The notes under the pieces are model-generated. The model ran no database searches, was not told the DNA's origin, and worked only from the letters and a program-made list of their open reading frames with translations. Of a DNA stretch of 64,000 bases, positions 1 to 64,000 are shown piece after piece. Origin of the DNA: Ruditapes philippinarum (Eukaryota); assembly GCF_026571515.1 (NCBI RefSeq), contig NW_026861528.1:1-64000 (forward strand), written 5' to 3'. Positions within the stretch are counted from its first letter, which is position 1; every line of letters starts with the position of its first letter. Both the position numbers and the translations under genes were made by a program.

Positions 1-2388
1 AACTGACAAACTGTTGTTTAGAGGTTATAAATAACGTATAACTTCTTCGACAGTATAACTTGAATGAGTTAAACCAGCTCGTACTTCTAGCTGGATTCAG
101 ATATTGCTGTCAACGTAATTATTGTCACTAGTTTCCGCGAGTCAAAAGTTTGGGTAAGACAGAATTGTTAAAGAGTTATTTTTGATTTTATAGTGCAATC
201 TTATTCATATTTGATGATTTAACGGTGATAATTGTTCAAACACTTCAGTTTCATATAAGTGGACGACTTGATATATGATATATAACACTTCCCCCACCTT
301 TGTATCAACTTATCCTCCTGGATAATGTTCAGTTAATGTTTTAATTTATTTTAAAATTATTTAAAAAGAAGCAATTACTTTAAAAATCCTTTAACAATAT
401 AAAGAAACATTTGTTCCAATTAACTAAAATTAAATAACAACAATTATCACAACATGTGGTAAACATAGAACTCTTTATATTATAAACTATATAATCTTTT
501 AACTTTAAATAAAGTGTTTTATACATCTCTCCTCATCACTGGTAGGTCAAGGTCACTTTTCAAAGTTATTTTAAGTCAATATGATAAATATTTTACAAAT
601 TCAACAGAAACACTTTAAACAGGAACAGTCTACAATAGTCAACTAAATGAAGTCTATTTCTTCAATATTATTAAATAATGTTCAATTTTCACAATGAACT
701 CTAAAAGCGCCTCGACTTATTTACTCGTATTAATAGCTCTGACGACAGTCCATTTAAAATAACAACATTATTCAGTTATTTTTTAAATATAATAAACTTC
801 AAACTGAATAAATTTTCTCAAGCTAAATTCACTAAGTTCAAAACAGTCAAATCATAACTTAAAAACAAACGTATTTACACCTGTTATTTTCACTTAATAC
901 TTGTCACAATAACACATATATTTTATTAATTAAACTACAAGTCTTAGTGGAATTTCCAGTAAAGCTAATTGCCTCTGCAGCTCTCCTGTATTTTTTACTA
1001 CCTCTAAAGTAATGATTTGTGATTTCTCTGCTTCAGAGGGATTCTTGCCGTTTGCTATTTCGCTCAGCATTTGATACAAATAAAATCTCGCCCTGGCAGC
1101 CCCTTTTTCATTTTCTTCACGTTTAACTTTACCGGATCCTGGCAGCGCAAGAAAGTTATATTTGTCTAACAGAAAGCTTCTAGACATTGTTGGACTAAGA
1201 ACTCCATTCTGCAAATATTCGAGTTGGAAAGCCGTGTGCTCCCAGGCCATTAGTCGACGGTCAGGGGTCATTTGTTGCCATTGTTGTGGAGGCCAAGTAA
1301 AATCGCAGCCATTTAGATGTATATGAAATTCATTATCCCCTTTCCAATCTCTTCTGCCCGGTGGCACCAGTGGCATCACTCCTACTTTCAACAACTCTGA
1401 TGCTTTCTTACAAAAGTCATTTCCATCTGATTCACTGTCATTCTCTTTACTTTCTAGATCTACCTCCGTATTATTTTCTTCAAAATTAGATTCAGTTCTA
1501 CCTATTTCCTTTTTAAACACCCTTCGCAACACTCCATCTTTTGACCTTTTCCATACCATCTCTCTCTTTGGCTTTCTTACTATTTCATCTAGCTCTGTCA
1601 ACTTCTGATCTTCTCTACTCATTTCATCTAGAATTAATTTCGTAGCACGATATATTTCTTCATCTTTTTCCTTTTCTTCACCTAACATCTTTATTTTGTC
1701 ATCAACTTCTTTTTCGACTTCATTCATCTTAACATCCTTTTTAACTTCATTATTCATCTCAACTTTTTCGTCTATCTTCTCTTCATTTATCTCATTTCCA
1801 TCATCATTTTCATCTCTTATTTTACACACTTTCATTCTATTACCCATTACTTCATTCAATATACCATTGTCACATTTTCCTTCTCCACTAACACTTGAAC
1901 ACCTCTTATTTTCATTATCTTCACCTTCATTACTCATATCACTGACACTATTAACATCATCTTCAACTTTAAAATCATCATCATCATATTTCTTCTCATC
2001 ACTTTCTTTTAAACACTTCTTTTCTTTATCACTTTCTTTTACACTATTATCATCACATTTCTTCTTCTCATTGACACTTAAACACTTCTTTTCTTTATCA
2101 CTTTCATTTACACTATTATCATCACATTTCTTCTTCTCATTGACACTTAAACACTTTTTTTCTGCATTACTTTCGTTTACACTTTTATCATCACATTTCT
2201 TCCTCTCATTGACATTTAAACACTTCTTTTCTTTATTACATTTATCATCATTGGGTAAGACAGAATTGTTAAAGAGTTATTTTTGATTTTATAGTGCAAT
2301 CTTATTCATATTTGATAATTTAACGGCGATAATTGTTCAAACACTTCAGTTTCATATAAGTGGACGACTTGATATATGATATATAACA
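1..2388 (-). mobile_element. Internally deleted LTR retrotransposon (3' LTR runs off the window start; truncated 5' LTR at 2251-2388)
   Basis: Near-identical direct repeat 150-287 / 2251-2388 that begins TGTTATATATC on the minus strand. A polypurine tract (GGTGGGGGAAG, 288-298, minus) abuts the left copy. No gag/pol lies between the copies. Confidence 0.8.
930..2250 (-). CDS. 3' accessory ORF of the LTR element: K/E/D/N-rich low-complexity N-part with ~66-bp repeats and a globular C-terminal domain; unknown function
   Basis: ORF 930-1937 (335 aa) appears to stay open upstream to the LTR junction. It ends about 630 bp before the PPT. Confidence 0.55.
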
Positions 2389-2817
2389 ATATGAATGACA
2401 GGGAAGGGTGGGGTTTGAAAAAAGAAGGGTAAAAGGGGTGATAATTACCGTAGACGAGAAAAACAAGAAGGGACACAATTCGGTTACCAAAATTGCAAGT
2501 AAACGATCAACAAGATATAATTTATAAGCAACATAGAGGTGCGCCGCATGGAGTAGTCCGCAGCATAAGCACTGCCAGGCAGTTTAAACCGGTTAATAGT
2601 GCACCAAGCCTCCCTCTTAGCCCTAAACAAATTCCCGCCAAGCAAAATTTAACGGTCCCCGTGGTTGCAAAAGGTGAAATAAGTATAATTTAAAAAAAAC
2701 TTTTTCCCTAAAGAACGCAAAAAAGAAACATACAAAAGTTAACCGGATGACCATAACAAAAGTACACAATGTCTTATAGGAAGGCAGAGCAGCAAGAAAA
2801 TCATCCACATGGGCCCG

Positions 2818-2984
2818 ACGAAGCTAAGCTAGCTTACGGAACGTCGGTGGTTTTACTCAGGTGCCCGTTCGTGCCTGAAATAATGCACGGAAGGGCACCT
2901 GAGGTCTTCCTCCACCAGTAAAGCTGGAACGTCGCGATATGACCTATACTGTGTCGATGTGACGTTAAACCCAAAACAAAACAA
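2818..2984 (+). mobile_element. SINE-like fragment (core and 3' tail)
   Basis: GC-rich island ending ...gacgttaaacccaaaacaaaacaa, resembling bivalve SINE 3' ends as recalled, not searched. Confidence 0.5.
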
Positions 2985-3684
2985 TATAAAACATCTTAAA
3001 CATTTTGAAAAAAAAAGAGATTTTAGCTTTGTCAAGTAGACATTCAAAAGTAACGTAGATCATGAGAACAGAGTCTACATTGGATGCACCCCGATATTTA
3101 ACTTACTTGTACAGTAAAGATGTAAACATACCTCTTAAAGCTTTGAGTTTTAACATGTAACGTCATCTTGTAGTCTTCTTTAATAGTTTTATAGTAATTC
3201 CCATGGGGCCATAATTGGCCCAGCCTGGGGTAACTTAGATTATTAGATTATATAGACCATAGTGAAACAATTAATTAATTCTTCTTGTGTAAAATTACCC
3301 TGTCAGGAGCATAAATATTTATCTTGAAGCATTTTGTAGCAGACATCTAAAATATTTTCTTAATGACAAACTCTATGCAGCTTCATTACTGGCTCTACAG
3401 GAAACATTAAATTTTATAATGGCCCTCTTGTTTAATTTTGATATTATGTCATCAAGAACCCGTTCATACACAGAACACACTTTTATTGTGGCATTTTGTC
3501 AATCAAAGCGTATATAGTTAGTAAATAGGTTAAAGTGAAAATAACTTTACGTTTTGCCGTAATTCCTGTCAATGTCATGATTTGCTTCGCATAAACGGTC
3601 GAAAACTAACGTGACCCAGGGAATTTCTATAAATATCCATCGGAATTAACTTGCATCGTCAATTTATAAAAAAGGGTGGAACAG

Positions 3685-5780
3685 CCTTTTTATTGTCTAG
3701 CCCGCTTGCGGTGCACTCGACTTAGTCGCCACTTTTTACGTATAGTTCGGTGTATTTGCGTCCGTGCGTAAGCTCTTCCGCACGAATTTTCCGGTGTATA
3801 TCTTGCTCATTCTTTAAGGATTACAAAATTAATTGGTACAAATGTGCACCATAATGGGCTAGTATTTCGCACACAAAACCCAGGTTCACCGCTGAAAGGT
3901 CAAGGTCACATTTTGGGGCCAGCGCAAAACCCGTGTCAGGAGCATGACTTCGACATTTATGAAGGGATTTTGATAGAAATTCGGAATATGTTCTTCGTAG
4001 AGAGGCGGAGTGCCGCGCGAATAATTCAGGTGTCTATGATAATGTAGGTCACAATAAGTGGTCAAAGGTAAAATAACAACAACAAAAAACATTGAAAGTA
4101 TACAGTATATATGGATGCATTTAATATAACTTAGCTCAAATGTTCTCCATGTCTCGCGCAAAATAAAAGTCAAGGTTATAAGAGATCAAAGGCAAAAAAA
4201 TATTGAAATTTGTTTGTTGGCGCTGTTTCTTCTTCAGTCTTTGAAGGATTATAGAATAATTTGTCTGTACAAGCCATCACCATAATGGGTTGACATGTCG
4301 CCGCACACAAAACCCAGATCCACCGCTCAAAGGTTAAAGTTACACTTTGGGGTAAGCGCAAAACCCAAGTTAAGAGCTCAACTTTCACATGCATAGAGGG
4401 TTTTATATATAACTCGGGACAAATGTTCTCCATAGGGAGGGAGGCGGAGTGTCGCACGAAAAGTTCATGTGTCTGTGGTAAAGGATAATGTCACAGGGGT
4501 TTAAGGTCAAAAACAAAATATAAGCATTTATTTGCGAGTATAACTTTTTTAAACATAGATGAAATTCAATAATTTACCACAAATGTTATCCATGTTGACT
4601 TGAGTTGTCTCACGCAAAAATAAGGTCAAAGTCACAAGAGGTCAAAGGTCAAATAGAAATAATAACATTTGTTTGTTGGTGCTGTATCTTGCGTATGCTT
4701 AGAAGTATTATGCATACTAGTTAGAAGATTTTTAAATTGGTGAGCCCCCTTATGATGAGGTCAACTTAGTCACCACTTTTCTCTTTTGGCGGTTAAATAA
4801 GTATGTCCGTCAGTCCGTGCGTTCATTTAGATTTGTTTGGGTTATATCATTCTTATTTCCTGAAGGATTACAAAATAGTTTGATACAATTTTCACCATGA
4901 TGGGTTGGTTTGTCACACACAAAACCCAGTTCCGCAACTCCAAAGTCAAGGTCACACCTGGGGTCGACCCAAAACACAAGTCCAGAGCGTATCTTCTAAT
5001 TGTTTGACGGAATTTTAATATAACTGGGGACAAATCTTCTCCATATTGAAGCGGATTGTTCTTCGAAACATTTAGGTGTCTATGGCAAAGGTCAAGGTCT
5101 TACTTCATGACCAAAGGAAAATTACACATCAAAGCATTCATTTGTGAGTATAACTTCTATATACATGTACATAGATTGATTTTAATATTACTTAAAACAA
5201 ATGTTTTTTATGGTGAGTTGAGTTGTCTTGCCTATTAATCAATCATTATTTGCTTTCTTTTATCTTGATTTCCTTGTCGGTTACTATTATTTCTTATATA
5301 ACATTTTAGTGATAAGCCTCTCCCTTGCGCCCTGTCTTGTTTTTGTTTTGGGTCCTCCTTGGCTCCTTGCCGCTGTTTCTTGTTCGTGGGTCGTGTGGGG
5401 GTTGCGTTTATTGAACGCCGCTTTTCCTTGTTGATCTTGTTTGTCATATTTTTCGCAAAAGGTCAAGATCACAAGAGGTCAAACGTCAAATAAAAACAAA
5501 ATTTGAATGTCTGCACTGTATTTTGCTTAGTTTTAAGAGGATTTTTGTTAAACCTGCTTGCTCTGAGCTCAACATAATTGTCAAAAAGGCTTCTTAGTGT
5601 TTGTGTGTGCGTGCATGCATCCCAACTTGTTCAGGCAATAACTTCTTTGTGCAAAGAGAAATTTTCAAATAACATGTTTTGAGTTTTAAGGCACAAATGT
5701 TCATCATGAGACTTTGTGTCATGCACATTAACCCAGGTCACCAGATCAGAGGTCACCTAAGATGATGCAATGTCAAGATT
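3685..5780. repeat. Degenerate CAAGGTCA-rich interspersed repeats (HINE/MITE-like), several diverged units
   Basis: Recurrent aaaacccag...caaggtcaca blocks at ~3875, 4310, 4920 and 5730. Confidence 0.5.
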
Positions 5781-6417
5781 TTGCCTTGAGTATAGAGATG
5801 TTGTGATGCGCACTTCTCACCTTGATCTGAATTTTATAGGTTCAGGTTTGAATTAAGACGAGCACACGTTAGCATGACATGTATTATATATTTTTTTCCG
5901 TTATCAACTGCTGGTCAACCATGATTAGAACATTTAATCTTTCGAAATATATGGTCGACTCAGCTCAACCATACAATGACAAAATGAGCATAATGGCACT
6001 TTAACATTTGCAGTTATTGATTCTCCTTTTTCCAAGTAACTTTTTTTAAAGAGATCAAACTAAGATGTCAAACATAAACGTGTATCTATACGTATTTCTA
6101 TTTAAGTGGGCTTTATTATATGTGGAAAATATAGACAACATGATATATATTCGATTTTTATATCTTTACGAAATTTATTTAATCATCTTATGAATGATTT
6201 GAGTTTTCTAGAAAATACGGGGTCATTATCAACTACTAAGCATAACATGCCCCAAAATGAAATAAAATATAATTATTATAATTTATTGAACATTTGTGTA
6301 AAAGTTTTTTGCGTAACAGTTCAAAGTTCAAAAGCATTTTTGTTTCAATTTAAGATCCGATTTAGTAGGCATTAGCTGTCGTAGATTTTATTCGTTCGTC
6401 TGTGGTGAATTGTATGC

Positions 6418-9400
6418 TCAAGCTGGCACTGAAATACATACATATAACAGTTTAATCCTATAATATATAATCAATTTATTCCTCTATCTAAATCTCACCA
6501 ACTTTAATGACAGATGGTGCATTCTTTAATCACATGCTTTCGTTTCATATGACTCCATCGACATATGAACTGTACCAAGTAAATTACACAAATGTATATG
6601 AAATATAAGCAAAATATAGTTTGAGTTGAAAATTCGTTAAATTGGTTTTACTTTTTCTTGAGTTTGCCAATTATTTTATGCAATGTTTCAATAGTTCACA
6701 TTCAGTTACAGGTACACTTCGTTAAGAGATGTACTTGGTGCGAAGTAACATTCCCACACAACTTCACCCCCCCCCCCAAACACACACCAGTCGAATGTAA
6801 CTTTTAATCTCAATCAAAGTTTAAACATCATTAATTTTAAACTATTGGAAGGGAAGGTATTACTTCCCATTTAACTTTCGGGCCATTTTACCTTACAATT
6901 TCCTTAACTGACCTTATTACTAAACAATGCACTTTGAGTCAAACTAGAGTTTCTATCTATAAAGACAAACATACTCTGTCTTATATTTAGATTAAACAAG
7001 TTGATTAATGATCATTAATTTTGTTATACATTGATGAACCTCAATATTTTGGAAAGAATATTATTTATTTAAGTAAAAGGGACTATTTAATATGCAATTA
7101 AATTGAACTATAAAATAAATGAATTTTTTATCCTGACGCACAGAAAAAATTGCTAGTGAAGAATATAATGAAGGACAAGAACTTGTTCCAGAGTAGAAAC
7201 ATCATGCAAGTTTCCATTTATATATGGCATAAATTACACTGTAAATAAAAAAGATGTAATATAATATTGTAACATATCATGTTTTATAATACATGTATAT
7301 GATATTAAATAACTGCTTGAAACAATTGAATAAAATGAATATATTATATATAGAAGTATTTTAATTTACGGACAAAAATATAACAAAACGTACAACAAGC
7401 TTTCTCGGTACATGCAAGAACGCCATCAATGCAGGTACATGTATTACACTCTATCTGTATGCTCTCTCCGTGTTGAATGTTTACTTTAACTTTATCACTC
7501 CCTTCACCAACTTCATATTTACAACTTTTACCGCCTGAAAAATCAACAGCTTATTTATTCATGCATGCAACTTTATTATGGTTAGATATACATTTGACAG
7601 AGTACCTATTTTTCACTTTTGTTTTTTTGCCCCTTATAACACAATGCTGGGACGTTGCTTTAGCAGATCGTTTTAAATTGCCGGATATATTTAAGAAATG
7701 ATATCAGTTTTAACGGTGTTTATCGGCTATTTAACACCGGTTTGAAGTTTTTCAAAATAACCGATAAACACCGCTCAGACCTATATTTTCGATTCTAACA
7801 TGATAAAATAATGAAGATCATTTAATGTCATTTTTTAAGCGGAGATTACTTCCGGTGCCGATTTTCGTTTTGCGCTGTTTGATTTCGCACCCTACTGTTG
7901 CTAAGTTATAGAAATTATTAAACAAAAGAAATAATAAGAAAAAAAGTTATTTTATCAAGTTTTCACGTCTCATGCTGGATTGTTTGATTAATCATTCTTG
8001 TATGTTTGAAATGACGTCATTGTAGCGCCTTTATGAATGAGATGTATAATGAGGATTACGTCATTACGCTGCATTCGGTTTGGCGCCGTTTTGTAACTGA
8101 TATTGATCAAATCTGTGGTGTTAGTGTATAAGAGATACTATTTCAGTATTGTATGAAAAGAAAACATTATAACTTAAATATAAGAACTGAAAATATCAAT
8201 TTAATGTTGTTGTTGTTTTTTTTCATTATTAAATTGCTTTATAAAGCTTTGTAAACTACATTATCTAGGAAGAAAACATAACAGCCGATTATACAAATAG
8301 ACCCTAACAAGTGTTTATTGGCAAGTAAACACCGTTTTTTTTTTCTTTGTCTGTAGTGACACAATCACGAAGAGTGTTAGAATTATCATTGAACCTACAC
8401 AAATATAGATAATACAGTATGTTGTTTATTACATATACAAAGTAACAGCTGCATCTAAATATCTTATTACTTACATTTTAATTGCAATTTATGTGACGTG
8501 ATCTATGGTAAAACAATTGATTTTGGAATCATAAAACAAATAACACTCACATATACTACACTACTGTTAGAAAATAACGTATACATTACATATATTATTA
8601 TCAAAGTAATGTCAAAGGTCGAAACAAATCCAAACGAAACGATTGTGAACGGGGGACGGAGAGTCTCGTTACAATATCATAGGACCATTTGGTAAATTAC
8701 ACAAATGGTATCGAACCAAGAATCTCCGGACTATTGGTAACTTAAACAAATGGTCCTGTGATATCGAACGGAGACATTCCAGACATTTGGTAACTTAAAC
8801 AAATGGTCCTGTGATATCGAACCGAGACTCTGGACATTTGGTTATATCGAACCGACATTCTCCGGACTTTTGGCAACTTAAACAAATGGTCCTGTGATAT
8901 CGAACCGACATTCTCCGGACTTTTGGTAACTTAAACAAATGGCCCTGTGATATCGAACCGACATTCTCCGGACTTTTGGTAACTTAAACAAATGGTCCTG
9001 TGATATTGAACCGAGACATTCCGGACATTTGGTAACTTAATCAAATGGTCCTGTGATATCGAACCGACATTCTCCATACTTTTGGCAACTTAAACAAATG
9101 GTCCTGTGATATTGAACCGAGACATTCCAGACATTTGGTAACTTTATCAAATGGTCCTGTGCTATCGAACCGACATTCTCCATACTTTTGGCAACTTAAA
9201 CAAATGGTCCTGTGATATTGAAACGAGACATTCCGGACATTTGGTAACTTAAACAAATGGTCCTGTGATATCGAACCGAGACATTCCGGACATCTGGTTA
9301 CCTAAATGCATGGTCCTGTGATATCGAACCGAGACATTCCGGACATTTGGTAACTTTAACAAATGGTCCTGTGTTATTGAACCGAGTCTCTCTGGACATA

Positions 9401-11686
9401 TGGTAAACTAAACAAATGGTCCTGTGATATCGAACCGAGACATTCGGGACATATGGCAACTTAAACAAATGGTCCTTCGATATCGCACCGTCACACTCCG
9501 GACATTTGGTAAATTACATAAATCGTTCTGTGATATCGAACCGAGACATTTCGGACATTTAGTAACTTAAACAAATTGTCCTGTGATATCGAACCGAGAC
9601 ATTCCAGACATTTGGTACTTTAAACCTATGGTCCTGTGATCTCGTTTTTTCCGAACATATGGTAAATTACACAAATGGTCCTGTGATATCGAACCGAGAC
9701 ATTCGGGACATATGGCAACTTAAACAAATGGTCCTTCGATATCGCACCGTCACACTCCGGACATTTGGTAAATTACATAAATCGTTCTGTGATATCGAAC
9801 CGAGACATTTCGGACATTTAGTAACTTAAACAAATTGTCCTGTGATATCGAACCGAGACATTCCAGACATTTGGTACTTTAAACCTATGGTCCTGTGATC
9901 TCGTTTTTTCCGAACATATGGTAAATTACACAAATGGTCCTGTGATATCTAACCGAAAATCTCCGTCCCCGTTTACACAAAATATTTGTTCATTGAATTT
10001 TTCTGACCATGTTACATTCCGTTTTAAAGCAATGTGATGTAATGGTCAGTGATGAACATAGTCTAAAGGGAAATATTAACTTTGATAGTTTGTAGCAGCC
10101 ACATAATGTGCATAGACCAATAAGATCCTGAGATCGGGATACATATTTTTTTTAAAAAAGTAGTTGTTTGCTTTTAACTTCAAGGCCAGGATTCACGCTT
10201 TAATATTTCTCGAATAAAACATTTTATAGACATATCAGCTCACCTGGACCTTAACGTATTTTCATCTAAATGGTAGTGCATACAGGTGTAACATTTTCCG
10301 AAAATAAACAGCAATTGCTATATGTTTGTTACGCCTGAATATCTTTATAAAACCGCCACATTTGTCAACAATTTAGATGAAAGTATCGTTTATTTAATGC
10401 TATAATGTGATCAGTTGTTTAGTATGTAAATAACAAGATTTATTATATACTAGTACTTACAAATGAAATATTGAGAAATATTGATAAAATAAAATGCGTA
10501 TTTTCATTTTCCGTATTTTCACTGTAAAAATTTATTTTTCACTGCAGTGCAACATATTTTCCGTATTTTCACTTATGTCTTGCCGGACTACTTTCTTTTA
10601 ATTTCTGCCAGTACACAAAATTTAAGGTAAAGTCTTTCAAATTTTAATGTCAAAAAAGAGAAAAATGTATATAATAAACAGAAAATTCAAGTTTTTTTTC
10701 TATAAATACATGATTTATTTTCATCTTGTGGCATGAAAATTACCATATTTCACTTGTGGCTACCGCCACTCATGAAATATTTATTTTCATACCACTCGAT
10801 GAAAATAAATCATGTATTTATAGAAAAAACTTGAATTTTCTGTTTATTATATACATTTTTCTCTTTTTTGACATTAAAATTTGAATAATAATAATAATAA
10901 TAAAAATAATAATAATTGTATCATACATAATTTTACTCTCTAAAACTTAAGTGATTTTATAACTCCGCTACATCACTGACCTGATGTTGCAGTTTTTCAT
11001 CAATACATTTATTGTGCGTCTATACAACGAGTTGAACAGCTTATAATATATATTATTTTAATAATACTACATATAGTGAAAAGGTCACGACAAGGTTTTG
11101 AATAGCAGTGACATTCATACACTCAATGATTTAATTTAAAACATGGTATAAGTTACTTAGTTAAATTGAAATTTTGTCGTCAATCATTTCCTCATAACCA
11201 TTATTTGTAATAACAAATACAAATACAAAACACACACGAGTTTATGAATGAATAAATTAATATATAAATTAATTAATTAATTAATGTTTGTCTGTTTGTA
11301 ATTAATTACAAACAGACAAACAAACATTAAACAAATAAATAAATGAATAAAAAAATTGTCGTCAAACATTTCCCCATAACCATTATTTGTAATAACAAAT
11401 AAATAAAACAGGTACGATATTATAAATGAATATAAAAAACAGTCAAACAAACAACATAAAACAAACAAAAACAACAACAACAACAGTCAATAAATGGAAA
11501 AAATTCGGAATGATAATAACAACACATACCTCTGCACTTCGGACAACATTGTCCCTCAGCTGGTATCTCTTCGCAACCAGGTGGATAATAACATTTTATC
11601 ACGGCACAGTCCTTTGCTCGGGCTCCTTTCACAATCATTAAATTAGAAAGGAGAACGAATGCAAGTATTATTTTGACCGAATCCAT
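6418..11686 (-). CDS. Gene A: secreted 12-Cys protein, 102 aa (signal peptide + half-VWC-like + pacifastin-like); exons 11686-11530, 7534-7394, 6428-6418
   Basis: GT-AG phase-1 introns give an uninterrupted frame: MDSVKIILAFVLLSNLMIVKGARAKDCAVIKCYYPPGCEEIPAEGQCCPKCR/GGKSCKYEVGEGSDKVKVNIQHGESIQIECNTCTCIDGVLACTEKAC/LPA*. Same exon layout as paralog B. Confidence 0.85.
7691..8390 (+). mobile_element. Non-autonomous hairpin-ended element (Crypton-like), copy 1
   Basis: Same ends (ttaagaaat...ttagaattatcatt) and body as 14840-15973. Family assignment is inference. Confidence 0.55.
8648..9973. repeat. 53-bp tandem array (~24 units) bounded by inverted repeats (MITE-like)
   Basis: Unit aacttaaacaaatggtcctgtgatatcgaaccgagacattccggacatttggt. 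Ends are AACGGGGGACGGAGA and TCTCCGTCCCCGTT. Confidence 0.85.
10435..10885 (+). mobile_element. Hairpin-ended element (Crypton-like) with a ~250-bp palindrome
   Basis: Homologous to 15185-15571. Inverted arms span 10636-10885. Confidence 0.6.
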
Positions 11687-12509
11687 TTCTAAAAACAAAT
11701 TTCAAAAAAGATAAATATACTCTGATGGGGCTTTACATAATTACGTACGAAATGATGAAGTTGTAAACAAATCAAAGACAATGTTTTATATTTTATAACA
11801 TCTTTTCTTTGTTTTTCATAATCATCAACTATCTTATTTAACAACAAGTACTTTAGATTATAAAACAATTATTTTATTCTCTTGTCCTTTGTCACAATAT
11901 GATTCTAGAAGATTGCTTCTTAAAACTTAAAGAATTCTTGTATAAGTCACATCATAAAATTTATGTGAGCAACTGTCTATTAGAACATAATTTTGTCTTT
12001 ATTATATAATTTTTCATGCTTTTAATTAATTTTGATCTATCTTACAATTATAATATGATATTCGGGTTTTTATCTGAACTTTTCTTATAGTTTATTTCGA
12101 AATTATCTTACATTATTCTGATTACTTATCACTATATTTCCCGAATATGTCTCTTAATATCAAACACACAACAATTATGTAAATATTTACCTAACAACTT
12201 TCAAGATATATCCGTCTTATTATATAGCAAAACAGCGTAAAATAAAGAAAGTATATTTATTTAATGTTGATCAACAGGTATGACGAGGCTATATGCGTTA
12301 TCTAAAATGTTTATGTTTTTTGTTACAACATCTGTTTATTTATTTTATATGATTACTGCCATGAGTCACGTATAATATTTTACATAAGCATCTATCTTAT
12401 TGCCTTTATACATATGCACTCCTAAAAAGCAAGCAAATTGTTAAAGTGTATCTTAAAAAGATATTATCTAATTGCACTGTTTGTTCTAATGTTCTAGTCT
12501 AATGTTTTT

Positions 12510-14060
12510 ATACTTTATAAATGATATCGTCGAAAATTTAAACACGGACATCGAAGGAATATTTACTCTAGACGAGCTAAAACTGTTCATTTAACTATTT
12601 GCCGATGATTCGGTACTTTTTGCAAACACTCAAAATGCACTTCAAGATTTACTAAACAAACTAGAAGCATATTGTGATACTTGGGGCCTAAAAATAAACA
12701 CCGACAAAACAAAAGTAATGATTTTCGAAAGGGGCCGTCATACACAACATAATTTTATTTTATGTGAACAACAATTAGATGTTGTTAAATCCTTCAAATA
12801 CTTAGGAACACACCTATTTAAAAATGGTTCTTGGTTCAGAACGCAAAGCAGGATAGCACAGTACGCATCATATGCTTTACACAACTTGTTCATTATTTTC
12901 AACCAAATTGAATTAACCAATAAAGATAAATGTAATCTGTTCGATAGCCTAGTTAGATCAGTCCTAAATTATAATGCACCAATATGGGGAAATCACGAAT
13001 CAAAAGCTATTGAGTTGATACATTGTAAATTTTTACGTAAGGTGCTTGGTGTAAAAAAATCTACAAATCTAGAAGGGCTGTATGGTGAGGTTGGAAGAGT
13101 ACCTATGAAAATATATAGAAAACTATTGATGATTAAATACTGGATTAAAATATTGACATCTTCCAATGTATTAATAAGAAAGGTTTATGATATGTTGTCA
13201 AATGATGCTAATCAAAATATTACATATAACAACATGAATTGGGCTTATCAGATAAAACGTATTCTAGAGGAAATAGGATTAGCTGACATATGGATTAATC
13301 AAACTAATATAGTCATCCCTTATTATTTCATCAAACAGAGAATCCTTGATATTTATAAACAATCTTGGTACACTAATATCAACAACTCTAACAGATTATC
13401 TTCATACTGTCTATTTAAACATACTTTTTATCTTGAAAAATATCTAGAATGTATAGATGAAAGAAAATATCAAATAGCATTATCTAAATTTAGATTGTCT
13501 TCTCATCAACTAGCTATCGAAACTGGAAGATACACAAATGTCGATCGACAACTTCGAATTTGCCAAGAATGTAATATGCGCATGATTGAAAATGAGTATC
13601 ATTTTTTATTAGTATGCCCGAAATATAGAGAACTAAGAACCAAATATTTTAAACCATATTATTGTAGATGGCCATCAATCCAAAAGTTCATAACCCTTCT
13701 TTCATGTGAATTTTCAAAAAGTATTACCAATGTTGCTAAATTCATATATTCTGCCTTTCAACTAAGAAATACCAATAACAATGTTTAAATACACTGGCGA
13801 TTTCTTTAGTATTTTATACTATCATACTATATAATGATCAAAGAAACGCAGTTTTTAATAGTTAATTTTTATTTACTGATCTAGTCACAGTTGCAGAAAA
13901 TTTGTATTGTTTTTTTTGAAAATTGACTGAATGTACATGTTATCAATATACTTATCCTTTTTGAATTGATCATGTTCTTCTGTTAAAAATTTCATGTCTG
14001 TACTTCTTGCATTGTAAATGGCTATGTATGTATGTAAACACATATTATGCTAATAAACTA
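12510..14060 (+). mobile_element. 5'-truncated non-LTR retrotransposon (RTE-X-like): RT C-terminal part, CCHC domain and 3' UTR
   Basis: LFADD at ~12595, in frame with ORF 12718-13788. C-terminal LSKFRLSSHQLAIETGRY...CQEC...HFLLVC motif; AATAAA at ~14052. Confidence 0.85.
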
Positions 14061-14839
14061 TATATGTTATGTTGTAGTTTTTTATTTTTAACACGTCAGA
14101 GCACGCCTGGTAAACGATGTTTAGAGCTACCTCTTTTAGAGGTATACGGTTAATCGCTCTATCGCTACTTCCTAGCTAGTTCATTTTGCTTAATAATCAG
14201 GTGTCAAGTGTTTTCATTTTTTAAATATATTTTGTAAACTCTTCACCAAATATCGAAATTCGGAGAATACAATGGCAGGTAGATTTGATTATGATTTCAA
14301 AAAAAAACATCGTTGTTATAATTGTGTTTGAAATGTAGTTCTGGAGGCGTTTCCCAGTTAAGAAATTTTGAAACGGACCCTTTCATCATGAAATAGATTA
14401 TTTTCTCTTTAATTTTCATCTAAACAGCGATTCATATCAAAAACAAAAACGTTTCAAGTAGATATAAGGTCTATAAATGAAATAAGATTGAAATTTGATC
14501 AAAACATTAGTTAATACAGAAAATATAGGATATTTGTTCTGGGAGACAGCTCTGTCGTGGAGCAAGTCGTCATGTCGCTAAGGAGACAGCTCTATGGTTA
14601 CGTACAAAATACATTGTATGTAATTGTTTGTGTATATTCTATTCATAACAATTATCACGGCACAAAAATTTAACAAAAACAATAACAAATGTAATTTTAT
14701 ATATGTATATCATCGCGTAATGAAACATTACATTTACAGCGTTTGAATTGTTATCGACTCATTTTTTTCACTGCACACAGCTTTTACTTTTTATATGTAA
14801 TAAACAGCATACAGTTCTAAGATATATGTGTAGATTCAA

Positions 14840-15973
14840 TTAAGAAATAATATCGGTCTGATCGGTGTTTATCGGCTATTAAACACCGGTTTGGAGTGTT
14901 GATGGGTAGGAATTGACCACCTGGGTGGTTCATTTGCTCGCATCAAAACGACCACTCAGACCGATATTATTCCGATTCTAACAAGATAAAATCAGGAAAA
15001 TCACTTTTTTTTCAAGCGGAGATTACTTCCGGTGCCGATTTTCGTGAAACGCTGTTCGATTTCGCACCCTACTGTTGCTAAGATATAGAAATTATGAAAC
15101 AAGCGAAATAATAAGAAAAAAAAGTTATTTTATAAAGTTTTCAACAATAAAAACTTACTTATAAGTCTAGATTTTTTTATATACTTATAAATGAAATATT
15201 GAGAAATATTGATGGAATAAAATGCGTATTTTCATTTTCCGTATTTTCACTGTAAAAATTTATTTTTCACTGCAGTGAAACATATTTTCCGTATTTTCAC
15301 TGGTGTCTTGCCGGACTACTTTCTTTTAAATTCTGCCAGTACACAAAATTTAAGGGAAAGTCTTTCAAATTTTAATGTCAAAAAAGAGAAAAGTGTATCT
15401 AATAAACAGAAAATTCAAGTTTTTTCTATAAATACATGATTTATTTTAATATTGTGGCAAGAAAATTACCATATTTCACTCGTGGCTACCGCCACTCATG
15501 AAATATTTATTTTCATACCACTCTATGAAAATAAATCATGTATTTATAGAAAAAACTTGAATATCCTCTATGTATTGTGTTTACAGTGCTCAATTTATCA
15601 TTCTTGTATGTTTGAAATGACGTCAGCGTTTATGAATGAGTTGTATACTCACGATGACGTCATTACACTGCTTACGGATTGGCGCCGTTTTGTCAAAATA
15701 TATATTAACTGATATGGATCAAATCTGTGGCGTAAGTGTATGTAAGTTATTATTTCGTTATTGTATGAAAAGAGAACAATACAAGAACTGAAATTATCAA
15801 TAAAATGTTTTTTATTTTTGCTTTAAAAAGGCTTTGTGAACTATATAATCGAGAAAGAAAACATAACAGCCACATATACAAGTAGTCCCTAACCAGTGTT
15901 TATTGTCAGTTTAACCAGTATTTTCTTCTTTGTTTATAGTGACAAAATCACGGGGAGCGTTAGAATTATCATT
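14840..15973 (+). mobile_element. Hairpin-ended element copy 2, carrying a nested second element (~15185-15571)
   Basis: Terminal inverted pair aataatatcggtctga / tcagaccgatattatt. Matches 7691-8390 apart from the insert. Confidence 0.6.
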
Positions 15974-18900
15974 ATAAATATATATAGACAATGAAGAAAG
16001 AAAAGGTGTTTTAAAAGGGAAAAAGGAGAATAACTTTTTGACTAGCTTGAAACAATGTTAGATATTAGTACTTTAGCTAAAATGGAAACTCCCTAAGCAT
16101 TTTAAATAGGGAACCAAGTCTTCTCAGAAAGCTTGAAAAACAAGTACATCAAAAGCTCAATAAATATTTCTTGTTACAACTGTCATATTCATATTTCTAT
16201 TATCCCATATGAACGGTTACTATGTGACGCTTCAAATTTTCAGGGATGCTAAATTGTTAAGAGCAATGTATACATTATGTGTTCCTGTTAGATAATTGTG
16301 TGTGTACATTTGAAATGTGAAATCTGTAAACAGTGTTCACATTTGTACAGCTTACTACTCATCCTGGAGTTGGAATAAAAGTAAGCTCACTTCGTGAATG
16401 GTGTAACAGGAATAACTGCTAATATAAAGGAAATATTGTCAAGTAGTTTCTTTCTTTCTTCATAATGAAACCCGTGGTATCAACATCCTATATATCTTTT
16501 ACATCGGAATCTTTTGACATTTTTTTGCAGATATCATTTTTTGTTCTTTTGAAACCATAAAGCTATCGTCTTGGCGACATGACTACCTCCTTCACGACAA
16601 AGCTATCTCGCAGAATAAATATCCTACATTTTCTTTAATAAATAGCTTTTGTGGTGATTTAAATTTAATTTTGCTTCTAGACCTTATATCTATTTGAAAA
16701 GTATTTGTTTTTAATCTGAATCGCTGTTTAGCTGAAAATGGGAGGAAAATAATCTGTTTCATGATGAAACAGTCCATTGAAACGCTAAATTCGCAACATT
16801 TTACTTAAAATCTTCTTACATGCCGGAATCAATTTTAAACAATGATAATTTTACACATTTCAAAGCATTCCCACTATTGACGAATAACAGTTGTTTCTTA
16901 AACCAAGTGAATAGTTTAAACAAAATGCATTTATGTATTTGGAGACTTACATAATTATATCCCTTCCAGTAATGTATACGAACAGATTCAATCAAAAAGA
17001 GAATCTTCGGGTTCATTTTTCCTTCTTAGTGTTGGTAATAGTTTTGTTGTAAAATGCTGAAGTAATGAATAATTCAACAATTTTTTTTTTGAGATTTGAT
17101 ATAAAATATATAGTTGATCTTTGAAATTATGGTTAATGCTGGAGGTATGTCAATAATTTTAGTAAACATATTTTAACGCCAAAAACTGTATTATGGAAAA
17201 GGATGCATACGCGGTTTGATTGAACATACTTATGGATGGTACAGGAGAGCGCATGCTAACACCCACACCCCATTACACCAGCTGAAGTAGAATTAAAAAA
17301 TGGTGAAATGTTACGACGGTTATCAGGGACACGTCTTTGCCATTTATGAACAGAGGCATTTGGCCTTAAGTAAAAGAATGCGTGTGTCCTTTACGGGAAG
17401 TTCAAGTGTAAAGAATTAATTAAAAATACCACAAAAACAACATTTATGTCATGATGAGCGCTTTTCAAGGATTGACAATGTAACATCTTTGATTTAATGT
17501 ACACGGTGACTTTTTACGGCCTTAACACTGCACAAACAAGACAGGCACAGTTTGATTTAGCCTATTCTTGAAAAAGGTAAAATTGAAAAATCTTGATAGA
17601 GATTCAACAGACTATGCCTTATACAAAATATCTATGCTCTGGGCCTGGTGGGTCTGTAGAAGATTTGTTTTCTTATAATTAAATTTGGTTGTCATGGCAA
17701 AAACAAATTATACATAGAATCATTCTTTGAACAACTTTGGAAGCACTATACCAAAGAAACAATCATGCCAAGTTTGGTTGACATGGGTATTTTTCAGGAC
17801 CGTCCATGAACAAGCTCAAATAAAACCGAAACCTGTAACATTTTCAATTTTGCCGTGTATGATGTTCTTTATGGATTATTTTCTTTATTTTATTTTTCTA
17901 TTCCATTAAAAGCCCAAACAAAAATATTTTGCCTGCTTTTAATTCTTTCGTTTTGTATTCCTTTTTATTGATTCCCCTTTTCTTTTTTTCCATTTTCAGT
18001 GTTTTCATTTTCATGCAATAAGGTAGACTGTCTGTCCAAATGCTACACATTTTTTTCACTTTTTTCAAACAAAATTATTAAACGTTTCGAGAAATGGTGG
18101 ATATCACTCTTTAGTTTTATAATATACCGTCTATTGAATTTATACACAAAAGCAAACGCTTAGATATTAGGAAAATATTTTATTAGAATAAATGCGCTGC
18201 AATCTGCGGTCCCATTCCCGTGGTGAGATCTTTGTTACATGTTTAAACCTACGTTAATCACAAATTACAAATGTCATTTTCACGGTTGATTATATCACAC
18301 ACGTGTTACTCTTTCGATCTGTGACATATACAACTCAAAATGACATTTAGATATTTGTAATATTCACACATGTGTTGTAAAAAACATTTATTTTACGTGA
18401 GTCATCCCCCGCCATAAAATGTAATTCTTTAAATTTGAAGTTCACAAAAATGATACCACTGTAAAAAGCTGCTTTTATGTATTTTTTTCTTTTGTGTTAT
18501 TAGAATAAGGTCTAGAACAAGTAATGTAAGTTTTTTCGTAAACAGGTTGCAGAGAGAGAGAGCAAATATATTGGTGAAAATTATACATTATACAAATGTT
18601 GTGCAAAATGTTTTGAAAGAAAAATGATAACGGTATGAACTTAAAACTAATTAACAGTCTGTTTCAAGTACAAAATATGGTAAACAAGAACCTTGAGCGT
18701 ATTTATTTCACTCTTTATTGAGATGAAGTAAAAGAATTTAATAAAGACACATAGTCAAGTAAAAATACATTAAATTCAAATTAAATTCATCATTATGCCC
18801 TAGAAATGATTTTATTTCTTTTTCTAAAAAGCTTTTTTTTATTTTTTGTGTACTTTATAGTTTCCAAAAAAGTACTGAATTACCAATTATTATAATATTG

Positions 18901-19356
18901 TTTTGACAATTAGTACAGTTATATTGATTTAGTATTTTGTATGGAAGTCAAAATACTACTTTTTAAACCTTTTGTCATTTTTTGTGACAAATAATTTCAC
19001 ATTTAGCACTATGTCAAACATGCCCTAAGACCAATATTTAAACAATTTAAAAAACTCAAGTAAACAATTTGTCCGTTTCTGAGGCAAAATTTCCCTTTAA
19101 AGTAGCATTATGCCTATCCAAGGATAAACAGTGAGTGAACAATTTCAATAATTCCTTAAAAAAAAATAATTTACTTCGCGCGAATGATAAATGACTCATG
19201 TGTCCCAAATAATATCCATAAATATTCCTTGGATGTTGATGTTGATGTCCTGAACAATTTCCAATATCGAATGTTGATAAATCACTATTATAATAGCCTA
19301 TTATGTAAAATACATGTATATGAATGTAGTCAATGCAGCCCAACTTAACAATAAAA

Positions 19357-20521
19357 CAAGGGAAAATTTTTTGCCAAATACGTCCGTCACAAAATCAATT
19401 GACAAAGATGTGAGCATTTTAGACATATATAGGATATATGCTCCGGACACTATCCGGACAATATCTGGGTATTTTATCATCTCCAGTGACACCTTGTATA
19501 TATTAACTTTAATAAAATGGTTTACAACCGTAGTCATGATAATGACCATTTTTGTTTCAATCCCTTAAATGATATATGAATAAATACCGGTAGTCTAAAT
19601 ACACATTTTCATATTTTTATCTGAAATTTGACCTCTATACTTGGTCTTAACCCTATCCGCAGTGACCTAAATTTGCACGTGGCACTCCGCCTCATAATGA
19701 TGATTATTTTTGACAACATGTATTTAAATCCCTTCATACATGTAGAAATTTTGCTCCGGACAAGAACTTTTCAATGGCCTCTCAGTGTAACCTTGCCTTT
19801 GACCCAGAGACCTGGTTTATACTCGCGACACATTTCTCATAGTGGTGAACATTTTCTATGAAGTTTCATTGAATTTCATGGGTGAAGGAGATATGCTCCG
19901 GACAAAATCTCTATATTTTAACATTGACCTTGCTTATAATAACCTCAATTACATGTTTTACGTCCGAAGTAATGATAATAACCATTTGTGTTTTCAAACC
20001 CTCCATAATGATGACTTAATGGTCCAATACACATTTCATATTTTTATTTAAACGTTGATTCCTATGTGTGACCTTAATCTTGGTTGAAGGGAGCTGAATT
20101 TTGTACGCCTTATAATGGTGAACATTTGTGCGAAGCTATATTGAAATCACACACCATACATGTAGAAGATTTGCTCGGACAAAATCTTAATATTTTATCA
20201 TTTTTAATAAATTTGACCTTGCATATACATGTATAAACCTAAATTACATGTTTCACAACCGTAAACATAAAGATGACCATTTGTGTTTTTATCTCTCCAT
20301 AAATGATAACTAAACTAGAACATTGAACTGTATGTGAGACCTTGACCTTGGCCGTAGGGACCTAGGGATGAAGAAGATTTACACCGGCTCTTTGAAGTTT
20401 TATTAACAATCCCTCAATGTGTGTAGGAGCTATGCTCCGGACACAATTGGTCGCCGCCCGCCCTTCCGTTCGCAAGGGGCGTTCCTGTATTACATACCTT
20501 TTTTCGAATGGGCGTATAAAA
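19357..20521. mobile_element. HINE/Helentron-like non-autonomous repeat with internal subrepeats (paralogs ~26796-27700 and ~62233-62950)
   Basis: aacaaggg start, repeated tgaccttg/gctccggac units, GCCC microrepeat and gggcgtataaa end. Confidence 0.5.
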
Positions 20522-21027
20522 TGAGCAAAATGTCACTATAACATCTACAGGCATGCAAGCACTCGCTGATACACCATTAGGGACTCTTATTCACTTATGG
20601 CTGTTTATTAGCTCTACATGTTTTCTTCTTTTTTACAATTTTACTGTGCAGCACTATACTTCACTGACTTCTGGAAATAGTGTTTACAAAAGTTATATAA
20701 CCTTATCTTCCACTGAGCCGGTATTTGAACAAAAAACTCTGATGATTAAGAGATAACTAAGAGCAATGAAACTATGTTCATTATGGTCGAGTATTTATTA
20801 AAGATACTTTATGTTCACAGTCATGCTATATTTTCAAGTCCTTGCATATGTTTAAGAAGATGCATGAAATGATGTTGATGTTATTAAAGGGATCTGAAAG
20901 AAGTTAAACGTAATACGTGATGCTTGACAAATTTCATATAAACTAGATAACCAGATGTTGTGAGATTATGTGTATCGTAGAAGCTTCGTCAACCGTCAAT
21001 ATGTATACCTTGTCATTTAACGTGCTG

Positions 21028-21130
21028 TTGCTATATTAAATTGTAAGACTGATTTATTCTTAAAACTGAAAGGTCAAAATTTACAGGTTGATTCAGTGTT
21101 TGATCATATTCGGAAAATATAGGGGTAAGT
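21028..21130 (+). promoter_or_regulatory. Putative TATA-like promoter and non-coding exon 1 of gene B (donor gtaagt ~21125)
   Basis: Block conserved upstream of family copies (~12120-12240 minus, ~32420-32495, ~33400-33510, ~56160-56260, ~63185-63275). Confidence 0.45.
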
Positions 21131-21390
21131 AATTAAAAAACTGTAAGAAAAGTTAGGAATAAAAAAGTTCGGATAAAAATTCCTACACGAGATACCAAGG
21201 TATTTATTATTATTTATGTTAAAAAATATAAAATTACAAGTAAAACAATTGTTTTGTCAACAGTCGGACAATACTTGTTAACTTATTTTGTAATTTAAAG
21301 GACCTCATTGATAATAAGGAATAGATGGTATGAAATACAAAGAAATGCTTATATTTTAGAAATTTGTTTTCAGACAAAGGTGGAATAGAA

Positions 21391-24300
21391 ATGGATTCGG
21401 TCAAAATTGCGCTTGCATTTGTTTTGCTTTCTTATACAATGGTTGTCAATGGGACCCCTGTGAATAAGTGCGCATTAATTTTATGCTATTTACCAATCGA
21501 TTGTGACAAATCGCCACCAGCTAACGGACAATGCTGTCCAAAATGCAAAGAAGGCAAAGGTATGAACAATGAGAAGTTGTTATATCATTCCGTAATTTTT
21601 TTTGATAAAGATTCATAAGATTCATAAATACGTTAAAAATGTATACAAAGTTATGTTTTCAGAACAGTATACCAAATTTAGTTTTATCTAGTAAATGGGC
21701 GACAAATTGAAGTTAATTGAATGATTAGAGTAAACCATATTAAATATAATCAAACTTCGCTTTTTCTGTATGCAAAATAAAAACATTTGATAATACTCCA
21801 AGGAAACGGAATGAAATGTTATAAAAGATGTTATAATGCAATAGTTCGTACATAGAAAGACGGAAAAAAGGTTTAAACTGTCCGACAAATGTGAAGCTAG
21901 AGAGAACGTGCTATCGGGATTATAATGTAAGCACCCTTTTTCTGAATGAATATTCTTTTAAAAATCATATTCTGTAAAAGAGCAATAAACATGATTGTAC
22001 TGTATAAAGAATTACAAGTCTAGCTTATACTAGTACAATATTATCGCAATTTTTAGACCAGCATTATTTCCCATAAAATTGTTAGAAATAAGACTGACTT
22101 ACTATTGTCTTCAAGAAATGAAATTTCAACACAGACGTATAATTAAACATTGCTTTCCATGAATGCCTTTTGAATTGCCTACGAAATGTTATTGTAATGA
22201 AAACATGTCTGCCATGACCCTCAGAAGACAAAATTAAATAACTGTCCATTTCGAACGTCAATTTTTCTTTCTGTTCCAAAACAAGCCTTCATTTTCAGTT
22301 TGAATTTCACTCATATGTAAGACTTTATTTTGCCACGACCTTTTGCATTAAATGTAGTGTTATTAAAAAAATACATTTTATTAGCTGTCTAACATGCTGT
22401 ATACATGTATGATTAATGTATGGATTAAAGACTGCGACATCAGGTAAATAATTATCTTCTGAAGCAGTGTCACATTTATGTCAAAAAGGTAATGTTAAAA
22501 AGGTATGTTAAAGGCGTATGCCACATTAACATGTAGACATATAAGCAGATATGCTAGAGGGGTATGCCACATTAACATGTAGACATATAAGCAGATATGC
22601 TAGAGGGGTATGCCACATTAACATGTAGACATATAAGCAGATGAAAACTTCGCTTTGAAATTATATAAACTTTGCACGATTTTTGAGTATTTTAACAGAA
22701 TCATTTTAAACAGAAAGATTGGGGAACGGCATGGGGGGGGGCAGGGCGATGGAGTACCGGGATCATTATCGGATCGTCTGACCTTGAAGGACATTTTGCT
22801 TATTCCAATATATCCTTGAAATATTTTTTGTAATACTGGTAAAGATGATTGAAATGTTGATTCTAATTTTGATAAAAATTTATTGAAATCTATCAAATTC
22901 TTTATGAATATGCCTAACTTCAATAAAAGAATGAATAAACTATTTATGGGAAGATGTGTTTCCTATAACAGGTCAAGTAAATTTGTGCTGTTCTTAAAAA
23001 AAAACACTTCAGTTTTCTAAATGACACTATATATTCATATTGTGACCACCAATATAACAAATCTGTTTATTTTATATTTACTAAGGAATTGTGTAGAAAT
23101 TATCAATATTCTTTTTATCAAATTTGAGCAAAGTATATCTTTAAAGAAAATGAGTAGAATATATAGTTGAACAAGAAATCATTGGTTCGTTTATGAAGTA
23201 TTATTTTCTGACATTTCTTTCAAGTACTGCTAGCTATACAGACAACTGTAAAATAGCACAAATCTGGAGTCAAGTGATTTGTATTATATGACGAGGGATA
23301 TAAACGAGTTTACTCGTTAGTATTCCTAACTCCTGTTCATACCTACTAGACTTAATTGATGACAAATGTTTTTTTTTGTTTTTTGTTTTTTTTTCAGGCC
23401 TGACGAATATAATTATGTAGATATCATTAGTTATTTTTGCCAAAAGTTTAGGTTTCAGATACGTTCATTGAATGCCGCCCTGCCTCGTTGATCTTTGCTT
23501 TCATATTTTACAAACATTTTAACTAAAAGTTATTTTCGTAACAGGTTACACCCGAATTTAACAACCATTACATTTCATATCAGATAGAAATACAACATTA
23601 TCGAGAGAATTCATTTGTAAATAAAAATATTTTATCCGAGACACTTCCCAATTATGTAATCACTACTTGATATGAAATGTGTCATGTCTTTTGCCATTGA
23701 ATGTATTCCATGGGGAAGAAACTGTTATACGAGATTAGGTGCTTGTGATAACTGTCATGGACTTTTGTATATACTACAAAAACACTCATCAAAATGATAA
23801 TATTCATCTTTAAAAAGTGAGTTTTAGGTGCTTAATTAAGCTAAAATGATTACGTTTGCCTTACATCTTGTATTTTATGTCAAAAACTAATTCATACGCT
23901 ATTTTTCATGGCCTCTTGCTTAAAATTTTGGTTGTTTTGAGTCAATTTCACTCAAAACAATAGGAGAGAGATTATGCAGTCATTAAAGCTAGGGACTCAA
24001 CTCAACTGAGACTTTTTATTTTACATAAAAGAATTATAACTATTTTTTCGGAATTTGTTTGCAATTTGATGTAGGTCAACAGCATTAATTTGTGTGTGCG
24101 ATCATTTACTGATGTAATAAAGACATTGTGACGTATAATGATAACTTAGATAACAATATCTAAAAGATGTAGCATCTAAAACGATAAATCTTCAAAACAA
24201 ACACAAGCACCCAAGTACTCACAAACCGTCCATGCGGGTGAAAAAGAGACAAAATACTCTGCCAAATGTATGTTCAATATCGATGAGTTGCAAACATTCA

Positions 24301-25373
24301 CAAAGAAGCTGTGATTTTTCAGGACAGTCTTGTGACTATGAAGTTGGTGAAGGTAGTGATAAAATAAAAGTAAACATTCCGGACGCGAAGAGCAAAAAGA
24401 TAGACTGTAATACGTGTACATGCAGTGACGGCGTGCTTGCATGTACCAAGATTGCATGTGGTAATTTGTTTTATATTTGTCCATGAAATCAATTTCTTTT
24501 TAAAATATTATACTTTTTATCATTTGAAATACATGTAGTCATTTACATTATGTTTCATAACATTTTCAATATTATTATGTATGCAATGTAATTTATGTTT
24601 ATAATTAAGCGCAGGTTAAATTTCAAATCCTTACAATGCAAAAAAATGGAAGGGATAACGTTTCAACTTATAATTCGTCAAATTGAATATGTTATAATTG
24701 TATTATGTTACTCGAAATAATCTAAAAGTTAATTGAGTGAAATAATTTTCTAGGTTAGACTTAAACTGGAAACTTATCTAGATATATCAAAAACTATCTG
24801 ATACTTAAAAAGTTAACAAACACAAAAGTTTTATAGATAAACAGATACTTATCTATTATTTAACTGGTAAGTGTTGGCAGTTCTGGGCACTTTTTAGTGT
24901 TTTTGGAAGTTAGATACTTTTTCGTTATCTAGCAGAAAAAAATATCTAGTTAGTCTGATAAATATCTGTTATCTTGTTAACACGAAAACTATCTAGTTAG
25001 TCAGATAGTTAACGCGATAATTGTGTGGTTAACATCGACAGACATATGCCACCATTAGTACCTTATTTTGTTGACGTCAAACAAATTGAAATAGTCTTGA
25101 TGTGAAAACTGTCCAACGTTGGTAGAAAACTGCCAAATGTAAAGATTACAACTTCAATGATCTACCGAAATGTTTTTCAACTTAAAATATACACTGTTGT
25201 TATCTTTTTGTGCAGTTGGCCTTATAAAGTTTACATGTCGATGGGACCATATTCAATCAACAAACATAATGAAAACATGCAACAAAATTACAAACTTAAA
25301 CATCTCTTGCTTGCACAGGATTTCTATATGTTAACTAATATGCTTTATTTATGTATTTACAGTGGACGCTTGA
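21391..25373 (+). CDS. Gene B: secreted 12-Cys protein, 105 aa; exons 21391-21559, 24323-24460, 25363-25373
   Basis: Intact spliced frame: MDSVKIALAFVLLSYTMVVNGTPVNKCALILCYLPIDCDKSPPANGQCCPKCKEGK/GQSCDYEVGEGSDKIKVNIPDAKSKKIDCNTCTCSDGVLACTKIAC/VDA*. AATAAA plus a GT-rich tract at ~25618-25670. Confidence 0.85.
22516..22642. repeat. 46-bp tandem repeat, ~2.7 perfect copies
   Basis: gtatgccacattaacatgtagacatataagcagat at 22516, 22562 and 22608. Confidence 0.9.
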
Positions 25374-25689
25374 AAATAAATCTCACCATAGATGCTGACC
25401 ACAAACGAAAGGATATGAACTTCTATTGCTAATATCTGTTAAATCAAACTTTAAAATGAAACTTTTACCTAATTACGGTTTGTTTTATTTACATTTACAG
25501 TACATATTTTTAATATTTGACCATACCCCGTCATGTACATTCCAGAACTGTCATAGGCGAAAAAAGAATATTAATTGGCATATTGATAATATAATTGTAA
25601 AAAAAGCTTAATGATGGAATAAAAATAAAAAAGATATAAAGTGTCTATATCATGTTGTTTTGATGATTTTTTATTCTTTCACATACAGT

Positions 25690-25885
25690 GAAATGCAAGA
25701 TAAGGAGGTATAAGAATACGTGTATCATATGCAAGAAAATAGAGGTATAATAATACGTTTATGTATTAAATGCAAGATAAAGAGGAGTAAGTGTACGTTC
25801 ATGTATTATATGCAAGATAAAGAGGTATAAGAATACCTTAATGTATTATATACAAGAAAAAGAGGTAAAAGTATACGTTTATGTT
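25690..25885. repeat. ~38-bp minisatellite downstream of gene B (paralog at 61330-61525)
   Basis: atgcaagataa..gaggtataagaatacg units. Confidence 0.75.
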
Positions 25886-28111
25886 ATATCAGTTATAGTT
25901 ATATTGTATTTTGTATGGAAGTCAAAATACTGCTTTGTTTACATTTTTGAAATTTTCTTACAGATAGTTTCACATTAAGTACTATTTTCGACATGTTACA
26001 CGCGTCTAACATGCCCTAAAACCAATATTTAAACATTTTAAAACTCAAGGTTGCCCTTTTTAAAAGATGCAAGAATAAATTCGTCTCTGAGGCATAATTT
26101 ATCTTTAAAGAAAAAACATTATGCCCATCCAAGGATATACAGTAAGTGAACAGTTGCAATAATTCCTTTTAATTCTATAGGTTATTTCGCTTTAACGACA
26201 AATAACTCATGTGACCAAAGGTAATATCCATATATAGAGATGTGGGCATTATAGATATGCAAAAATGCAAGAAAGAGAGGTATAAGAATACGTTCATGTA
26301 TTATGTTCAGGATAACAAGAGGTCCAAGATATCACTAGATCGTTCTACTGACCCATCGAACTAATCCAAGCAATTACCTAGACAAGCATTCTGACCAAGT
26401 TTCATGACAGGTGAGTCAAAAATGTGACCACTATGTGTTAACAATGATGTTCCATATTTGAACAGTTTTACCTAGTTTTTGACCCCAGGTGACCCATATT
26501 CAAACTTGGCCTAGGAATCATCAAAACATATTTTCAGGCAAATTTTCAGGATATTTGGGAAATATGAACGATATTTTACTCTTGTGAGCAAAGGTAATAT
26601 TTATAAATATCCTTGGAAATGTGCCTACTATGTTCAAATTATGAAAAGAGTGGAACAGTCCTTTTATACTTATGATTAAGATGTATGTTATATCCTGAAC
26701 AATTTTCAATATTAACAGTTGGTAATTCACCATTATAATAGTCTATTATGTAATATATATATACATGTAATCCATTCAGCTCAACATTACAATAAAACAA
26801 GGGAACATTGTTGAAAAATACGCCCGTCACATACGCTTTTGACAGAGTAATCATGAAAATGATTTGTGTTTCAAAACCCCAAAATGATGACTAAATGGTC
26901 CAATTCACATTTTCATATTTTTTTATCTGAACTTTGGTCCATATGTAATGACCTTGACAATGGTCTCATGGACCTAAATATTGCATGCGACACTCCGTCA
27001 TACAATGGTGAACATTTGTACCAAGCAATATTAAAATCCCTCTATATATGTAGAAGATTTGCTCCGGACAAGCGATTTTTAATGTCCTTTACGTGTGAGC
27101 TTGACGTTTGACCTAGAGAACCTAGCGCGAGACCAGCTTCTTATTGTGGTGAGTATTTCTATGATTTTCATTAAATATCCTTCATGTGTGTAGGCTATAT
27201 ATTCCGGACGAAATCTCTATATTAAATCATCTTTAGTGACCTTGACCTTGCAATATTAAGCTGAGTTACATGTTTCACGTACGTAGTCATGAAATGACAA
27301 TTTGTGTTTCAATCCCTCAGTAAATGATGACTTAATGGTCCCAGTTCACATTTTTATCTGAAATTTGTATCCTTTGTGTGACCTTGGCCTTGGTCGCAGG
27401 GACCTGATTTTAGCATACGATGCTCATCATTACAACTGTGAACATTTGTTCTTAGATATATTGAAATGCCTCTATGCATTTAAGAGTTATGTTCTAGGAC
27501 AAACGTCTGTCAATGAACTCTTAGTGTGACTTTTATCTTTAACCTAGAAATCTGCGCGCGAAGTAGCTTTTCATAGTGGTAAACATTTCTATGAAGTTTC
27601 ATTAAAATTCCTTCATGTGTATAGAAGATATTCCCCGGAAAATATTGGACGCCGCGCGTCCACCCGCCCGCCAAAGGAGTTCGTTTTTCAAATGGACCTA
27701 AGGTCACTTTAACATCTACAGGCATGTAACCACACGCTGATACGACAATAGGGACTCTTATTCACATATGACTGTTTATTAGCTCAACATGTTTTTTCAA
27801 CTTTTTAAAGGATTAAAAAGGTTGCACGGACGGAAATAGTGTTTACAAAAGTTATATAGACTTATTTACCATTGATCCGGTATTTGGTATAATAAAAACT
27901 AAAAAAAATCTGATGATTTAGAGATAACTAAGAACAATAAATTTAAACTAGTCTCGTTAAGGCCAAGTAATCATACCGTTTGTTCACAGACAAGCTATCT
28001 TTTCAACTAATCTCTTATGTTTGAGGAGTTGTATTAAATGTTTATATGTTATTAAAGAGATCCTGAAGAAGTTAATAATAACCGAAACACGCGATGCTTA
28101 ACAACTATCAT

Positions 28112-31100
28112 AATAGGCATAGACATCGGTTACTTGAAGTTATTTTTGTTAATGTATGCTGATGTTATTGTAATATTTGCTTCTTCAAAAGACGAATTAC
28201 AGGATAATCTTAATATTTTGCATAAGTATTGTAATCGTTGGAAATTATGTCTTAATAAGGCTAAAACAAAAGTAATTGTTTTCAGGAAAGGGGGCCGCCT
28301 GCCACAAAATCTTAACTTTTATTATGATGGATATCCTTTAGAAATAGTTAACAAATTTTCATATCTAGGTATTGTTTTTACGACAGGTGGTTCTTTTAGT
28401 GAGACTCATAAAACTTTATCCGGTCAAGCACAGAAAGCGATTTTTAGGTTAAGAATGTATCTGTACAAATACACTAATATTACAATTGAACACACTTTAG
28501 AATTTTTTGATAAAATATTTAAACCGATTTTTTTTTGTACAGTTCGGAGGTATGGGGTTTCACTAAAGCTCCACAAATAGAAAGAATTCATTCTTTATTC
28601 TATAAATCTATTCTTTATGTTAAAACCTCTACTCAGAATGATTTTATCTATGGTGAACTTGGTAGATCTTTATGCACAGCGTATTTTTAGAATAATTAAA
28701 TATTGGTTAAAAGTTACAAGTAGTATCGAACGAAAATATATCAAATTGATTTACATGCAAATGTTAAGTGATATAGATAAAAAACCAAGGGTAATTAACT
28801 GGGCATCTCAAGTCAGAGACGTTTTAGGAAATTTAGGATTTTTCGAAAATTGGCTAACGCAGGGTGTTGGTAACCAAACATTGTTTTTATCTAAGCTAAA
28901 ACAAAGAATTTCAGATGTTTTTATTCAAGAATGGACAAGTCGTATAAATTTATTATCAAGAGCAGGATTTTATAGAGTATTTGCAAAATTTGAATACAGC
29001 TTTTATCTAAAAAATGTTAACATAAGTAAATATTTTACAGCTTTAACCAGATTAAGACTGTCAGCTCATCATTTAAGTGTAGAAACTGGCAGAACATTTC
29101 CTTTAAGCATGTCAAAAATTAGAGGACGAATTCCACCTATTGTTTGAATGTAAATTGTATAATTCTATTAGGGAGTGATATATCAACCAATATTACGTAA
29201 TAAACCCAAATATGTATAAAACTGCAGAACTTTTTTAACTCTCATTCAGTACAAATTGTAAGAAATTTAGCAATGTTTGTCTATAAAGGTTCCGGGATTA
29301 GAAAATAATCTACATTGCAATCTTAAAAAGTAATAAATATTTATATACTGTATAATTCTAAAGTTCCTTTCTGAACTTTCATACGTTCTTCTTTACATGT
29401 AAAAACATTTTCCTATTTCCAAACTTTACCCAGCAGGCACTTGACGTTGTTTCAACGTTGAAACAACGTTGAAATATGGTCGTGACGTTGTTCAACCAAT
29501 ATTCAACTATGGACGACCATACGGATATATTGCCAATGTATATACAACGTTGATTCAACGTTGTTTATGGTCGAAGTTTTACATTTAGTTTAATCATTAT
29601 ATAAACTTTTATACCACTAATTTTGTGATATTATTCCTTTATTGAATTAGTCTGTAAGTGATTTTTTTCAGGAAAATTTGCGTTACAATCTTTTTCCGTA
29701 TATTCAAAATTAGCGCTTAAACAAATAAAGTTGGAAATAATTTTTCACTTCCTATTAACGCTTTAAATATTTGTTAATATGTTTTGTTGTTTGTTGTTTT
29801 ATTTTCTAGTTCTTTATGAATAATATTAATTAATAAATTGATATTAGTCAAAACCCCGTTTATAAAATAACGCTGGCCAGGGGAAGTAATTGTTGCGGTC
29901 TATGATTTTGTTTGTTGTCTATGATTATCGTTCGTGCATATGGTGGCGCTGTTTGGAAAATTTGAAAACAACACGATTGGCAATTTATTTGGATTTCGAA
30001 GGTATTACCGTTATGTTTTACTTTAGTTTACTGATTATTTTCTAAAATATTATTATTTATTCTTTAAATTCTACTTTAATTTACTTTATGAAATAAATGA
30101 GAGATATAAACACATGAATGAGTTGATTTGACACGTTTTCGCGACCTAATTGAATGATTTGGGTTCGGAAGGCCTTATAAGAAGTTATTGATGTCATTGA
30201 CAATTTATGATTTTACAAATCTTGTCTTTCTTTAATTTATTTTTCATATTATTAAACATTTGTCTGTACTATATCCTATTTAGAATTTAATCAATTTTAA
30301 AATTGAAACCTATAAAGTAGTTCGGCCCACTTAATTTACGTCCCAAAACGATTCGTCAATATATATAACTATGTTTATATTTTATTGATAGTATAATACA
30401 GTGTTAATTAGTTTGAAAAAAATACATTATAGTGATATAGATAAGTTAAATAACAAATTTGAGTGTTAAACTTTAAAGTTTAATAGTCGTAAATTTAATA
30501 ATAAATCTATTTCTATTTTATTATATATTATTTTATATTCTAGATCCTGGTCCTGGCTGAAATTTAGAGTATTGCAGCTGTAGCCTGTATACCATACATT
30601 CAACACGAAAGGGACTGTCAGGTTTGTTAAATTGAAATTTATTCTTATTAATTTATATATTTGAATTTCTTTACAATACAAAGTATAAATTTTTCAACTA
30701 CTGGAAATTTATCTTGTCTTAAAATATATTTCTATCGGAATATTCCTGTAACATTATTAATATAAAATTTACATGTTTGTTGATTTCAGGATGCTGCACA
30801 AAATGGTCTTAGCTAGAGCCTAGAATGTTAATTTCTTGGGAATATGCTGCAAGGAACTGACGGGGAGCAGTTTTTCTTACAAATCATAGGTGAGACTTTT
30901 AAATTATATATAAATAGCTTCTTTTTAAAAAGTTTTTGTTGTCCTATATACAGTATTTGCTGTCAATATCAAACTTAGCTATGTTTCAATTTCTATGCTG
31001 TTTTATGATGTAAATCTTAGAGAAAAGCATTTTAAGATAAAAACAAATCACTAAGTTGAGTAATTATATGTATAATTTGAGGTTGACCTAGTCACTTTTA

Positions 31101-32320
31101 ACTACAAACTTCTTATTTTTATTTGCAGAAGCAGTAAGAGACAGCCAAAGAAGTACTCGAACACTCGACATACCCAGAAAGATCTAAAAGAAAAGATTGG
31201 AACAGATTGTAGCTTAATTGTTAAAACTATTAAAATGAATTTTAGCTGCACTTGAACTGTATTTTTGAAATAAAATGTCTGAAGTATTTAATATTGTCTT
31301 GATATTTTGTTAAACTTGCTTACTTTGCTTTATATCCAAAAATTAAAGTATGGTGGGTTTTCAACGTTGAAATGACATTGAAACTTCAACGTTGTGCCAA
31401 CGTTGAAGCTGCAACGTTGTATCAACGTTGAAATTTCAACGTTGTTTCAACTTTCAAATCCGAATATAAATCCAACCTTATTTCAACGTTGAAATCTGAC
31501 CATAATTCAACATTGAAACAACGTTGATGTGCCTGCTGGGTATTTGATACCTTTTAAATGTTCAATATGTTGTATCATGTTCGTTATTTTATTTTTCCTT
31601 TTTCTTGTCCTTTTCATAGTGTTTTTATTATCCTCTTGTTAAAACAATTTTTTATTATAGCAAAAACTAAAGGTAAACAAATCTTGATTATTGTTAACAT
31701 TAAAATTGACATGGTTATTTCCCTTGTATGCGTCATACGCGTCTTGTACTTTCGTTTTCGATACAAGGCAATTTTTCAAATACTAAAATCCATATTTGTG
31801 TGTCAAAATCTGATTATTCATATCTGACATAAAAGCATGTCATGCTTTAGATTTTTAGTAGTAAAAATAATGGTCTTGTAATTTCATTTTCGATACAATG
31901 CATTATGTTACATATATGTTTATGTATACATTTGATACCAAATTTTATAAATATTTATATATGAGCATATTATGATAAAACAAGTAAATATTTATAACCA
32001 TTGATGTTTAGTAAAAAGAACACATACACAACAAGGTAACAAACAAAATAATCAAAGAGATAAATATGTATGAAATTATAATTGATATGAATTAAAATGT
32101 GAATGACATCATATAGATTTGATAATATATGAATGTAACAATATGTTGAAAGCGAGTAATATTTTTATTCAATGTCCGTCAATGTATTGTAATGTATTGT
32201 GTAATGTATTGTATTTCTGAGAAGATTGTAATTTTTATTTTGTGTCAGGTCAAGGGCTTATTAGCCTAAACCAGACCGTTGTTATTGAAATGTGGATTTT
32301 GACATAAAAATTCTTCTTCT
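28112..32320 (+). mobile_element. Degraded 5'-truncated LINE (RTE-X-like), with its 3' UTR interrupted by the EnSpm-like element
   Basis: YADV (eroded YADD) and RLRLSAHHLSVETGR in broken ORFs 28134-29147; (TTC)n tail at ~32310. The two flanks rejoin a sequence that is contiguous at ~20915-20960. Confidence 0.75.
29429..31540. mobile_element. Non-autonomous EnSpm/CMC-like DNA transposon
   Basis: TIR CCCAGCAGGCAC / GTGCCTGCTGGG, TA on both sides, and clustered subterminal CAACGTTG palindromes at both ends. Confidence 0.8.
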
Positions 32321-34782
32321 ATATAAAAACAGATAAACAGATGTTGTATTTTTTAAAACACGTATTCGTCAACTGTTCTTATATACCTTGTCATGATACA
32401 CGAATTTTACAAAGTAAGTCGGACTTATTCTGGAAATTAATCTTTACAATTTGTTAAGTGTTAGACATATTCGGAAAATATAAAGGTAAGTAATTAGAAT
32501 GCAGTAAGAAAAGATGGGAAAAATAAGAAAAGTTAAAATACAAGCCCCCTTTATCAATAGTGAGATACCATATTATTCATCATTTACGATGTTAAAAAGC
32601 TCGAATTAAAAGTATTAAAACCTATCTCTAAACTGTCCAAAAGTCTCAACATTGAAAATATTGGAAACGGATTATATTGAGAAAAAAACAAGAAATTCCC
32701 TTTTTTCTTTTTTTTTTTTTCTTTTTTTTTTTTTTTCATTTTTGAAAATCACAATTGGACAAAGGACAATGGAATAAAACAACTGTTTAACCAACAGTCG
32801 TTCGATGCTGTGTATTATTATTAGTATATTATCGCAATTAATCGACGACATAAAGTAATAAAAAAATTCAATTTAGACCTAGTATTAGAAATTGCTTTCA
32901 ATGAATGTCCTTTTAATTGCTTTCAAAATATAATTGTAATGAAAACTGAATGAAATGATTGCCATGTCCCGTATTTGACAAAATAAAGACACAGTGAATT
33001 TTCAACGTCTATTTTTCTTTTTGTTTCAAAACACGTCTTCATTTTCTGTTTGAGTTTCACTCATATGTAAGACTATACTTTGCCACGTCCTTTGATTTGC
33101 ATGAAGTGTTAATAAAGAAATACATAATCTGAGCTGTCTTAGGTTATATCAATTACAAGTACACTTTAACAAACTGCTAGAGTATTAAATAGTTGCATTT
33201 TGTGTTTAAAAGGCATTTAAAGAGATCCTCAAGTGAAATTTTATACGTGACTCATTGCAGTGATCATATAAAATGATCATAAATAAACAGATGTTGTAAC
33301 AAAAAACAAACAAGACATTTTAGATATACCGTATATAGCAACTGCCTCGTTATACCTGTTGATCAACGTTACATAAATATACTTTTTTTATTTTACGCAG
33401 TTTTGCTATATTATAAGACGGATATATTTTAAAAGTTGTTAGGTAAATATTAACATATTAATTGTATGTTTGATATTCAGAGACATATTTGGGAAATATG
33501 ATAAGTAATTAGAATTATGTCAGATAAGTTTGAAGTAAATTATAATAAAAGTTCGAATAAAACATCCGATTATCGAGACTGGGATATTATTAATAATATA
33601 ATTGTAAGCTAGATCAAATTAGGGCTTGAAATTTTTCTGAAATGACCCTAAAGGTCGCAATTTTGACAGTGCTAACGTTAATAATATGATGTGAATTATA
33701 CAAGAATTCTTTAAGTTTTGAGAAGCAATGTTCTAGAATCATTTTGTGACAAAGGACAAGAGAATAAAATAATTGTTTTATGATACATATCTTAAAATCT
33801 AAAGAACTTGTGGTTAAATGAGATGGTTTATGATTATGAAAAACAACAAAAAGATGTTATGAAATATTATACATTATTCCTGACTTGTTTATAGTTCATC
33901 ATTTTGTACATAAATATGTAATGCCCTATTTTTTTCGAAATTTGTTTTCAGACAAGTGCAGAAAGAAATGGATTCGGTCAAAATAATACTTGCATTCGTT
34001 TCCTGCGGGGAAAATTTTTAATGATATAAAGATATTTCATTTGACTGTTTTTAACGTTGTTTGGGGGGGATAAATAAACGTTTGTTTCAAGAATATAGTT
34101 GACAATTATCGATCAATATAGAAGAAGGTCTTTGGAAACTAGTGACCGTTGAAGACCTGAGACCGGAGAAGGTCGAACTTTAAACAATTATTCCTTTTCA
34201 AGAAAATGATAGAATACCATTTTCTGAATAATTCCGAGCAAAAAAATTAAAGTAAACACACAAGTTTACGCAGAAAATATCTATATTTAGTATGGCAGAT
34301 GCCACTACGAATATTTTAATTTTGTAGATTTTCAGTGTAAACAATTTATTGTTTATAAAATTTGAGATAGATATTAAAAAAAATTGATAATTTTCAAAAA
34401 CATCATTCAAGTTTTTCCATTTAAACGGTTTAATAATTATAGAAAATTAGAAATATCACGTAATAGTTTTTTGTTGTTAATTATGTGTAATTCGGACTAA
34501 CTCCCTAGAGGTAATCCGTAACTTACCGGCAAACGGTATTTAGCAAGGTTTTCGAAATGGTCAATTAACCAATTATGTACGGCTTACAGATCACATACTC
34601 ATCCATATACATAAAACATGTCATGTGCTCATCCATGTCTCAAAAGTTAAATGCGTACCAATACCCTGCGGTCTTCAGACCGCAGGGAATTACCCTTGAG
34701 ATTGTGTTCATCGCTGTCAATTAATCACATTTCTTTAAAACTGAATGTGTAATCGTCAGAAAAATTCAATGAACAAATAGTT

Positions 34783-37700
34783 AAGTAAGTAATAGTTACC
34801 GTACGAGGAATAGGTCTGCATAGTGTTTACAGACACGGGTGGCGATTTGAAGACCGAGAGAGCGTAGCGGTCGAGGTTTTTAAAAGGCAACCGGGTCTGT
34901 AAATACTATGCAGACCTATTCCGAGTGCGGTAACTATCTTACCTACATGCTCTTTTGTTTTTCTATCCATACATCAGTTTTTAGCTCAGTATTTATTAAT
35001 ATTACTTACAAGAAACATATTACTTATGTATTTTATCCTGTTTAAGAAAGCATTCTAAAGCCAAGCAAAGATACCATCCGCTACGCTCTTGTAATTCATT
35101 CGTTCACAAATCAGGTGTTATTTGAATATTCTCGTGATTCTCGTGGGGTTTCATTAGGTAATGTACTTGTTGAGTTGAGTCACAGAAAATGAAAACAGAA
35201 CTTGTCGAGTAGGGAAAGGTAAGATCATTATTTTGATATATGAATACATAACATATCAATAAAATAAACAAATACTGAGGAAGATAAAAAATATTTTCTA
35301 ATCATAAAAAACGGAACACTTTATCTTTATACATAATAAATGTCCTGGTAAATAGATGATCAGGCTATTTCTTATATAATTAAAATATACTTTTTTCAAA
35401 AGAAAGTAAAAGACGGGGTTCTATAACTAAATATTAGTAATACATGTAGTTACACCGTTATGTAAGTTGGGTTTTGTTGTTGTTGTTTTTTATGATGGCT
35501 GATTTTAAATGTTCTTAGAATTTCATCCATGTTTGGAAGAATTTTCTTTAGGTGTATTCTTAATTAGCATCATCCGTTATAAGACCGCATGTAAGCACGA
35601 GGTCAAGAATGGAAGCGAAAGTCGTATTCTTGGTACTGGTATACAAAATCTAAATTGTGATGTAAAAATAACTAAAAAATGAGAAAAACGATCTTATACT
35701 TAAGATGAACTATACTCGCACTGAAAGCAATATTTTGGGAAAGAAAGATGCAGACATTGACTTTGATTCGATATGCACCAGTAATATAATCGTCGTATAT
35801 ATCCTATAAATGCAGAATTGTTAAAATAATGCAGAATTGTGCAAATTTAGACATAGTTGTGGAAATAAATACCGAAAACTTGTATCTTATGAAGCTATAT
35901 AGTTCGGCAAATGTGTTAGGTATACCGAAAAGCAAACTTTAAAGAAAGGCTTAATGTGCGTCGTTATACGCCAGAACAGTAGCCAGTTCGTTTTTCTCAC
36001 AAATAATCTGGAATATAAGTTATGAGGGTCCTTACAGTCGTATGCGCTAATTTATTTCGATTAATCTTTAAAATATATATCGACCCTTTTTCCTTTTCAA
36101 AATTGCCATTACCCCCCCCCCCCCCTACAATTCAGCGTTATTTTACGGTGAATATTGTGTAGTGTAATGCACGAGTTTCTCGACTTCACATATTTTCTAT
36201 TGTATAGAGAACAATAGAACAATAACCGGTCGGTATCTATTTGCAGACCTGTTAACCGGTTGGTAAGTGATTTACTAGACCGCTTTTAACAAAGGAGCCG
36301 GTATGGAACGCCATAGCTGCCTTATATAAACACTTCTAAAGTGGTCATGTCCTTTTAACAGATAGTGCTGTGGTTCTGATAAAAGGTTATGTGGTTTTGA
36401 TAAATGGTGATGTCGTGGTGATAGATGGTCCTGTAGTTTAAATAAATGGTCCTGTGGTTTTTAAAAATGGTTATGTCGTTTTGAAAGATTGTGCTGTAGT
36501 TTAAATAAATGGTGTTGTGGATTTAATAAGTGGTGCTGTGGTTTTGATAAATGGTTATGTCGTTTTGACAGATGGTGCTGTAGTTAAAATAAATGGTGCT
36601 GTGGATTTAATAAGTGGTGCTGTGGTTTTTTAATATGGTTATGTCGTTTTGACAGATGGTGCTGTAGTTTGAATAAATGCTGTTGTGGATTTAATAAGTG
36701 GTGCTGTGGTTTTGATAAATGGTTATGTCGTTTTGACAGATGGTGCTGTAGTTTAAATAAAAGGTGCTGTTGTTTTGATAAATGGTAATGTAAGTATGTA
36801 TATGGCGCTGTTGCTTTGATACATGGTGCTGCAGTAATGATAAATGGTGATGTCGTTTTGATATATGGTAGAGTCACTTTGGTACCTGGTAGTGTCATTT
36901 TATATACGGTGTTGTTGCTTTGATAACTGGTGCTGTAATTTTCATAGATGGTGCTGTTGTTTTGATAAATAGTGCTGTGGTAATGATAAATGGTAATGTA
37001 AGTATGTATATGGCGCTGTTGCTTTGATACATGGTGCTGTGGTAATGATAAATGGTGATGTCGTTTTGATATATGGTGGTGTCACTTTGGTACCTGGTAA
37101 TGTCATTTTATATATGATGCTGTTATTTTTATAAATGGTGCTGTAATTTTGCTATATGTTGATGTTGTTTTAATAAATGGTTATACTATTTTGATATATG
37201 GTGATGTTCTATTTATAAATGACGATACTATTTTAATGTATGGTGATGTTCTTTTTATAAATGGTTATACTATTCTGATGTACGATGATGTTCTTTTTAT
37301 AAATGGTTATACTATTTTGCTATGTGGTGATGTTCTTTTTATACATGGTGATACTATTTTGATGTATGGTTCTGTTATTTTTTATTACGATGATGATGAT
37401 CTATTTATAGATGACCTGTTTGTTTACTGGAACATTTTGATCGGTTATTTTAAATTATGGAGACCTTTGTTTTTCACCAACTTTTATACACTCTAATCTG
37501 AGTTTCATCATATCTTGACTGTTATTTATTCTAAAGTATTTCATTTCCTGCATAGATAACTTGCAGACAAAATCAGGCATGATCTTTTCATATTCAAAAA
37601 ATGTCCACAAGTTAAAGGTTTTTTTTAAATTGCTTCCATTGTTTTCATCAGTTAAACATTTCAATTTTAATTTTAATTTATTAATCTCAGACATTAAACT

Positions 37701-39275
37701 CTTTCCTTCATGAGCATATTGTGAAAAAATGGCCGTTTTCATTGAAAAGCCTCCTGTTACAAGTTCAACTGCTATGGAACTATGAAAAATGCTTTGATAC
37801 TGATGAAAATTGGCACAAGTGTTTACTGGACAATAGCCTGTGTCTTAAATTTCCTGTAAAATTGGCAACAGGGGAACGTCTCAAAATTGCCAAAAATCAC
37901 TATTTTGCATTGGTTTTTCTTTCCATCAAAACAATCTGAGTTCAAAGTGCTACAACTTCTCAATTGATTGAGATGGAGCAAAAGGCTTTTCAGCGTTGAT
38001 TACACGTTACCTTACGATCGACCTAAGGCTATTTTAGCCTGTCACATGTCCAAAATTTTCTTGGCGATGAGGGCGACTGTTGCCTACTTCAACCCCCCCC
38101 CAAAAAAAAACACACTAGAGGGCACATCCCCTTGAAGTACCATTTTGATGGGGTCGGCGCCGAAAAAATGGTCATTTTTTTAACAACATTTCTCAAACGA
38201 AAAACAGTGTCTAGGGTGTAATTAGGGCATTTTTTCACTGTTTAATGCCTCAAAAAGGGGAGGGGGTCTACAAGCCGTCAAAACACGTCTATATGAGGTA
38301 AAGGGTTAAAGGAGGTTACGCCATATTTTTCTCAGAAATAAGTTAATGACCATCTCCACAGTTCAGAAAGACATCACCATGTACAAAAATCACAGTACCA
38401 TGTATAAAATGACAACACTATATACCAAAACAGTATAACCATATACCAAACGGCATAACAACATTTCAAAACGACATTATCATTTATCAAAAGCACAGAA
38501 CTATTGATTAAAACCACCTCACCATTTATCAAATCCATAGCACGGTCTATTGAAACGACATAACCATTTATCAAAATTACAGTACCATATATAAATACCA
38601 CAGGACCATCTTACAAAACGACATAACCATTTATCAAAATAACTGCACCATTTATAACAACCATTGCATCAACTAAAAGAACGACCTAATCATTTATCAA
38701 ATCCACAGCACCATCTTACAAAACGACATAACCATTTATCAAAATTACAGCACCATCTATAATAACCATAGCATCAACTAAAATAACGACCTAACCATTT
38801 ATAAAATCGACAGCACCATCTAACAAATCGACATAACCATTTATCAAAATTACAGCACCATCTATAACAACCACAGCACCATCTAACAAAACGACATAAC
38901 CATTTATCAAAATTACAGCGCCATCTAACAAATCGACATAACCATTTATCAAAATTACAGCACTATCTATAACAACCACAGCACCATTTAACAAAACGAC
39001 ATAACCATTTATCAAAATTACAGCACCATCTTACAAAACGAGATAACCATTTTTCAAATTCACAGCACCGTCTTTTAACATGACTGCAACATATATCTAA
39101 ATTACATCACCATCTATCTGAACGACATCACCATATATGAAAAAAACATCACCATCTATCAAAACCATAGCACCATCTATAGAAACGACATCATCATTTA
39201 TCCAAAGGACATTACGACTTGATAAGAGTAAATATAAGGCAGCCATGGCGTTCCATAAGCCGGTAGGTAATTACG
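34783..39275. mobile_element. Hairpin-ended (Crypton-like) element hosting the IS3EU-like insertion
   Basis: ~145-bp terminal stem-loop 34792-34936 (tagttaccg...cggtaacta, loop gagcgtagcggtcgag). Related gcagacc/ggtaag motifs at 36225-36300. Right boundary is inferred. Confidence 0.5.
36302..39257. mobile_element. IS3EU-like non-autonomous foldback element with inverted 21-bp arrays
   Basis: TIR TATGGAACGCCAT(A/G)GCTGCCTTATAT and 6-bp TSD AGCCGG (36296-36301 / 39258-39263). TAY..RTA ends with a 6-bp TSD fit IS3EU. Arrays ~36355-37430 and ~38375-39210 are in opposite orientation. Confidence 0.8.
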
Positions 39276-39574
39276 TATCTAATGTATTTAGTAATTCAAA
39301 ACGATCGACCATTTTTTTGTTATAAGTGGCAAATATTACAAAGTGTAAAATACGAACTCTGTAAAATGTAAATCTAACCATAATAAAGTTGCATGCATGA
39401 ATAAATAAGTGGTTGATTTTTGCAGGCGGTTAATTTTGTAAATATGAAATTGGTAATGGGAGTGATAAAGTTAAAGTAAACATTCTACACGGAGAGAGCA
39501 AACAAATTGATACATGTAATACATGTTTATCACATAATACGCGGCGCAGGAGTGTAATAAAGCCATTTAATAAT

Positions 39575-40068
39575 CAAAAAAGGGCCATAATTCTCTAAAA
39601 TTTGGTCGCAGCAAAAATTCCTTCCTTTACTACCATCTACACATTAAGGTTGTTCATCCCTGGAAGTTTAAGCAAAATCTGCCATCTGGTTTAAGAGGAG
39701 TTGCGTTCACAAAATTTCTACATTGTATATAATGAAAAAATAAAAAAAGGGCCATAATTCTGTTAAATTTGGTTGCAGCAAAAATTTCTTTCTTTACTGC
39801 CATCTACACATTAAGGTTGTTCATCCCTGGAAGTTTAAGCAAAATCTGCCATCCGGTTTAAGAGGAGTTGCATTCACAAAATTTCTACATAGTATATAGT
39901 GAAAAAATCAACAAAGGGCCATAATTCTGTAAAATTTGGTCGCAGCAAAAATTCTTTCCTTTACTTCCATCTACACCTGAAAGTTGTTCATCCCTGTAAT
40001 TTTAAGCAAAATCTGCCATCCTGTTTAAGAGGAGTTGCCTTCACAAAATTTCTACATAGTATATAAGT
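39575..40068. repeat. Three ~167-bp tandem units (satellite/HINE core-like)
   Basis: aaagggccataattct...ttcacaaaatttctaca at ~39578, 39746 and 39913. Confidence 0.85.
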
Positions 40069-40070
40069 AA

Positions 40071-42030
40071 AACTAGAAATGTGTCCATAGGACACGGATG
40101 CCCCCACACGCCAATGTTCTGTCAATCTTATGACTCTAGGTCAAATATTGTTTTCATTAATTTTTTTGGAAAACAGTTTGGTTTGTGAAATATACATTAA
40201 ATAGTATGTAAGTACCTGTTGTTTGTAATAATCTTCTAGTCTTTGTTTAATCTTATACTGTACTTTTTTCTAGCTACATGTACCAGCCTTTCCAAGTGAA
40301 TATTAAAGTAAATGATCTTTTATTTCCCTGAAAATATCAATTTAGAGATTTCATTTTCAAATTCATCTAATACTACTTTCTTAGTGTGTGTATATACAAT
40401 GTATATATGTGTCTATACAATGTATATATATGTTTACACAATAATATGATTGTGTACAGCATGTAATGACATAATTAAAATTTGAAAAATTTATGATAAT
40501 AAAATATTAATAGTATTTCTTCATATTACTCCACAGTATTACGGTACCACTAAAATAGAAAATGTTCTATCATTTTATTATGATATTTATTTTTTTACAT
40601 GTAGATTTGTGAAAAAAATGTGAATATCAGTAGTGTCAAAAATTGTTAAATCATATAAAATGTCTAATTAACACTGATAAATTACTTCAACCATGTATTG
40701 AGAACAGGTATAGATCATTTTCAACAGTCTTGCTGTTGTGTTGACATTTTCGCGACATGGTTGTGTGCCTGCCTTGTAATCAAGAGGTCTTGGGTTCAAA
40801 TCCCTTTAAGTGCCTGAAGATTTTTCAGGTTAACAATTATCAAGGTGGCAGTGATTTTTTTTTCAACTTTCAAAACAACCTGTGGCTTTATAAATGGGAA
40901 ACTATAGCTTGATTAATCAGAAAAGAGGAAAAATTTCAACCACTGAAAATGGAATTTACCCATACATTTAAAAAAAGTGTAATTCAATTTAAAGGGGTTC
41001 CATTGAGGTATTTTGTCATGATGGGACTGAAATATTTTTTCCAGATAAATAATAATAATTTATAAAGGTCAAAATAAAATTATTCTGAAATATTCAAGAA
41101 TGTGCCCCATTTGGTAGAGACGTAACGGCCGTGACAGACAAAAAAATGTAGGCGTATATGCCGGTTTTCCTGTAAAGGCAGACATCTGTGTAATATCAAT
41201 TTGTAAAATCTGTCGATTTGCAGTCTAAGTATGATCGAAATGTCTTGGGTACGAAAGACTCGAGATCTCCAAATTACTTCGAAATTATTTACGAAAGTTT
41301 TAGTCCTCGGAAACAAATTGGCATCAATAAATAAACTTAAAATTATTATTCATCAAATTCATAACATATTTTGCTTTATAACTTCCTTTATGAGCTTAAC
41401 AGGCTGATAATTATGCTCGTGAAGTAGGTCAAAAAATATACCGGAAGTTGTCGGATTCATTAAACCCAATTATCGGCTAATTCAGAGACGAATAGATTAT
41501 CTACATCTCTGGCTAATTCTATTTCAATAATCCACTTTGCAATTATAAACTACAAAATTTATCCGATAATTAATGTCTTTTTCAAAAATTTCTGGAATAT
41601 AATACAAAAAAAAATGTGATGATAAGGCGGATGATTAAGTTAAATATTGCAAGCCGTCAAGCACTATGACCCAATTAATTTACTATCCCATTCATAGAAT
41701 TATGTGACCTTTCAAATTATATCCGCTACGTTTCTAATACCGTAATTCAAGCTCAATTGCACATTATTTTCAAAAAATAAATTTCTTGTCTCCTCTTCTG
41801 TTCGCAATAAATCGAAGTTTTCAGAAATTCAGAGCACTATTTTTCACTCGCGGCGGTTATGCGTCGGTCATGGTCGGGTGATCACTATGAATTCAGCTTA
41901 CCTTGATATGTTAGAATACAATATAGCATATAGAGTGGCGATGAAACGTCACAGCAGTGGGCGTTACCCTGTATGGTTGGAAATTTCGGGTTTGTAAGTG
42001 CACTAGTTGGGACTACGTCCCAACTAAAAA
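40071..42030. mobile_element. HINE/Helentron-like element
   Basis: aactagaaatgtgtcc start; terminal hairpin tagttgggactacgtcccaacta followed by an A-run. Pairing of the two ends is inferred. Confidence 0.45.
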
Positions 42031-42341
42031 CGATATTACACTAGTGTAATAACACCTTGACGTGACGTCATTTGCGCTATATAGAAACATAGCGTTAAAG
42101 CGCGCTAATGTTAGCATTACACTATAGGCGCATCATTGAAAAATTACTCATTTTTACAGTTTTTTGTTCTTATTTTATATATGTGATAAATAGAATATTA
42201 AATTCGTGTAGATTCAATACTAAATTTATTAAACTCGTTGAATAAAACAATATTATGCTCGCCAGAGGCTAGCATAATATGATTTTATTCAACTCGTTTA
42301 ATAAATTTAGTATTAAACTACACTCATTCAATATCCTCTAT
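42030..42341. mobile_element. Hairpin-ended (Crypton-like) fragment
   Basis: ~150-bp stem-loop 42191-42340 ending aatatcctcta, the same terminus as at ~15560. Confidence 0.55.
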
Positions 42342-43230
42342 ATCTGCAATGACGGTATACTTATATAAAGCTTGTTGTATGATTTATTTTACATTTGTTT
42401 TTATTCATTTGATTCAGGCAGTAATTTAATACCATGTAGTACATTTTACAATAATATATTAAATCCTTGTTTATTTACAGTATAATTTATACCATGTATA
42501 GACAATAACTTGCATGATTTTTCTACCCTGGAACGAAACATGGTCCCTTATTATCTTCTTCACTTGAACTTTTTCTTTTCACCATATGGTACTGTAGTGT
42601 TGCATATTGAATAGACCTCTTTACTTAGATAAACACTTCTTTCCAAAATATTGAAATTCATCAGTATTAACATAATGAATTATCATTAATAAACTTGTCG
42701 AATCTAAATTATAGATAAACTGTGTTTTCTGTCTCTATAAAAAGTCTTGTCTATTTCAAGAATGTTTCGATAAAGTGCATTGCTTGGTAATTTGTATAGT
42801 AAGGGAAACTGTAAGGTTAAAAGACCCGGGTGTGAAATGGGAAGTAAGACATTACCTGTCAATAGCTCAAAATTAATGATGTTAAAACGTTCCCAATATA
42901 TTTTTGAAGGAAGCAAAGATTAAAATAAATATTGGCTTAAAGAAATAAATCAGGAGAATTTATAATAAATTCGACATAATGCAACTTAAGGAAAGGGTGT
43001 GCAGGTGCTGTTGGTTGTAACGCCGCAACAACTACGCCTGTTAACATGTATCTGAATATGAACTATCGTAACATTGTATAAAATGTTAAGTTTGGTAAAC
43101 TGAAGTAAAAGGAAAACCATTTAACGGAATTTTTACTCAAATTATGTTTTACTTACATTGTTTATGCATTGTGTAATTTAATCTGGTTCCCAGCGTACTT
43201 CTGCAAGAGTACGTCTGGCGTGGCCCAAAA

Positions 43231-46200
43231 ATGGCGACCTCCAGTGTAAGTACAACGGATAGGAAAAAGTATAAATGTTTGGACCATTGGCTGAAATTAC
43301 AAAATAAAAGTTGTCTTATAAGCCTGAAACTGTAGCTCAGCAGTGATTTTGTCATAGATTTATTAATTTTTTGAGCAATTGCATTTTGATTCACTGTTAT
43401 AGTGTTCGGATGATGCGAATGTAATGCCAATTTCGGATACTAAACCAAACTATATACGCTTGTAGATCTATCATAAAAATATAGTGAGAACAACTTTCTA
43501 CGGTATTTAAAACTTATAGATACATTGTGTCCTAAACTTGGCAACAATGAACTGGATGGTATCCAGTGATACCCCTGTTTTATACAGATAATACTTCATA
43601 CTGGAGACATGACAAGTGCATTATAATACAGTCTGATTTAGCCAACACTGTCTGCAAGTGCATCTTATCAGTAATGTTAACCAGTATGAAGGGGGACCAA
43701 GAAGCTTGGGCAGTTTTGTTCATTTATACTAATATTTATGAAAGTTATGTTTTGACATCTGCTGGTAGTATAAGATCCAAGTACATGTATAACAACATAG
43801 ATACCGTATTTTTCATTGAACGTTGGATAGAGCTCCTATCCTAACTTTAAAACCAGCACAACAAACTCAACTTCTAAAATGTTGACAGGTCAGGTGAAAA
43901 TTGTTTCGTTTACATATTGTATACAATTAACTTTAAAGGGACTCGCTTATGTTTTTGTAACTTTAAATGAAATGAAGTGTGGCGAATCATTGGGATTGTT
44001 AAACCCATGTTTTAAATTATTTGCCACCTTTTGTTTGCATACAAAATACATTTTGTACAATAATTGTGTTTTTTCTGCTATTTCGATATCATGGAGTAAG
44101 ATAATGAATAAAATTCAGTGTTTTCAGATGCATTACTGTGAAAACTCATTTTTGGTTCCAAAACATGAGGGAGTCCCTTTTAAAGAGTTTCTGTCCATAA
44201 AACCATTATGCACCAGTCAATTGTAACCAAGGGAACCTAGATAAGGCCTTTTCCCTGCTATATTTTACACGAAGAAAAAACACCGCATTCACTCGGCACT
44301 GCAGGGCCACCTGAAAGGTAAAATACACGGCCCTTTCCCCCCGATATACCCCGGACCTGGGGGGGGGGAGGGGCGTGGTTACAATTGACTGGTGCATTAG
44401 TCAAACACAACTTTTAATGTAAATGTGTAAATTTAGTATTTTTTATTTTTTGAGCTTCTTGCTTTTAAATTTAAATTCATTCTTTCATATGTCTGTAGGC
44501 GTGTAGCATTAACATCATTTGACCTTCAATTATTTCAGGAAAGAAGAATTGCAGATGCAATAACAAATTATAATATACATGTGGGAGCCAAGATCTCAAC
44601 TCTGAAAGAAAATCAGAGAAGTGCTGTAAAATATTTAGTGAGGGCAAGGACTGCATCTGCTCCCTTCCCACTGGTTATGGCAAATCACTGATATATGAAT
44701 TACTGCCTTTCCTTGACACTGGGTGTCTAGTTGTTGTAGTAGTTCCTCTAAATGCAATTCTAAACCAGCAGATGGAAAAGTTAGGTGATTTAGCTATGTC
44801 CCTTTGCCCTGGGAAAGTTGACTTCAATAAACTTAAGACTGGCAAATATAGTTACCTTTTTTGCCACCCTGAACAAATTCTAGACAATAAAGCTCTTAAT
44901 GAGGTTTTTCGCACAGAGGGACTCAGTGGAAGGAAAATTTATCTTGTGGTAGATGAGGCCCATTGCATACTGGAGTGGGGAGAGGAGTTTCGTCCGGACT
45001 TCAAACGATTGTTTCAATTAAGATCACTATGTAAATGCCAAGTACTGGCTTTGTCTGCAACAGTTACAGATGCTGGTAAAAAATGTATTTGTTCAAGTCT
45101 TCTTATGAAAAATGTTGAGATAATAAGTGAAAGTCCGGCCAAAGACAATATCAGTCTTACAGTGAAAAGACGACCAAGTCCTACTGCAAGTGGAAACAGT
45201 TCTACAACACCCTACGATTATATTTTTCATCCTGTTATAACAAAGTTGAAGCATGAATTACAAGATTTTGAGATCACCATCATTTATTGTAAATCCATGC
45301 AGTGGATAGGTTATGGCTACGAGACAGCCAGAAGAATCCTTGGCACGGACTTCTACGCAGGTGATAGCAAACTTGAGCATGCTCGAGTGGTGATGTTTCA
45401 CTCTTCTATGGAAAAAGAATCTGGCCAGGTTTGTATTTGGGTTTTAACAGTTTATTCATTTCAAAATATATACTTGTTTAGGACAGACTTGAATACCATT
45501 GTGGTTTTATGTCTTATTTCACTAAAACGGCTTGTACAATACATAAAAATAAAGTAATGATCATTTCAGATTATCAATGTTTATTAAAACAAAATAATTT
45601 TTTTTAACAGCAACTACATTGATGTTGTTTTAAGCTTACAATTATAACTTCTATTAATATAAATGTGTAATACCAGTAAATAACATCCTTGCCATTCTTA
45701 TAATATACAATACAGATTTTTGGATTGGTATGCAGTATGGATTAGGTACACGTTTTTCAAACTGATCCGATCTACAATCTAAACAATTAATCTTTTCATC
45801 AAACACAAAGTTTGTACAATTCTATTTCAATAAATATCTTCAAATTTTTATCAAGCTTTTTGACCACATAAAGTATCCACTGATGATCCTGTATAAACAA
45901 AATCATGTACCTTGTTACAGCTGAAGAACATGATACTGACATCACTTCAAAAACCAGATGCAGAATGTCGGATAAGGCTCATTATTTCATCTGTTGCATT
46001 AGGAATGGGGGCAGACTTGAAAAACGTTAAAAGGATAATACATGCAGGACCACCAACTAGTTTAGAAAGTAAGTTTAATGTACATTTAAATAAAAAACAT
46101 ATACCTTCCCACATGTTTTCACCATGAATTGTAGATGTAGAAATACGTTTAAGCTAGTTAACTTTATTTTTCGTGTTAAAGCTGCACTCTCACAGATATA

Positions 46201-47332
46201 TTGTTTCGACAACTTTTTAATTTTTTGTCTTTGAATTAGCCAATGTTTGCATAAATATCTGTAAACAAGTGAAATGTGATAGCTAACAAAAGATCAGATC
46301 ACAGTTTCCACATTTTACTTTCAAAATATATTTAACGCTTTAATGCTGCACTCTCACATATTGAACGGTTTAGGACATAAAACATTAATTTTCGAACGGA
46401 AATATAAAAATCTGCAATCTGATATTTTGTAAGCAATCTTTAATCATTGTTTTGCAGATATCTAAGACAAAAAAATAAATAAATGTAAAAACGGTATATC
46501 TTTTAGTGTGCAGCTTTAAAAAATGAGTTTTGGGCATAAAAAACAACAGTACATATGAAAACCTGTAATCGGATCTTTTGTCAGCAGTGTTATAACAATG
46601 GTTTCTAGACATTAATGCAAAAACTGGCTGATTCTAAGACCAAAAAAAGATTTAAAAACGGTATTATCAGGTAAATATCTGCGAGTGCCCCTTTAAGTAA
46701 ATTTACAAAATATTCTTTATACTTCTGGTACACTCACAGCCAAGTTGTAATCTTTCTTACTAATTATGCCATTTTAATTTTCGTTAAAAACTACAATCAA
46801 AATATAATGGAGTCCTTGCATAGTTAGTTATTTTCTATGTCCCAAACAGAAAAGCAACATTACAACAACTCTGTAACAAACATCTTCATTTGTTGCCTTT
46901 TATAAAAAATCAGATAATGTGTTTGTTTTGATTATAAAACATGTGGCACTTGTGATTCTATAACCACTCTGAACACCACATGGAACAACATAATCAGAGT
47001 TCATTGAATACATAATACTTTAATATAGTGCTTTTAATATGTGCATCTTAACTGTTCTTTTGTTTTCAGCATATATTCAAGAGATTGGTCGTGCTGGACG
47101 AACAGGGTCTGTGGCAGAAGCAGTTCTCTACTTCAATAATTCTGACATATCAGGTCAATGTATGAGAAAGGATATGCAAGATTACTGTAGAAACAATGAA
47201 AAGTGTCGCAGGGATATCATCAATGATCATTTTGGCTTCCAAACCAAGGAAAAACCAACAATCTGCTGCAATTTTTGTGACTCTCAACTGTGTATTGAAT
47301 GGGATTTTTCTAATTTAGCAATAAATAAGTGA
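43231..47332 (+). CDS. RecQ-like SF2 helicase of the transposon; exons 43231-43245 (putative), 44539-45428, 45921-46068, 47070-47332; one frameshift ~44630
   Basis: Q motif LKENQ, Walker A LPTGYGKS, DEAH, WGEEFRP, LSAT, ALGMG, QEIGRAGR and the RecQ Zn-binding CRR...CCNFC. Intron phases 0/0/1 are consistent. Confidence 0.9.
43937..44179. mobile_element. Kolobok-like MITE in helicase intron 1
   Basis: TTAA-AGGGACTC...GAGTCCCT-TTTAA. Confidence 0.65.
44209..44396. mobile_element. MITE with 21-bp TIR and TTA TSD (PIF/Harbinger-like)
   Basis: TGCACCAGTCAATTGTAACCA / TGGTTACAATTGACTGGTGCA. Confidence 0.75.
46176..46696. mobile_element. Nested Kolobok-like MITEs in helicase intron 3
   Basis: ttaaagctgcactctcac starts (~46176, ~46340) and ends gtgtgcagctttaa (~46519) and gagtgcccctttaa (~46696). 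Confidence 0.6.
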
Positions 47333-47595
47333 AAAATCTCAATTAGGTTCTTCAGCACAGGAACAGATTTTGATGCACAAATAAAAGTTTAACAAAGTGT
47401 TCTTGTAAAAGATTTTTTTTAAATTACTGAAACATTACTTTCTAACCAAGTGTTCATTGTGTCATGCATAATAAAATGTAAATGCTCATGTACAGTACAC
47501 AATACATCATCATATTTTAATTACATATTATGTTTAACTGTACTAAAATTATGATGTGTTGCTCAATTACAGTTAGTTACTGTATCAATTATTGT

Positions 47596-49321
47596 TCAAA
47601 GTTCATAATGTAGCAGCATTTTGTGATGCAGAATCCATTTCAATATATCAGCCATATACAATTTCTTAATAGGATTTTTTGGTACTTTTTTCAGAGATTC
47701 AGACTGACGACCACACACTTCCATGAATGGTTTTATTTGTCTCAGGTCTCTGATAATTTGTTTTTCATCCTCGAATGAAGATAGTTTTTTGTGTTTTGTG
47801 AGCACGCTGTACAACCCCAGTTTTTTTGTCAAAGTTGTTTGATATTTCCTCCATCCCAAAGAAAGCACTACTTCTTTTTACCAATGATTTATCAGTCACA
47901 TTTGATCCCATTGACCGTAAATGTCCTTTGGTCAATCTTACAATATGTTCCATTTGAAGATCTGCAAGAATGATAGTTCTACCAGTGTTAACAAACAGTC
48001 CATAAATGCTTTCATTTGCTGTTTTTTCACTCAAGAGGGCAAATTGCTGACATAACAGTCTTAAAATCTCAAGAGCATATTTTGACTTATTCTTATGGCC
48101 TTTCAACACCAGCATGATATACTTCATGTGACAGAGCAAACGAATCCGACTTGGTGATTTCACAATGTCACATAGTTCGAGAAAAATGAGTCCAAGTTCC
48201 AATACAACTTTACTATATGACAATACAGCGTCAGTTCCATTAACATCCACATCTTCACTTGATATGTGCCGCCTGCTTTCAGATATTATGTTTTAAACAA
48301 GTGGTTGTACAAAAGTCGTCATCCAATGCTTTATTTCATTGTTTGTCATATTTTTGTGGTCTGGGAGGTTTTCTGGGGCTGTGTCAGTGTTCTTCAAATC
48401 AAAATACTGACATGTTGCTTCGACAATGTACGCCCTTATGAATGAAACTGCTAGGTCTCGACAGCTATCATAATGATTTTTGACGTCTTTACCTTCAGCA
48501 TGTTTTCGCAAAAGTCTTACTTTCTGTGAGTAAAGTGTGAATGGCTCTGTACAGTCCGCTTTGTAAAGTATGTCAAAGAATGTTGCTAAAACAGTCATTT
48601 GAACATGGAACAGCTCAAATGTTATTGGAGATAGATTTTCAAACCTCTCGGATGCAGTCAGGGCTGCTGCTCTTAGTCTTTTTGCACCAGAAAACCTTTC
48701 TCTAGTGAGCTGGTCACCCCCTATGTGAATTTGAGGAACTTGGAGTCCAGAACCTTGATATAAGGTCTCACCTAAATCTTGGTATGTGTCCAAAATATCT
48801 ACAACATCAGCATATTTCTGTTCATTTTTATGCTGTATTTGAAGGGGTATGACTGTGTTTTTCAGTTTCATTTTCAAAGGTGTTCCCCCTTGAATTTCAT
48901 TACTTACAGCTGATTTGGCAAAATTTAGCCATGGAAAAAAGTCTGTTAATACCCTTGAAACAAGAATGCACATATCACTTGTTATCACTTTCCAGTCATT
49001 ATCATGCATAATGAATTGCTCGGCTGGAAGCTGCTCAAGGTTGCACTGGGGTATTGTGTCTGAACAGTCATTGAATGAAACATTTTGAACAATGGCAGCA
49101 GATCCAAACCAATGTTCCATATGGCCAGCTTTACCTGTACTTTTTCTCTCGTTCGTGACTCCAATATTGAAGTTAATATTGTCTCCAACTATTCGAAATT
49201 TCTTGCCCTCTTGTATGGAATTGATCAGCTCAGTGTTAAAGCTGCCTGATATGGCTGACATAGTCTCCAACATGCCAGAATGGCTAAGTGATATACCCAG
49301 AGGCTGTAGCCGGTCATACAC
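47596..49321 (-). pseudogene. Academ-type DDE transposase catalytic exon (DUF6589-like) with one in-frame stop (48293-48295) and one frameshift (~47795)
   Basis: Motifs VGDNINF, GGDQLTRER, FELFH and DLQMEH. Splice acceptor at 49322-49323. ORFs 48293-49321 and 47765-48250 share a frame. Confidence 0.85.
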
Positions 49322-50349
49322 CTGTTGGATAGAGAAAACATATAAAATAGATAGTGTGTGTGTTGAGGATTACACCATATTACATCTCCTTACATTGAAG
49401 GTCAGTCTTTTTGGTTCAGAACAAGTACTAATTTAAGTTCACTGCAAAAACGTACAAGCCTATATTTAGTATTTATTTGTACAGGTAATACTTATTTTTT
49501 ACATTTCTAAGGAGCACCAACTGTCATCAGAAAATATGCCCCACCTAAATGTACGACAACAAGTTTGGTGATAGGTGGTTGTATGTTAAATGCTACAATG
49601 GACACTGCAAAGACAGTTTCAATGGTCCTTTCTCTTGAAGGACTGATGCTTAAAAATTGGTTATGAAATATAACATAACAGTGATTTATAGTGAAACTTT
49701 TTGTAAATTAAATTAAATAATTAATGACTCCTGGCTGCTTTAATATCAAAATCATATTCAATTATAAACATAAACATGACATAAAGAGACCTATTGAAGA
49801 CTTTGAATAGAAAAAAGCCCTGGTCTGTCACATTTACCCAAAATAGGTTGTTTCTTTGACGGTGATATCCTGTGGTCGAACTTCATTAACTGTTCAAAGT
49901 GAAGAGAAGAACCAGCAGGTGAACAGGAAAACATCAGCTAGAACTTGGAACGTAACTGCTTTAGAACATTGAGAAAACGTCAGCTATAACTTGGAACTTA
50001 ACTGTATAACATGAAAAACAAGGGTTTCAACTATAACACAAGCAATTGGATGCTGAACTATATTTAAAGTAACATGCTTCGAAAAACTTCATAAATGTCT
50101 TATGATATTATATACATTTATGTGTGGTGTGCATATTACTGTATCTATTTTAATTTGTATGTTATTTGTCAAGTTCTCATTTATTGTCATATATTGTTTC
50201 CTTTATCAATGGTTACACCTGGAGAATATATACCTCATAGTAATGAAATAGTAAGGTTCATACATTTATGCATGTTTGTATAATATAAGTGCATGGTTTG
50301 TATTCTTAATTCACTATTACGGCATTTAAAGGAATTTTAAATTTTTGTT

Positions 50350-53300
50350 GATTGGCCTTTTTTAAAAGACAAATTCATTATTAAAAGAAAAAAAAACCCT
50401 TTTTAGGCCAAACTTTTTAACTACCGGGCCTTTGCAAAAAATTCTGAAACAGTTTTGGGCCAATGAAACCAAAACCATATACCTTTTGGTGGGGCGTTCA
50501 TTTTCCCCCCTTTTAAAACTGCAAACAACCCTTTTTTTGGACACTGGAAACCAATTCATGGAAACCCTTCATTTCAACCCCATCCCCAAAATTTTACTGT
50601 ACCCACCCCACTGGCCCAACAAAACTCTGTTTCAGCAAAATTTTTCCAAAATTTTTCCATTTTGGAAGGGGCAACCCAATTTTAAAATTTCAGCCAGAAA
50701 ATTTTGCTTGTCTGTCACTTTTCAGCTACAATATTGTCCCAACTGAAAGTTGCTAGCTTTTCATATTGTTTTTTTTTGATTTAAAACACTCCTTCTGGTT
50801 GCACATTCTCTGGCCTTCCATTTCTACGTCATATAGCACCAAGGCACTTTCAATTCCTCTGCTAGAGACGAGCTCATTAAATCCTCTGGCAATTTGTTGA
50901 GGACTGCCTCTACCTGTTGCAAAATAAGTAACCACCATTACAGTTCTTTCCACAGTAAGACAACTTGAACAGCTGATTTCCATCAATGCCTGTAGTCATG
51001 CAAGATTTCATTCGTAATAACAATTTTTAATACCTAAAAACTTGTTTTATTAGCCCCAATCTTTCAACAGTTTTAAAAGGGAAATCTGATCTGGAATGAA
51101 TTAAAGCTGAAGCTCTGCCTAACTCCATATAATAAGTGTATAAAGAATAATTATTGGTTTTTCTTTTTTTAACTTACAAAGCAACTCCACCAAATGAGCC
51201 TTTTCACCGTCCTTGAGCTCAGCATAATGACGAAAACGTCTTAAAGCAGCCTTGTGAATAGACTCTGCACCCTTGCCAGCTTTTTTCTGGAGTAAGACAA
51301 AAATCAAGTTGGATTGTCTTGGAAAAAACTTGATTTCTTGTAACAAGCAGAATACTTGACAACATCAGTCATTGGAAAACCTTGTGCAAAAAACTTGAAA
51401 GAAAAGTGGATTGAATCAAAATAAAAAAAATAATTTTGCATTTATCTAAACAATTGTTTTACTAATGGCACATACATTTAATAGTGACAACCGAAGAATA
51501 TTAATTGCATTTGCAATATTATCTTGCTTTGATCAAGGGCTCTTATTCGGCCATTTGAATTAAGATATACACACAAACATTCAATTTAAAGCCCACATCA
51601 TAACATCATGTGTACATGTATAACATCTAAAATGTTTCTAATTTTTGCTGCTTAGCATGAATTACTATGTATATCTTCAGATATATCAGAAAGTTTTAAT
51701 ATTACAATAAGAATTTACAAAGTATTTTCTATTTAAAAAACAAAATATTTAAACACCTTACAATATTATTTACCTTAAGTTCTTTTTTTGGCTCCAAAAA
51801 TATCCATTCACCTTCCTCATGAAACACTTGACCTGAAACTGAAAAACCACAGAGAATGAGTGTTGGTATATCAAATAACCCGATACCTGACACTCTACAA
51901 ATTGTAGAGTCAACATTAACATTTTTCATATACATTATCTAAGTGTTATCATTTTGGACCAGCAATGTCACACGGGGGCCCCAATTTAACATCCCTCACA
52001 GATTTGCTTGATACATCAGTTCACTTATTGCATTACCCATTCACTGGTGGCCATTACATACCTGTATATGGTTTGGACAATGTTTCAATATTTCATTACC
52101 AACTGTTAACATTCTCAACAATTTACCTGGTAGATATAGGGAGCACTATGTCAGTCTGAGTTCCTTGATCCACTGATTTCACTATTTCTCCTGAAGAGGA
52201 AGGGATCTGTTCAGTGATGTCCAGTCTCTTAAATGCATTTTTGCAGGAACGGCCTGTTAAACAATAAACTCATTTACAAATATGTTTTTTAAAAATGAGT
52301 TACCATGTTCAGAGTATTAAGAAACTATTGTGCTATCTATCAATTTAATACCAGAAATCCACATCCATTACAGTTGTATTACTAAATGTTTTTATAACAT
52401 GTTCAAAGGCTTAACAATGCTGCAGAAATGGTGAATTGTCTATATTAAAGTACAAAATTGTTCATAAAAGCCGAATTTCCAATAACTATCTGTCACCATG
52501 GAAGCAACATGGATAACAGTATGTTCAAAATGTATTCAACCACCTTCATTTGTTCCTATCACAAGTGTGTGTCACATTGCCATTGAATACAGTAATGTAC
52601 ATATTTTTATTTTTAACATTTTTTTTTTATTTTTTATAATTTATTTATTTTGGTCAATATGATGAATATAATTATGTCTTATGAAAAATTATTCCACAAT
52701 TTTTCATGAAAGAAAATTACTATCTTTATTTTATACAATAATTATACTAATTTTTTTTCATGAAAAATTGTGGAATATTTTTTATAAATATGACATTGAA
52801 TCACTATCTTGACCAAAAATATAAATAATAAAAATATAAAAAATATAAAAAAATATAAAAAATAAAAAAAATATATTCAGGCAATATGACGAGCGCCTGT
52901 GGTTAAACTAAACCTGAAATAATTTCTCTTAAAACTCGTAATATGTTTATCTTACCTGTCCTTAGATTCACAGGAAATTTGACATTCATTGCCTCGGCAC
53001 ATTTTGTCCAGTACATAGTATCTGTACCATGTTGCTCATTACATCTTACATACTGGTGAAGGAACTGCTTTTCTTGGATCGACCAAGGGCAATGTCTGGC
53101 CACACGGTCCTGTAATAAAAATTAGTTAGTTTTTTTGTGTTTTTCATTTTTAAATTTAGCATTTATGTTAGGAAAACTATTTCGAAACATCAAATACATA
53201 CCATCTCTCCCATTTTTTTTCTACCTTTAATATATATATTATTTTTTATGTTCTTTAGAAAATAAGTCCAAAATGCTAATAGGATTTTTCAAACAAAGAG

Positions 53301-53570
53301 GTAGATCAATGGTTTGTATTAAAAAGCATACAGTTATACCGGGGTATTTCAGAATATACAAAATCAGAAGTTTACCTCACACAATGATGTGCGTTTAGAC
53401 ACCTGAACTGGAGTTTTGCCTGTTGGTGTGCTGCTCTCTCGTTTCCGTTTGGATTTTGTTGGCGTTTGTTTGAGCTTTGATGGTGACTTCACATATGAGT
53501 GCTCAATACTGTCTCTCACAATTTTTGGCAGACGTTCTTCTGGATCAAACCTCGGATATGTGTGGTCCAT
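50350..53570 (-). CDS. Upstream exons on the transposase strand, including a Myb/SANT domain; exons 53570-53376, 53109-52956, 52253-~51774, then degraded exons ~51395-51175 and ~50989-50350
   Basis: Phase-consistent splicing gives ...PWSIQEKQFLHQYV...YWTKCAEAMNVKFPVNLRT/GRSCKNAFKRL. The later exons are frameshifted. Confidence 0.65.
52575..52890. repeat. AT-rich imperfect palindrome (MITE-like) in an intron
   Basis: attccacaatttttcatgaaa / tttcatgaaaaattgtggaat and ttttggtcaa / ttgaccaaaa. Confidence 0.6.
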
Positions 53571-54021
53571 TGTAAATATTGTTTCCCTGTTTAATGAATA
53601 TTTGTATATATTAATGCCATACTCAGAACACTTAAATCTGACTAGTTACATGTATGTGTATTCAAATCATAAGTAAACACAAACTATGTTCTGAAAAAAA
53701 GGTGAACACACAAAAAAGGTGAATTTTTATTACCAGATTTTACTATCCGAAATACCTATATTCCGTTCATTGTCCGAAACCTATACAACTACGTAAACAT
53801 CCGATTTCCAAACAAACCAAAGCTAACCAACACTACCTAACGATAGGAATCAATACAAATATATAAAAGTGAAATACCTACAGAGTTATAAATAGACGGT
53901 CCACAAAATATGTTTTTACCTTTAAGATAAGGAATGCACAGGAGGCAGCCATTTCCAGCGTGTGCCAGGCCCGATAATGAAATGGTAAGGGCAGGTAACC
54001 CAGGCTATGTGTAATTTACTT

Positions 54022-54126
54022 GATACAGTTCATATGCCGATGGATACAGTTCATATGCCGATGGATAAAGTTCATATGCCGATGGATACAGTTCATATGC
54101 CGATGGATACAGTTCATATGCCGATG
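54022..54126. repeat. 21-bp tandem repeat x5
   Basis: gatacagttcatatgccgatg. Confidence 0.9.
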
Positions 54127-56729
54127 AAGTCATTTAAACAAAAACATGTGATCATAGAAGTTTGTAAGGTTTATAAAGAGGAATAAATTGATTATGCGTT
54201 ACATATAGGATTAATTAATTATATGTATGCATTTCAGTACCAGCTGGAGCATACAATTTACCATAGATTTTGACCACAGACGAACGAGTTTTACTTACCA
54301 CAGCTAATTCCTACTAAATCGGATTTTTAAATTGAAACAAAAATGTTTTTGAACTTGGACCTTTTGCACACAAATGGCAACATATTCAACCAATATTTTA
54401 TTATATTATAATATTAAATTGCATTCTTATGTACAGTAATTGATAGTGACACCACTGCGTACTTTCCAGAAATTTCAAATCATTGATACCAATGCTATAA
54501 AGATGATTAAATAAATTTCGACAAGGTTATAATGAATTACTTACAATATTATCTTGAAAATATATATCATATTGTTTATATTTTACGCCTTTGAAACATC
54601 CAAATGAAATAGTAATGGGTATAGGTACATGTTCAGGTGTGATATCGTAAAAATAAGTACTTGAAATGAAGTGGAATCAACAACTACAAATATTCAAGTG
54701 TGATTATGCTCCATGTTTTATTGTAAAGGACAAATATAAATCTTCCTAAAAATATGAAAAGGCTGCCCCATTTTATTTACTTTTTTATTTTTATTTTATT
54801 TATCGTATGGATATTTTTAGAAATTCGTCGAACCACTATTGTTATCCATCGTTTTTGCAATGTATATAATAATGTAGTTTAAAGGATTTATGGAAAATTG
54901 TTAAGTTATTTTGACCTTCACCTATTCACTCACTATATTTCCTTGGATGCTACAGATCTACAAACTTGTCATACATTTGGATTGGATGACTTGGGCATGG
55001 ACAGTAAATTTAGTTCCGTTCATCAACAGGCTCAAATAAAACTGAGCCTGTAACATTTTCAATGTTTCCATTTTTGACGTTCATAAGGGATTATTTCTCT
55101 TTATTTTATTTGTCTTATTTCTCTTTTCCATGAAAAGCTCAATCAAAAAGAGACGGCATTGGCTTGGGATTCTTTATTGTTTCCGTTTTTCTCTATTTCC
55201 ATTTTCATTTACAATCAAGTCGGTAGACTGGCACAATTTTTCCCTTCTTACAAACAAAATTATTAAACATTTTGGCAATTGCGGATGTTACTCTTTAGTT
55301 TTATAATATACTGCCTGCTCTTTTCTAATATCTACGTAGCATACAATGGTAATTTGTTGTTATTTTGTAAGAATAAGATAAACAAAATCAACAAGGAAAG
55401 GTGGCAGTCAATGAACGCAACCCCACACGGCCAAGCAACAAGAACCAGTTGCAAGATTGTAAAAGATTTGCTCCAGTTCTATGAAATTTCATTTTAATTC
55501 CTACATGTGTGTAGGAGATATGCTCCGGAAACAATTGGTCTTTGGTCTGTCCGTCCATTTTTCATGGTCGTTCCTGTATTACGACCATTAGTTCAAACGA
55601 ACGTATAAAAATGAGCATAATGTCAGTATAACATCTATAGGCATGCAAGCACACGCTGATACATCATTAGGGACTCTTATTCACATATGGAAGTTTATTT
55701 GCTCTACATGTTTTCATCTTTTTACAATTTTACTGTGCAGTATTAAAAGAATAACTGCACTGACTTCTGGAAATAGTGTTTACAAAAGTTATATAACCTT
55801 ATTTCCCATGGAACCGTTATTTAAAAAATCTTTGATGATTTTGAAATTACTAACGAAACTATGTTATTTATGGTCGAATATTTATTGAAAATACTTTCTA
55901 CGAAGGCTATAAACTAGAAGATCCTCGCTTCTGGCCAAAATTCACGCGTTGCAGACAAGCTTTATTTTCAAGTCATTGTTTATGTTTAAGAAATTGCATG
56001 AAATGATGTTTACGTTTTAAAGAAATTTTAAAGAAGTTAAACGGTATACGTGATGCTTGACAAATTTCATATTCAATAGATAAACAAACGTTGTGAGATT
56101 ATGTGCATCGTAAAAAGCTTCGTCAACCATCAATATATATACTTTGTCATTAAACGTGGTGTTGCTACATTGTGAGACTGACTTATTCTTAAAACTGAAA
56201 AGTCAAATTTTACCGGTTGGTTGAGTGTTTCATCGTATTCGGAAAATATAGAGGTGAGTAATAATAAAACTGTAAGAAAAGTTAGGAGTAAAATAAGTCG
56301 GATTAAAGACCCTACATGAGATATTAAAGGTATTTATCATTATTTATGTTAAAAAGGATCAAATTCAAAGTAAAACCATGACTCTCAAGATCCCAATATT
56401 CGAAAAATCAAAAACTGATCTTATTGAGAAAATTATACAAGAATTTCAAGTGTTTTGAAGTTTTCTTAAAAATTGTATTTGAATCATTTGAAGACAATAA
56501 AAAGGGAATGAATTGTTTTGTCAACAGTCGGACAATACTAGTCAACTTATTTTATAATTTGAAATACCTCATTGATAGATAATATTGTAAAATAACGAAT
56601 AGATGGTATGAAATAATAATTCTTTAATTTGCTCAAAATTTCTTCACAAAAAATGTAATTAATATATATAGTGTAATATGTATAAGTTTATATTATAGAA
56701 ATTTGTTTTCAGACAAAGGTGGAATGGAA

Positions 56730-59700
56730 ATGGATTCAGTCAAAATTATGCTCGCATTTGTTTCTGCTTTCTTATTCAATGATTGTCAATGGGGCCCTGT
56801 GGGTAAGTGTGCAATTGAGTTTATGCTATTTACCTATAGATTGTGACAAATCGCCACACCAGCTAACGGACATTGCTGTCCAAAATGCAAAGAAGGCAAA
56901 GGTATGAAGAATGAGAAGTTGTTATATCATTCCGCAATATGTTTTGATAAATATTTAAAAAAGACGTTATAAATGTATACAAAGTTATGTTTTCAGTATA
57001 CCAAATTAAGTTTTATCTTGTGAATGGACGATAAATTGAAGTTTAACCATATTAGCTATAATCAAACTTTACTTTTTGTATGCAAAATAAAAACATATGA
57101 AAATTCTCCAAGAAAACGAAATAAAATGTTATAAAATATGTAAGATGCAGAAGTTCGTACATAGAAAGACAGAAAAAATGTAGGTTTAAACTGTCCGACA
57201 AATGTGAGGCTAGAGAGAATGTGTTATCGGGATTATAATGTAAGCACCCTTTTATTCTAAATGAAAGTTCTTTTAAAAATTATATTTCTGTAAAGAGCAA
57301 TAAACATGATTGTTTTGTATAAAGAATTCCAAGTCTGGCCTATAAAAGTACAATATTATTGCATTAATAAGCCAGAATTATTTCCCATATAATCGTACTT
57401 TGGTTTTCAAGAAATGAAAAGTTCAACATAGACGTAGTATTAAGAAATTGCTTTCCATGAATGCCTTTTGAATTGCCTACGAGATATAAAGGTAATAAAA
57501 ACATGACTACCATTTGTATTATATGGCGAGGGATATCAACGAGTTTACTCGTTATTATTCCGAACTCCCCCATTCATACCTACAAGACAAATTGTAGTCT
57601 ATAGTACAAGATATTGTTAACTGGTTAGATACCATTAGTTATTTTTTGCCAAAAGTTTAGTTTACAGATGCGTTCATTGAAAGCCGCCCTATCTCGCTGA
57701 TCTTTGGTTTCATATTTTACAAATAAATAAATATGTTAACTTAAAGTTATTTTCGTAACAGGATACACCCAAATTTAACAACCATAACGTTTCATATCAG
57801 GTGGAAATACAATCTATTCGAGAGAATTCATTTGTAAATAAAAATATTTTACCCGAGTCACTTCACAATTATGAATCACGACTTGATAGAAATGCGTCAT
57901 GTCTTTTGCCATTAAATGTTTTCCACATTAAATCATGTTACACGAGAGGGATCGAGTTCTTGTGATAACTGTCACGGACTTTTGTATAAACTACAAATAC
58001 ATTCGTCAAAATGAAAATATTCATCTTTGAAAAGTCAGTTATTAAGTGCTTTATTAAATTTAAGTGATAACGTCCGCCTTACATCTTGTTTTATTTGTCA
58101 AAACAAATTCATCAGCTATTTTTCATGGCCTCTTGCTTAAAATCTGGTTGTTTTGAATCAATTTCACTAAAAATAATAGGAGACAGATTATACAGTCATT
58201 AAAGGGACTCAACTGAGATTTTTTATTTTACATGAAAGAATTGGAACTAAATATTCGAAATCTATTTGCAATTTGATGTAGGTCAATAGCATTAATTTGT
58301 GTGTACGATAATTTGCTCATATAATAACAAATTGTGACGTGTAATGATAACTTACACAATATCTAAAATGTGTGGCATCTTAAACGATACATCTTTAAAA
58401 CACACACACACCATACGCATGCACGCACGCACACGCACACACACATACGAACGCATGCACACACACACGCACACACACGCACACACACGCACACACGCAC
58501 AAACTGTCAAAGCGGATGAAAAAGAGGCAAAATGTATGTTCAGTATCTATGAGTTGCAAACATTAACAAAGAAGCTGTTGAATCTTCTGGGCAATCTTGT
58601 GACTATAAAGTTGGTGATAAAATTAAGGTAAACATTCCAGACGGGAAGAGCAAAAAAAAGATAGATTGTATTACGTGTACATGCAGAGACGGCGTGCTTG
58701 CTTGTACCAAGATGGTGCTTGTGGTAATTTGTTTTATATTTGTCCATGAAATTGATTTATTTTTAAAATATCATTCTTTTTATCATTGCAAATACATGTA
58801 GTAAATTTACATTATGTTTCATAACATTTTCAATATCATTATTTATGCAATGTAATTTATGTTTATGATTAAGCGCACGTTAAATTTCAAATCCTTAAAA
58901 TGCAAAAAATGGGGGGGGGGTGAATAGCGTTTCAACTTATAATTCGTCAAATTAATTTTGTTATAATTGTATTGTGTTACTCGAAATAATCTTAAAGTTA
59001 ATTGAGTGAAATGATTTTTCGATTAGACTTATAAACAGGAAATATTTCTAGATAGAGTGATAATTATTTGATACAACACAAACGTTTTATAGATAAACAG
59101 ATAATTATTTGTTATGTAATTGGTAAGTGTTGGCAGTTCTTGGCACTTTTGAGTGTTTTTGGAAGTTAGATACTTATTCTTAATCTAACAGAAAAAAAAC
59201 ATATTTATTTGGTATGATAAATATCTTGTTATTCAACACGAAAACAAACTAAATAGTAAGTCAGATAGTTGACGCAATAATTGTGTGATAACGTTGACAG
59301 AAATATGCCACCATAAGAACCTTATTTAATTGACGTCAAACAAATTGAAATAGTCTTTAATGGTGTGAATTCTGTCTAACGTTGGTAGAAAACTGCCAAA
59401 TGCAAAGATTACAACTTCAATGATGAAGCGAAATGTTTTTCAACCTAAAATTTACATTGTTGGTATCTATGTGTGCAAGTGGCCATATAAAGTTTACATG
59501 TCGATGAGACCATATTCATAGGCTATTTGTCATGGCCTCGTGCTTAAAAACTGGTTGTTTTGAAATACTCAAAACAATAGGAGAAAGATTATACAGTCAT
59601 TAAAGGAACTCAACTGAATTTTTTTTTACATGAAAGAATTGGAACTATATTTTCGGAATTTGTTTGCAATTTGGTGTTGGTCAATAGTATTAATTTGTTG

Positions 59701-61018
59701 TACGATCATTTTACTCATATAATTAACACATTGTGACGCATAATGATAACGTTTACAATATCTAAAACATGTAGCATCTTAAACGATTAATCTTCAAAAC
59801 ACACAAACGCACTCACGCGCGCACACACACATACGCACACACACACGCGCACAACGGGTGAAAAAGAGGCAAATACTCTGCAAAATGTACGTTAGGTATC
59901 GATAAGATGCAAACATCCACAAAGAAGCTGTTGGTTCTGCAGGTAAATCTTGTGACTTTGAAGTTGGTGATAGTATTGTGGTGAACATTCCGGACGGGGA
60001 GAGCAAAAAAGATAGACTGTAATACGTGTATGTGCAGTGACGGCGTGCTTGCGTGTACTAAGCTGGCTTGTGGTAATTTGTTTTATATTTGTCCATGAAA
60101 TTAATTTCTTTTTAAAATATTATACTTTTAACCATTGAAATACATGTAGTAAATTTACATTATCTTTCATAACATTTTCGATATCATTATATATACAAGG
60201 TAATTTATGTTTAAAAATTAAGCGCACGTTAAATTTCAAATCCTTATAATGCAAAAATGGTAAATTGGGGGGGGGGAGGCTAAATAACGCTTCAACTCAT
60301 AATACGTCAAGTCAAATTGATTTTGTTATAATTGTATTAACTTACTCGAAATAATCTAAAACTTGATTGAGTGAAATGATTTTTCGATTAGACTTATAAA
60401 CTGGAATTTAATCTTGATATAGCGATAATTAACTGATATTTAAAAAGTAAAAAACACAAACGTTTTATGGATAAACAGATAATTATTAGTTATGTAATTG
60501 GTAAGTGTTGGTAGTTTTGGGCACACTTTTGAGTGTTTTTGAAAGTTAGACAATTATTCTTTATCTAACAGAAAAAAAAACATATTTAGTAAGTCTGATA
60601 AATATCTGTTTTTCAACGCGAAAAATAAATACATAGTAAGTCAGATACTTAACGCGATAATTGTGTGATTAACGTTGACAGAAATATGCCACTTTAAGAA
60701 CCTTATTAAGTTGACGTCCAACAAATTGAAATTGTCTTTATGATGTGAAAACGGTCTAACGCTGGCAGAAAACTGCCAAATGCAAAGATTACAACTTTAA
60801 TGATATACTGGAAAGTTTTTTTCAATCTAAAATATACACTGTTGTTATCTATTTGTGCAGCTGGCCATAAAAAGTTTACAAGTCGATGGGATCATATTCA
60901 ATCAACAAACATAATGAATACATGCAACACAAATCCAAACTAAAACATCTCTTGCATGCACAGGATTTGTATATGTTAACCAATTTGCTTTATTTATGTA
61001 TTTACAGTGGAAGCTTGA
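56730..61018 (+). pseudogene. Gene C: paralog of B with small indels; exons 56730-56901, 59943-60072, 61008-61018, plus a dead duplicate exon ~58590-58723
   Basis: Four 1-2 nt indels in the first coding exon and +1 A in the run at 60005-60010. The corrected exon reads GKSCDFEVGDSIVVNIPDGESKKIDCNTCMCSDGVLACTKLAC/VEA*. Confidence 0.75.
58400..58501. repeat. (CA)/(CACG) microsatellite
   Basis: Directly visible; shorter version at ~59798-59852. Confidence 0.9.
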
Positions 61019-64000
61019 AAATAAATCTCACCAAAGATGCTGACCACAAACGAAAATATGTGAACTTCTATTGCTAATATCTGTTAAATCAAACTTTAAA
61101 ATGAAACTTTTACCTAATTACGGTTTGTTTTATTTACATTTACAGTACATATTTTGAATATTTGAGCATACCCCGTCGTGTACATTCCAGCACCATCATA
61201 GGCGAAAAAAATTGGTATATAAGTAATATAATTGTAAATAAAAAGCTTAATGATCGAATAAAAATGAAAAAGATATAATGTGTCTATATCATGTTGTTTT
61301 GATGATTTATTATTCTTTCACATACAGTGAATGCAAGATAAGGAGGTATAAGAACACGTTTATGTATCATATGCAAGAAATAGAGGGATAAGAATACGTT
61401 TATGTATTGTATGCAAGATACAGAGGAGTAAGTGTACGTTCATGTATTATATGCAAGATAAAAAGGTATAAGAATACCTTGATGAATTATATACCAGAAA
61501 AAGAGGTTAAAGCATACGTTTATGCATAATTTATCTTTAAAGAAAATAGCATTATGCCCATCCAAGGATATACAGTAAGTGAACAGTTGCAATAATTCCT
61601 TTTAATTTTATACGTTATTTCGCTTTAAAGACAAATAACTCGTGTGACCAAAGGTAATATCTATATATAGAGATGTGGGCATTATAGATATGCAAACATG
61701 CAAGAAAGAGAGGTATAAGAATACGTTTATGTATCATGTATAGAATAACAAGAGGTCCAAGATAGCACTAGATCACTCTACTGACCCATCGAACTCATCC
61801 AAGCAATTACCTAGACAAGCATTCTGACCAAGTTTCATGACAGGTGAGTCAAAAATGTGACCACTATGTGTTAACAAGGATTTTCCATATTTTAGCAGTT
61901 TGACCTAGTTTCTGACCCCAGGTGACCCATATTCAAACTTGGCCTAGGAATTTCATCAAAACAAATTTTCAGGCCAATTTTCAGGATCTTTGGGAATATA
62001 TGAACGATATATTACTCTTGTGACCTAGATAATATTTATAAATATCCTTGGAAATGTGCCAACTATGTTCAAATTATGAAAAGAGTGGAACAGTCCTTTT
62101 ATACTTATGATTAAGATGTATGTTATATCCTGAACAATTTTCAATATCAACTGTTGGTAAAACACCATTGTAATAGTCTATTATGTAATATATATATATA
62201 CATGTAGTCAATTCAGCTGAACATAACAATAAAACAAGGGAACATTGTTGCAAAATACGCCCGTCACAAAAGCTTTTGACAGAGTAGTCATGATAATGAC
62301 CATTTGTGTTTCAATACCCTAAAATGATGACTAAATGGTCCAATTCACATTTTCATATTTTTAATCTGAACTTTGGTCCCTGTGTAATGACCTTGACAAT
62401 GGTCTCTTAGACCTGAATATTGCACGCGACACTCTGTCACACAATGATGCACATTTGTGCCAAGCAGTATTAAAACCCCTCTATGCATGTAGAAGATTTG
62501 CTCCGGACAAGCGTTTGATAATGTCCTTTACGCGTGAGTTTGAGTTTTGATCAAGAGAACCTAGCGCTAGACCAGCTTCTTATTGTGGTGAGTATTTCTA
62601 TGAATTTCATTAAATATCCTTCATGTGTGTATATTCGGGACGAAATCTTTATATTTAATCATCTTAAGTGACATTGAGCTTGCATATATTAAGCTGGGTT
62701 ACATGTTTCACATACGTAGTCATGAAATGAAGTTAGTATTTCAATATCTCAGAAAATGATCCCAGTTCACATTTTCATATTTTTATCTGAAATTTGTACT
62801 CTTTGTGTGACCTTGGCCTTAGCCGCAGGGACCTGATTTTTGCATGCAATGCATTTTTGTTCTAGGACAAACGTTTCTCAATGAACTCTTAGTGTGACTT
62901 TGAACTTTAACCTAGAAATCTGGTTAATGCGCGCAACGTTTTTCAAATAGGCCTAAGGTCACTTTAACATTTTCAGGCTTGTAAGCAAACGCTGATACGA
63001 CAAAACGGACTCCTTATTCACAAATGACTGTTTATTAGCTCAAAAATGTTTTTTAAACTTTTTAAAGGATTAAAAAGGTTGCACAGACGGAAGTTATATA
63101 CCATTGAACCGGTATTATTATTTTGTAATTTTTTTAAATACGTATTCGTCATGTCCTGCTATATACCTTGTCATTATACATAGTAAGTCGGACTTATTCT
63201 GGTAATTAATCATTACAATTTGTTGAGTGTTAGATCTTAAAAGACATAATCGGAAAAAAATATAAAGATAAGTAATTAAAATGCAGTAAGAAAAGATAGG
63301 AAAAGTAAAAAAGTTTAGAGAAAGCCCCTTTTATCAAGAGTGAGATACCATATTATTTATCATTTACGATGCTAAAAAAGATCGAATTAAAAGTATAAAA
63401 ATCTCTAAACTGTCCAAAAGTCTCAACATTGAAAATATTGGAAACGGATTATATGGAGAAAATAAAACAAGAAATTCCCTTTTTTTCTTTTTTTTTTTTA
63501 AAAAATCACATGTGGACAAAGGACAATGGAATAAAACAACTGTTTAACCAACAGTCGTTCGATGCTGTGTATTAAACTATTTTTATAATTTGTAGTACAG
63601 GTTGAACGTGATAGGTTGATAGTATTGAAAAATAACAGATGTATGTTATGAAATGCAAATAATTATTTCATAAAGTTATTCTTCAATTTGTTTACAATTT
63701 CATCATAAAGTTCTTATCATGTAGCGCCATATTTTAAGTATGTTTATGTTTTAGAAACTGTTTTAAGACGAGTTTTTTCCACCCGATCGAAATAATTCAA
63801 ATCTAGCTTATGCAAGTGCAATATTATCGCAATTAATCGACGACATAAAGTAACAAGTAGAGATTTTGATGCTAAAGTATCAAGTCGCCGGATAGAAAAA
63901 TGATTGTATTATCATAAATATAAGAAAATATAAGTTTAATGGTTCAAGTTTAAAAAAGAGGAACAATGAGTTGAGAAATATTTGCCACTGAGGCTTGTAA

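What the first reader, a model, noticed from the sequence alone, without database searches (positions are those of the whole stretch)
6418..25373. Secreted 12-Cys proteins with VWC halves in swapped order and a pacifastin-like inhibitor loop
Seen: one exon encodes signal peptide + C-x4-C-x5-C-x8/9-CC-P-x-C; the next encodes C-x24-C-N-T-C-T-C-x2-G-x3-C-T-x3-C. Known: a VWC domain runs C..CxxCxC..C..C then C..CCPxC, and pacifastin (MEROPS I19, characterised mainly in arthropods) is C-x9-12-CNxCxC-x2-3-G-x3-6-CT-x3-C. Inference: a VWC C-half precedes a VWC N-half/pacifastin-like module, each on its own exon bounded by phase-1 introns. This may be an undescribed two-module protease-inhibitor/defence family linking the VWC and pacifastin folds. 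It is invisible in the ORF track because it is spliced.
Basis: partly seen in the sequence, partly recalled or inferred. Interest (0 to 1): 0.85.

Follow-up and report, generated by a model that had tools for sequence, protein, structure and literature searches.

The report
Small clam pacifastin-like inhibitor gene family
The window (Manila clam, Ruditapes philippinarum) holds two intact and several decayed copies of a clam-restricted family of about 100-residue secreted proteins that join a half-VWC-like cysteine module to a pacifastin-type domain. They are most likely serine-protease inhibitors, but the gene models are already in RefSeq and mollusc pacifastin-like domains were catalogued in 2026, so this is a modest extension and not a new class.

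Summary
Two head-to-head three-exon genes (6418-11686 on the minus strand, 21391-25373 on the plus strand) encode 102- and 105-residue secreted 12-Cys proteins. All introns are GT-AG and phase 1. An AATAAA follows each stop codon. The exon pieces match RefSeq models of Ruditapes philippinarum.

Module 2 scores above Pfam's Pacifastin_I cut-off (35-40 bits against 27.9). Its only sequence matches among solved structures are locust pacifastin inhibitors (E 5e-6). Module 1 has the VWC C5-C10 cysteine framework. Its homologous exon in a giant PLD/WAP gene of the same genome aligns to VWC profile positions 30-57.

That giant gene starts with the same two exons, split at the same phase-1 Gly codon. 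The small genes therefore look like duplicates of its 5' end, not a permuted VWC.

About twelve loci exist in this genome. Paralogues give dN/dS of 0.15-0.8. Full-length kin were found only in Mercenaria.

Inhibition is inferred, with P1 = Lys or Glu. Disulfide pairing and expression could not be tested.

Mollusc pacifastin-like domains were already described (PMC13388995), so novelty is limited to the unrecognised N-terminal module and the architecture. Another first-stage note (s1-804324) recorded the loop difference on this window.

The parts
11530..11686 (-). Gene 1, first coding exon: start codon, signal-like hydrophobic stretch, module 1 (C-x4-C-x5-C-x8-CCPxC); ends in phase 1
   Evidence: residues 1-52 of RefSeq P0118
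7394..7534 (-). Gene 1, second coding exon: module 2, a pacifastin-like domain with a long N-terminal hairpin (C-x24-C); phase 1 at both ends
   Evidence: (Pacifastin_I 35.3 bits, cut-off 27.9)
7395..7412 (-). Gene 1 predicted reactive loop CTEKAC (P1 Glu, P1' Lys)
   Evidence: P1 position as defined in PMC13388995 and by alignment to locust inhibitors
6418..6428 (-). Gene 1 terminal coding exon (completes Leu, then Pro-Ala, TGA)
   Evidence: P0118 ends LPA
6387..6392 (-). AATAAA polyadenylation signal of gene 1
21391..21559 (+). Gene 2, first coding exon: signal-like start plus module 1 (C-x4-C-x5-C-x9-CCPxC); ends in phase 1
   Evidence: residues 1-56 of RefSeq P0001
24323..24460 (+). Gene 2, second coding exon: pacifastin-like domain
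   Evidence: (Pacifastin_I 35.5 bits)
24442..24459 (+). Gene 2 predicted reactive loop CTKIAC (P1 Lys, P1' Ile)
25363..25373 (+). Gene 2 terminal coding exon (completes Val, then Asp-Ala, TGA)
25375..25380 (+). AATAAA polyadenylation signal of gene 2
33968..34000 (+). Remnant of a first exon (11 residues identical to gene 1, then stops)
39428..39532 (+). Decayed module-2 exon (stop before the first Cys, one-residue insertion before CNTC, truncated)
   Evidence: same lesions in two other copies of the genome
56730..56909 (+). Decayed first exon (in-frame TGA and a frameshift)
58574..58723 (+). Module-2-like exon that has lost the last cysteine (ends CTKMV...)
59942..60074 (+). Module-2-like exon broken by a frameshift (loop CTKLAC kept)

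Best explanation
The window holds part of a tandemly duplicated, birth-and-death gene cluster found in venerid clams. Each intact gene encodes a small secreted protein built from two independently disulfide-bonded 6-Cys modules.

Module 1 is an N-terminal cap with the cysteine framework of the C-terminal half of a VWC domain (C5 to C10). Module 2 is a pacifastin-like domain (PLD) of the long-hairpin type.

The family most likely arose by duplication of the first two coding exons of a giant multi-headed PLD/WAP inhibitor gene, followed by gain of a tiny terminal exon.

The inferred mechanism is canonical (standard-mechanism) serine-protease inhibition. The loop C5-T-P1-P1'-x-C6 would sit in the protease active site, and P1 would set the target class: Lys in gene 2 (trypsin-like enzymes), Glu in gene 1 (Glu-preferring or unknown enzymes). 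Paralogues differ mainly at P1/P1' within an otherwise invariant core.

Shown: gene structure, module identities, family distribution, purifying selection, and a shared exon plan with the giant gene. Inferred: secretion, disulfide pairing, inhibition, targets, and any defence role.
For: - Gene models: the exon peptides equal RefSeq P0118 and P0001.
- Module 2: Pacifastin_I scores 35-40 bits against a cut-off of 27.9, while VWC scores only 16-21 bits.
- The family profile hits only locust pacifastin inhibitors among PDB sequences (2xtt E 5e-6, 1kj0, 2vu8, 1gl0). The CNTCxC, G and ACT positions are aligned.
- The AF2 model (pLDDT 74; module 2 at 82-91) shows a hairpin plus a three-stranded sheet. 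It superposes on pacifastin inhibitors at 1.3-2.1 A over 29-30 residues.
- Within the core from CNTC to the last Cys, the paralogues vary most at P1/P1' (EK, KI, EI, KL; Mercenaria QK).
- dN/dS is 0.15-0.8.
- The giant gene on C9921 has a signal-plus-module-1 exon ending in a phase-1 split Gly codon, then a phase-1 PLD exon, then WAP and PLD exons.
- First exons of the small genes match that exon by BLASTP at E 3e-6 and 3e-5.
- The Mercenaria 1628-aa homologue carries 19 PLD and 16 WAP hits, both inhibitor-type domains.
- PMC13388995 reports K and E as typical mollusc P1 residues.
Against: - No biochemical or expression evidence could be obtained.
- Pacifastin_I cross-reacts with true VWC domains of the same genome (29.4 bits for one), so passing its cut-off does not prove an inhibitor.
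- The C1-C2 spacing of 24 lies outside both the conventional range (9-12) and the published long-hairpin range (13-20).
- P1 = Glu is unusual for a canonical inhibitor.
- All structural matches are weak (Foldseek E above 0.2, VIA Z at most 3.6).
- The disulfide pattern could not be read, because model coordinates are not exposed.
- The N-terminal hairpin varies as much as the loop, so reactive-site hypervariability is not unique.
Confidence: 0.6

Rival explanations
1. These are non-inhibitory VWC-type proteins. The PLD-like module would act like VWC subdomain 1 or a fibronectin type I module, binding a growth factor (BMP-type), an extracellular matrix component or a shell-matrix component. The family would then be a secreted modulator or structural matrix component.
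For: The same residues also hit VWC (1-36), the VWF E-like module, FnI_RECK and CFC profiles. True VWC domains of this clam cross-hit Pacifastin_I. The nearest language-model clusters are VWC2L-like proteins, at a score of 0.84, which is a lead only. Structural neighbours include CCN3 and collagen 2A VWC, FnI modules and VWF/mucin E modules. A Lottia shell-matrix protein carries 'VWC/pacifastin' domains. RefSeq names these genes kielin/chordin-like.
Against: Pacifastin_I outscores VWC by 15-20 bits in every member. PDB sequence hits are pacifastin inhibitors only. The CT-P1-P1'-xC loop is kept. The closest large relative combines PLDs with WAP inhibitor domains. The RefSeq names are automatic and mutually inconsistent (jagged-1-like, peptidase C1-like).
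Confidence: 0.25
2. The protein is a circularly permuted single VWC domain. Module 1 (subdomain 2) folds back onto module 2 (subdomain 1), and the two are cross-linked by the equivalents of the C2-C8 and C6-C9 disulfides. The 12-Cys protein would then be one fold and not two modules.
For: Module 1 aligns to VWC profile 29/30-55/57 and module 2 to 6-38. AF2 gives a pTM of 0.63 for the whole chain, which suggests a defined mutual arrangement. The linker between modules is only 4-7 residues.
Against: Each module has six cysteines and can satisfy itself. In the Mercenaria giant protein, module-1-like units stand alone between WAP domains with no PLD after them. PLDs of the same genome occur as stand-alone exons without module 1. 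The two modules overlap in VWC register (both contain C5-C6 equivalents), so this is not a simple permutation.
Confidence: 0.1
3. The proteins are cysteine-rich effector peptides with another activity (antimicrobial, toxin-like or signalling), and the pacifastin scaffold only gives stability.
For: The proteins are small and secreted, the family is lineage-restricted and tandemly expanded, and it carries many pseudogenes.
Against: There is no similarity to any antimicrobial or toxin family in Pfam. The mature part is not strongly cationic or amphipathic by inspection.
Confidence: 0.05

Closest known systems
Pacifastin family inhibitors (MEROPS I19, Pfam PF05375), e.g. locust SGPI-1/SGTI, PMP-C, PMP-D2
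   Same: The C2-C6 part of the framework (CNxCxC-x2-G-x3-CT-x3-C) matches. The Pfam score is above cut-off. About 47-50% identity over 30 residues to 2vu8_I and 2xtt_A. The loop CT-P1-P1'-xC is kept.
   Different: The C1-C2 loop has 24 residues instead of 9-12. There is an extra N-terminal 6-Cys module and a single PLD per precursor, with no dibasic processing sites. P1 is Lys or Glu. The host is a mollusc. Activity is untested.
'Ancestral' long-hairpin pacifastin-like domains of Mollusca (Rodriguez-Aguilar et al. 2026, PMC13388995)
   Same: [quoted passage not shown]
   Different: That paper gives the hairpin as 13-20 residues (here 24). It does not describe the half-VWC N-terminal module or this small two-module family. 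Ruditapes and Mercenaria accessions were not found in its two held supplementary files.
VWC / chordin-like cysteine-rich repeat (Pfam PF00093)
   Same: Module 2 aligns to profile 6-38 (subdomain 1: hairpin plus three-stranded sheet). Module 1 aligns to profile 29/30-57 (subdomain 2, with CCPxC).
   Different: The order is reversed, the C5-C6 equivalents are duplicated, the whole-protein score is below cut-off (16-21 bits against 27.6), and the modules lie on separate exons.
Giant PLD/WAP protein of venerid clams (Mercenaria XP_053408337 'kielin/chordin-like', 1628 aa; Ruditapes gene on contig C9921)
   Same: It opens with the same signal-plus-module-1 exon and PLD exon, with the intron at the same phase-1 Gly codon.
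   Different: It continues with about 19 PLD and 16 WAP domains and further module-1-like units at the C-terminus. Its PLDs have C1-x16-C2. The small genes stop after one PLD.
VWF/mucin E modules and fibronectin type I modules
   Same: Weak structural matches of model residues ~53-105 (Z 2.5-3.3, rmsd 2.4-3.4 A over 40-44 residues). Pfam VWF E-like and FnI_RECK hits fall on the same residues.
   Different: Scores are below significance and there is no functional parallel. These modules are not protease inhibitors.

Membership tests
Pacifastin (PF05375 / MEROPS I19) | Profile score at or above Pfam's gathering cut-off (27.9 bits) | tested here: met
   35.3-40.3 bits in P0001, P0002, P0004, P0005 and P0118; 31.2 in Mercenaria P0010. 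Caveat: one true clam VWC also reaches 29.4 bits.
Pacifastin (PF05375 / MEROPS I19) | Six-Cys motif C-x(9-12)-C-N-x-C-x-C-x(2-3)-G-x(3-6)-C-T-x3-C | tested here: not met
   The C2-C6 part fits exactly. The C1-C2 spacing is 24 (21 and 20 in relatives), which is outside 9-12 and beyond the 13-20 of the published long-hairpin class.
Pacifastin (PF05375 / MEROPS I19) | Reactive loop C5-T-P1-P1'-x-C6 | tested here: met
   CTEKAC and CTKIAC, aligned to the CTRMGC and CTRKGC loops of locust inhibitors.
Pacifastin (PF05375 / MEROPS I19) | Disulfides C1-C4, C2-C6, C3-C5 | not testable with these tools
   An AF2 model was obtained, but coordinates are not exposed. Needs mass-spectrometric mapping or a structure.
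Pacifastin (PF05375 / MEROPS I19) | Three-stranded antiparallel sheet fold | tested here: inconclusive
   The model has strands 80-83, 86-91 and 94-98. Rmsd is 1.3-2.1 A over 29-30 residues to 7sgq, 2vu8 and 2xtt, but Foldseek E is 0.8-1.8.
Pacifastin (PF05375 / MEROPS I19) | Tight-binding inhibition of serine proteases | not testable with these tools
   Bench assay needed.
VWC (PF00093) | Ten cysteines C1..C10 in one contiguous domain, subdomain 1 before subdomain 2 | tested here: not met
   The order is a C5-C10-like module followed by a C1-C6-like module.
VWC (PF00093) | Profile score at or above 27.6 bits | tested here: not met
   15.9-21.2 bits, covering only profile 6-37.
VWC C-terminal half (subdomain 2) as the identity of module 1 | Alignment of module 1 to the C-terminal part of the VWC profile, above chance | tested here: inconclusive
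   The window's own module 1 has no Pfam hit. The homologous exon of the giant gene hits VWC 30-57 at 18.8 bits, E 0.002, below cut-off. The clam-VWC HMM aligns module 1 to 29-55 at 4-9.5 bits in the context of the whole proteins and at 10.9-15.6 bits for the isolated peptides. The peptide scores are reached by 0-2 of 1000 full shuffles and by 6-60 of 1000 Cys-fixed shuffles.
SVWC (single VWC of arthropods) | Match to the Pfam SVWC profile | tested here: not met
   No SVWC hit at E up to 10 for the exon peptides or the full proteins.

The most novel reading that the evidence does not exclude
In bivalves the two subdomains of the VWC domain exist as separate exon-encoded modules bounded by phase-1 introns. 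A stand-alone subdomain-1 module is what databases call a pacifastin-like domain, and a stand-alone subdomain-2 module is the 6-Cys cap seen here. Under this reading the pacifastin inhibitor family (I19) and VWC share a common origin. In pacifastin the C2-C6 bond would replace the two bonds that tie subdomain 1 to the CC pair of subdomain 2. These clam genes would then be living intermediates documenting how an inhibitor scaffold was carved out of, or fused into, a matrix/BMP-binding domain.
Probability: 0.3. Interest if true: 0.6.

Novelty: new variant of a known kind. Interest (0 to 1): 0.35.

Why it matters
If the proteins inhibit serine proteases, the Manila clam (a major aquaculture species and a host of protease-secreting parasites and vibrios) has an expanding set of single-headed inhibitors whose specificity is tuned at P1. 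These would be candidates for defence, digestion control or shell-matrix protection.

For protein evolution, the loci show a pacifastin-like domain and a half-VWC module side by side on symmetric phase-1 exons. They also show measurable cross-reaction between the Pacifastin_I and VWC profiles in one genome. This makes the suspected VWC-pacifastin relationship directly testable.

For annotation, the RefSeq names (kielin/chordin-like, jagged-1-like, peptidase C1-like F26E4.3) are misleading.

Tried and rejected
Searches were made exon by exon by reference, or with an uninterrupted reading frame and a region limit. Full-length work used the database proteins that the search returned.
- The first AF2 run on an 11-row alignment was useless (pLDDT 37). 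The second run, with 20 single-PLD exons added, gave pLDDT 74.
- Foldseek, VIA re-ranking and the VIA wide search gave only weak matches. Nothing was found for module 1.
- The ESM Atlas gave only sub-0.9 leads (VWC2L-like).
- Pfam found nothing for the window's module 1 alone.
- The search for Mercenaria P0010 relatives found only itself.
- Literature searches for expression of these genes, or for pacifastin in bivalves, found nothing specific. The supplements of PMC13388995 do not list these accessions.
- Rejected: gene-model artefact or pseudogene for the two main genes, because of intact frames, GT-AG introns, a polyA signal and purifying selection.
- Rejected: tandem VWC protein cut by the window, because the terminal exon and AATAAA follow the PLD exon.
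Full report
**What is in the window**

The sequence is AT-rich animal DNA. A protein search with the second coding exon of the plus-strand gene returned RefSeq proteins of Ruditapes philippinarum, the Manila clam. The window is bases 1-64000 of contig C10015 of that assembly.

Gene 1 lies on the minus strand. Its coding exons are 11686-11530, 7534-7394 and 6428-6418. Gene 2 lies on the plus strand, with exons 21391-21559, 24323-24460 and 25363-25373. The two genes are head to head.

All four introns begin GT and end AG, and all are phase 1. Both genes end in TGA. AATAAA follows 26 nt after the stop in gene 1 and 2 nt after it in gene 2.

Every search of the window's own coding sequence was made exon by exon by reference. 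One search used an uninterrupted reading frame that contains exon 2, with the search limited to the exon. The search tool returned database proteins P0001 (105 aa) and P0118 (102 aa). These contain the in-frame exon peptides as exact substrings at residues 1-56 and 58-102 (P0001) and 1-52 and 54-99 (P0118).

**Module 2**

Pfam's Pacifastin_I profile scores 35.3-40.3 bits against a cut-off of 27.9 in all Ruditapes members, and 31.2 bits in the Mercenaria relative. The VWF E-like, FnI_RECK, CFC and VWC profiles hit the same residues more weakly. VWC scores 16-21 bits, below its cut-off of 27.6, and covers only profile positions 6-37.

A profile of the family, searched against all PDB sequences, finds only locust pacifastin inhibitors: 2xtt at E 5e-6, then 1kj0, 2vu8, 1wo9 and 1gl0. 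The CNTCxC, Gly and ACT-P1-P1'-xC positions are in register.

The first AlphaFold run failed (pLDDT 37). I then added 20 single-domain PLD exons from the same genome, by reference, to the alignment. The second model reached pLDDT 74 and pTM 0.63, with 82-91 over module 2. It shows a beta-hairpin (60-64, 71-75) followed by a three-stranded sheet (80-83, 86-91, 94-98).

That topology is the one described for VWC subdomain 1 (PMC10326224). It also fits the long-hairpin 'ancestral' pacifastin-like domains (PMC13388995).

Structure searches gave only weak matches:
- CCN3 and collagen 2A VWC domains.
- VWF and mucin E modules.
- Fibronectin type I modules.
- Pacifastin inhibitors, at rmsd 1.3-2.1 A over 29-30 residues.

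All had Foldseek E above 0.2 and VIA Z of at most 3.6.

**Module 1**

The window's module 1 alone has no Pfam hit. Three results tie it to the C-terminal half of VWC.

- I built an HMM from 13 complete single-exon VWC domains of this genome. It aligns module 1 to positions 29-55 (C5 to C10) and module 2 to positions 6-38.
- The isolated module-1 peptide scores are reached by 0-2 of 1000 full shuffles and by 6-60 of 1000 shuffles that keep the cysteines in place. The resemblance is therefore mostly, but not only, the cysteine framework.
- The homologous exon of a giant gene (next section) hits Pfam VWC at profile 30-57 with 18.8 bits and E 0.002. VWC is the only family hit.

Both modules contain equivalents of C5 and C6, and each has six cysteines.

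**Relatives and origin**

A profile search of 1.84 billion representative proteins found full-length relatives only in Ruditapes and in Mercenaria mercenaria (P0010, 101 aa).

The pair 'signal, module 1, PLD' also opens other proteins:
- A 1628-aa Mercenaria protein with 19 PLD and 16 WAP hits and two further module-1-like units between and after its last WAP domains (P0006).
- Two Mactra antiquata proteins with two or three PLDs. One of them ends in a complete VWC (P0061, P0044).
- An unnamed eukaryote-like protein family from ENA (P0034).
- In a looser form (CC-x4-C), a 141-aa protein from a Myxococcales metagenome-assembled genome (P0101).

In Ruditapes the counterpart of the giant gene lies on contig C9921. 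Its first coding exon encodes a signal peptide plus module 1 and ends one base into a Gly codon. The next exon is a PLD, also phase 1. WAP and PLD exons follow. The small genes are split at the same Gly codon.

Their first exons match the giant gene's first exon by BLASTP at E 3e-6 and 3e-5. A module-1 profile finds no other exon type in the genome.

The simplest history is duplication of the 5' two exons of the giant inhibitor gene plus a short new terminal exon. Stand-alone module-1 units and stand-alone PLD exons argue for two self-contained modules and against a permuted single VWC fold.

**Family dynamics**

About twelve loci exist in the genome. Most lie along contig C10015 up to about 110 kb. 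Others lie on C4887, C13544 and C15858.

Six or seven look intact. The window also holds decayed copies at 33968-34000, 39428-39532, 56730-56909, 58574-58723 and 59942-60074.

Pairwise dN/dS among intact paralogues is 0.15-0.8 for the signal part, module 1 and module 2, apart from a single closely related pair at 1.09 in exon 2. This indicates coding constraint.

In the 20-residue core from CNTC to the last Cys, P1/P1' are among the few variable positions (EK, KI, EI, KL; QK in Mercenaria). The N-terminal hairpin varies as well. The first-stage note s1-804324 on the same window records the same loop differences.

**Function**

The best-supported mechanism is canonical serine-protease inhibition through the CT-P1-P1'-xC loop, with Lys or Glu at P1. 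I put it at about 0.6. This rests on sequence similarity to characterised locust inhibitors, on the inhibitor-rich giant relative, and on the published mollusc P1 spectrum (K, E).

It is weakened by a control. Pacifastin_I also scores true VWC domains of this clam (29.4, 20.1 and 18.6 bits), and VWC scores PLDs at positions 1-36. In molluscs the two profiles therefore describe a continuum, and passing the cut-off does not prove inhibition.

The main rival is a VWC- or FnI-like binding or matrix role, at about 0.25.

**Novelty**

Breugelmans et al. 2009 found no pacifastins in Mollusca (PMC2689174).

Rodriguez-Aguilar et al. 2026 (PMC13388995) reported 109 mollusc proteins with such domains. 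They described the long-hairpin class, the K/E P1 signature, and co-occurrence with VWC and WAP.

A Lottia shell protein with 'VWC/pacifastin' domains was listed in 2014 (PMC4094399).

Three things are not described in what I could read:
- The half-VWC N-terminal cap.
- The small two-module venerid family and its derivation from the giant gene.
- An explicit VWC-pacifastin relationship.

I rate the finding a new variant of a known kind, with interest 0.35.

Noticed in passing
window 39428-39532; also G000:C10015:70190-70333 and G000:C15858:187919-188023: Three module-2 pseudo-exons share the same stop before the first Cys and the same one-residue insertion before CNTC. The copy was therefore already dead when it was duplicated. 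Matching first-exon-like pieces lie at C10015:66515 and C15858:184057.
   Followed up: partly
window 56730-60074 and G000:C10015:73810-77169: A three-piece unit (first exon, a module-2 exon that has lost its last Cys, and a second module-2 exon) occurs twice. The window copy is broken by a stop and frameshifts. The downstream twin looks intact apart from the Cys-less middle exon. This may be a two-PLD variant or a pseudo-exon.
   Followed up: partly
G000:C9921:136000-194500 (loci L024-L030, L040-L062): A giant minus-strand gene has one exon per domain: signal plus module 1, then alternating PLD and WAP exons. P1 residues include L, R, E, K, M and N. A sub-array with CTND/CTNN loops scores higher for VWC than for Pacifastin_I. 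It is the counterpart of Mercenaria XP_053408337, which is misnamed kielin/chordin-like.
   Followed up: partly
L033, L051, L060 (G000:C12060, C8738, C14336): Complete VWC domains of the clam cross-hit Pfam Pacifastin_I (29.4, 18.6 and 20.1 bits). The first is above the family cut-off, so automatic pacifastin counts in molluscs may include ordinary VWC domains. L051 and L060 encode a signal peptide plus a single VWC2L-like VWC on one exon.
   Followed up: partly
P0101 (MCB9639003.1, Myxococcales MAG): A 141-aa bacterial MAG protein has a signal peptide, a module-1-like C-x4-C-x4-C-x14-CC-x4-C unit and two PLDs. This is the same layout as the clam proteins. Whether it reflects homology, transfer or contamination was not examined.
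   Followed up: no
window 44772-45554 (+), 47765-49318 (-): ORFs with a DEAD/DEAH helicase fragment and a DUF6589 domain (split over two ORFs) lie inside the cluster. This is consistent with the transposon noted by another first-stage reader.
   Followed up: partly
window 7535-11529: The first intron of gene 1 is about 4 kb. The corresponding intron of its closest paralogue (C10015:82968-84106) is about 1.1 kb, so gene 1 has gained roughly 3 kb of inserted sequence. A 356-aa ORF with no Pfam hit lies just upstream of gene 1, at 12718-13785.
   Followed up: no
window 11690-11700 and 21370-21375: An AG acceptor-like site lies a few bases upstream of each start codon, and RefSeq lists isoforms of a paralogue with different N-terminal extensions (P0005, P0119). 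The 'first' coding exon is therefore probably preceded by a non-coding 5' exon.
   Followed up: no

Follow-up and report, generated by a model that had tools for sequence, protein, structure and literature searches.

DUF6589 presumably marks the transposases of Academ-type DNA transposons. AcademH elements have short terminal inverted repeats (TIRs) beginning with TA, AcademHP elements carry a PHD finger in the transposase, and AcademX elements have a nuclease in place of the helicase and target-site duplications (TSDs) of 3-4 bp. RecQ helicases have a 3'-to-5' polarity. The passages cited here give a 9- or 10-bp TSD for AcademH (PMC10045372), report an expansion of Academ in bivalves (PMC10294476) and describe microhomology and filler bases at the junctions of P-element excision products (PMC2895639). 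The element studied here is a 10.8-kb transposon of Ruditapes philippinarum spanning 43179-54007 within a gene cluster, in a 64,000-nucleotide stretch of contig NW_026861528.1 that was analysed as a whole (the window); its TSD is 9 bp and those of its family are 9 or 10 bp. Our literature searches returned no description for AcademH of an outer arm followed by an inner motif, of remnants limited by such a motif or of a cut position; the founding AcademH paper and the Repbase and Dfam entries may already show short derivatives.

An AcademH-type element with an empty allele

The first-pass annotation of the window had proposed a complete AcademH transposon with an exact 9-bp TSD, had named an empty site and further copies as checks, and had placed a spliced helicase gene and a spliced DDE transposase gene in convergent orientation. 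The TSDs and three nested elements are as follows.

43170..43178, + strand: left TSD TGTGTAATT, an exact match to the right copy and single at the empty allele
54008..54016, + strand: right TSD TGTGTAATT, an exact match to the left copy
43932..44183, unstranded: small nested inverted-repeat element in helicase intron 1, present also in copies C9582 and C7400
44208..44397, unstranded: small nested inverted-repeat element with 22-nt perfect arms
46176..46519, unstranded: nested inverted-repeat element in helicase intron 3, common to C9582 and with distant relatives elsewhere

The duplication is indeed identical on both sides, and the empty site was found computationally on the allelic contig C15858, where one TGTGTAATT joins both flanks (97-98% identical) with no element between them; two paralogous repeat units downstream are empty as well. 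Four further copies, 94-99% identical to the window element, are present in the assembly, and both element ends recur on other copies. With a RecQ-like helicase, a DDE transposase, a 9/10-bp TSD, several copies and an empty site all found, the AcademH assignment is supported, and we read the window element as a DNA transposon of AcademH type that was mobile recently and of which this copy is broken.

The helicase gene

The helicase is encoded on the + strand and the transposase on the - strand, and exon models were obtained for both, in agreement with the convergent, spliced arrangement proposed.

43231..43245, + strand: likely helicase mini-exon 1 (MATSS, GTAAGT donor, phase 0), with splicing predicted from sequence
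44539..45428, + strand: helicase exon 2, with Walker A LPTGYGKS, DEAH and SAT; base missing at 44639
45921..46068, + strand: helicase exon 3, Helicase_C
47070..47331, + strand: helicase exon 4, with motif VI QEIGRAGR and the RecQ zinc-binding module; the protein ends here

The protein of about 435 amino acids matches the Pfam families DEAD (E=1e-20), Helicase_C (E=0.004) and RecQ_Zn_bind (E=6e-5), and its end leaves no room after the zinc module for winged-helix or HRDC domains. In the PDB, homolog P0036 finds its best sequence matches in RecQ (1oyw, E=1e-38), RECQ1, BLM and WRN. Constraint on the helicase equals that on the transposase when families F1 and F3 are compared.

The origin of this gene as a host RecQ gene (RECQL, WRN or BLM) is rejected because the allelic site is empty; furthermore, the gene is present in the other copies and the protein stops after the zinc module. 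The annotation's warning that it could be taken for a host RecQ/WRN gene proved apt: the database entry P0046, 98% identical to the helicase over the aligned part and located on a contig equal in length to that of copy C9582, gives the helicase of another copy the name 'ATP-dependent DNA helicase Q1-like [Ruditapes philippinarum]'. Many mollusc entries named RecQ-like, WRN-like or BLM-like near this helicase may be transposon genes, as is shown here for one.

The transposase gene

53376..53570, - strand: transposase exon A, taken to start at the first ATG in frame
52956..53109, - strand: exon B, likely the Myb-like DNA-binding part
52127..52253, - strand: exon C
51774..51832, - strand: exon D, with a +1 frameshift in the window copy
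51178..51286, - strand: exon E
50483..50913, - strand: exon F, garbled in the assembly
47596..49321, - strand: catalytic exon G (DUF6589)

The - strand gene matches the DUF6589 profile (E=6e-22 and 1e-13), a check that had been suggested from the outset. In exon G, the putative catalytic residues are D at 49183, D at 48715, an ExxH at 48616 and D/E at 47962/47950, and D, D and E are conserved in 76/78, 96/98 and 79/81 rows of the transposase alignment, respectively. The predicted model of homolog P0001 shows the RNase H DDE fold, and its two leading structural matches, Hermes (Z 10.6) and P transposase (Z 10.4), are level; the latter match, to 6p5a, covers 359 aligned residues of the model with an rmsd of 5.4. 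A Foldseek search against the PDB gave no match at E<=0.001, and the transposase profile matched no PDB sequence. Exon B, which is 33% identical to a weak Myb match in homolog P0019, gave no match of its own in the Pfam scan.

Other assignments were considered. AcademX does not fit the presence of the helicase or the 9/10-bp TSD. AcademHP is disfavoured, as no PHD-like Cys pattern was found in the exon A-F chain of copy C7400, and the scanned upstream exon ORFs gave no Pfam match. The P superfamily is disfavoured by the lack of a THAP match in the exons and in 10 transposase homologs and by a TSD of 9/10 bp versus 8 bp.

Coding damage and expression

As assembled, the window copy has the full layout but is not functional, so that the term complete holds for the layout (both ends and both genes) and not for coding integrity. 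Likewise, the statement that the core exons carry only a few lesions is borne out for the helicase (one -1 frameshift, at 44639) and for catalytic exon G (a TAA stop at 48293-95 and one +1 at 47797), but not for exon D, with its +1, or exon F, with 25 indels relative to C7400, mostly in homopolymer stretches. The damage in exon F (50913-50483) looks like assembly noise because the contigs of two other individuals depart from the window sequence there. No intact copy was found among the five copies of the element family in the assembly. In RNA reads (4-6% of two runs; 42300-52450 covered), the depth was 0-4 for either strand, in introns as well as in exons, and no read spanned a splice joint.

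Two-part ends

Each end is made of a 34-38-nt outer arm followed by an inner GYCWGGC motif, and the same layout is found in four families. These two-part ends, together with the short remnants described below, bear on the role of the helicase and had been overlooked by the first-pass annotation.

43179..43212, + strand: left outer arm, 34 nt, with terminal TAATCTGG and an internal hairpin; the portion retained in remnants and the predicted single-stranded overhang once cleaved
43213..43219, + strand: left inner motif GTCTGGC, which directly repeats terminal positions 3-8 and at whose 5' edge, the predicted inner cut site, the remnants end
53971..54007, - strand: right outer arm, 37 nt, with terminal TAGCCTGG; retained in remnants
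53964..53970, - strand: right inner motif GCCTGGC, whose edge limits the remnants, followed at 53952 by an ATG with a short exon-like stretch

The termini TAATCTGG and TAGCCTGG agree at 6/8 positions and form short TIRs beginning with TA, beyond which (about 8 bp) the left and right arms are not inverted copies of one another. The repetition of the terminus in the inner motif was built into one end-search pattern; the ends of F1, F2 and F3 had first been found without that pattern. The inner motif lies directly behind the whole arm in 29/31 long ends; in one of the two exceptions the arm is truncated, and in the other an insert has detached it. Since an ATG and a splice donor sit in the inner box in 10/10 ends, its conservation may reflect gene starts. 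In C15531, an insert of 137 foreign bases lies precisely between arm and motif. In C1261, arm positions 1-30 are duplicated ahead of the whole element and within a single TSD, an arrangement expected from a staggered cut but not from a blunt one.

Short remnants limited by the inner motif

We counted at least 110 genomic remnants of 47-82 bp, each composed of just a left arm and a right arm. A 9/10-bp TSD flanks 85 of the 110 (versus 5 of 12,210 shuffled flank pairs), the other 25 having none; the F1 remnants have TSDs of 9 bp in five cases and 10 bp in seven. A left-arm/right-arm pattern search at 45-75 nt returned 108 matches, against 0 for the reversed pattern. Beyond 75 nt, it returned 11 matches at 76-82 nt and none at 83-106 nt (control, 4), and no remnants were found at 97-127 nt.

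The limit set by the inner motif was evaluated on 96 remnants of four families, representing 61 junction types, 14 remnants for which no long end of their own family was available being excluded. The right arm passes the inner motif in 0/96; six left arms go 1 nt beyond it and one goes 2 nt beyond, with the extra bases assignable to the other arm on inspection in every case. The arm ends exactly on the inner motif in 34 (left) and 27 (right) of these 96. All 61 junction classes fall within the limit versus 20.4 expected with uniform breakpoints, a crude null in which related ends are non-independent. Junctions show 1-4-nt microhomology and filler bases, and exact joins of two full arms occur in three families: L209 (37+35, flush), L039 and L049, and 17 F2 copies. 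Among the matches listed, no site was found in both the full and the remnant state, and the flanks of long ends and remnants never coincided.

A proposed excision mechanism and its alternatives

The remnants look like P-element excision footprints with tails that would be 34-38 nt instead of 17 nt. On the basis of these sequence patterns, we consider it probable that excision proceeds by a P-element-like staggered cut of 34-38 nt, the RecQ-like helicase being predicted to melt the arm between the two nicks. Of the two strands, the transferred one would be nicked by the transposase at the terminus and its partner immediately 5' of GYCWGGC, and the 3'-to-5' helicase would separate the arm duplex. 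The donor would retain two long 3' tails; their fusion by end joining would leave a scar of 47-76 bp flanked by the former TSDs. The tail of the element would fold back, as the P-element tail does, so that its terminal RYCTGG pairs with the inner motif at the 5' end of the latter; after insertion, host synthesis would refill the arm. In a linker-joined model, which is a crude approximation, this fold-back is best in register 3 in 7/8 ends and is cheaper than nearly all shuffles in 6/8.

That the long stagger is real and the element's helicase acts elsewhere, in target opening, complex disassembly or gap filling, with host helicases or the transposase melting the arm, seems fairly unlikely to us. 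P elements do manage 17 nt without a helicase of their own in the passages cited (PMC7776569), the choice of helicase or nuclease is linked to TSD length, hence to the target side (PMC10045372), and the connection between helicase and arm is one that we infer. However, an arm of 34-38 bp, with a computed duplex energy of -41 to -49 kcal/mol, exceeds the P stagger more than twofold, and constraint on the helicase has persisted in at least two of the families with inner-motif-limited remnants.

Quite improbable is a cut at or near the termini followed by sister-chromatid gap repair that recopies the ends, stalls at a hairpin or at motif-bound transposase and is then closed by end joining. According to the passage cited (PMC2895639), repair after P excision in wild-type flies proceeds mainly through abortive synthesis and then end joining; the arms contain hairpins, and internally deleted long copies exist in the genome. 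Nevertheless, such stalling requires a base-exact block at both ends in four families with differing arm sequences, it does not predict the arm duplication of C1261, and no products of 83-127 nt were found.

We hold it very unlikely that the remnants are tiny non-autonomous elements (MITEs) of few origins that then moved by themselves. One junction common to 17 F2 remnants and another common to 7 F3 remnants would fit copies of such an element, as would the TSD at most remnants, but there are 61 junction classes, the commonest being the expected repair products (joins of two full arms, and junctions at the longest microhomology, 4 nt); the remnants are devoid of the inner motif that 29/31 long ends have; the same junction types recur, by eye, whether or not the F2 right arm carries a 10-nt duplication; and the near-perfect remnants L039 and L208 have unrelated flanks. 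Occasional cutting of both strands at the inner motifs, with loss of the inner unit and retention of double-stranded arms, would account for the inner-motif limit, the C15531 insertion and the resemblance between the inner boxes of left and right ends, but it is scarcely credible, as no armless element with its own TSD occurs among 31 inner-box matches of four families, the arm duplication is left unexplained and two separate cutting modes are needed.

Extending the staggered-cut reading, we give an even chance to a general picture of AcademH as helicase-assisted cut-and-paste, in which the inner copy of the terminal motif would set the 34-38-nt stagger, RecQ would peel the arm and the 3' tail would refold into a three-way junction rebuilding a normal transposon end; each excision would leave a dated 50-75-bp scar, and mis-joined, TSD-less scars would mark rearrangements. 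For the role of the helicase in Academ and Kolobok transposons, the remnants yield predicted cut sites exact to the base and, with the doubly nicked 34-38-bp arm, a defined substrate. If this is true, long staggered ends are not unique to P elements, and bivalve genomes keep a countable excision record that repeat libraries would file as MITEs.

Comparison with known systems

The host RecQ helicases (E. coli RecQ, RECQL, BLM and WRN) have the core motifs and the zinc module in common with the element protein, which differs by its size of about 435 residues, its end after that module and its location in a mobile element with an empty allele. In the passages that cite AcademH (PMC10045372, PMC10799480), the helicase and Academ-type transposase and the 9/10-bp TSD are as here, and the bivalve host agrees with the expansion of Academ in bivalves (PMC10294476); the window element has the RecQ-related superfamily 2 helicase of AcademH and differs by its probable Myb-like N-terminus, without a PHD finger. 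KolobokH and Kolobok-1_CCri are, according to the passage cited (PMC9587614), also DDE transposons with a RecQ helicase, although they belong to another superfamily. With the P element of Drosophila, as described in the cited passages (PMC7776569, PMC2895639), the likeness would include a long staggered cut, as predicted here from the remnants, and a tail that folds back to pair with the opposite strand at its 5' end, and it extends to remnants resembling donor scars that hold both tails with microhomology or filler between TSDs and to a modelled RNase H fold with an insertion domain (6p5a). In contrast with the P element, the stagger would be 34-38 nt instead of 17 nt, the TSD is 9/10 bp instead of 8 bp, the inverted similarity of the two arms ends after about 8 bp, THAP is lacking and the element encodes its own helicase.

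Insertion site within a pacifastin-like cluster

The element occupies a 10,829-bp segment (43179–54007) with the 9-mer TGTGTAATT on both sides, which bears out the exact 9-bp target site duplication (TSD) proposed in the first-pass annotation. The corresponding empty site is found on contig C15858, which carries a single TGTGTAATT and tracks the window on either side at 97–98%; two paralogous units downstream likewise lack the element, and a flank search of the assembly returned three further homologs of the left flank, in forward orientation. In this marine mollusc the site falls in a cluster of tandem duplicates that carry pacifastin-like exons (PF05375, E=2e-8), and a motif scan gave 6 matches in 94 kb. 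The element sits about 0.8 kb into one unit, which aligns at 96% with the unit at 70288; the exon of this element-bearing unit, at about 42400, was missed by the scan.

Pacifastin-like exons and other features of the window

Window 7448 (-), 24406 and 60018: pacifastin-like exons (PF05375)
Contig C10015, 70277, 77113 and 84190: pacifastin-like exons (n=6 with the preceding), tandem units 72–97% identical
Window 12595–13788 and 28056–29147: LINE fragments with RVT_1 matches
Window 930–2276 (-): open frame of 448 aa containing a tandem repeat of 69 bp, no Pfam match
Window 36300–39260: two mutually inverted arrays of 21-bp period

Coding capacity and related copies

The pairing of a RecQ-like helicase with a DDE transposase, also read from the sequence beforehand, was confirmed. 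The helicase (+ strand, four exons with agreeing splice phases) contains Walker A, DEAH, motif VI and a RecQ zinc module, past which no further domain was found. The transposase (- strand, seven exons) has D, D, E and ExxH motifs conserved across 121 aligned sequences and intact in the window copy; in the copy on contig C7400 its exons A–F, separated by GT-AG introns, splice into one uninterrupted frame of 346 aa, and its front part is similar to a weak Myb-like region in homolog P0019. Homolog P0001, which shares 59% identity with the window exon, was modelled at pLDDT 94.6. Foldseek gave no significant match for this structure; in structural alignment Hermes (Z 10.6, rmsd 7.3 over 297 aligned positions) tied with P transposase (Z 10.4, rmsd 5.4 over 359). 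Families F1, which includes the window element, and F3 retain 54–55% amino-acid identity in each gene despite changes at about two thirds of fourfold sites, which shows that both genes are under constraint.

The window copy is broken. Four sister copies are 94–99% identical across most segments (91–95% for C13443), each with deletions or insertions, other individuals have copies that lack the window's stop codon, and a database helicase from Ruditapes philippinarum is 98% identical over the aligned part. The RNA reads examined (4–6% of two runs, 42300–52450 covered) give no support for element expression.

Copy C12133 has lost the helicase through an internal deletion (window 43549/48020) also seen in contigs from two other individuals, inflated homopolymers at window 50290–50920 resemble an unpolished long-read assembly, and a distant relative (assembly G000, C11008:802–6320) has its helicase and transposase in divergent orientation and an open frame of 1042 aa.

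We are almost certain that the element belongs, as a new member, to AcademH, the helicase-encoding Academ lineage; beyond TSD length, this assignment draws on features that we take to define the lineage.

Short remnants and their inner limit

Short remnants, made of a left-arm and a right-arm piece, are numerous in the assembly. An exact right-end 23-mer occurs at 16 places (4 long ends, 12 short remnants), and a left-end 18-mer has 16 exact matches (2 long, 14 short, one locus counted twice) with 5 more when one mismatch is allowed. A general arm-plus-arm pattern yielded 108 matches over 45–75 nt against 0 for the reversed-pattern control, 11 against 4 over 76–82 nt, and zero in the assembly over 97–127 nt. 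The remnant set (111 records minus one duplicate locus) numbers 110. Of the 108 pattern matches 100 were listed, and the 8 unlisted ones lie outside the set, as do C4, the C6367 duplicate and two loci whose right end is of a different kind.

A TSD of 9–11 bp accompanies 85 of the 110 remnants, exact in 64 and with a single mismatch in 21; the background is 5 in 12,210 random flank pairs. In the window's own family 12 of the 13 remnants have a TSD, and the 13 form 10 junction classes. TSD length is family-specific, with 9 bp in 19/19 F3 remnants and five of 9 bp and seven of 10 bp in F1; PMC10045372 gives 9 or 10 bp as the AcademH rule. Five remnants without TSD (L039, L208, L119, L118, L182), some near-perfect, have unrelated flanks and are possibly ends of two donor sites joined by rearrangement. 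At least two further remnant families (L114, L128, L131, L133, L172, L184, L189, L191, L226; L050, L052, L053) have no long copy in the assembly.

Element ends in four families share one layout, a 34–38-nt arm followed by GYCWGGC and an ATG 19–20 nt in, and this inner motif, which repeats 4–6 of 6 of terminal positions 3–8, is present in no remnant. Among the 96 remnants assigned to families (14 were excluded, having no long end available), the right arm always stops at or before the motif. The left arm overruns it in seven, by 1 nt in six of these and 2 nt in the other, and the right arm can supply the extra bases; the arm ends precisely on the motif in 34 cases on the left and 27 on the right. 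All 61 junction classes, a slight over-split since arm duplication is scored as insertion, lie inside this cap against 20.4 expected for uniform breakpoints (log10 P about -33, under a crude null), and 27 reach it. Two single cases in G000 point the same way: an extra left arm 1–30 precedes a whole F3 element with one TSD around both (C1261:11830), and 137 foreign bases lie precisely at the left arm/motif boundary of a copy without TSD (C15531:26054–26190). The F1 and F2 arms, including window 43196–43212, carry small indels and duplications between copies otherwise 98–99% identical, as would be expected if the arm were refilled after every jump.

Proposed excision mechanism

Judging from their sequences, the remnants are probably scars of a 34–38-nt staggered cut. 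Both arms are present at new insertions and at old sites alike, which is simplest if one strand goes to each. Several points count against this reading. The shared junctions, one common to 17 copies and another to 7, would be explained equally well by spread of the remnants as MITEs and by a favoured outcome of repair. A replication block at the inner motif could yield the cap without stagger, and the inner box doubles as a gene-start mark. No site was found in both full and remnant state when long-end flanks were compared with remnant flanks, the 8 unlisted matches falling outside this comparison.

Under a staggered cut, the computed 41–49 kcal/mol needed to part the arm strands suggests a task for the element's helicase, which may melt the arm; we lean, with less assurance, towards both steps holding together. 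The element tail may then fold back on the inner motif: a crude linker-joined folding model gives a cost of 1.3–5.5 kcal/mol with register 3 best in 7/8 ends, matched by at most 1/60 shuffles in 6/8 ends (12/60 and 5/60 for the F2 and F3 right ends). This reading converts the role of the helicase into one precise test.

Literature searches on Academ turned up no description of excision footprints or of cleavage positions. P transposase cuts at the 3' terminus and 17 nt inside on the other strand, and the element tail folds back and base-pairs with the non-transferred strand in its 5' part (PMC7776569); P donor scars comprise both tails between TSDs, joined via microhomology or filler (PMC2895639, PMC10983969). 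The remnants described here take the same form, with 34–38 nt in place of the 17 nt of P.

Follow-up and report, generated by a model that had tools for sequence, protein, structure and literature searches.

AcademH transposons have termini of the TAG...CTA type with subterminal hairpins. The lineage was reportedly defined by Kojima 2020, a paper that is also said to recognise a PHD-finger sublineage. Accounts of AcademH are also given in PMC10045372 and PMC10799480. AcademH elements are described as encoding a helicase together with a transposase and as having TSDs of 9 or 10 bp (PMC10045372), and bivalves are described as a group in which Academ is expanded (PMC10294476). Two other kinds of transposon offer points of comparison for the locus studied here. 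In the P element, alternative splicing is described as yielding two products, a transposase of 87 kDa and a repressor of 66 kDa that binds DNA (PMC7776569), and PIF/Harbinger elements are described as having a 3-bp TSD and a Myb protein on a separate ORF (PMC4482050). Among short host-directed motifs, Asp/Glu-His-X-Tyr is the HCF-1-binding motif (HBM) and is described from most human THAP proteins, although its presence is no guarantee of HCF-1 binding, as in THAP5 (PMC13631171); the LC8 motif is described as anchored on TQT, eight residues long and placed in a disordered linker (PMC10046861).

Here we analysed a stretch of 64,000 nucleotides of Ruditapes philippinarum DNA (the window). A first-pass annotation had proposed that an AcademH element in it encodes a Myb/SANT domain with HCF-1- and LC8-type motifs, either as an N-terminus or as a third gene.

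The AcademH element and its copies

The features of the element are given in Table 1. The flanking 9-mer TGTGTAATT is single at an empty site (G000:C15858), which confirms the TSD. Mini-elements of 59-74 bp consist of the two AcademH ends joined. When ten such loci were examined by eye, nine had both ends, and these had TSDs of 9 bp (four loci) or 10 bp (four loci, one with a mismatch) or none (one locus). A second family of the same genome is 11,017 bp long and has its own 10-bp TSD, with an end design matching that of the window element; one of its copies has a TSD of 10 bp and two have 9 bp. Both termini of this family read TAGTCTGG; those of the window element, TAATCTGG and TAGCCTGG, fit the TAG...CTA pattern of AcademH, as do its subterminal hairpins.

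Table 1. Features of the AcademH element and its flanks, in window coordinates.
Feature	Position	Strand	Length	Description
Left TSD	43170..43178	.	9 bp	TGTGTAATT; identical 9-mer at 54008-54016
AcademH element	43179-54007		10.8 kb	9-bp TSD on both sides
Left AcademH end	43179..43218	+		TAATCTGG..., hairpin, ...CTGG; placed from empty sites and 59-74-bp mini-elements
RecQ-like helicase gene	43231..47332	+		Exons ~43231-43245, 44539-45428, 45921-46068, 47070-47332
Exon 7	47596..49321	-		DUF6589 core; D, D, E candidates
Exon 6b	49955-49838	-	118 nt	Stop-containing cassette (poison) exon, CAG/GT ends
Exon 6	50483..50913	-		Helical region ending ...NEQTHQK; placed by alignment with C7400 and C12133
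Exon 5	51178..51286	-	109 nt	Joints 4-5 (X1, X2) and 5-6 (X1)
Exon 4	51774..51838	-	65 nt	64 nt in C12133; +1 frameshift in the window copy
Exon 3	52253-52127	-	127 nt	Myb helix 3 (GRSCKNAFKRL), LC8-type motif DQGTQTD
Exon 2	53109-52956	-	154 nt	Myb/SANT-like helices 1-2; invariant W, E, W
Exon 1	53570-53376	-	195 nt	Start codon, two (D/E)HxY, basic KSKRKR, STPTGKTP
Right AcademH end	53950..54007	-		TAGCCTGG..., hairpin; C9582, C13443 and C2700 terminate at the same base
Right TSD	54008..54016	.	9 bp	Second copy of TGTGTAATT

The helicase is RecQ-like, of superfamily 2 (Pfam DEAD, E 1.4e-20; RecQ_Zn_bind, E 5.8e-05), and exon 7 of the transposase gene matches Pfam PF20231 (E 5.9e-22 and 1.2e-13). 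Its DUF6589 core, whose counterpart in a relative has a DDE-transposase-like fold (below), is taken from context as the putative Academ transposase of the RNase H type. The AcademH setting read into this DNA at first pass is upheld by the 9-bp TSD and the RecQ-like helicase, a pairing that marks AcademH (PMC10045372).

The window copy is broken. Besides the extra nucleotide in exon 4, it has an in-frame stop (48295-48293) and a frameshift near 47794 in exon 7, a 1-nt lesion near 44638 in the helicase gene, and a garbled exon 6, and lesions were present in every full copy examined. Exon 6 is 392 nt long and open in other copies. Its homopolymer-type insertions in the window are absent from copies C7400 and C12133 and from both contig sets described below (X1 and X2); because these all lack them, the damage to exon 6 looks like homopolymer-type sequencing error.

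Exons 1 to 3 and the transposase transcript

Exons 1, 2 and 3 are bounded by GT donors and CAG acceptors. Spliced together they keep one open frame, which encodes a peptide of 158 aa with MDHTY, EHSY, KSKRKR, W-x3-E...W...RTGRSCKNAF and DQGTQTD, in agreement with the three phase-compatible exons and the motifs that the first-pass annotation had named. They are not confined to this copy. All three are carried by copy C7400 of the same genome (G000), and both C7400 and C9582 match exon 2 at 99% identity. The genome holds 15 matches to exon 2, three at 99-100% identity and others at 35-51%. The layout of exon 1 recurs in the second family of the genome and in the proteins P0038, P0039, P0188 and P0197.

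Splicing was read from 4 of 24 sequencing runs, aligned to positions 43150-52500, a span outside which the exon 1-2 joint lies. X1 and X2 are contigs from two studies, RNA by our guess, and contigs drop rare forms; none of the runs is on record as RNA. Joints 3-4, 4-5 and 6b-7 were found in both sets and joints 5-6 and 6-6b in X1 alone (record 6), and in both sets exon 3 runs as a loose end into letters of exon 2, giving joint 2-3. Record 6 is an unbranched contig of 1177 nt, with 211 nt left over for the 195 nt of exon 1. One spliced chain, exons 2-3-4-5-6-6b-7, was observed. The X1 contigs also contain joints and a loose end of the helicase gene, and X2 includes unspliced contigs as well; transposase splice joints were not seen in the raw reads of X21 (203 reads) and X23 (5 reads).

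Myb and DUF6589 likewise stand in one chain in the gene models P0022, P0020, P0189 and P0076/P0200 (Sinanodonta, Solemya, Batillaria). Of the two options offered at first pass, the third gene is rejected because the exons share a spliced transcript with the DUF6589 exons, and the N-terminus stands, on this splicing and on the single-chain gene models. Exons 1-3 are very probably the N-terminus of a transposase gene with a Myb fold.

A predicted Myb/SANT domain

Pfam returned no Myb match for exon 2 of the window, even at E<=2. Among aligned members, 2 of 17 had one; E values in relatives ranged from 0.0017 to 0.045, and even the best match (0.0017) scored too low for the gathering cut-off where shown. 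The W, E and W residues are invariant in all 17 aligned Myb-domain sequences. A three-helix bundle is present in the structure models of two relatives. In P0038 (mean pLDDT 44.5 overall), residues 80-140 are confidently modelled, and residues 78-139 (pLDDT about 76-86) match Zeste (Z 7.4, rmsd 2.2, 62 aligned), with GT-1, a trihelix protein, at Z 6.8 and matches to c-Myb repeats as well; in P0189, residues 135-192 match c-Myb R1 (Z 7.1, rmsd 1.8, 50/50 aligned). The structure-comparison tool's own note calls a Z of about 7 middling, and the two independent models agree. Other searches added little: Foldseek with the P0038 and P0189 models found nothing at E<=0.001, profile A1, run against the sequences of solved structures, gave two weak, unrelated matches, and a word-index search with the Myb region of P0022 gave 58 candidates, of which the self-match alone held. 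On the folds of relatives and the weak Pfam matches, the domain in the window, a Myb/SANT-like domain already at first pass, is predicted to be Myb/SANT. A binding site for it was sought in the element ends and none was assigned.

The full-length model of P0189 (pLDDT 78.7, pTM 0.71) is confident across the exon 6-7 junction, and its core is closest to the P-element transposase (Z 9.8, rmsd 6.9, 376 aligned), with Hermes and RAG1 next. In a quick tree of 38 such cores, 26 of whose rows are unlabelled, one branch (SH-aLRT 94) parts five Myb-labelled from seven finger-labelled rows. In one Academ lineage, Myb appears to take the place of a zf-AD-like finger.

The first-pass annotation knew of no Myb/SANT domain described for AcademH. 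We found no literature description of a Myb/SANT domain, an HBM, an LC8 motif or a poison exon in Academ, in a search outside the scope of which Kojima 2020 and Repbase lie. An automatic database label for the fusion of Myb and DUF6589 already exists: P0022 of Sinanodonta woodiana (UniRef A0ABD3THF2 / KAL3836462.1), an 846-aa gene model with STPTGKTP, Myb, ETQTD, the helical region and DUF6589, is auto-named 'Myb-like domain-containing protein'. Separately, several short Myb-HCF-1-type products are already annotated as uncharacterised mollusc genes.

HCF-1-type and LC8-type motifs

Exon 1 has two (D/E)HxY motifs, and none of 20,000 shuffles produced such a pair. We surveyed the motif in a set of 187 proteins. 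With query-derived near-copies removed, 47 of them had the helical region with at least 100 aa ahead of it, and these formed 43 clusters. Among Academ N-termini without Myb, 34 of 38 carry (D/E)HxY (shuffle mean 0.59, at most 4 in 500 shuffles), the search profile having included the motif unfiltered and most matches having covered the helical part alone. The motif is found in 11 of 14 N-termini with a C2C2 finger, on which Pfam zf-AD matches weakly (E 0.004-0.4), as well as in eight of the 11 N-termini of Myb type (shuffle mean 0.08), of which six have two; the three without it are gene models, one marked partial. As controls, four altered motif patterns occur in 0-4 of the 43 clusters, and in catalytic cores (D/E)HxY is found in 4 of 34 against 3.1 expected. 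Around the motif, relatives' models have pLDDT below 50. On the counts with and without Myb, we regard the HCF-1 motif as Academ-wide. The motif picked out at first pass is real, yet it is not special to the window element. We find it quite likely that it is functional.

The LC8-type motif has a narrower distribution. Downstream of Myb, [TC]QT is present in 8 of 8 clusters (shuffle 0.41), a pattern picked after inspection of the data and a count that excludes three clusters not reaching the region; the strict form TQT is present in 5 of 8 (shuffle 0.32). As an Academ-wide motif TQT was rejected, with 2 of 38 non-Myb N-termini against 1.75 expected. Both motif types named at first pass are non-random in the shuffle tests. 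When the exon-3 peptide was co-folded with LC8 of the same genome, the score was 0.77 and that of the best control 0.02. In the calibration of this score, which does not extend to peptides, the mark was attained by 51 of 78 pairs with solved structures and by 2 of 108 mismatched pairs. The contacts involve peptide residues 24-33 (VKSVDQGTQT), with at least 83% contact agreement between runs and a partner pLDDT of at least 52. LC8-TQT complexes have already been solved, and the co-fold pass may reflect model memory. A functional LC8 motif is likely.

Exon 6b and the predicted truncated product

Read in frame with exon 6, exon 6b gives LRSKF*, with the stop at codon 6, 100 nt ahead of the last junction. 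Joint 6b-7 has a depth of 26.7 in X1 and 6.4 in X2, and the exon is present in copies C7400 and C12133. The first-pass annotation had asked whether its exons splice to 49321; in the contigs they do, but through this frame-breaking exon. The direct 6-7 joint was not seen in the aligned contigs, where the garbled end of exon 6 in the window could mask one. Since transcripts reach 49321 by way of a frame-breaking exon, the region would also yield a separate short protein. The predicted product with exon 6b has 347+5 = 352 aa, and that of direct 6-7 splicing, for which the phases of the two exons agree, has about 921 aa. The D-D-E candidates of P0189 (D467, D622 and E917), taken as catalytic from conserved columns, all lie beyond the junction at residue 420.

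The position of the exon 6-7 intron is very widely kept, most exon-level matches ending in QK, then V. The helical region continues directly into V[YF]DRL in the Myb-type gene models and in the Logan zf-type proteins P0109/P0203/P0204. Spliced proteins of three other families stop 7, 8 and 54 residues past the same QK (P0035/P0038 and P0043, from Logan, and P0039, from Mercenaria RefSeq), and in all of them the first residue after QK is other than V, impossible from a GT donor. Their tails, and that of P0051, had no match in the genomic DNA searched. P0055 was rejected as a further example of an alternative exon, its similar tail being explained by read-through into the intron. Where Myb-type proteins derived from transcripts extend as far as the junction, all are short (296-417 aa). 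Exon 6b itself overlaps a short tandem repeat, and its DNA had no match in the other families compared. Whether it represents selected regulation is a close call, which we put slightly on the negative side. The mRNA form of the truncated isoform is seen; its protein is predicted, and by analogy with the P element it may act as a repressor.

A working model and its alternatives

We moderately favour a model in which the 5' end of the transposase gene provides a Myb domain with docking sites for HCF-1 and LC8, and inclusion or skipping of exon 6b decides whether the whole enzyme or a short, non-catalytic form is made. With 6b skipped, exons 1-7 would give the ~920-aa transposase. Its Myb domain would bind DNA, probably the element ends, an LC8 dimer would pair two transposase chains immediately behind this domain, and tethering of the complex to HCF-1-bound chromatin would fall to the (D/E)HxY motifs. 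With 6b included, translation would end at 352 aa, ahead of every candidate catalytic residue, and the short protein would compete for DNA, as the 66-kDa repressor of the P element does, or else the mRNA would be lost by nonsense-mediated decay; in both cases there would be little enzyme.

A plainer account would make the Myb, HCF-1 and LC8 features an ordinary transposase N-terminus and 6b an unselected cryptic exon in a repeat-rich intron. It would accommodate the tandem repeat that 6b overlaps, which has several units with an AG and a stop, as well as the failure to match 6b in other families and the lesions of every full copy examined. We nonetheless consider it doubtful, as 6b is the sole exon-6 partner kept in X1, whose exon 7 has neither lesion of the window copy, the 6b-7 joint recurs in X2, and the three other families stop just past the same junction. 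A two-protein system like that of PIF/Harbinger, with an independent Myb/SANT partner encoded by exons 1-6(b) and a catalytic protein translated separately from exon 7, would suit the uniformly short transcript-derived Myb-type proteins and has precedents in Harbinger and Nuwa, described as encoding a separate Myb/SANT protein (PMC4482050, PMC12730594). It is improbable in view of the single transcript with exons 1-7 and the phase match of exons 6 and 7; moreover, the uninterrupted passage of the helical region into V[YF]DRL, both in Myb-type gene models and in P0109/P0203/P0204, and the confident single-chain model of P0189 across the junction speak against it. Least probable by far is that the exons are a captured fragment of a host gene carried as cargo, with incidental motifs. 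The absence of a Pfam Myb match from the window peptide would agree with such an origin, which is largely refuted by the same exon order in the second family, an 11,017-bp element flanked by a TSD of its own, by the single branch shared by the Myb-type cores and by the enrichment of the motifs over shuffles.

Beyond the window element itself, two results matter more widely: the HCF-1 motif that recurs across Academ and the candidate splicing switch. Academ is a little-studied superfamily, and this would be a first concrete working model for it, with a DNA-reading domain, recruited host proteins and a limit on enzyme output. If about nine-tenths of Academ N-termini have an HCF-1 motif, recruitment of HCF-1 would no longer be confined to THAP/P proteins but would include a second transposase family, and new host transcription factors could readily arise from a short spliced Myb-HCF-1 protein.

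Comparison with described systems

The window element and AcademH as described share a helicase and TSDs of 9 or 10 bp, together with a transposase that is putatively of the same type. P0022 combines, as the window gene does, STPTGKTP, Myb, a TQT-type motif (ETQTD), the helical region and DUF6589; it differs in having a database label alone, in not being called a transposase and in a start without HCF-1 motifs. PIF/Harbinger and Nuwa are, like the window element, DNA transposons that encode a Myb/SANT-type domain, and the best fold matches are to Zeste and the GT-1 trihelix. In contrast to PIF/Harbinger, its Myb domain is on the transposase transcript, its TSD is 9 bp (9 or 10 bp in the lineage) and it has a helicase; membership of PIF/Harbinger is ruled out by the 9-bp TSD and the shared spliced transcript.

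The P element serves as the working model, although the window element is not a P element. The likenesses are the candidate splicing of one transposase gene into a full and a short DNA-binding form, the HCF-1 motif of most human THAP proteins, and the fold, P transposase being the best match of the P0189 core. The DNA-binding domain is THAP in the P element and in THAP proteins, whereas it is Myb-like in the window gene, and the P element retains intron 3, whereas the window gene includes a cassette exon. More speculatively, animal Academ may have converged on the control kit of P elements and THAP proteins, with HCF-1 motifs in nearly all members, a swappable head (zf-AD-like or Myb), an LC8 dimeriser in the mollusc Myb lineage and a poison-exon switch in a conserved phase-0 intron directly ahead of the catalytic core, giving a repressor that resembles a Myb-HCF-1 transcription factor. 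In the window gene, the cut made by exon 6b would remove all candidate catalytic residues.

Minimal derivatives and cis requirements

At nine loci of the clam genome (L047-L055; e.g., contigs C7734, C12653, C15156, and C7244 of assembly G000), we detected mini-elements of 59-74 bp that consist solely of the left ~26-38 bp and the right ~33-37 bp of the AcademH family found in the window, mostly flanked by target site duplications of 9 or 10 bp. These mini-elements suggest that the cis requirements of this family are very short. An internally deleted derivative of the element (43547-48022), in which about position 43549 is joined to 48020, was found in the copy on C12133, in X2 (a contig set presumed to be RNA), and in the raw-read run X21. 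Within helicase intron 1, a 68-bp stretch (43533-43599) matches 11 other loci at 81-84%.

The element is inserted into a repeated sequence (43000-43180 and 54008-54300), and empty versions of the site occur on G000 contig C15858 and twice more on the window's own contig (at about 71 and 85 kb).

Transcription and transposase introns

At 47070-49322, transposase exon 7 (-) and the final exon of the helicase gene (+) are covered by a single contig of X1, the other presumed RNA set, so a 3' overlap between the convergent helicase and transposase transcripts is possible. In the second AcademH family of this genome, transposase intron 6 carries a duplicated piece of the sequence for the C-terminal part of the transposase (C380 and C3698; L092/L093 and L024/L025); the same intron holds the stop-containing poison exon in the window's family. 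The AT-rich inverted repeat in intron 2 of the window's copy is possibly a small inserted element.

Repeat features of the window
Feature	Position	Remark
AT-rich inverted repeat, ~270 bp	52254-52955 (intron 2)	Common to three other copies
21-bp tandem repeat	54022-54126	Adjoins insertion site
Two inverted arrays of 21-bp units	36300-39290	About 1.6-2 kb apart; arrangement resembles a foldback element
Tandem duplication (about 1.37-kb spacing) and 167-bp triple repeat	58221-60900 and 39569-40069	

Host LC8 genes and relatives

LC8 genes, with 16 matches in the genome, are clustered as intronless copies (C1882, C9411, and C13971; L106-L113). A Mya arenaria gene model (P0034) shares 86% identity with exon 6 of the window's family (L017:4379-4768).
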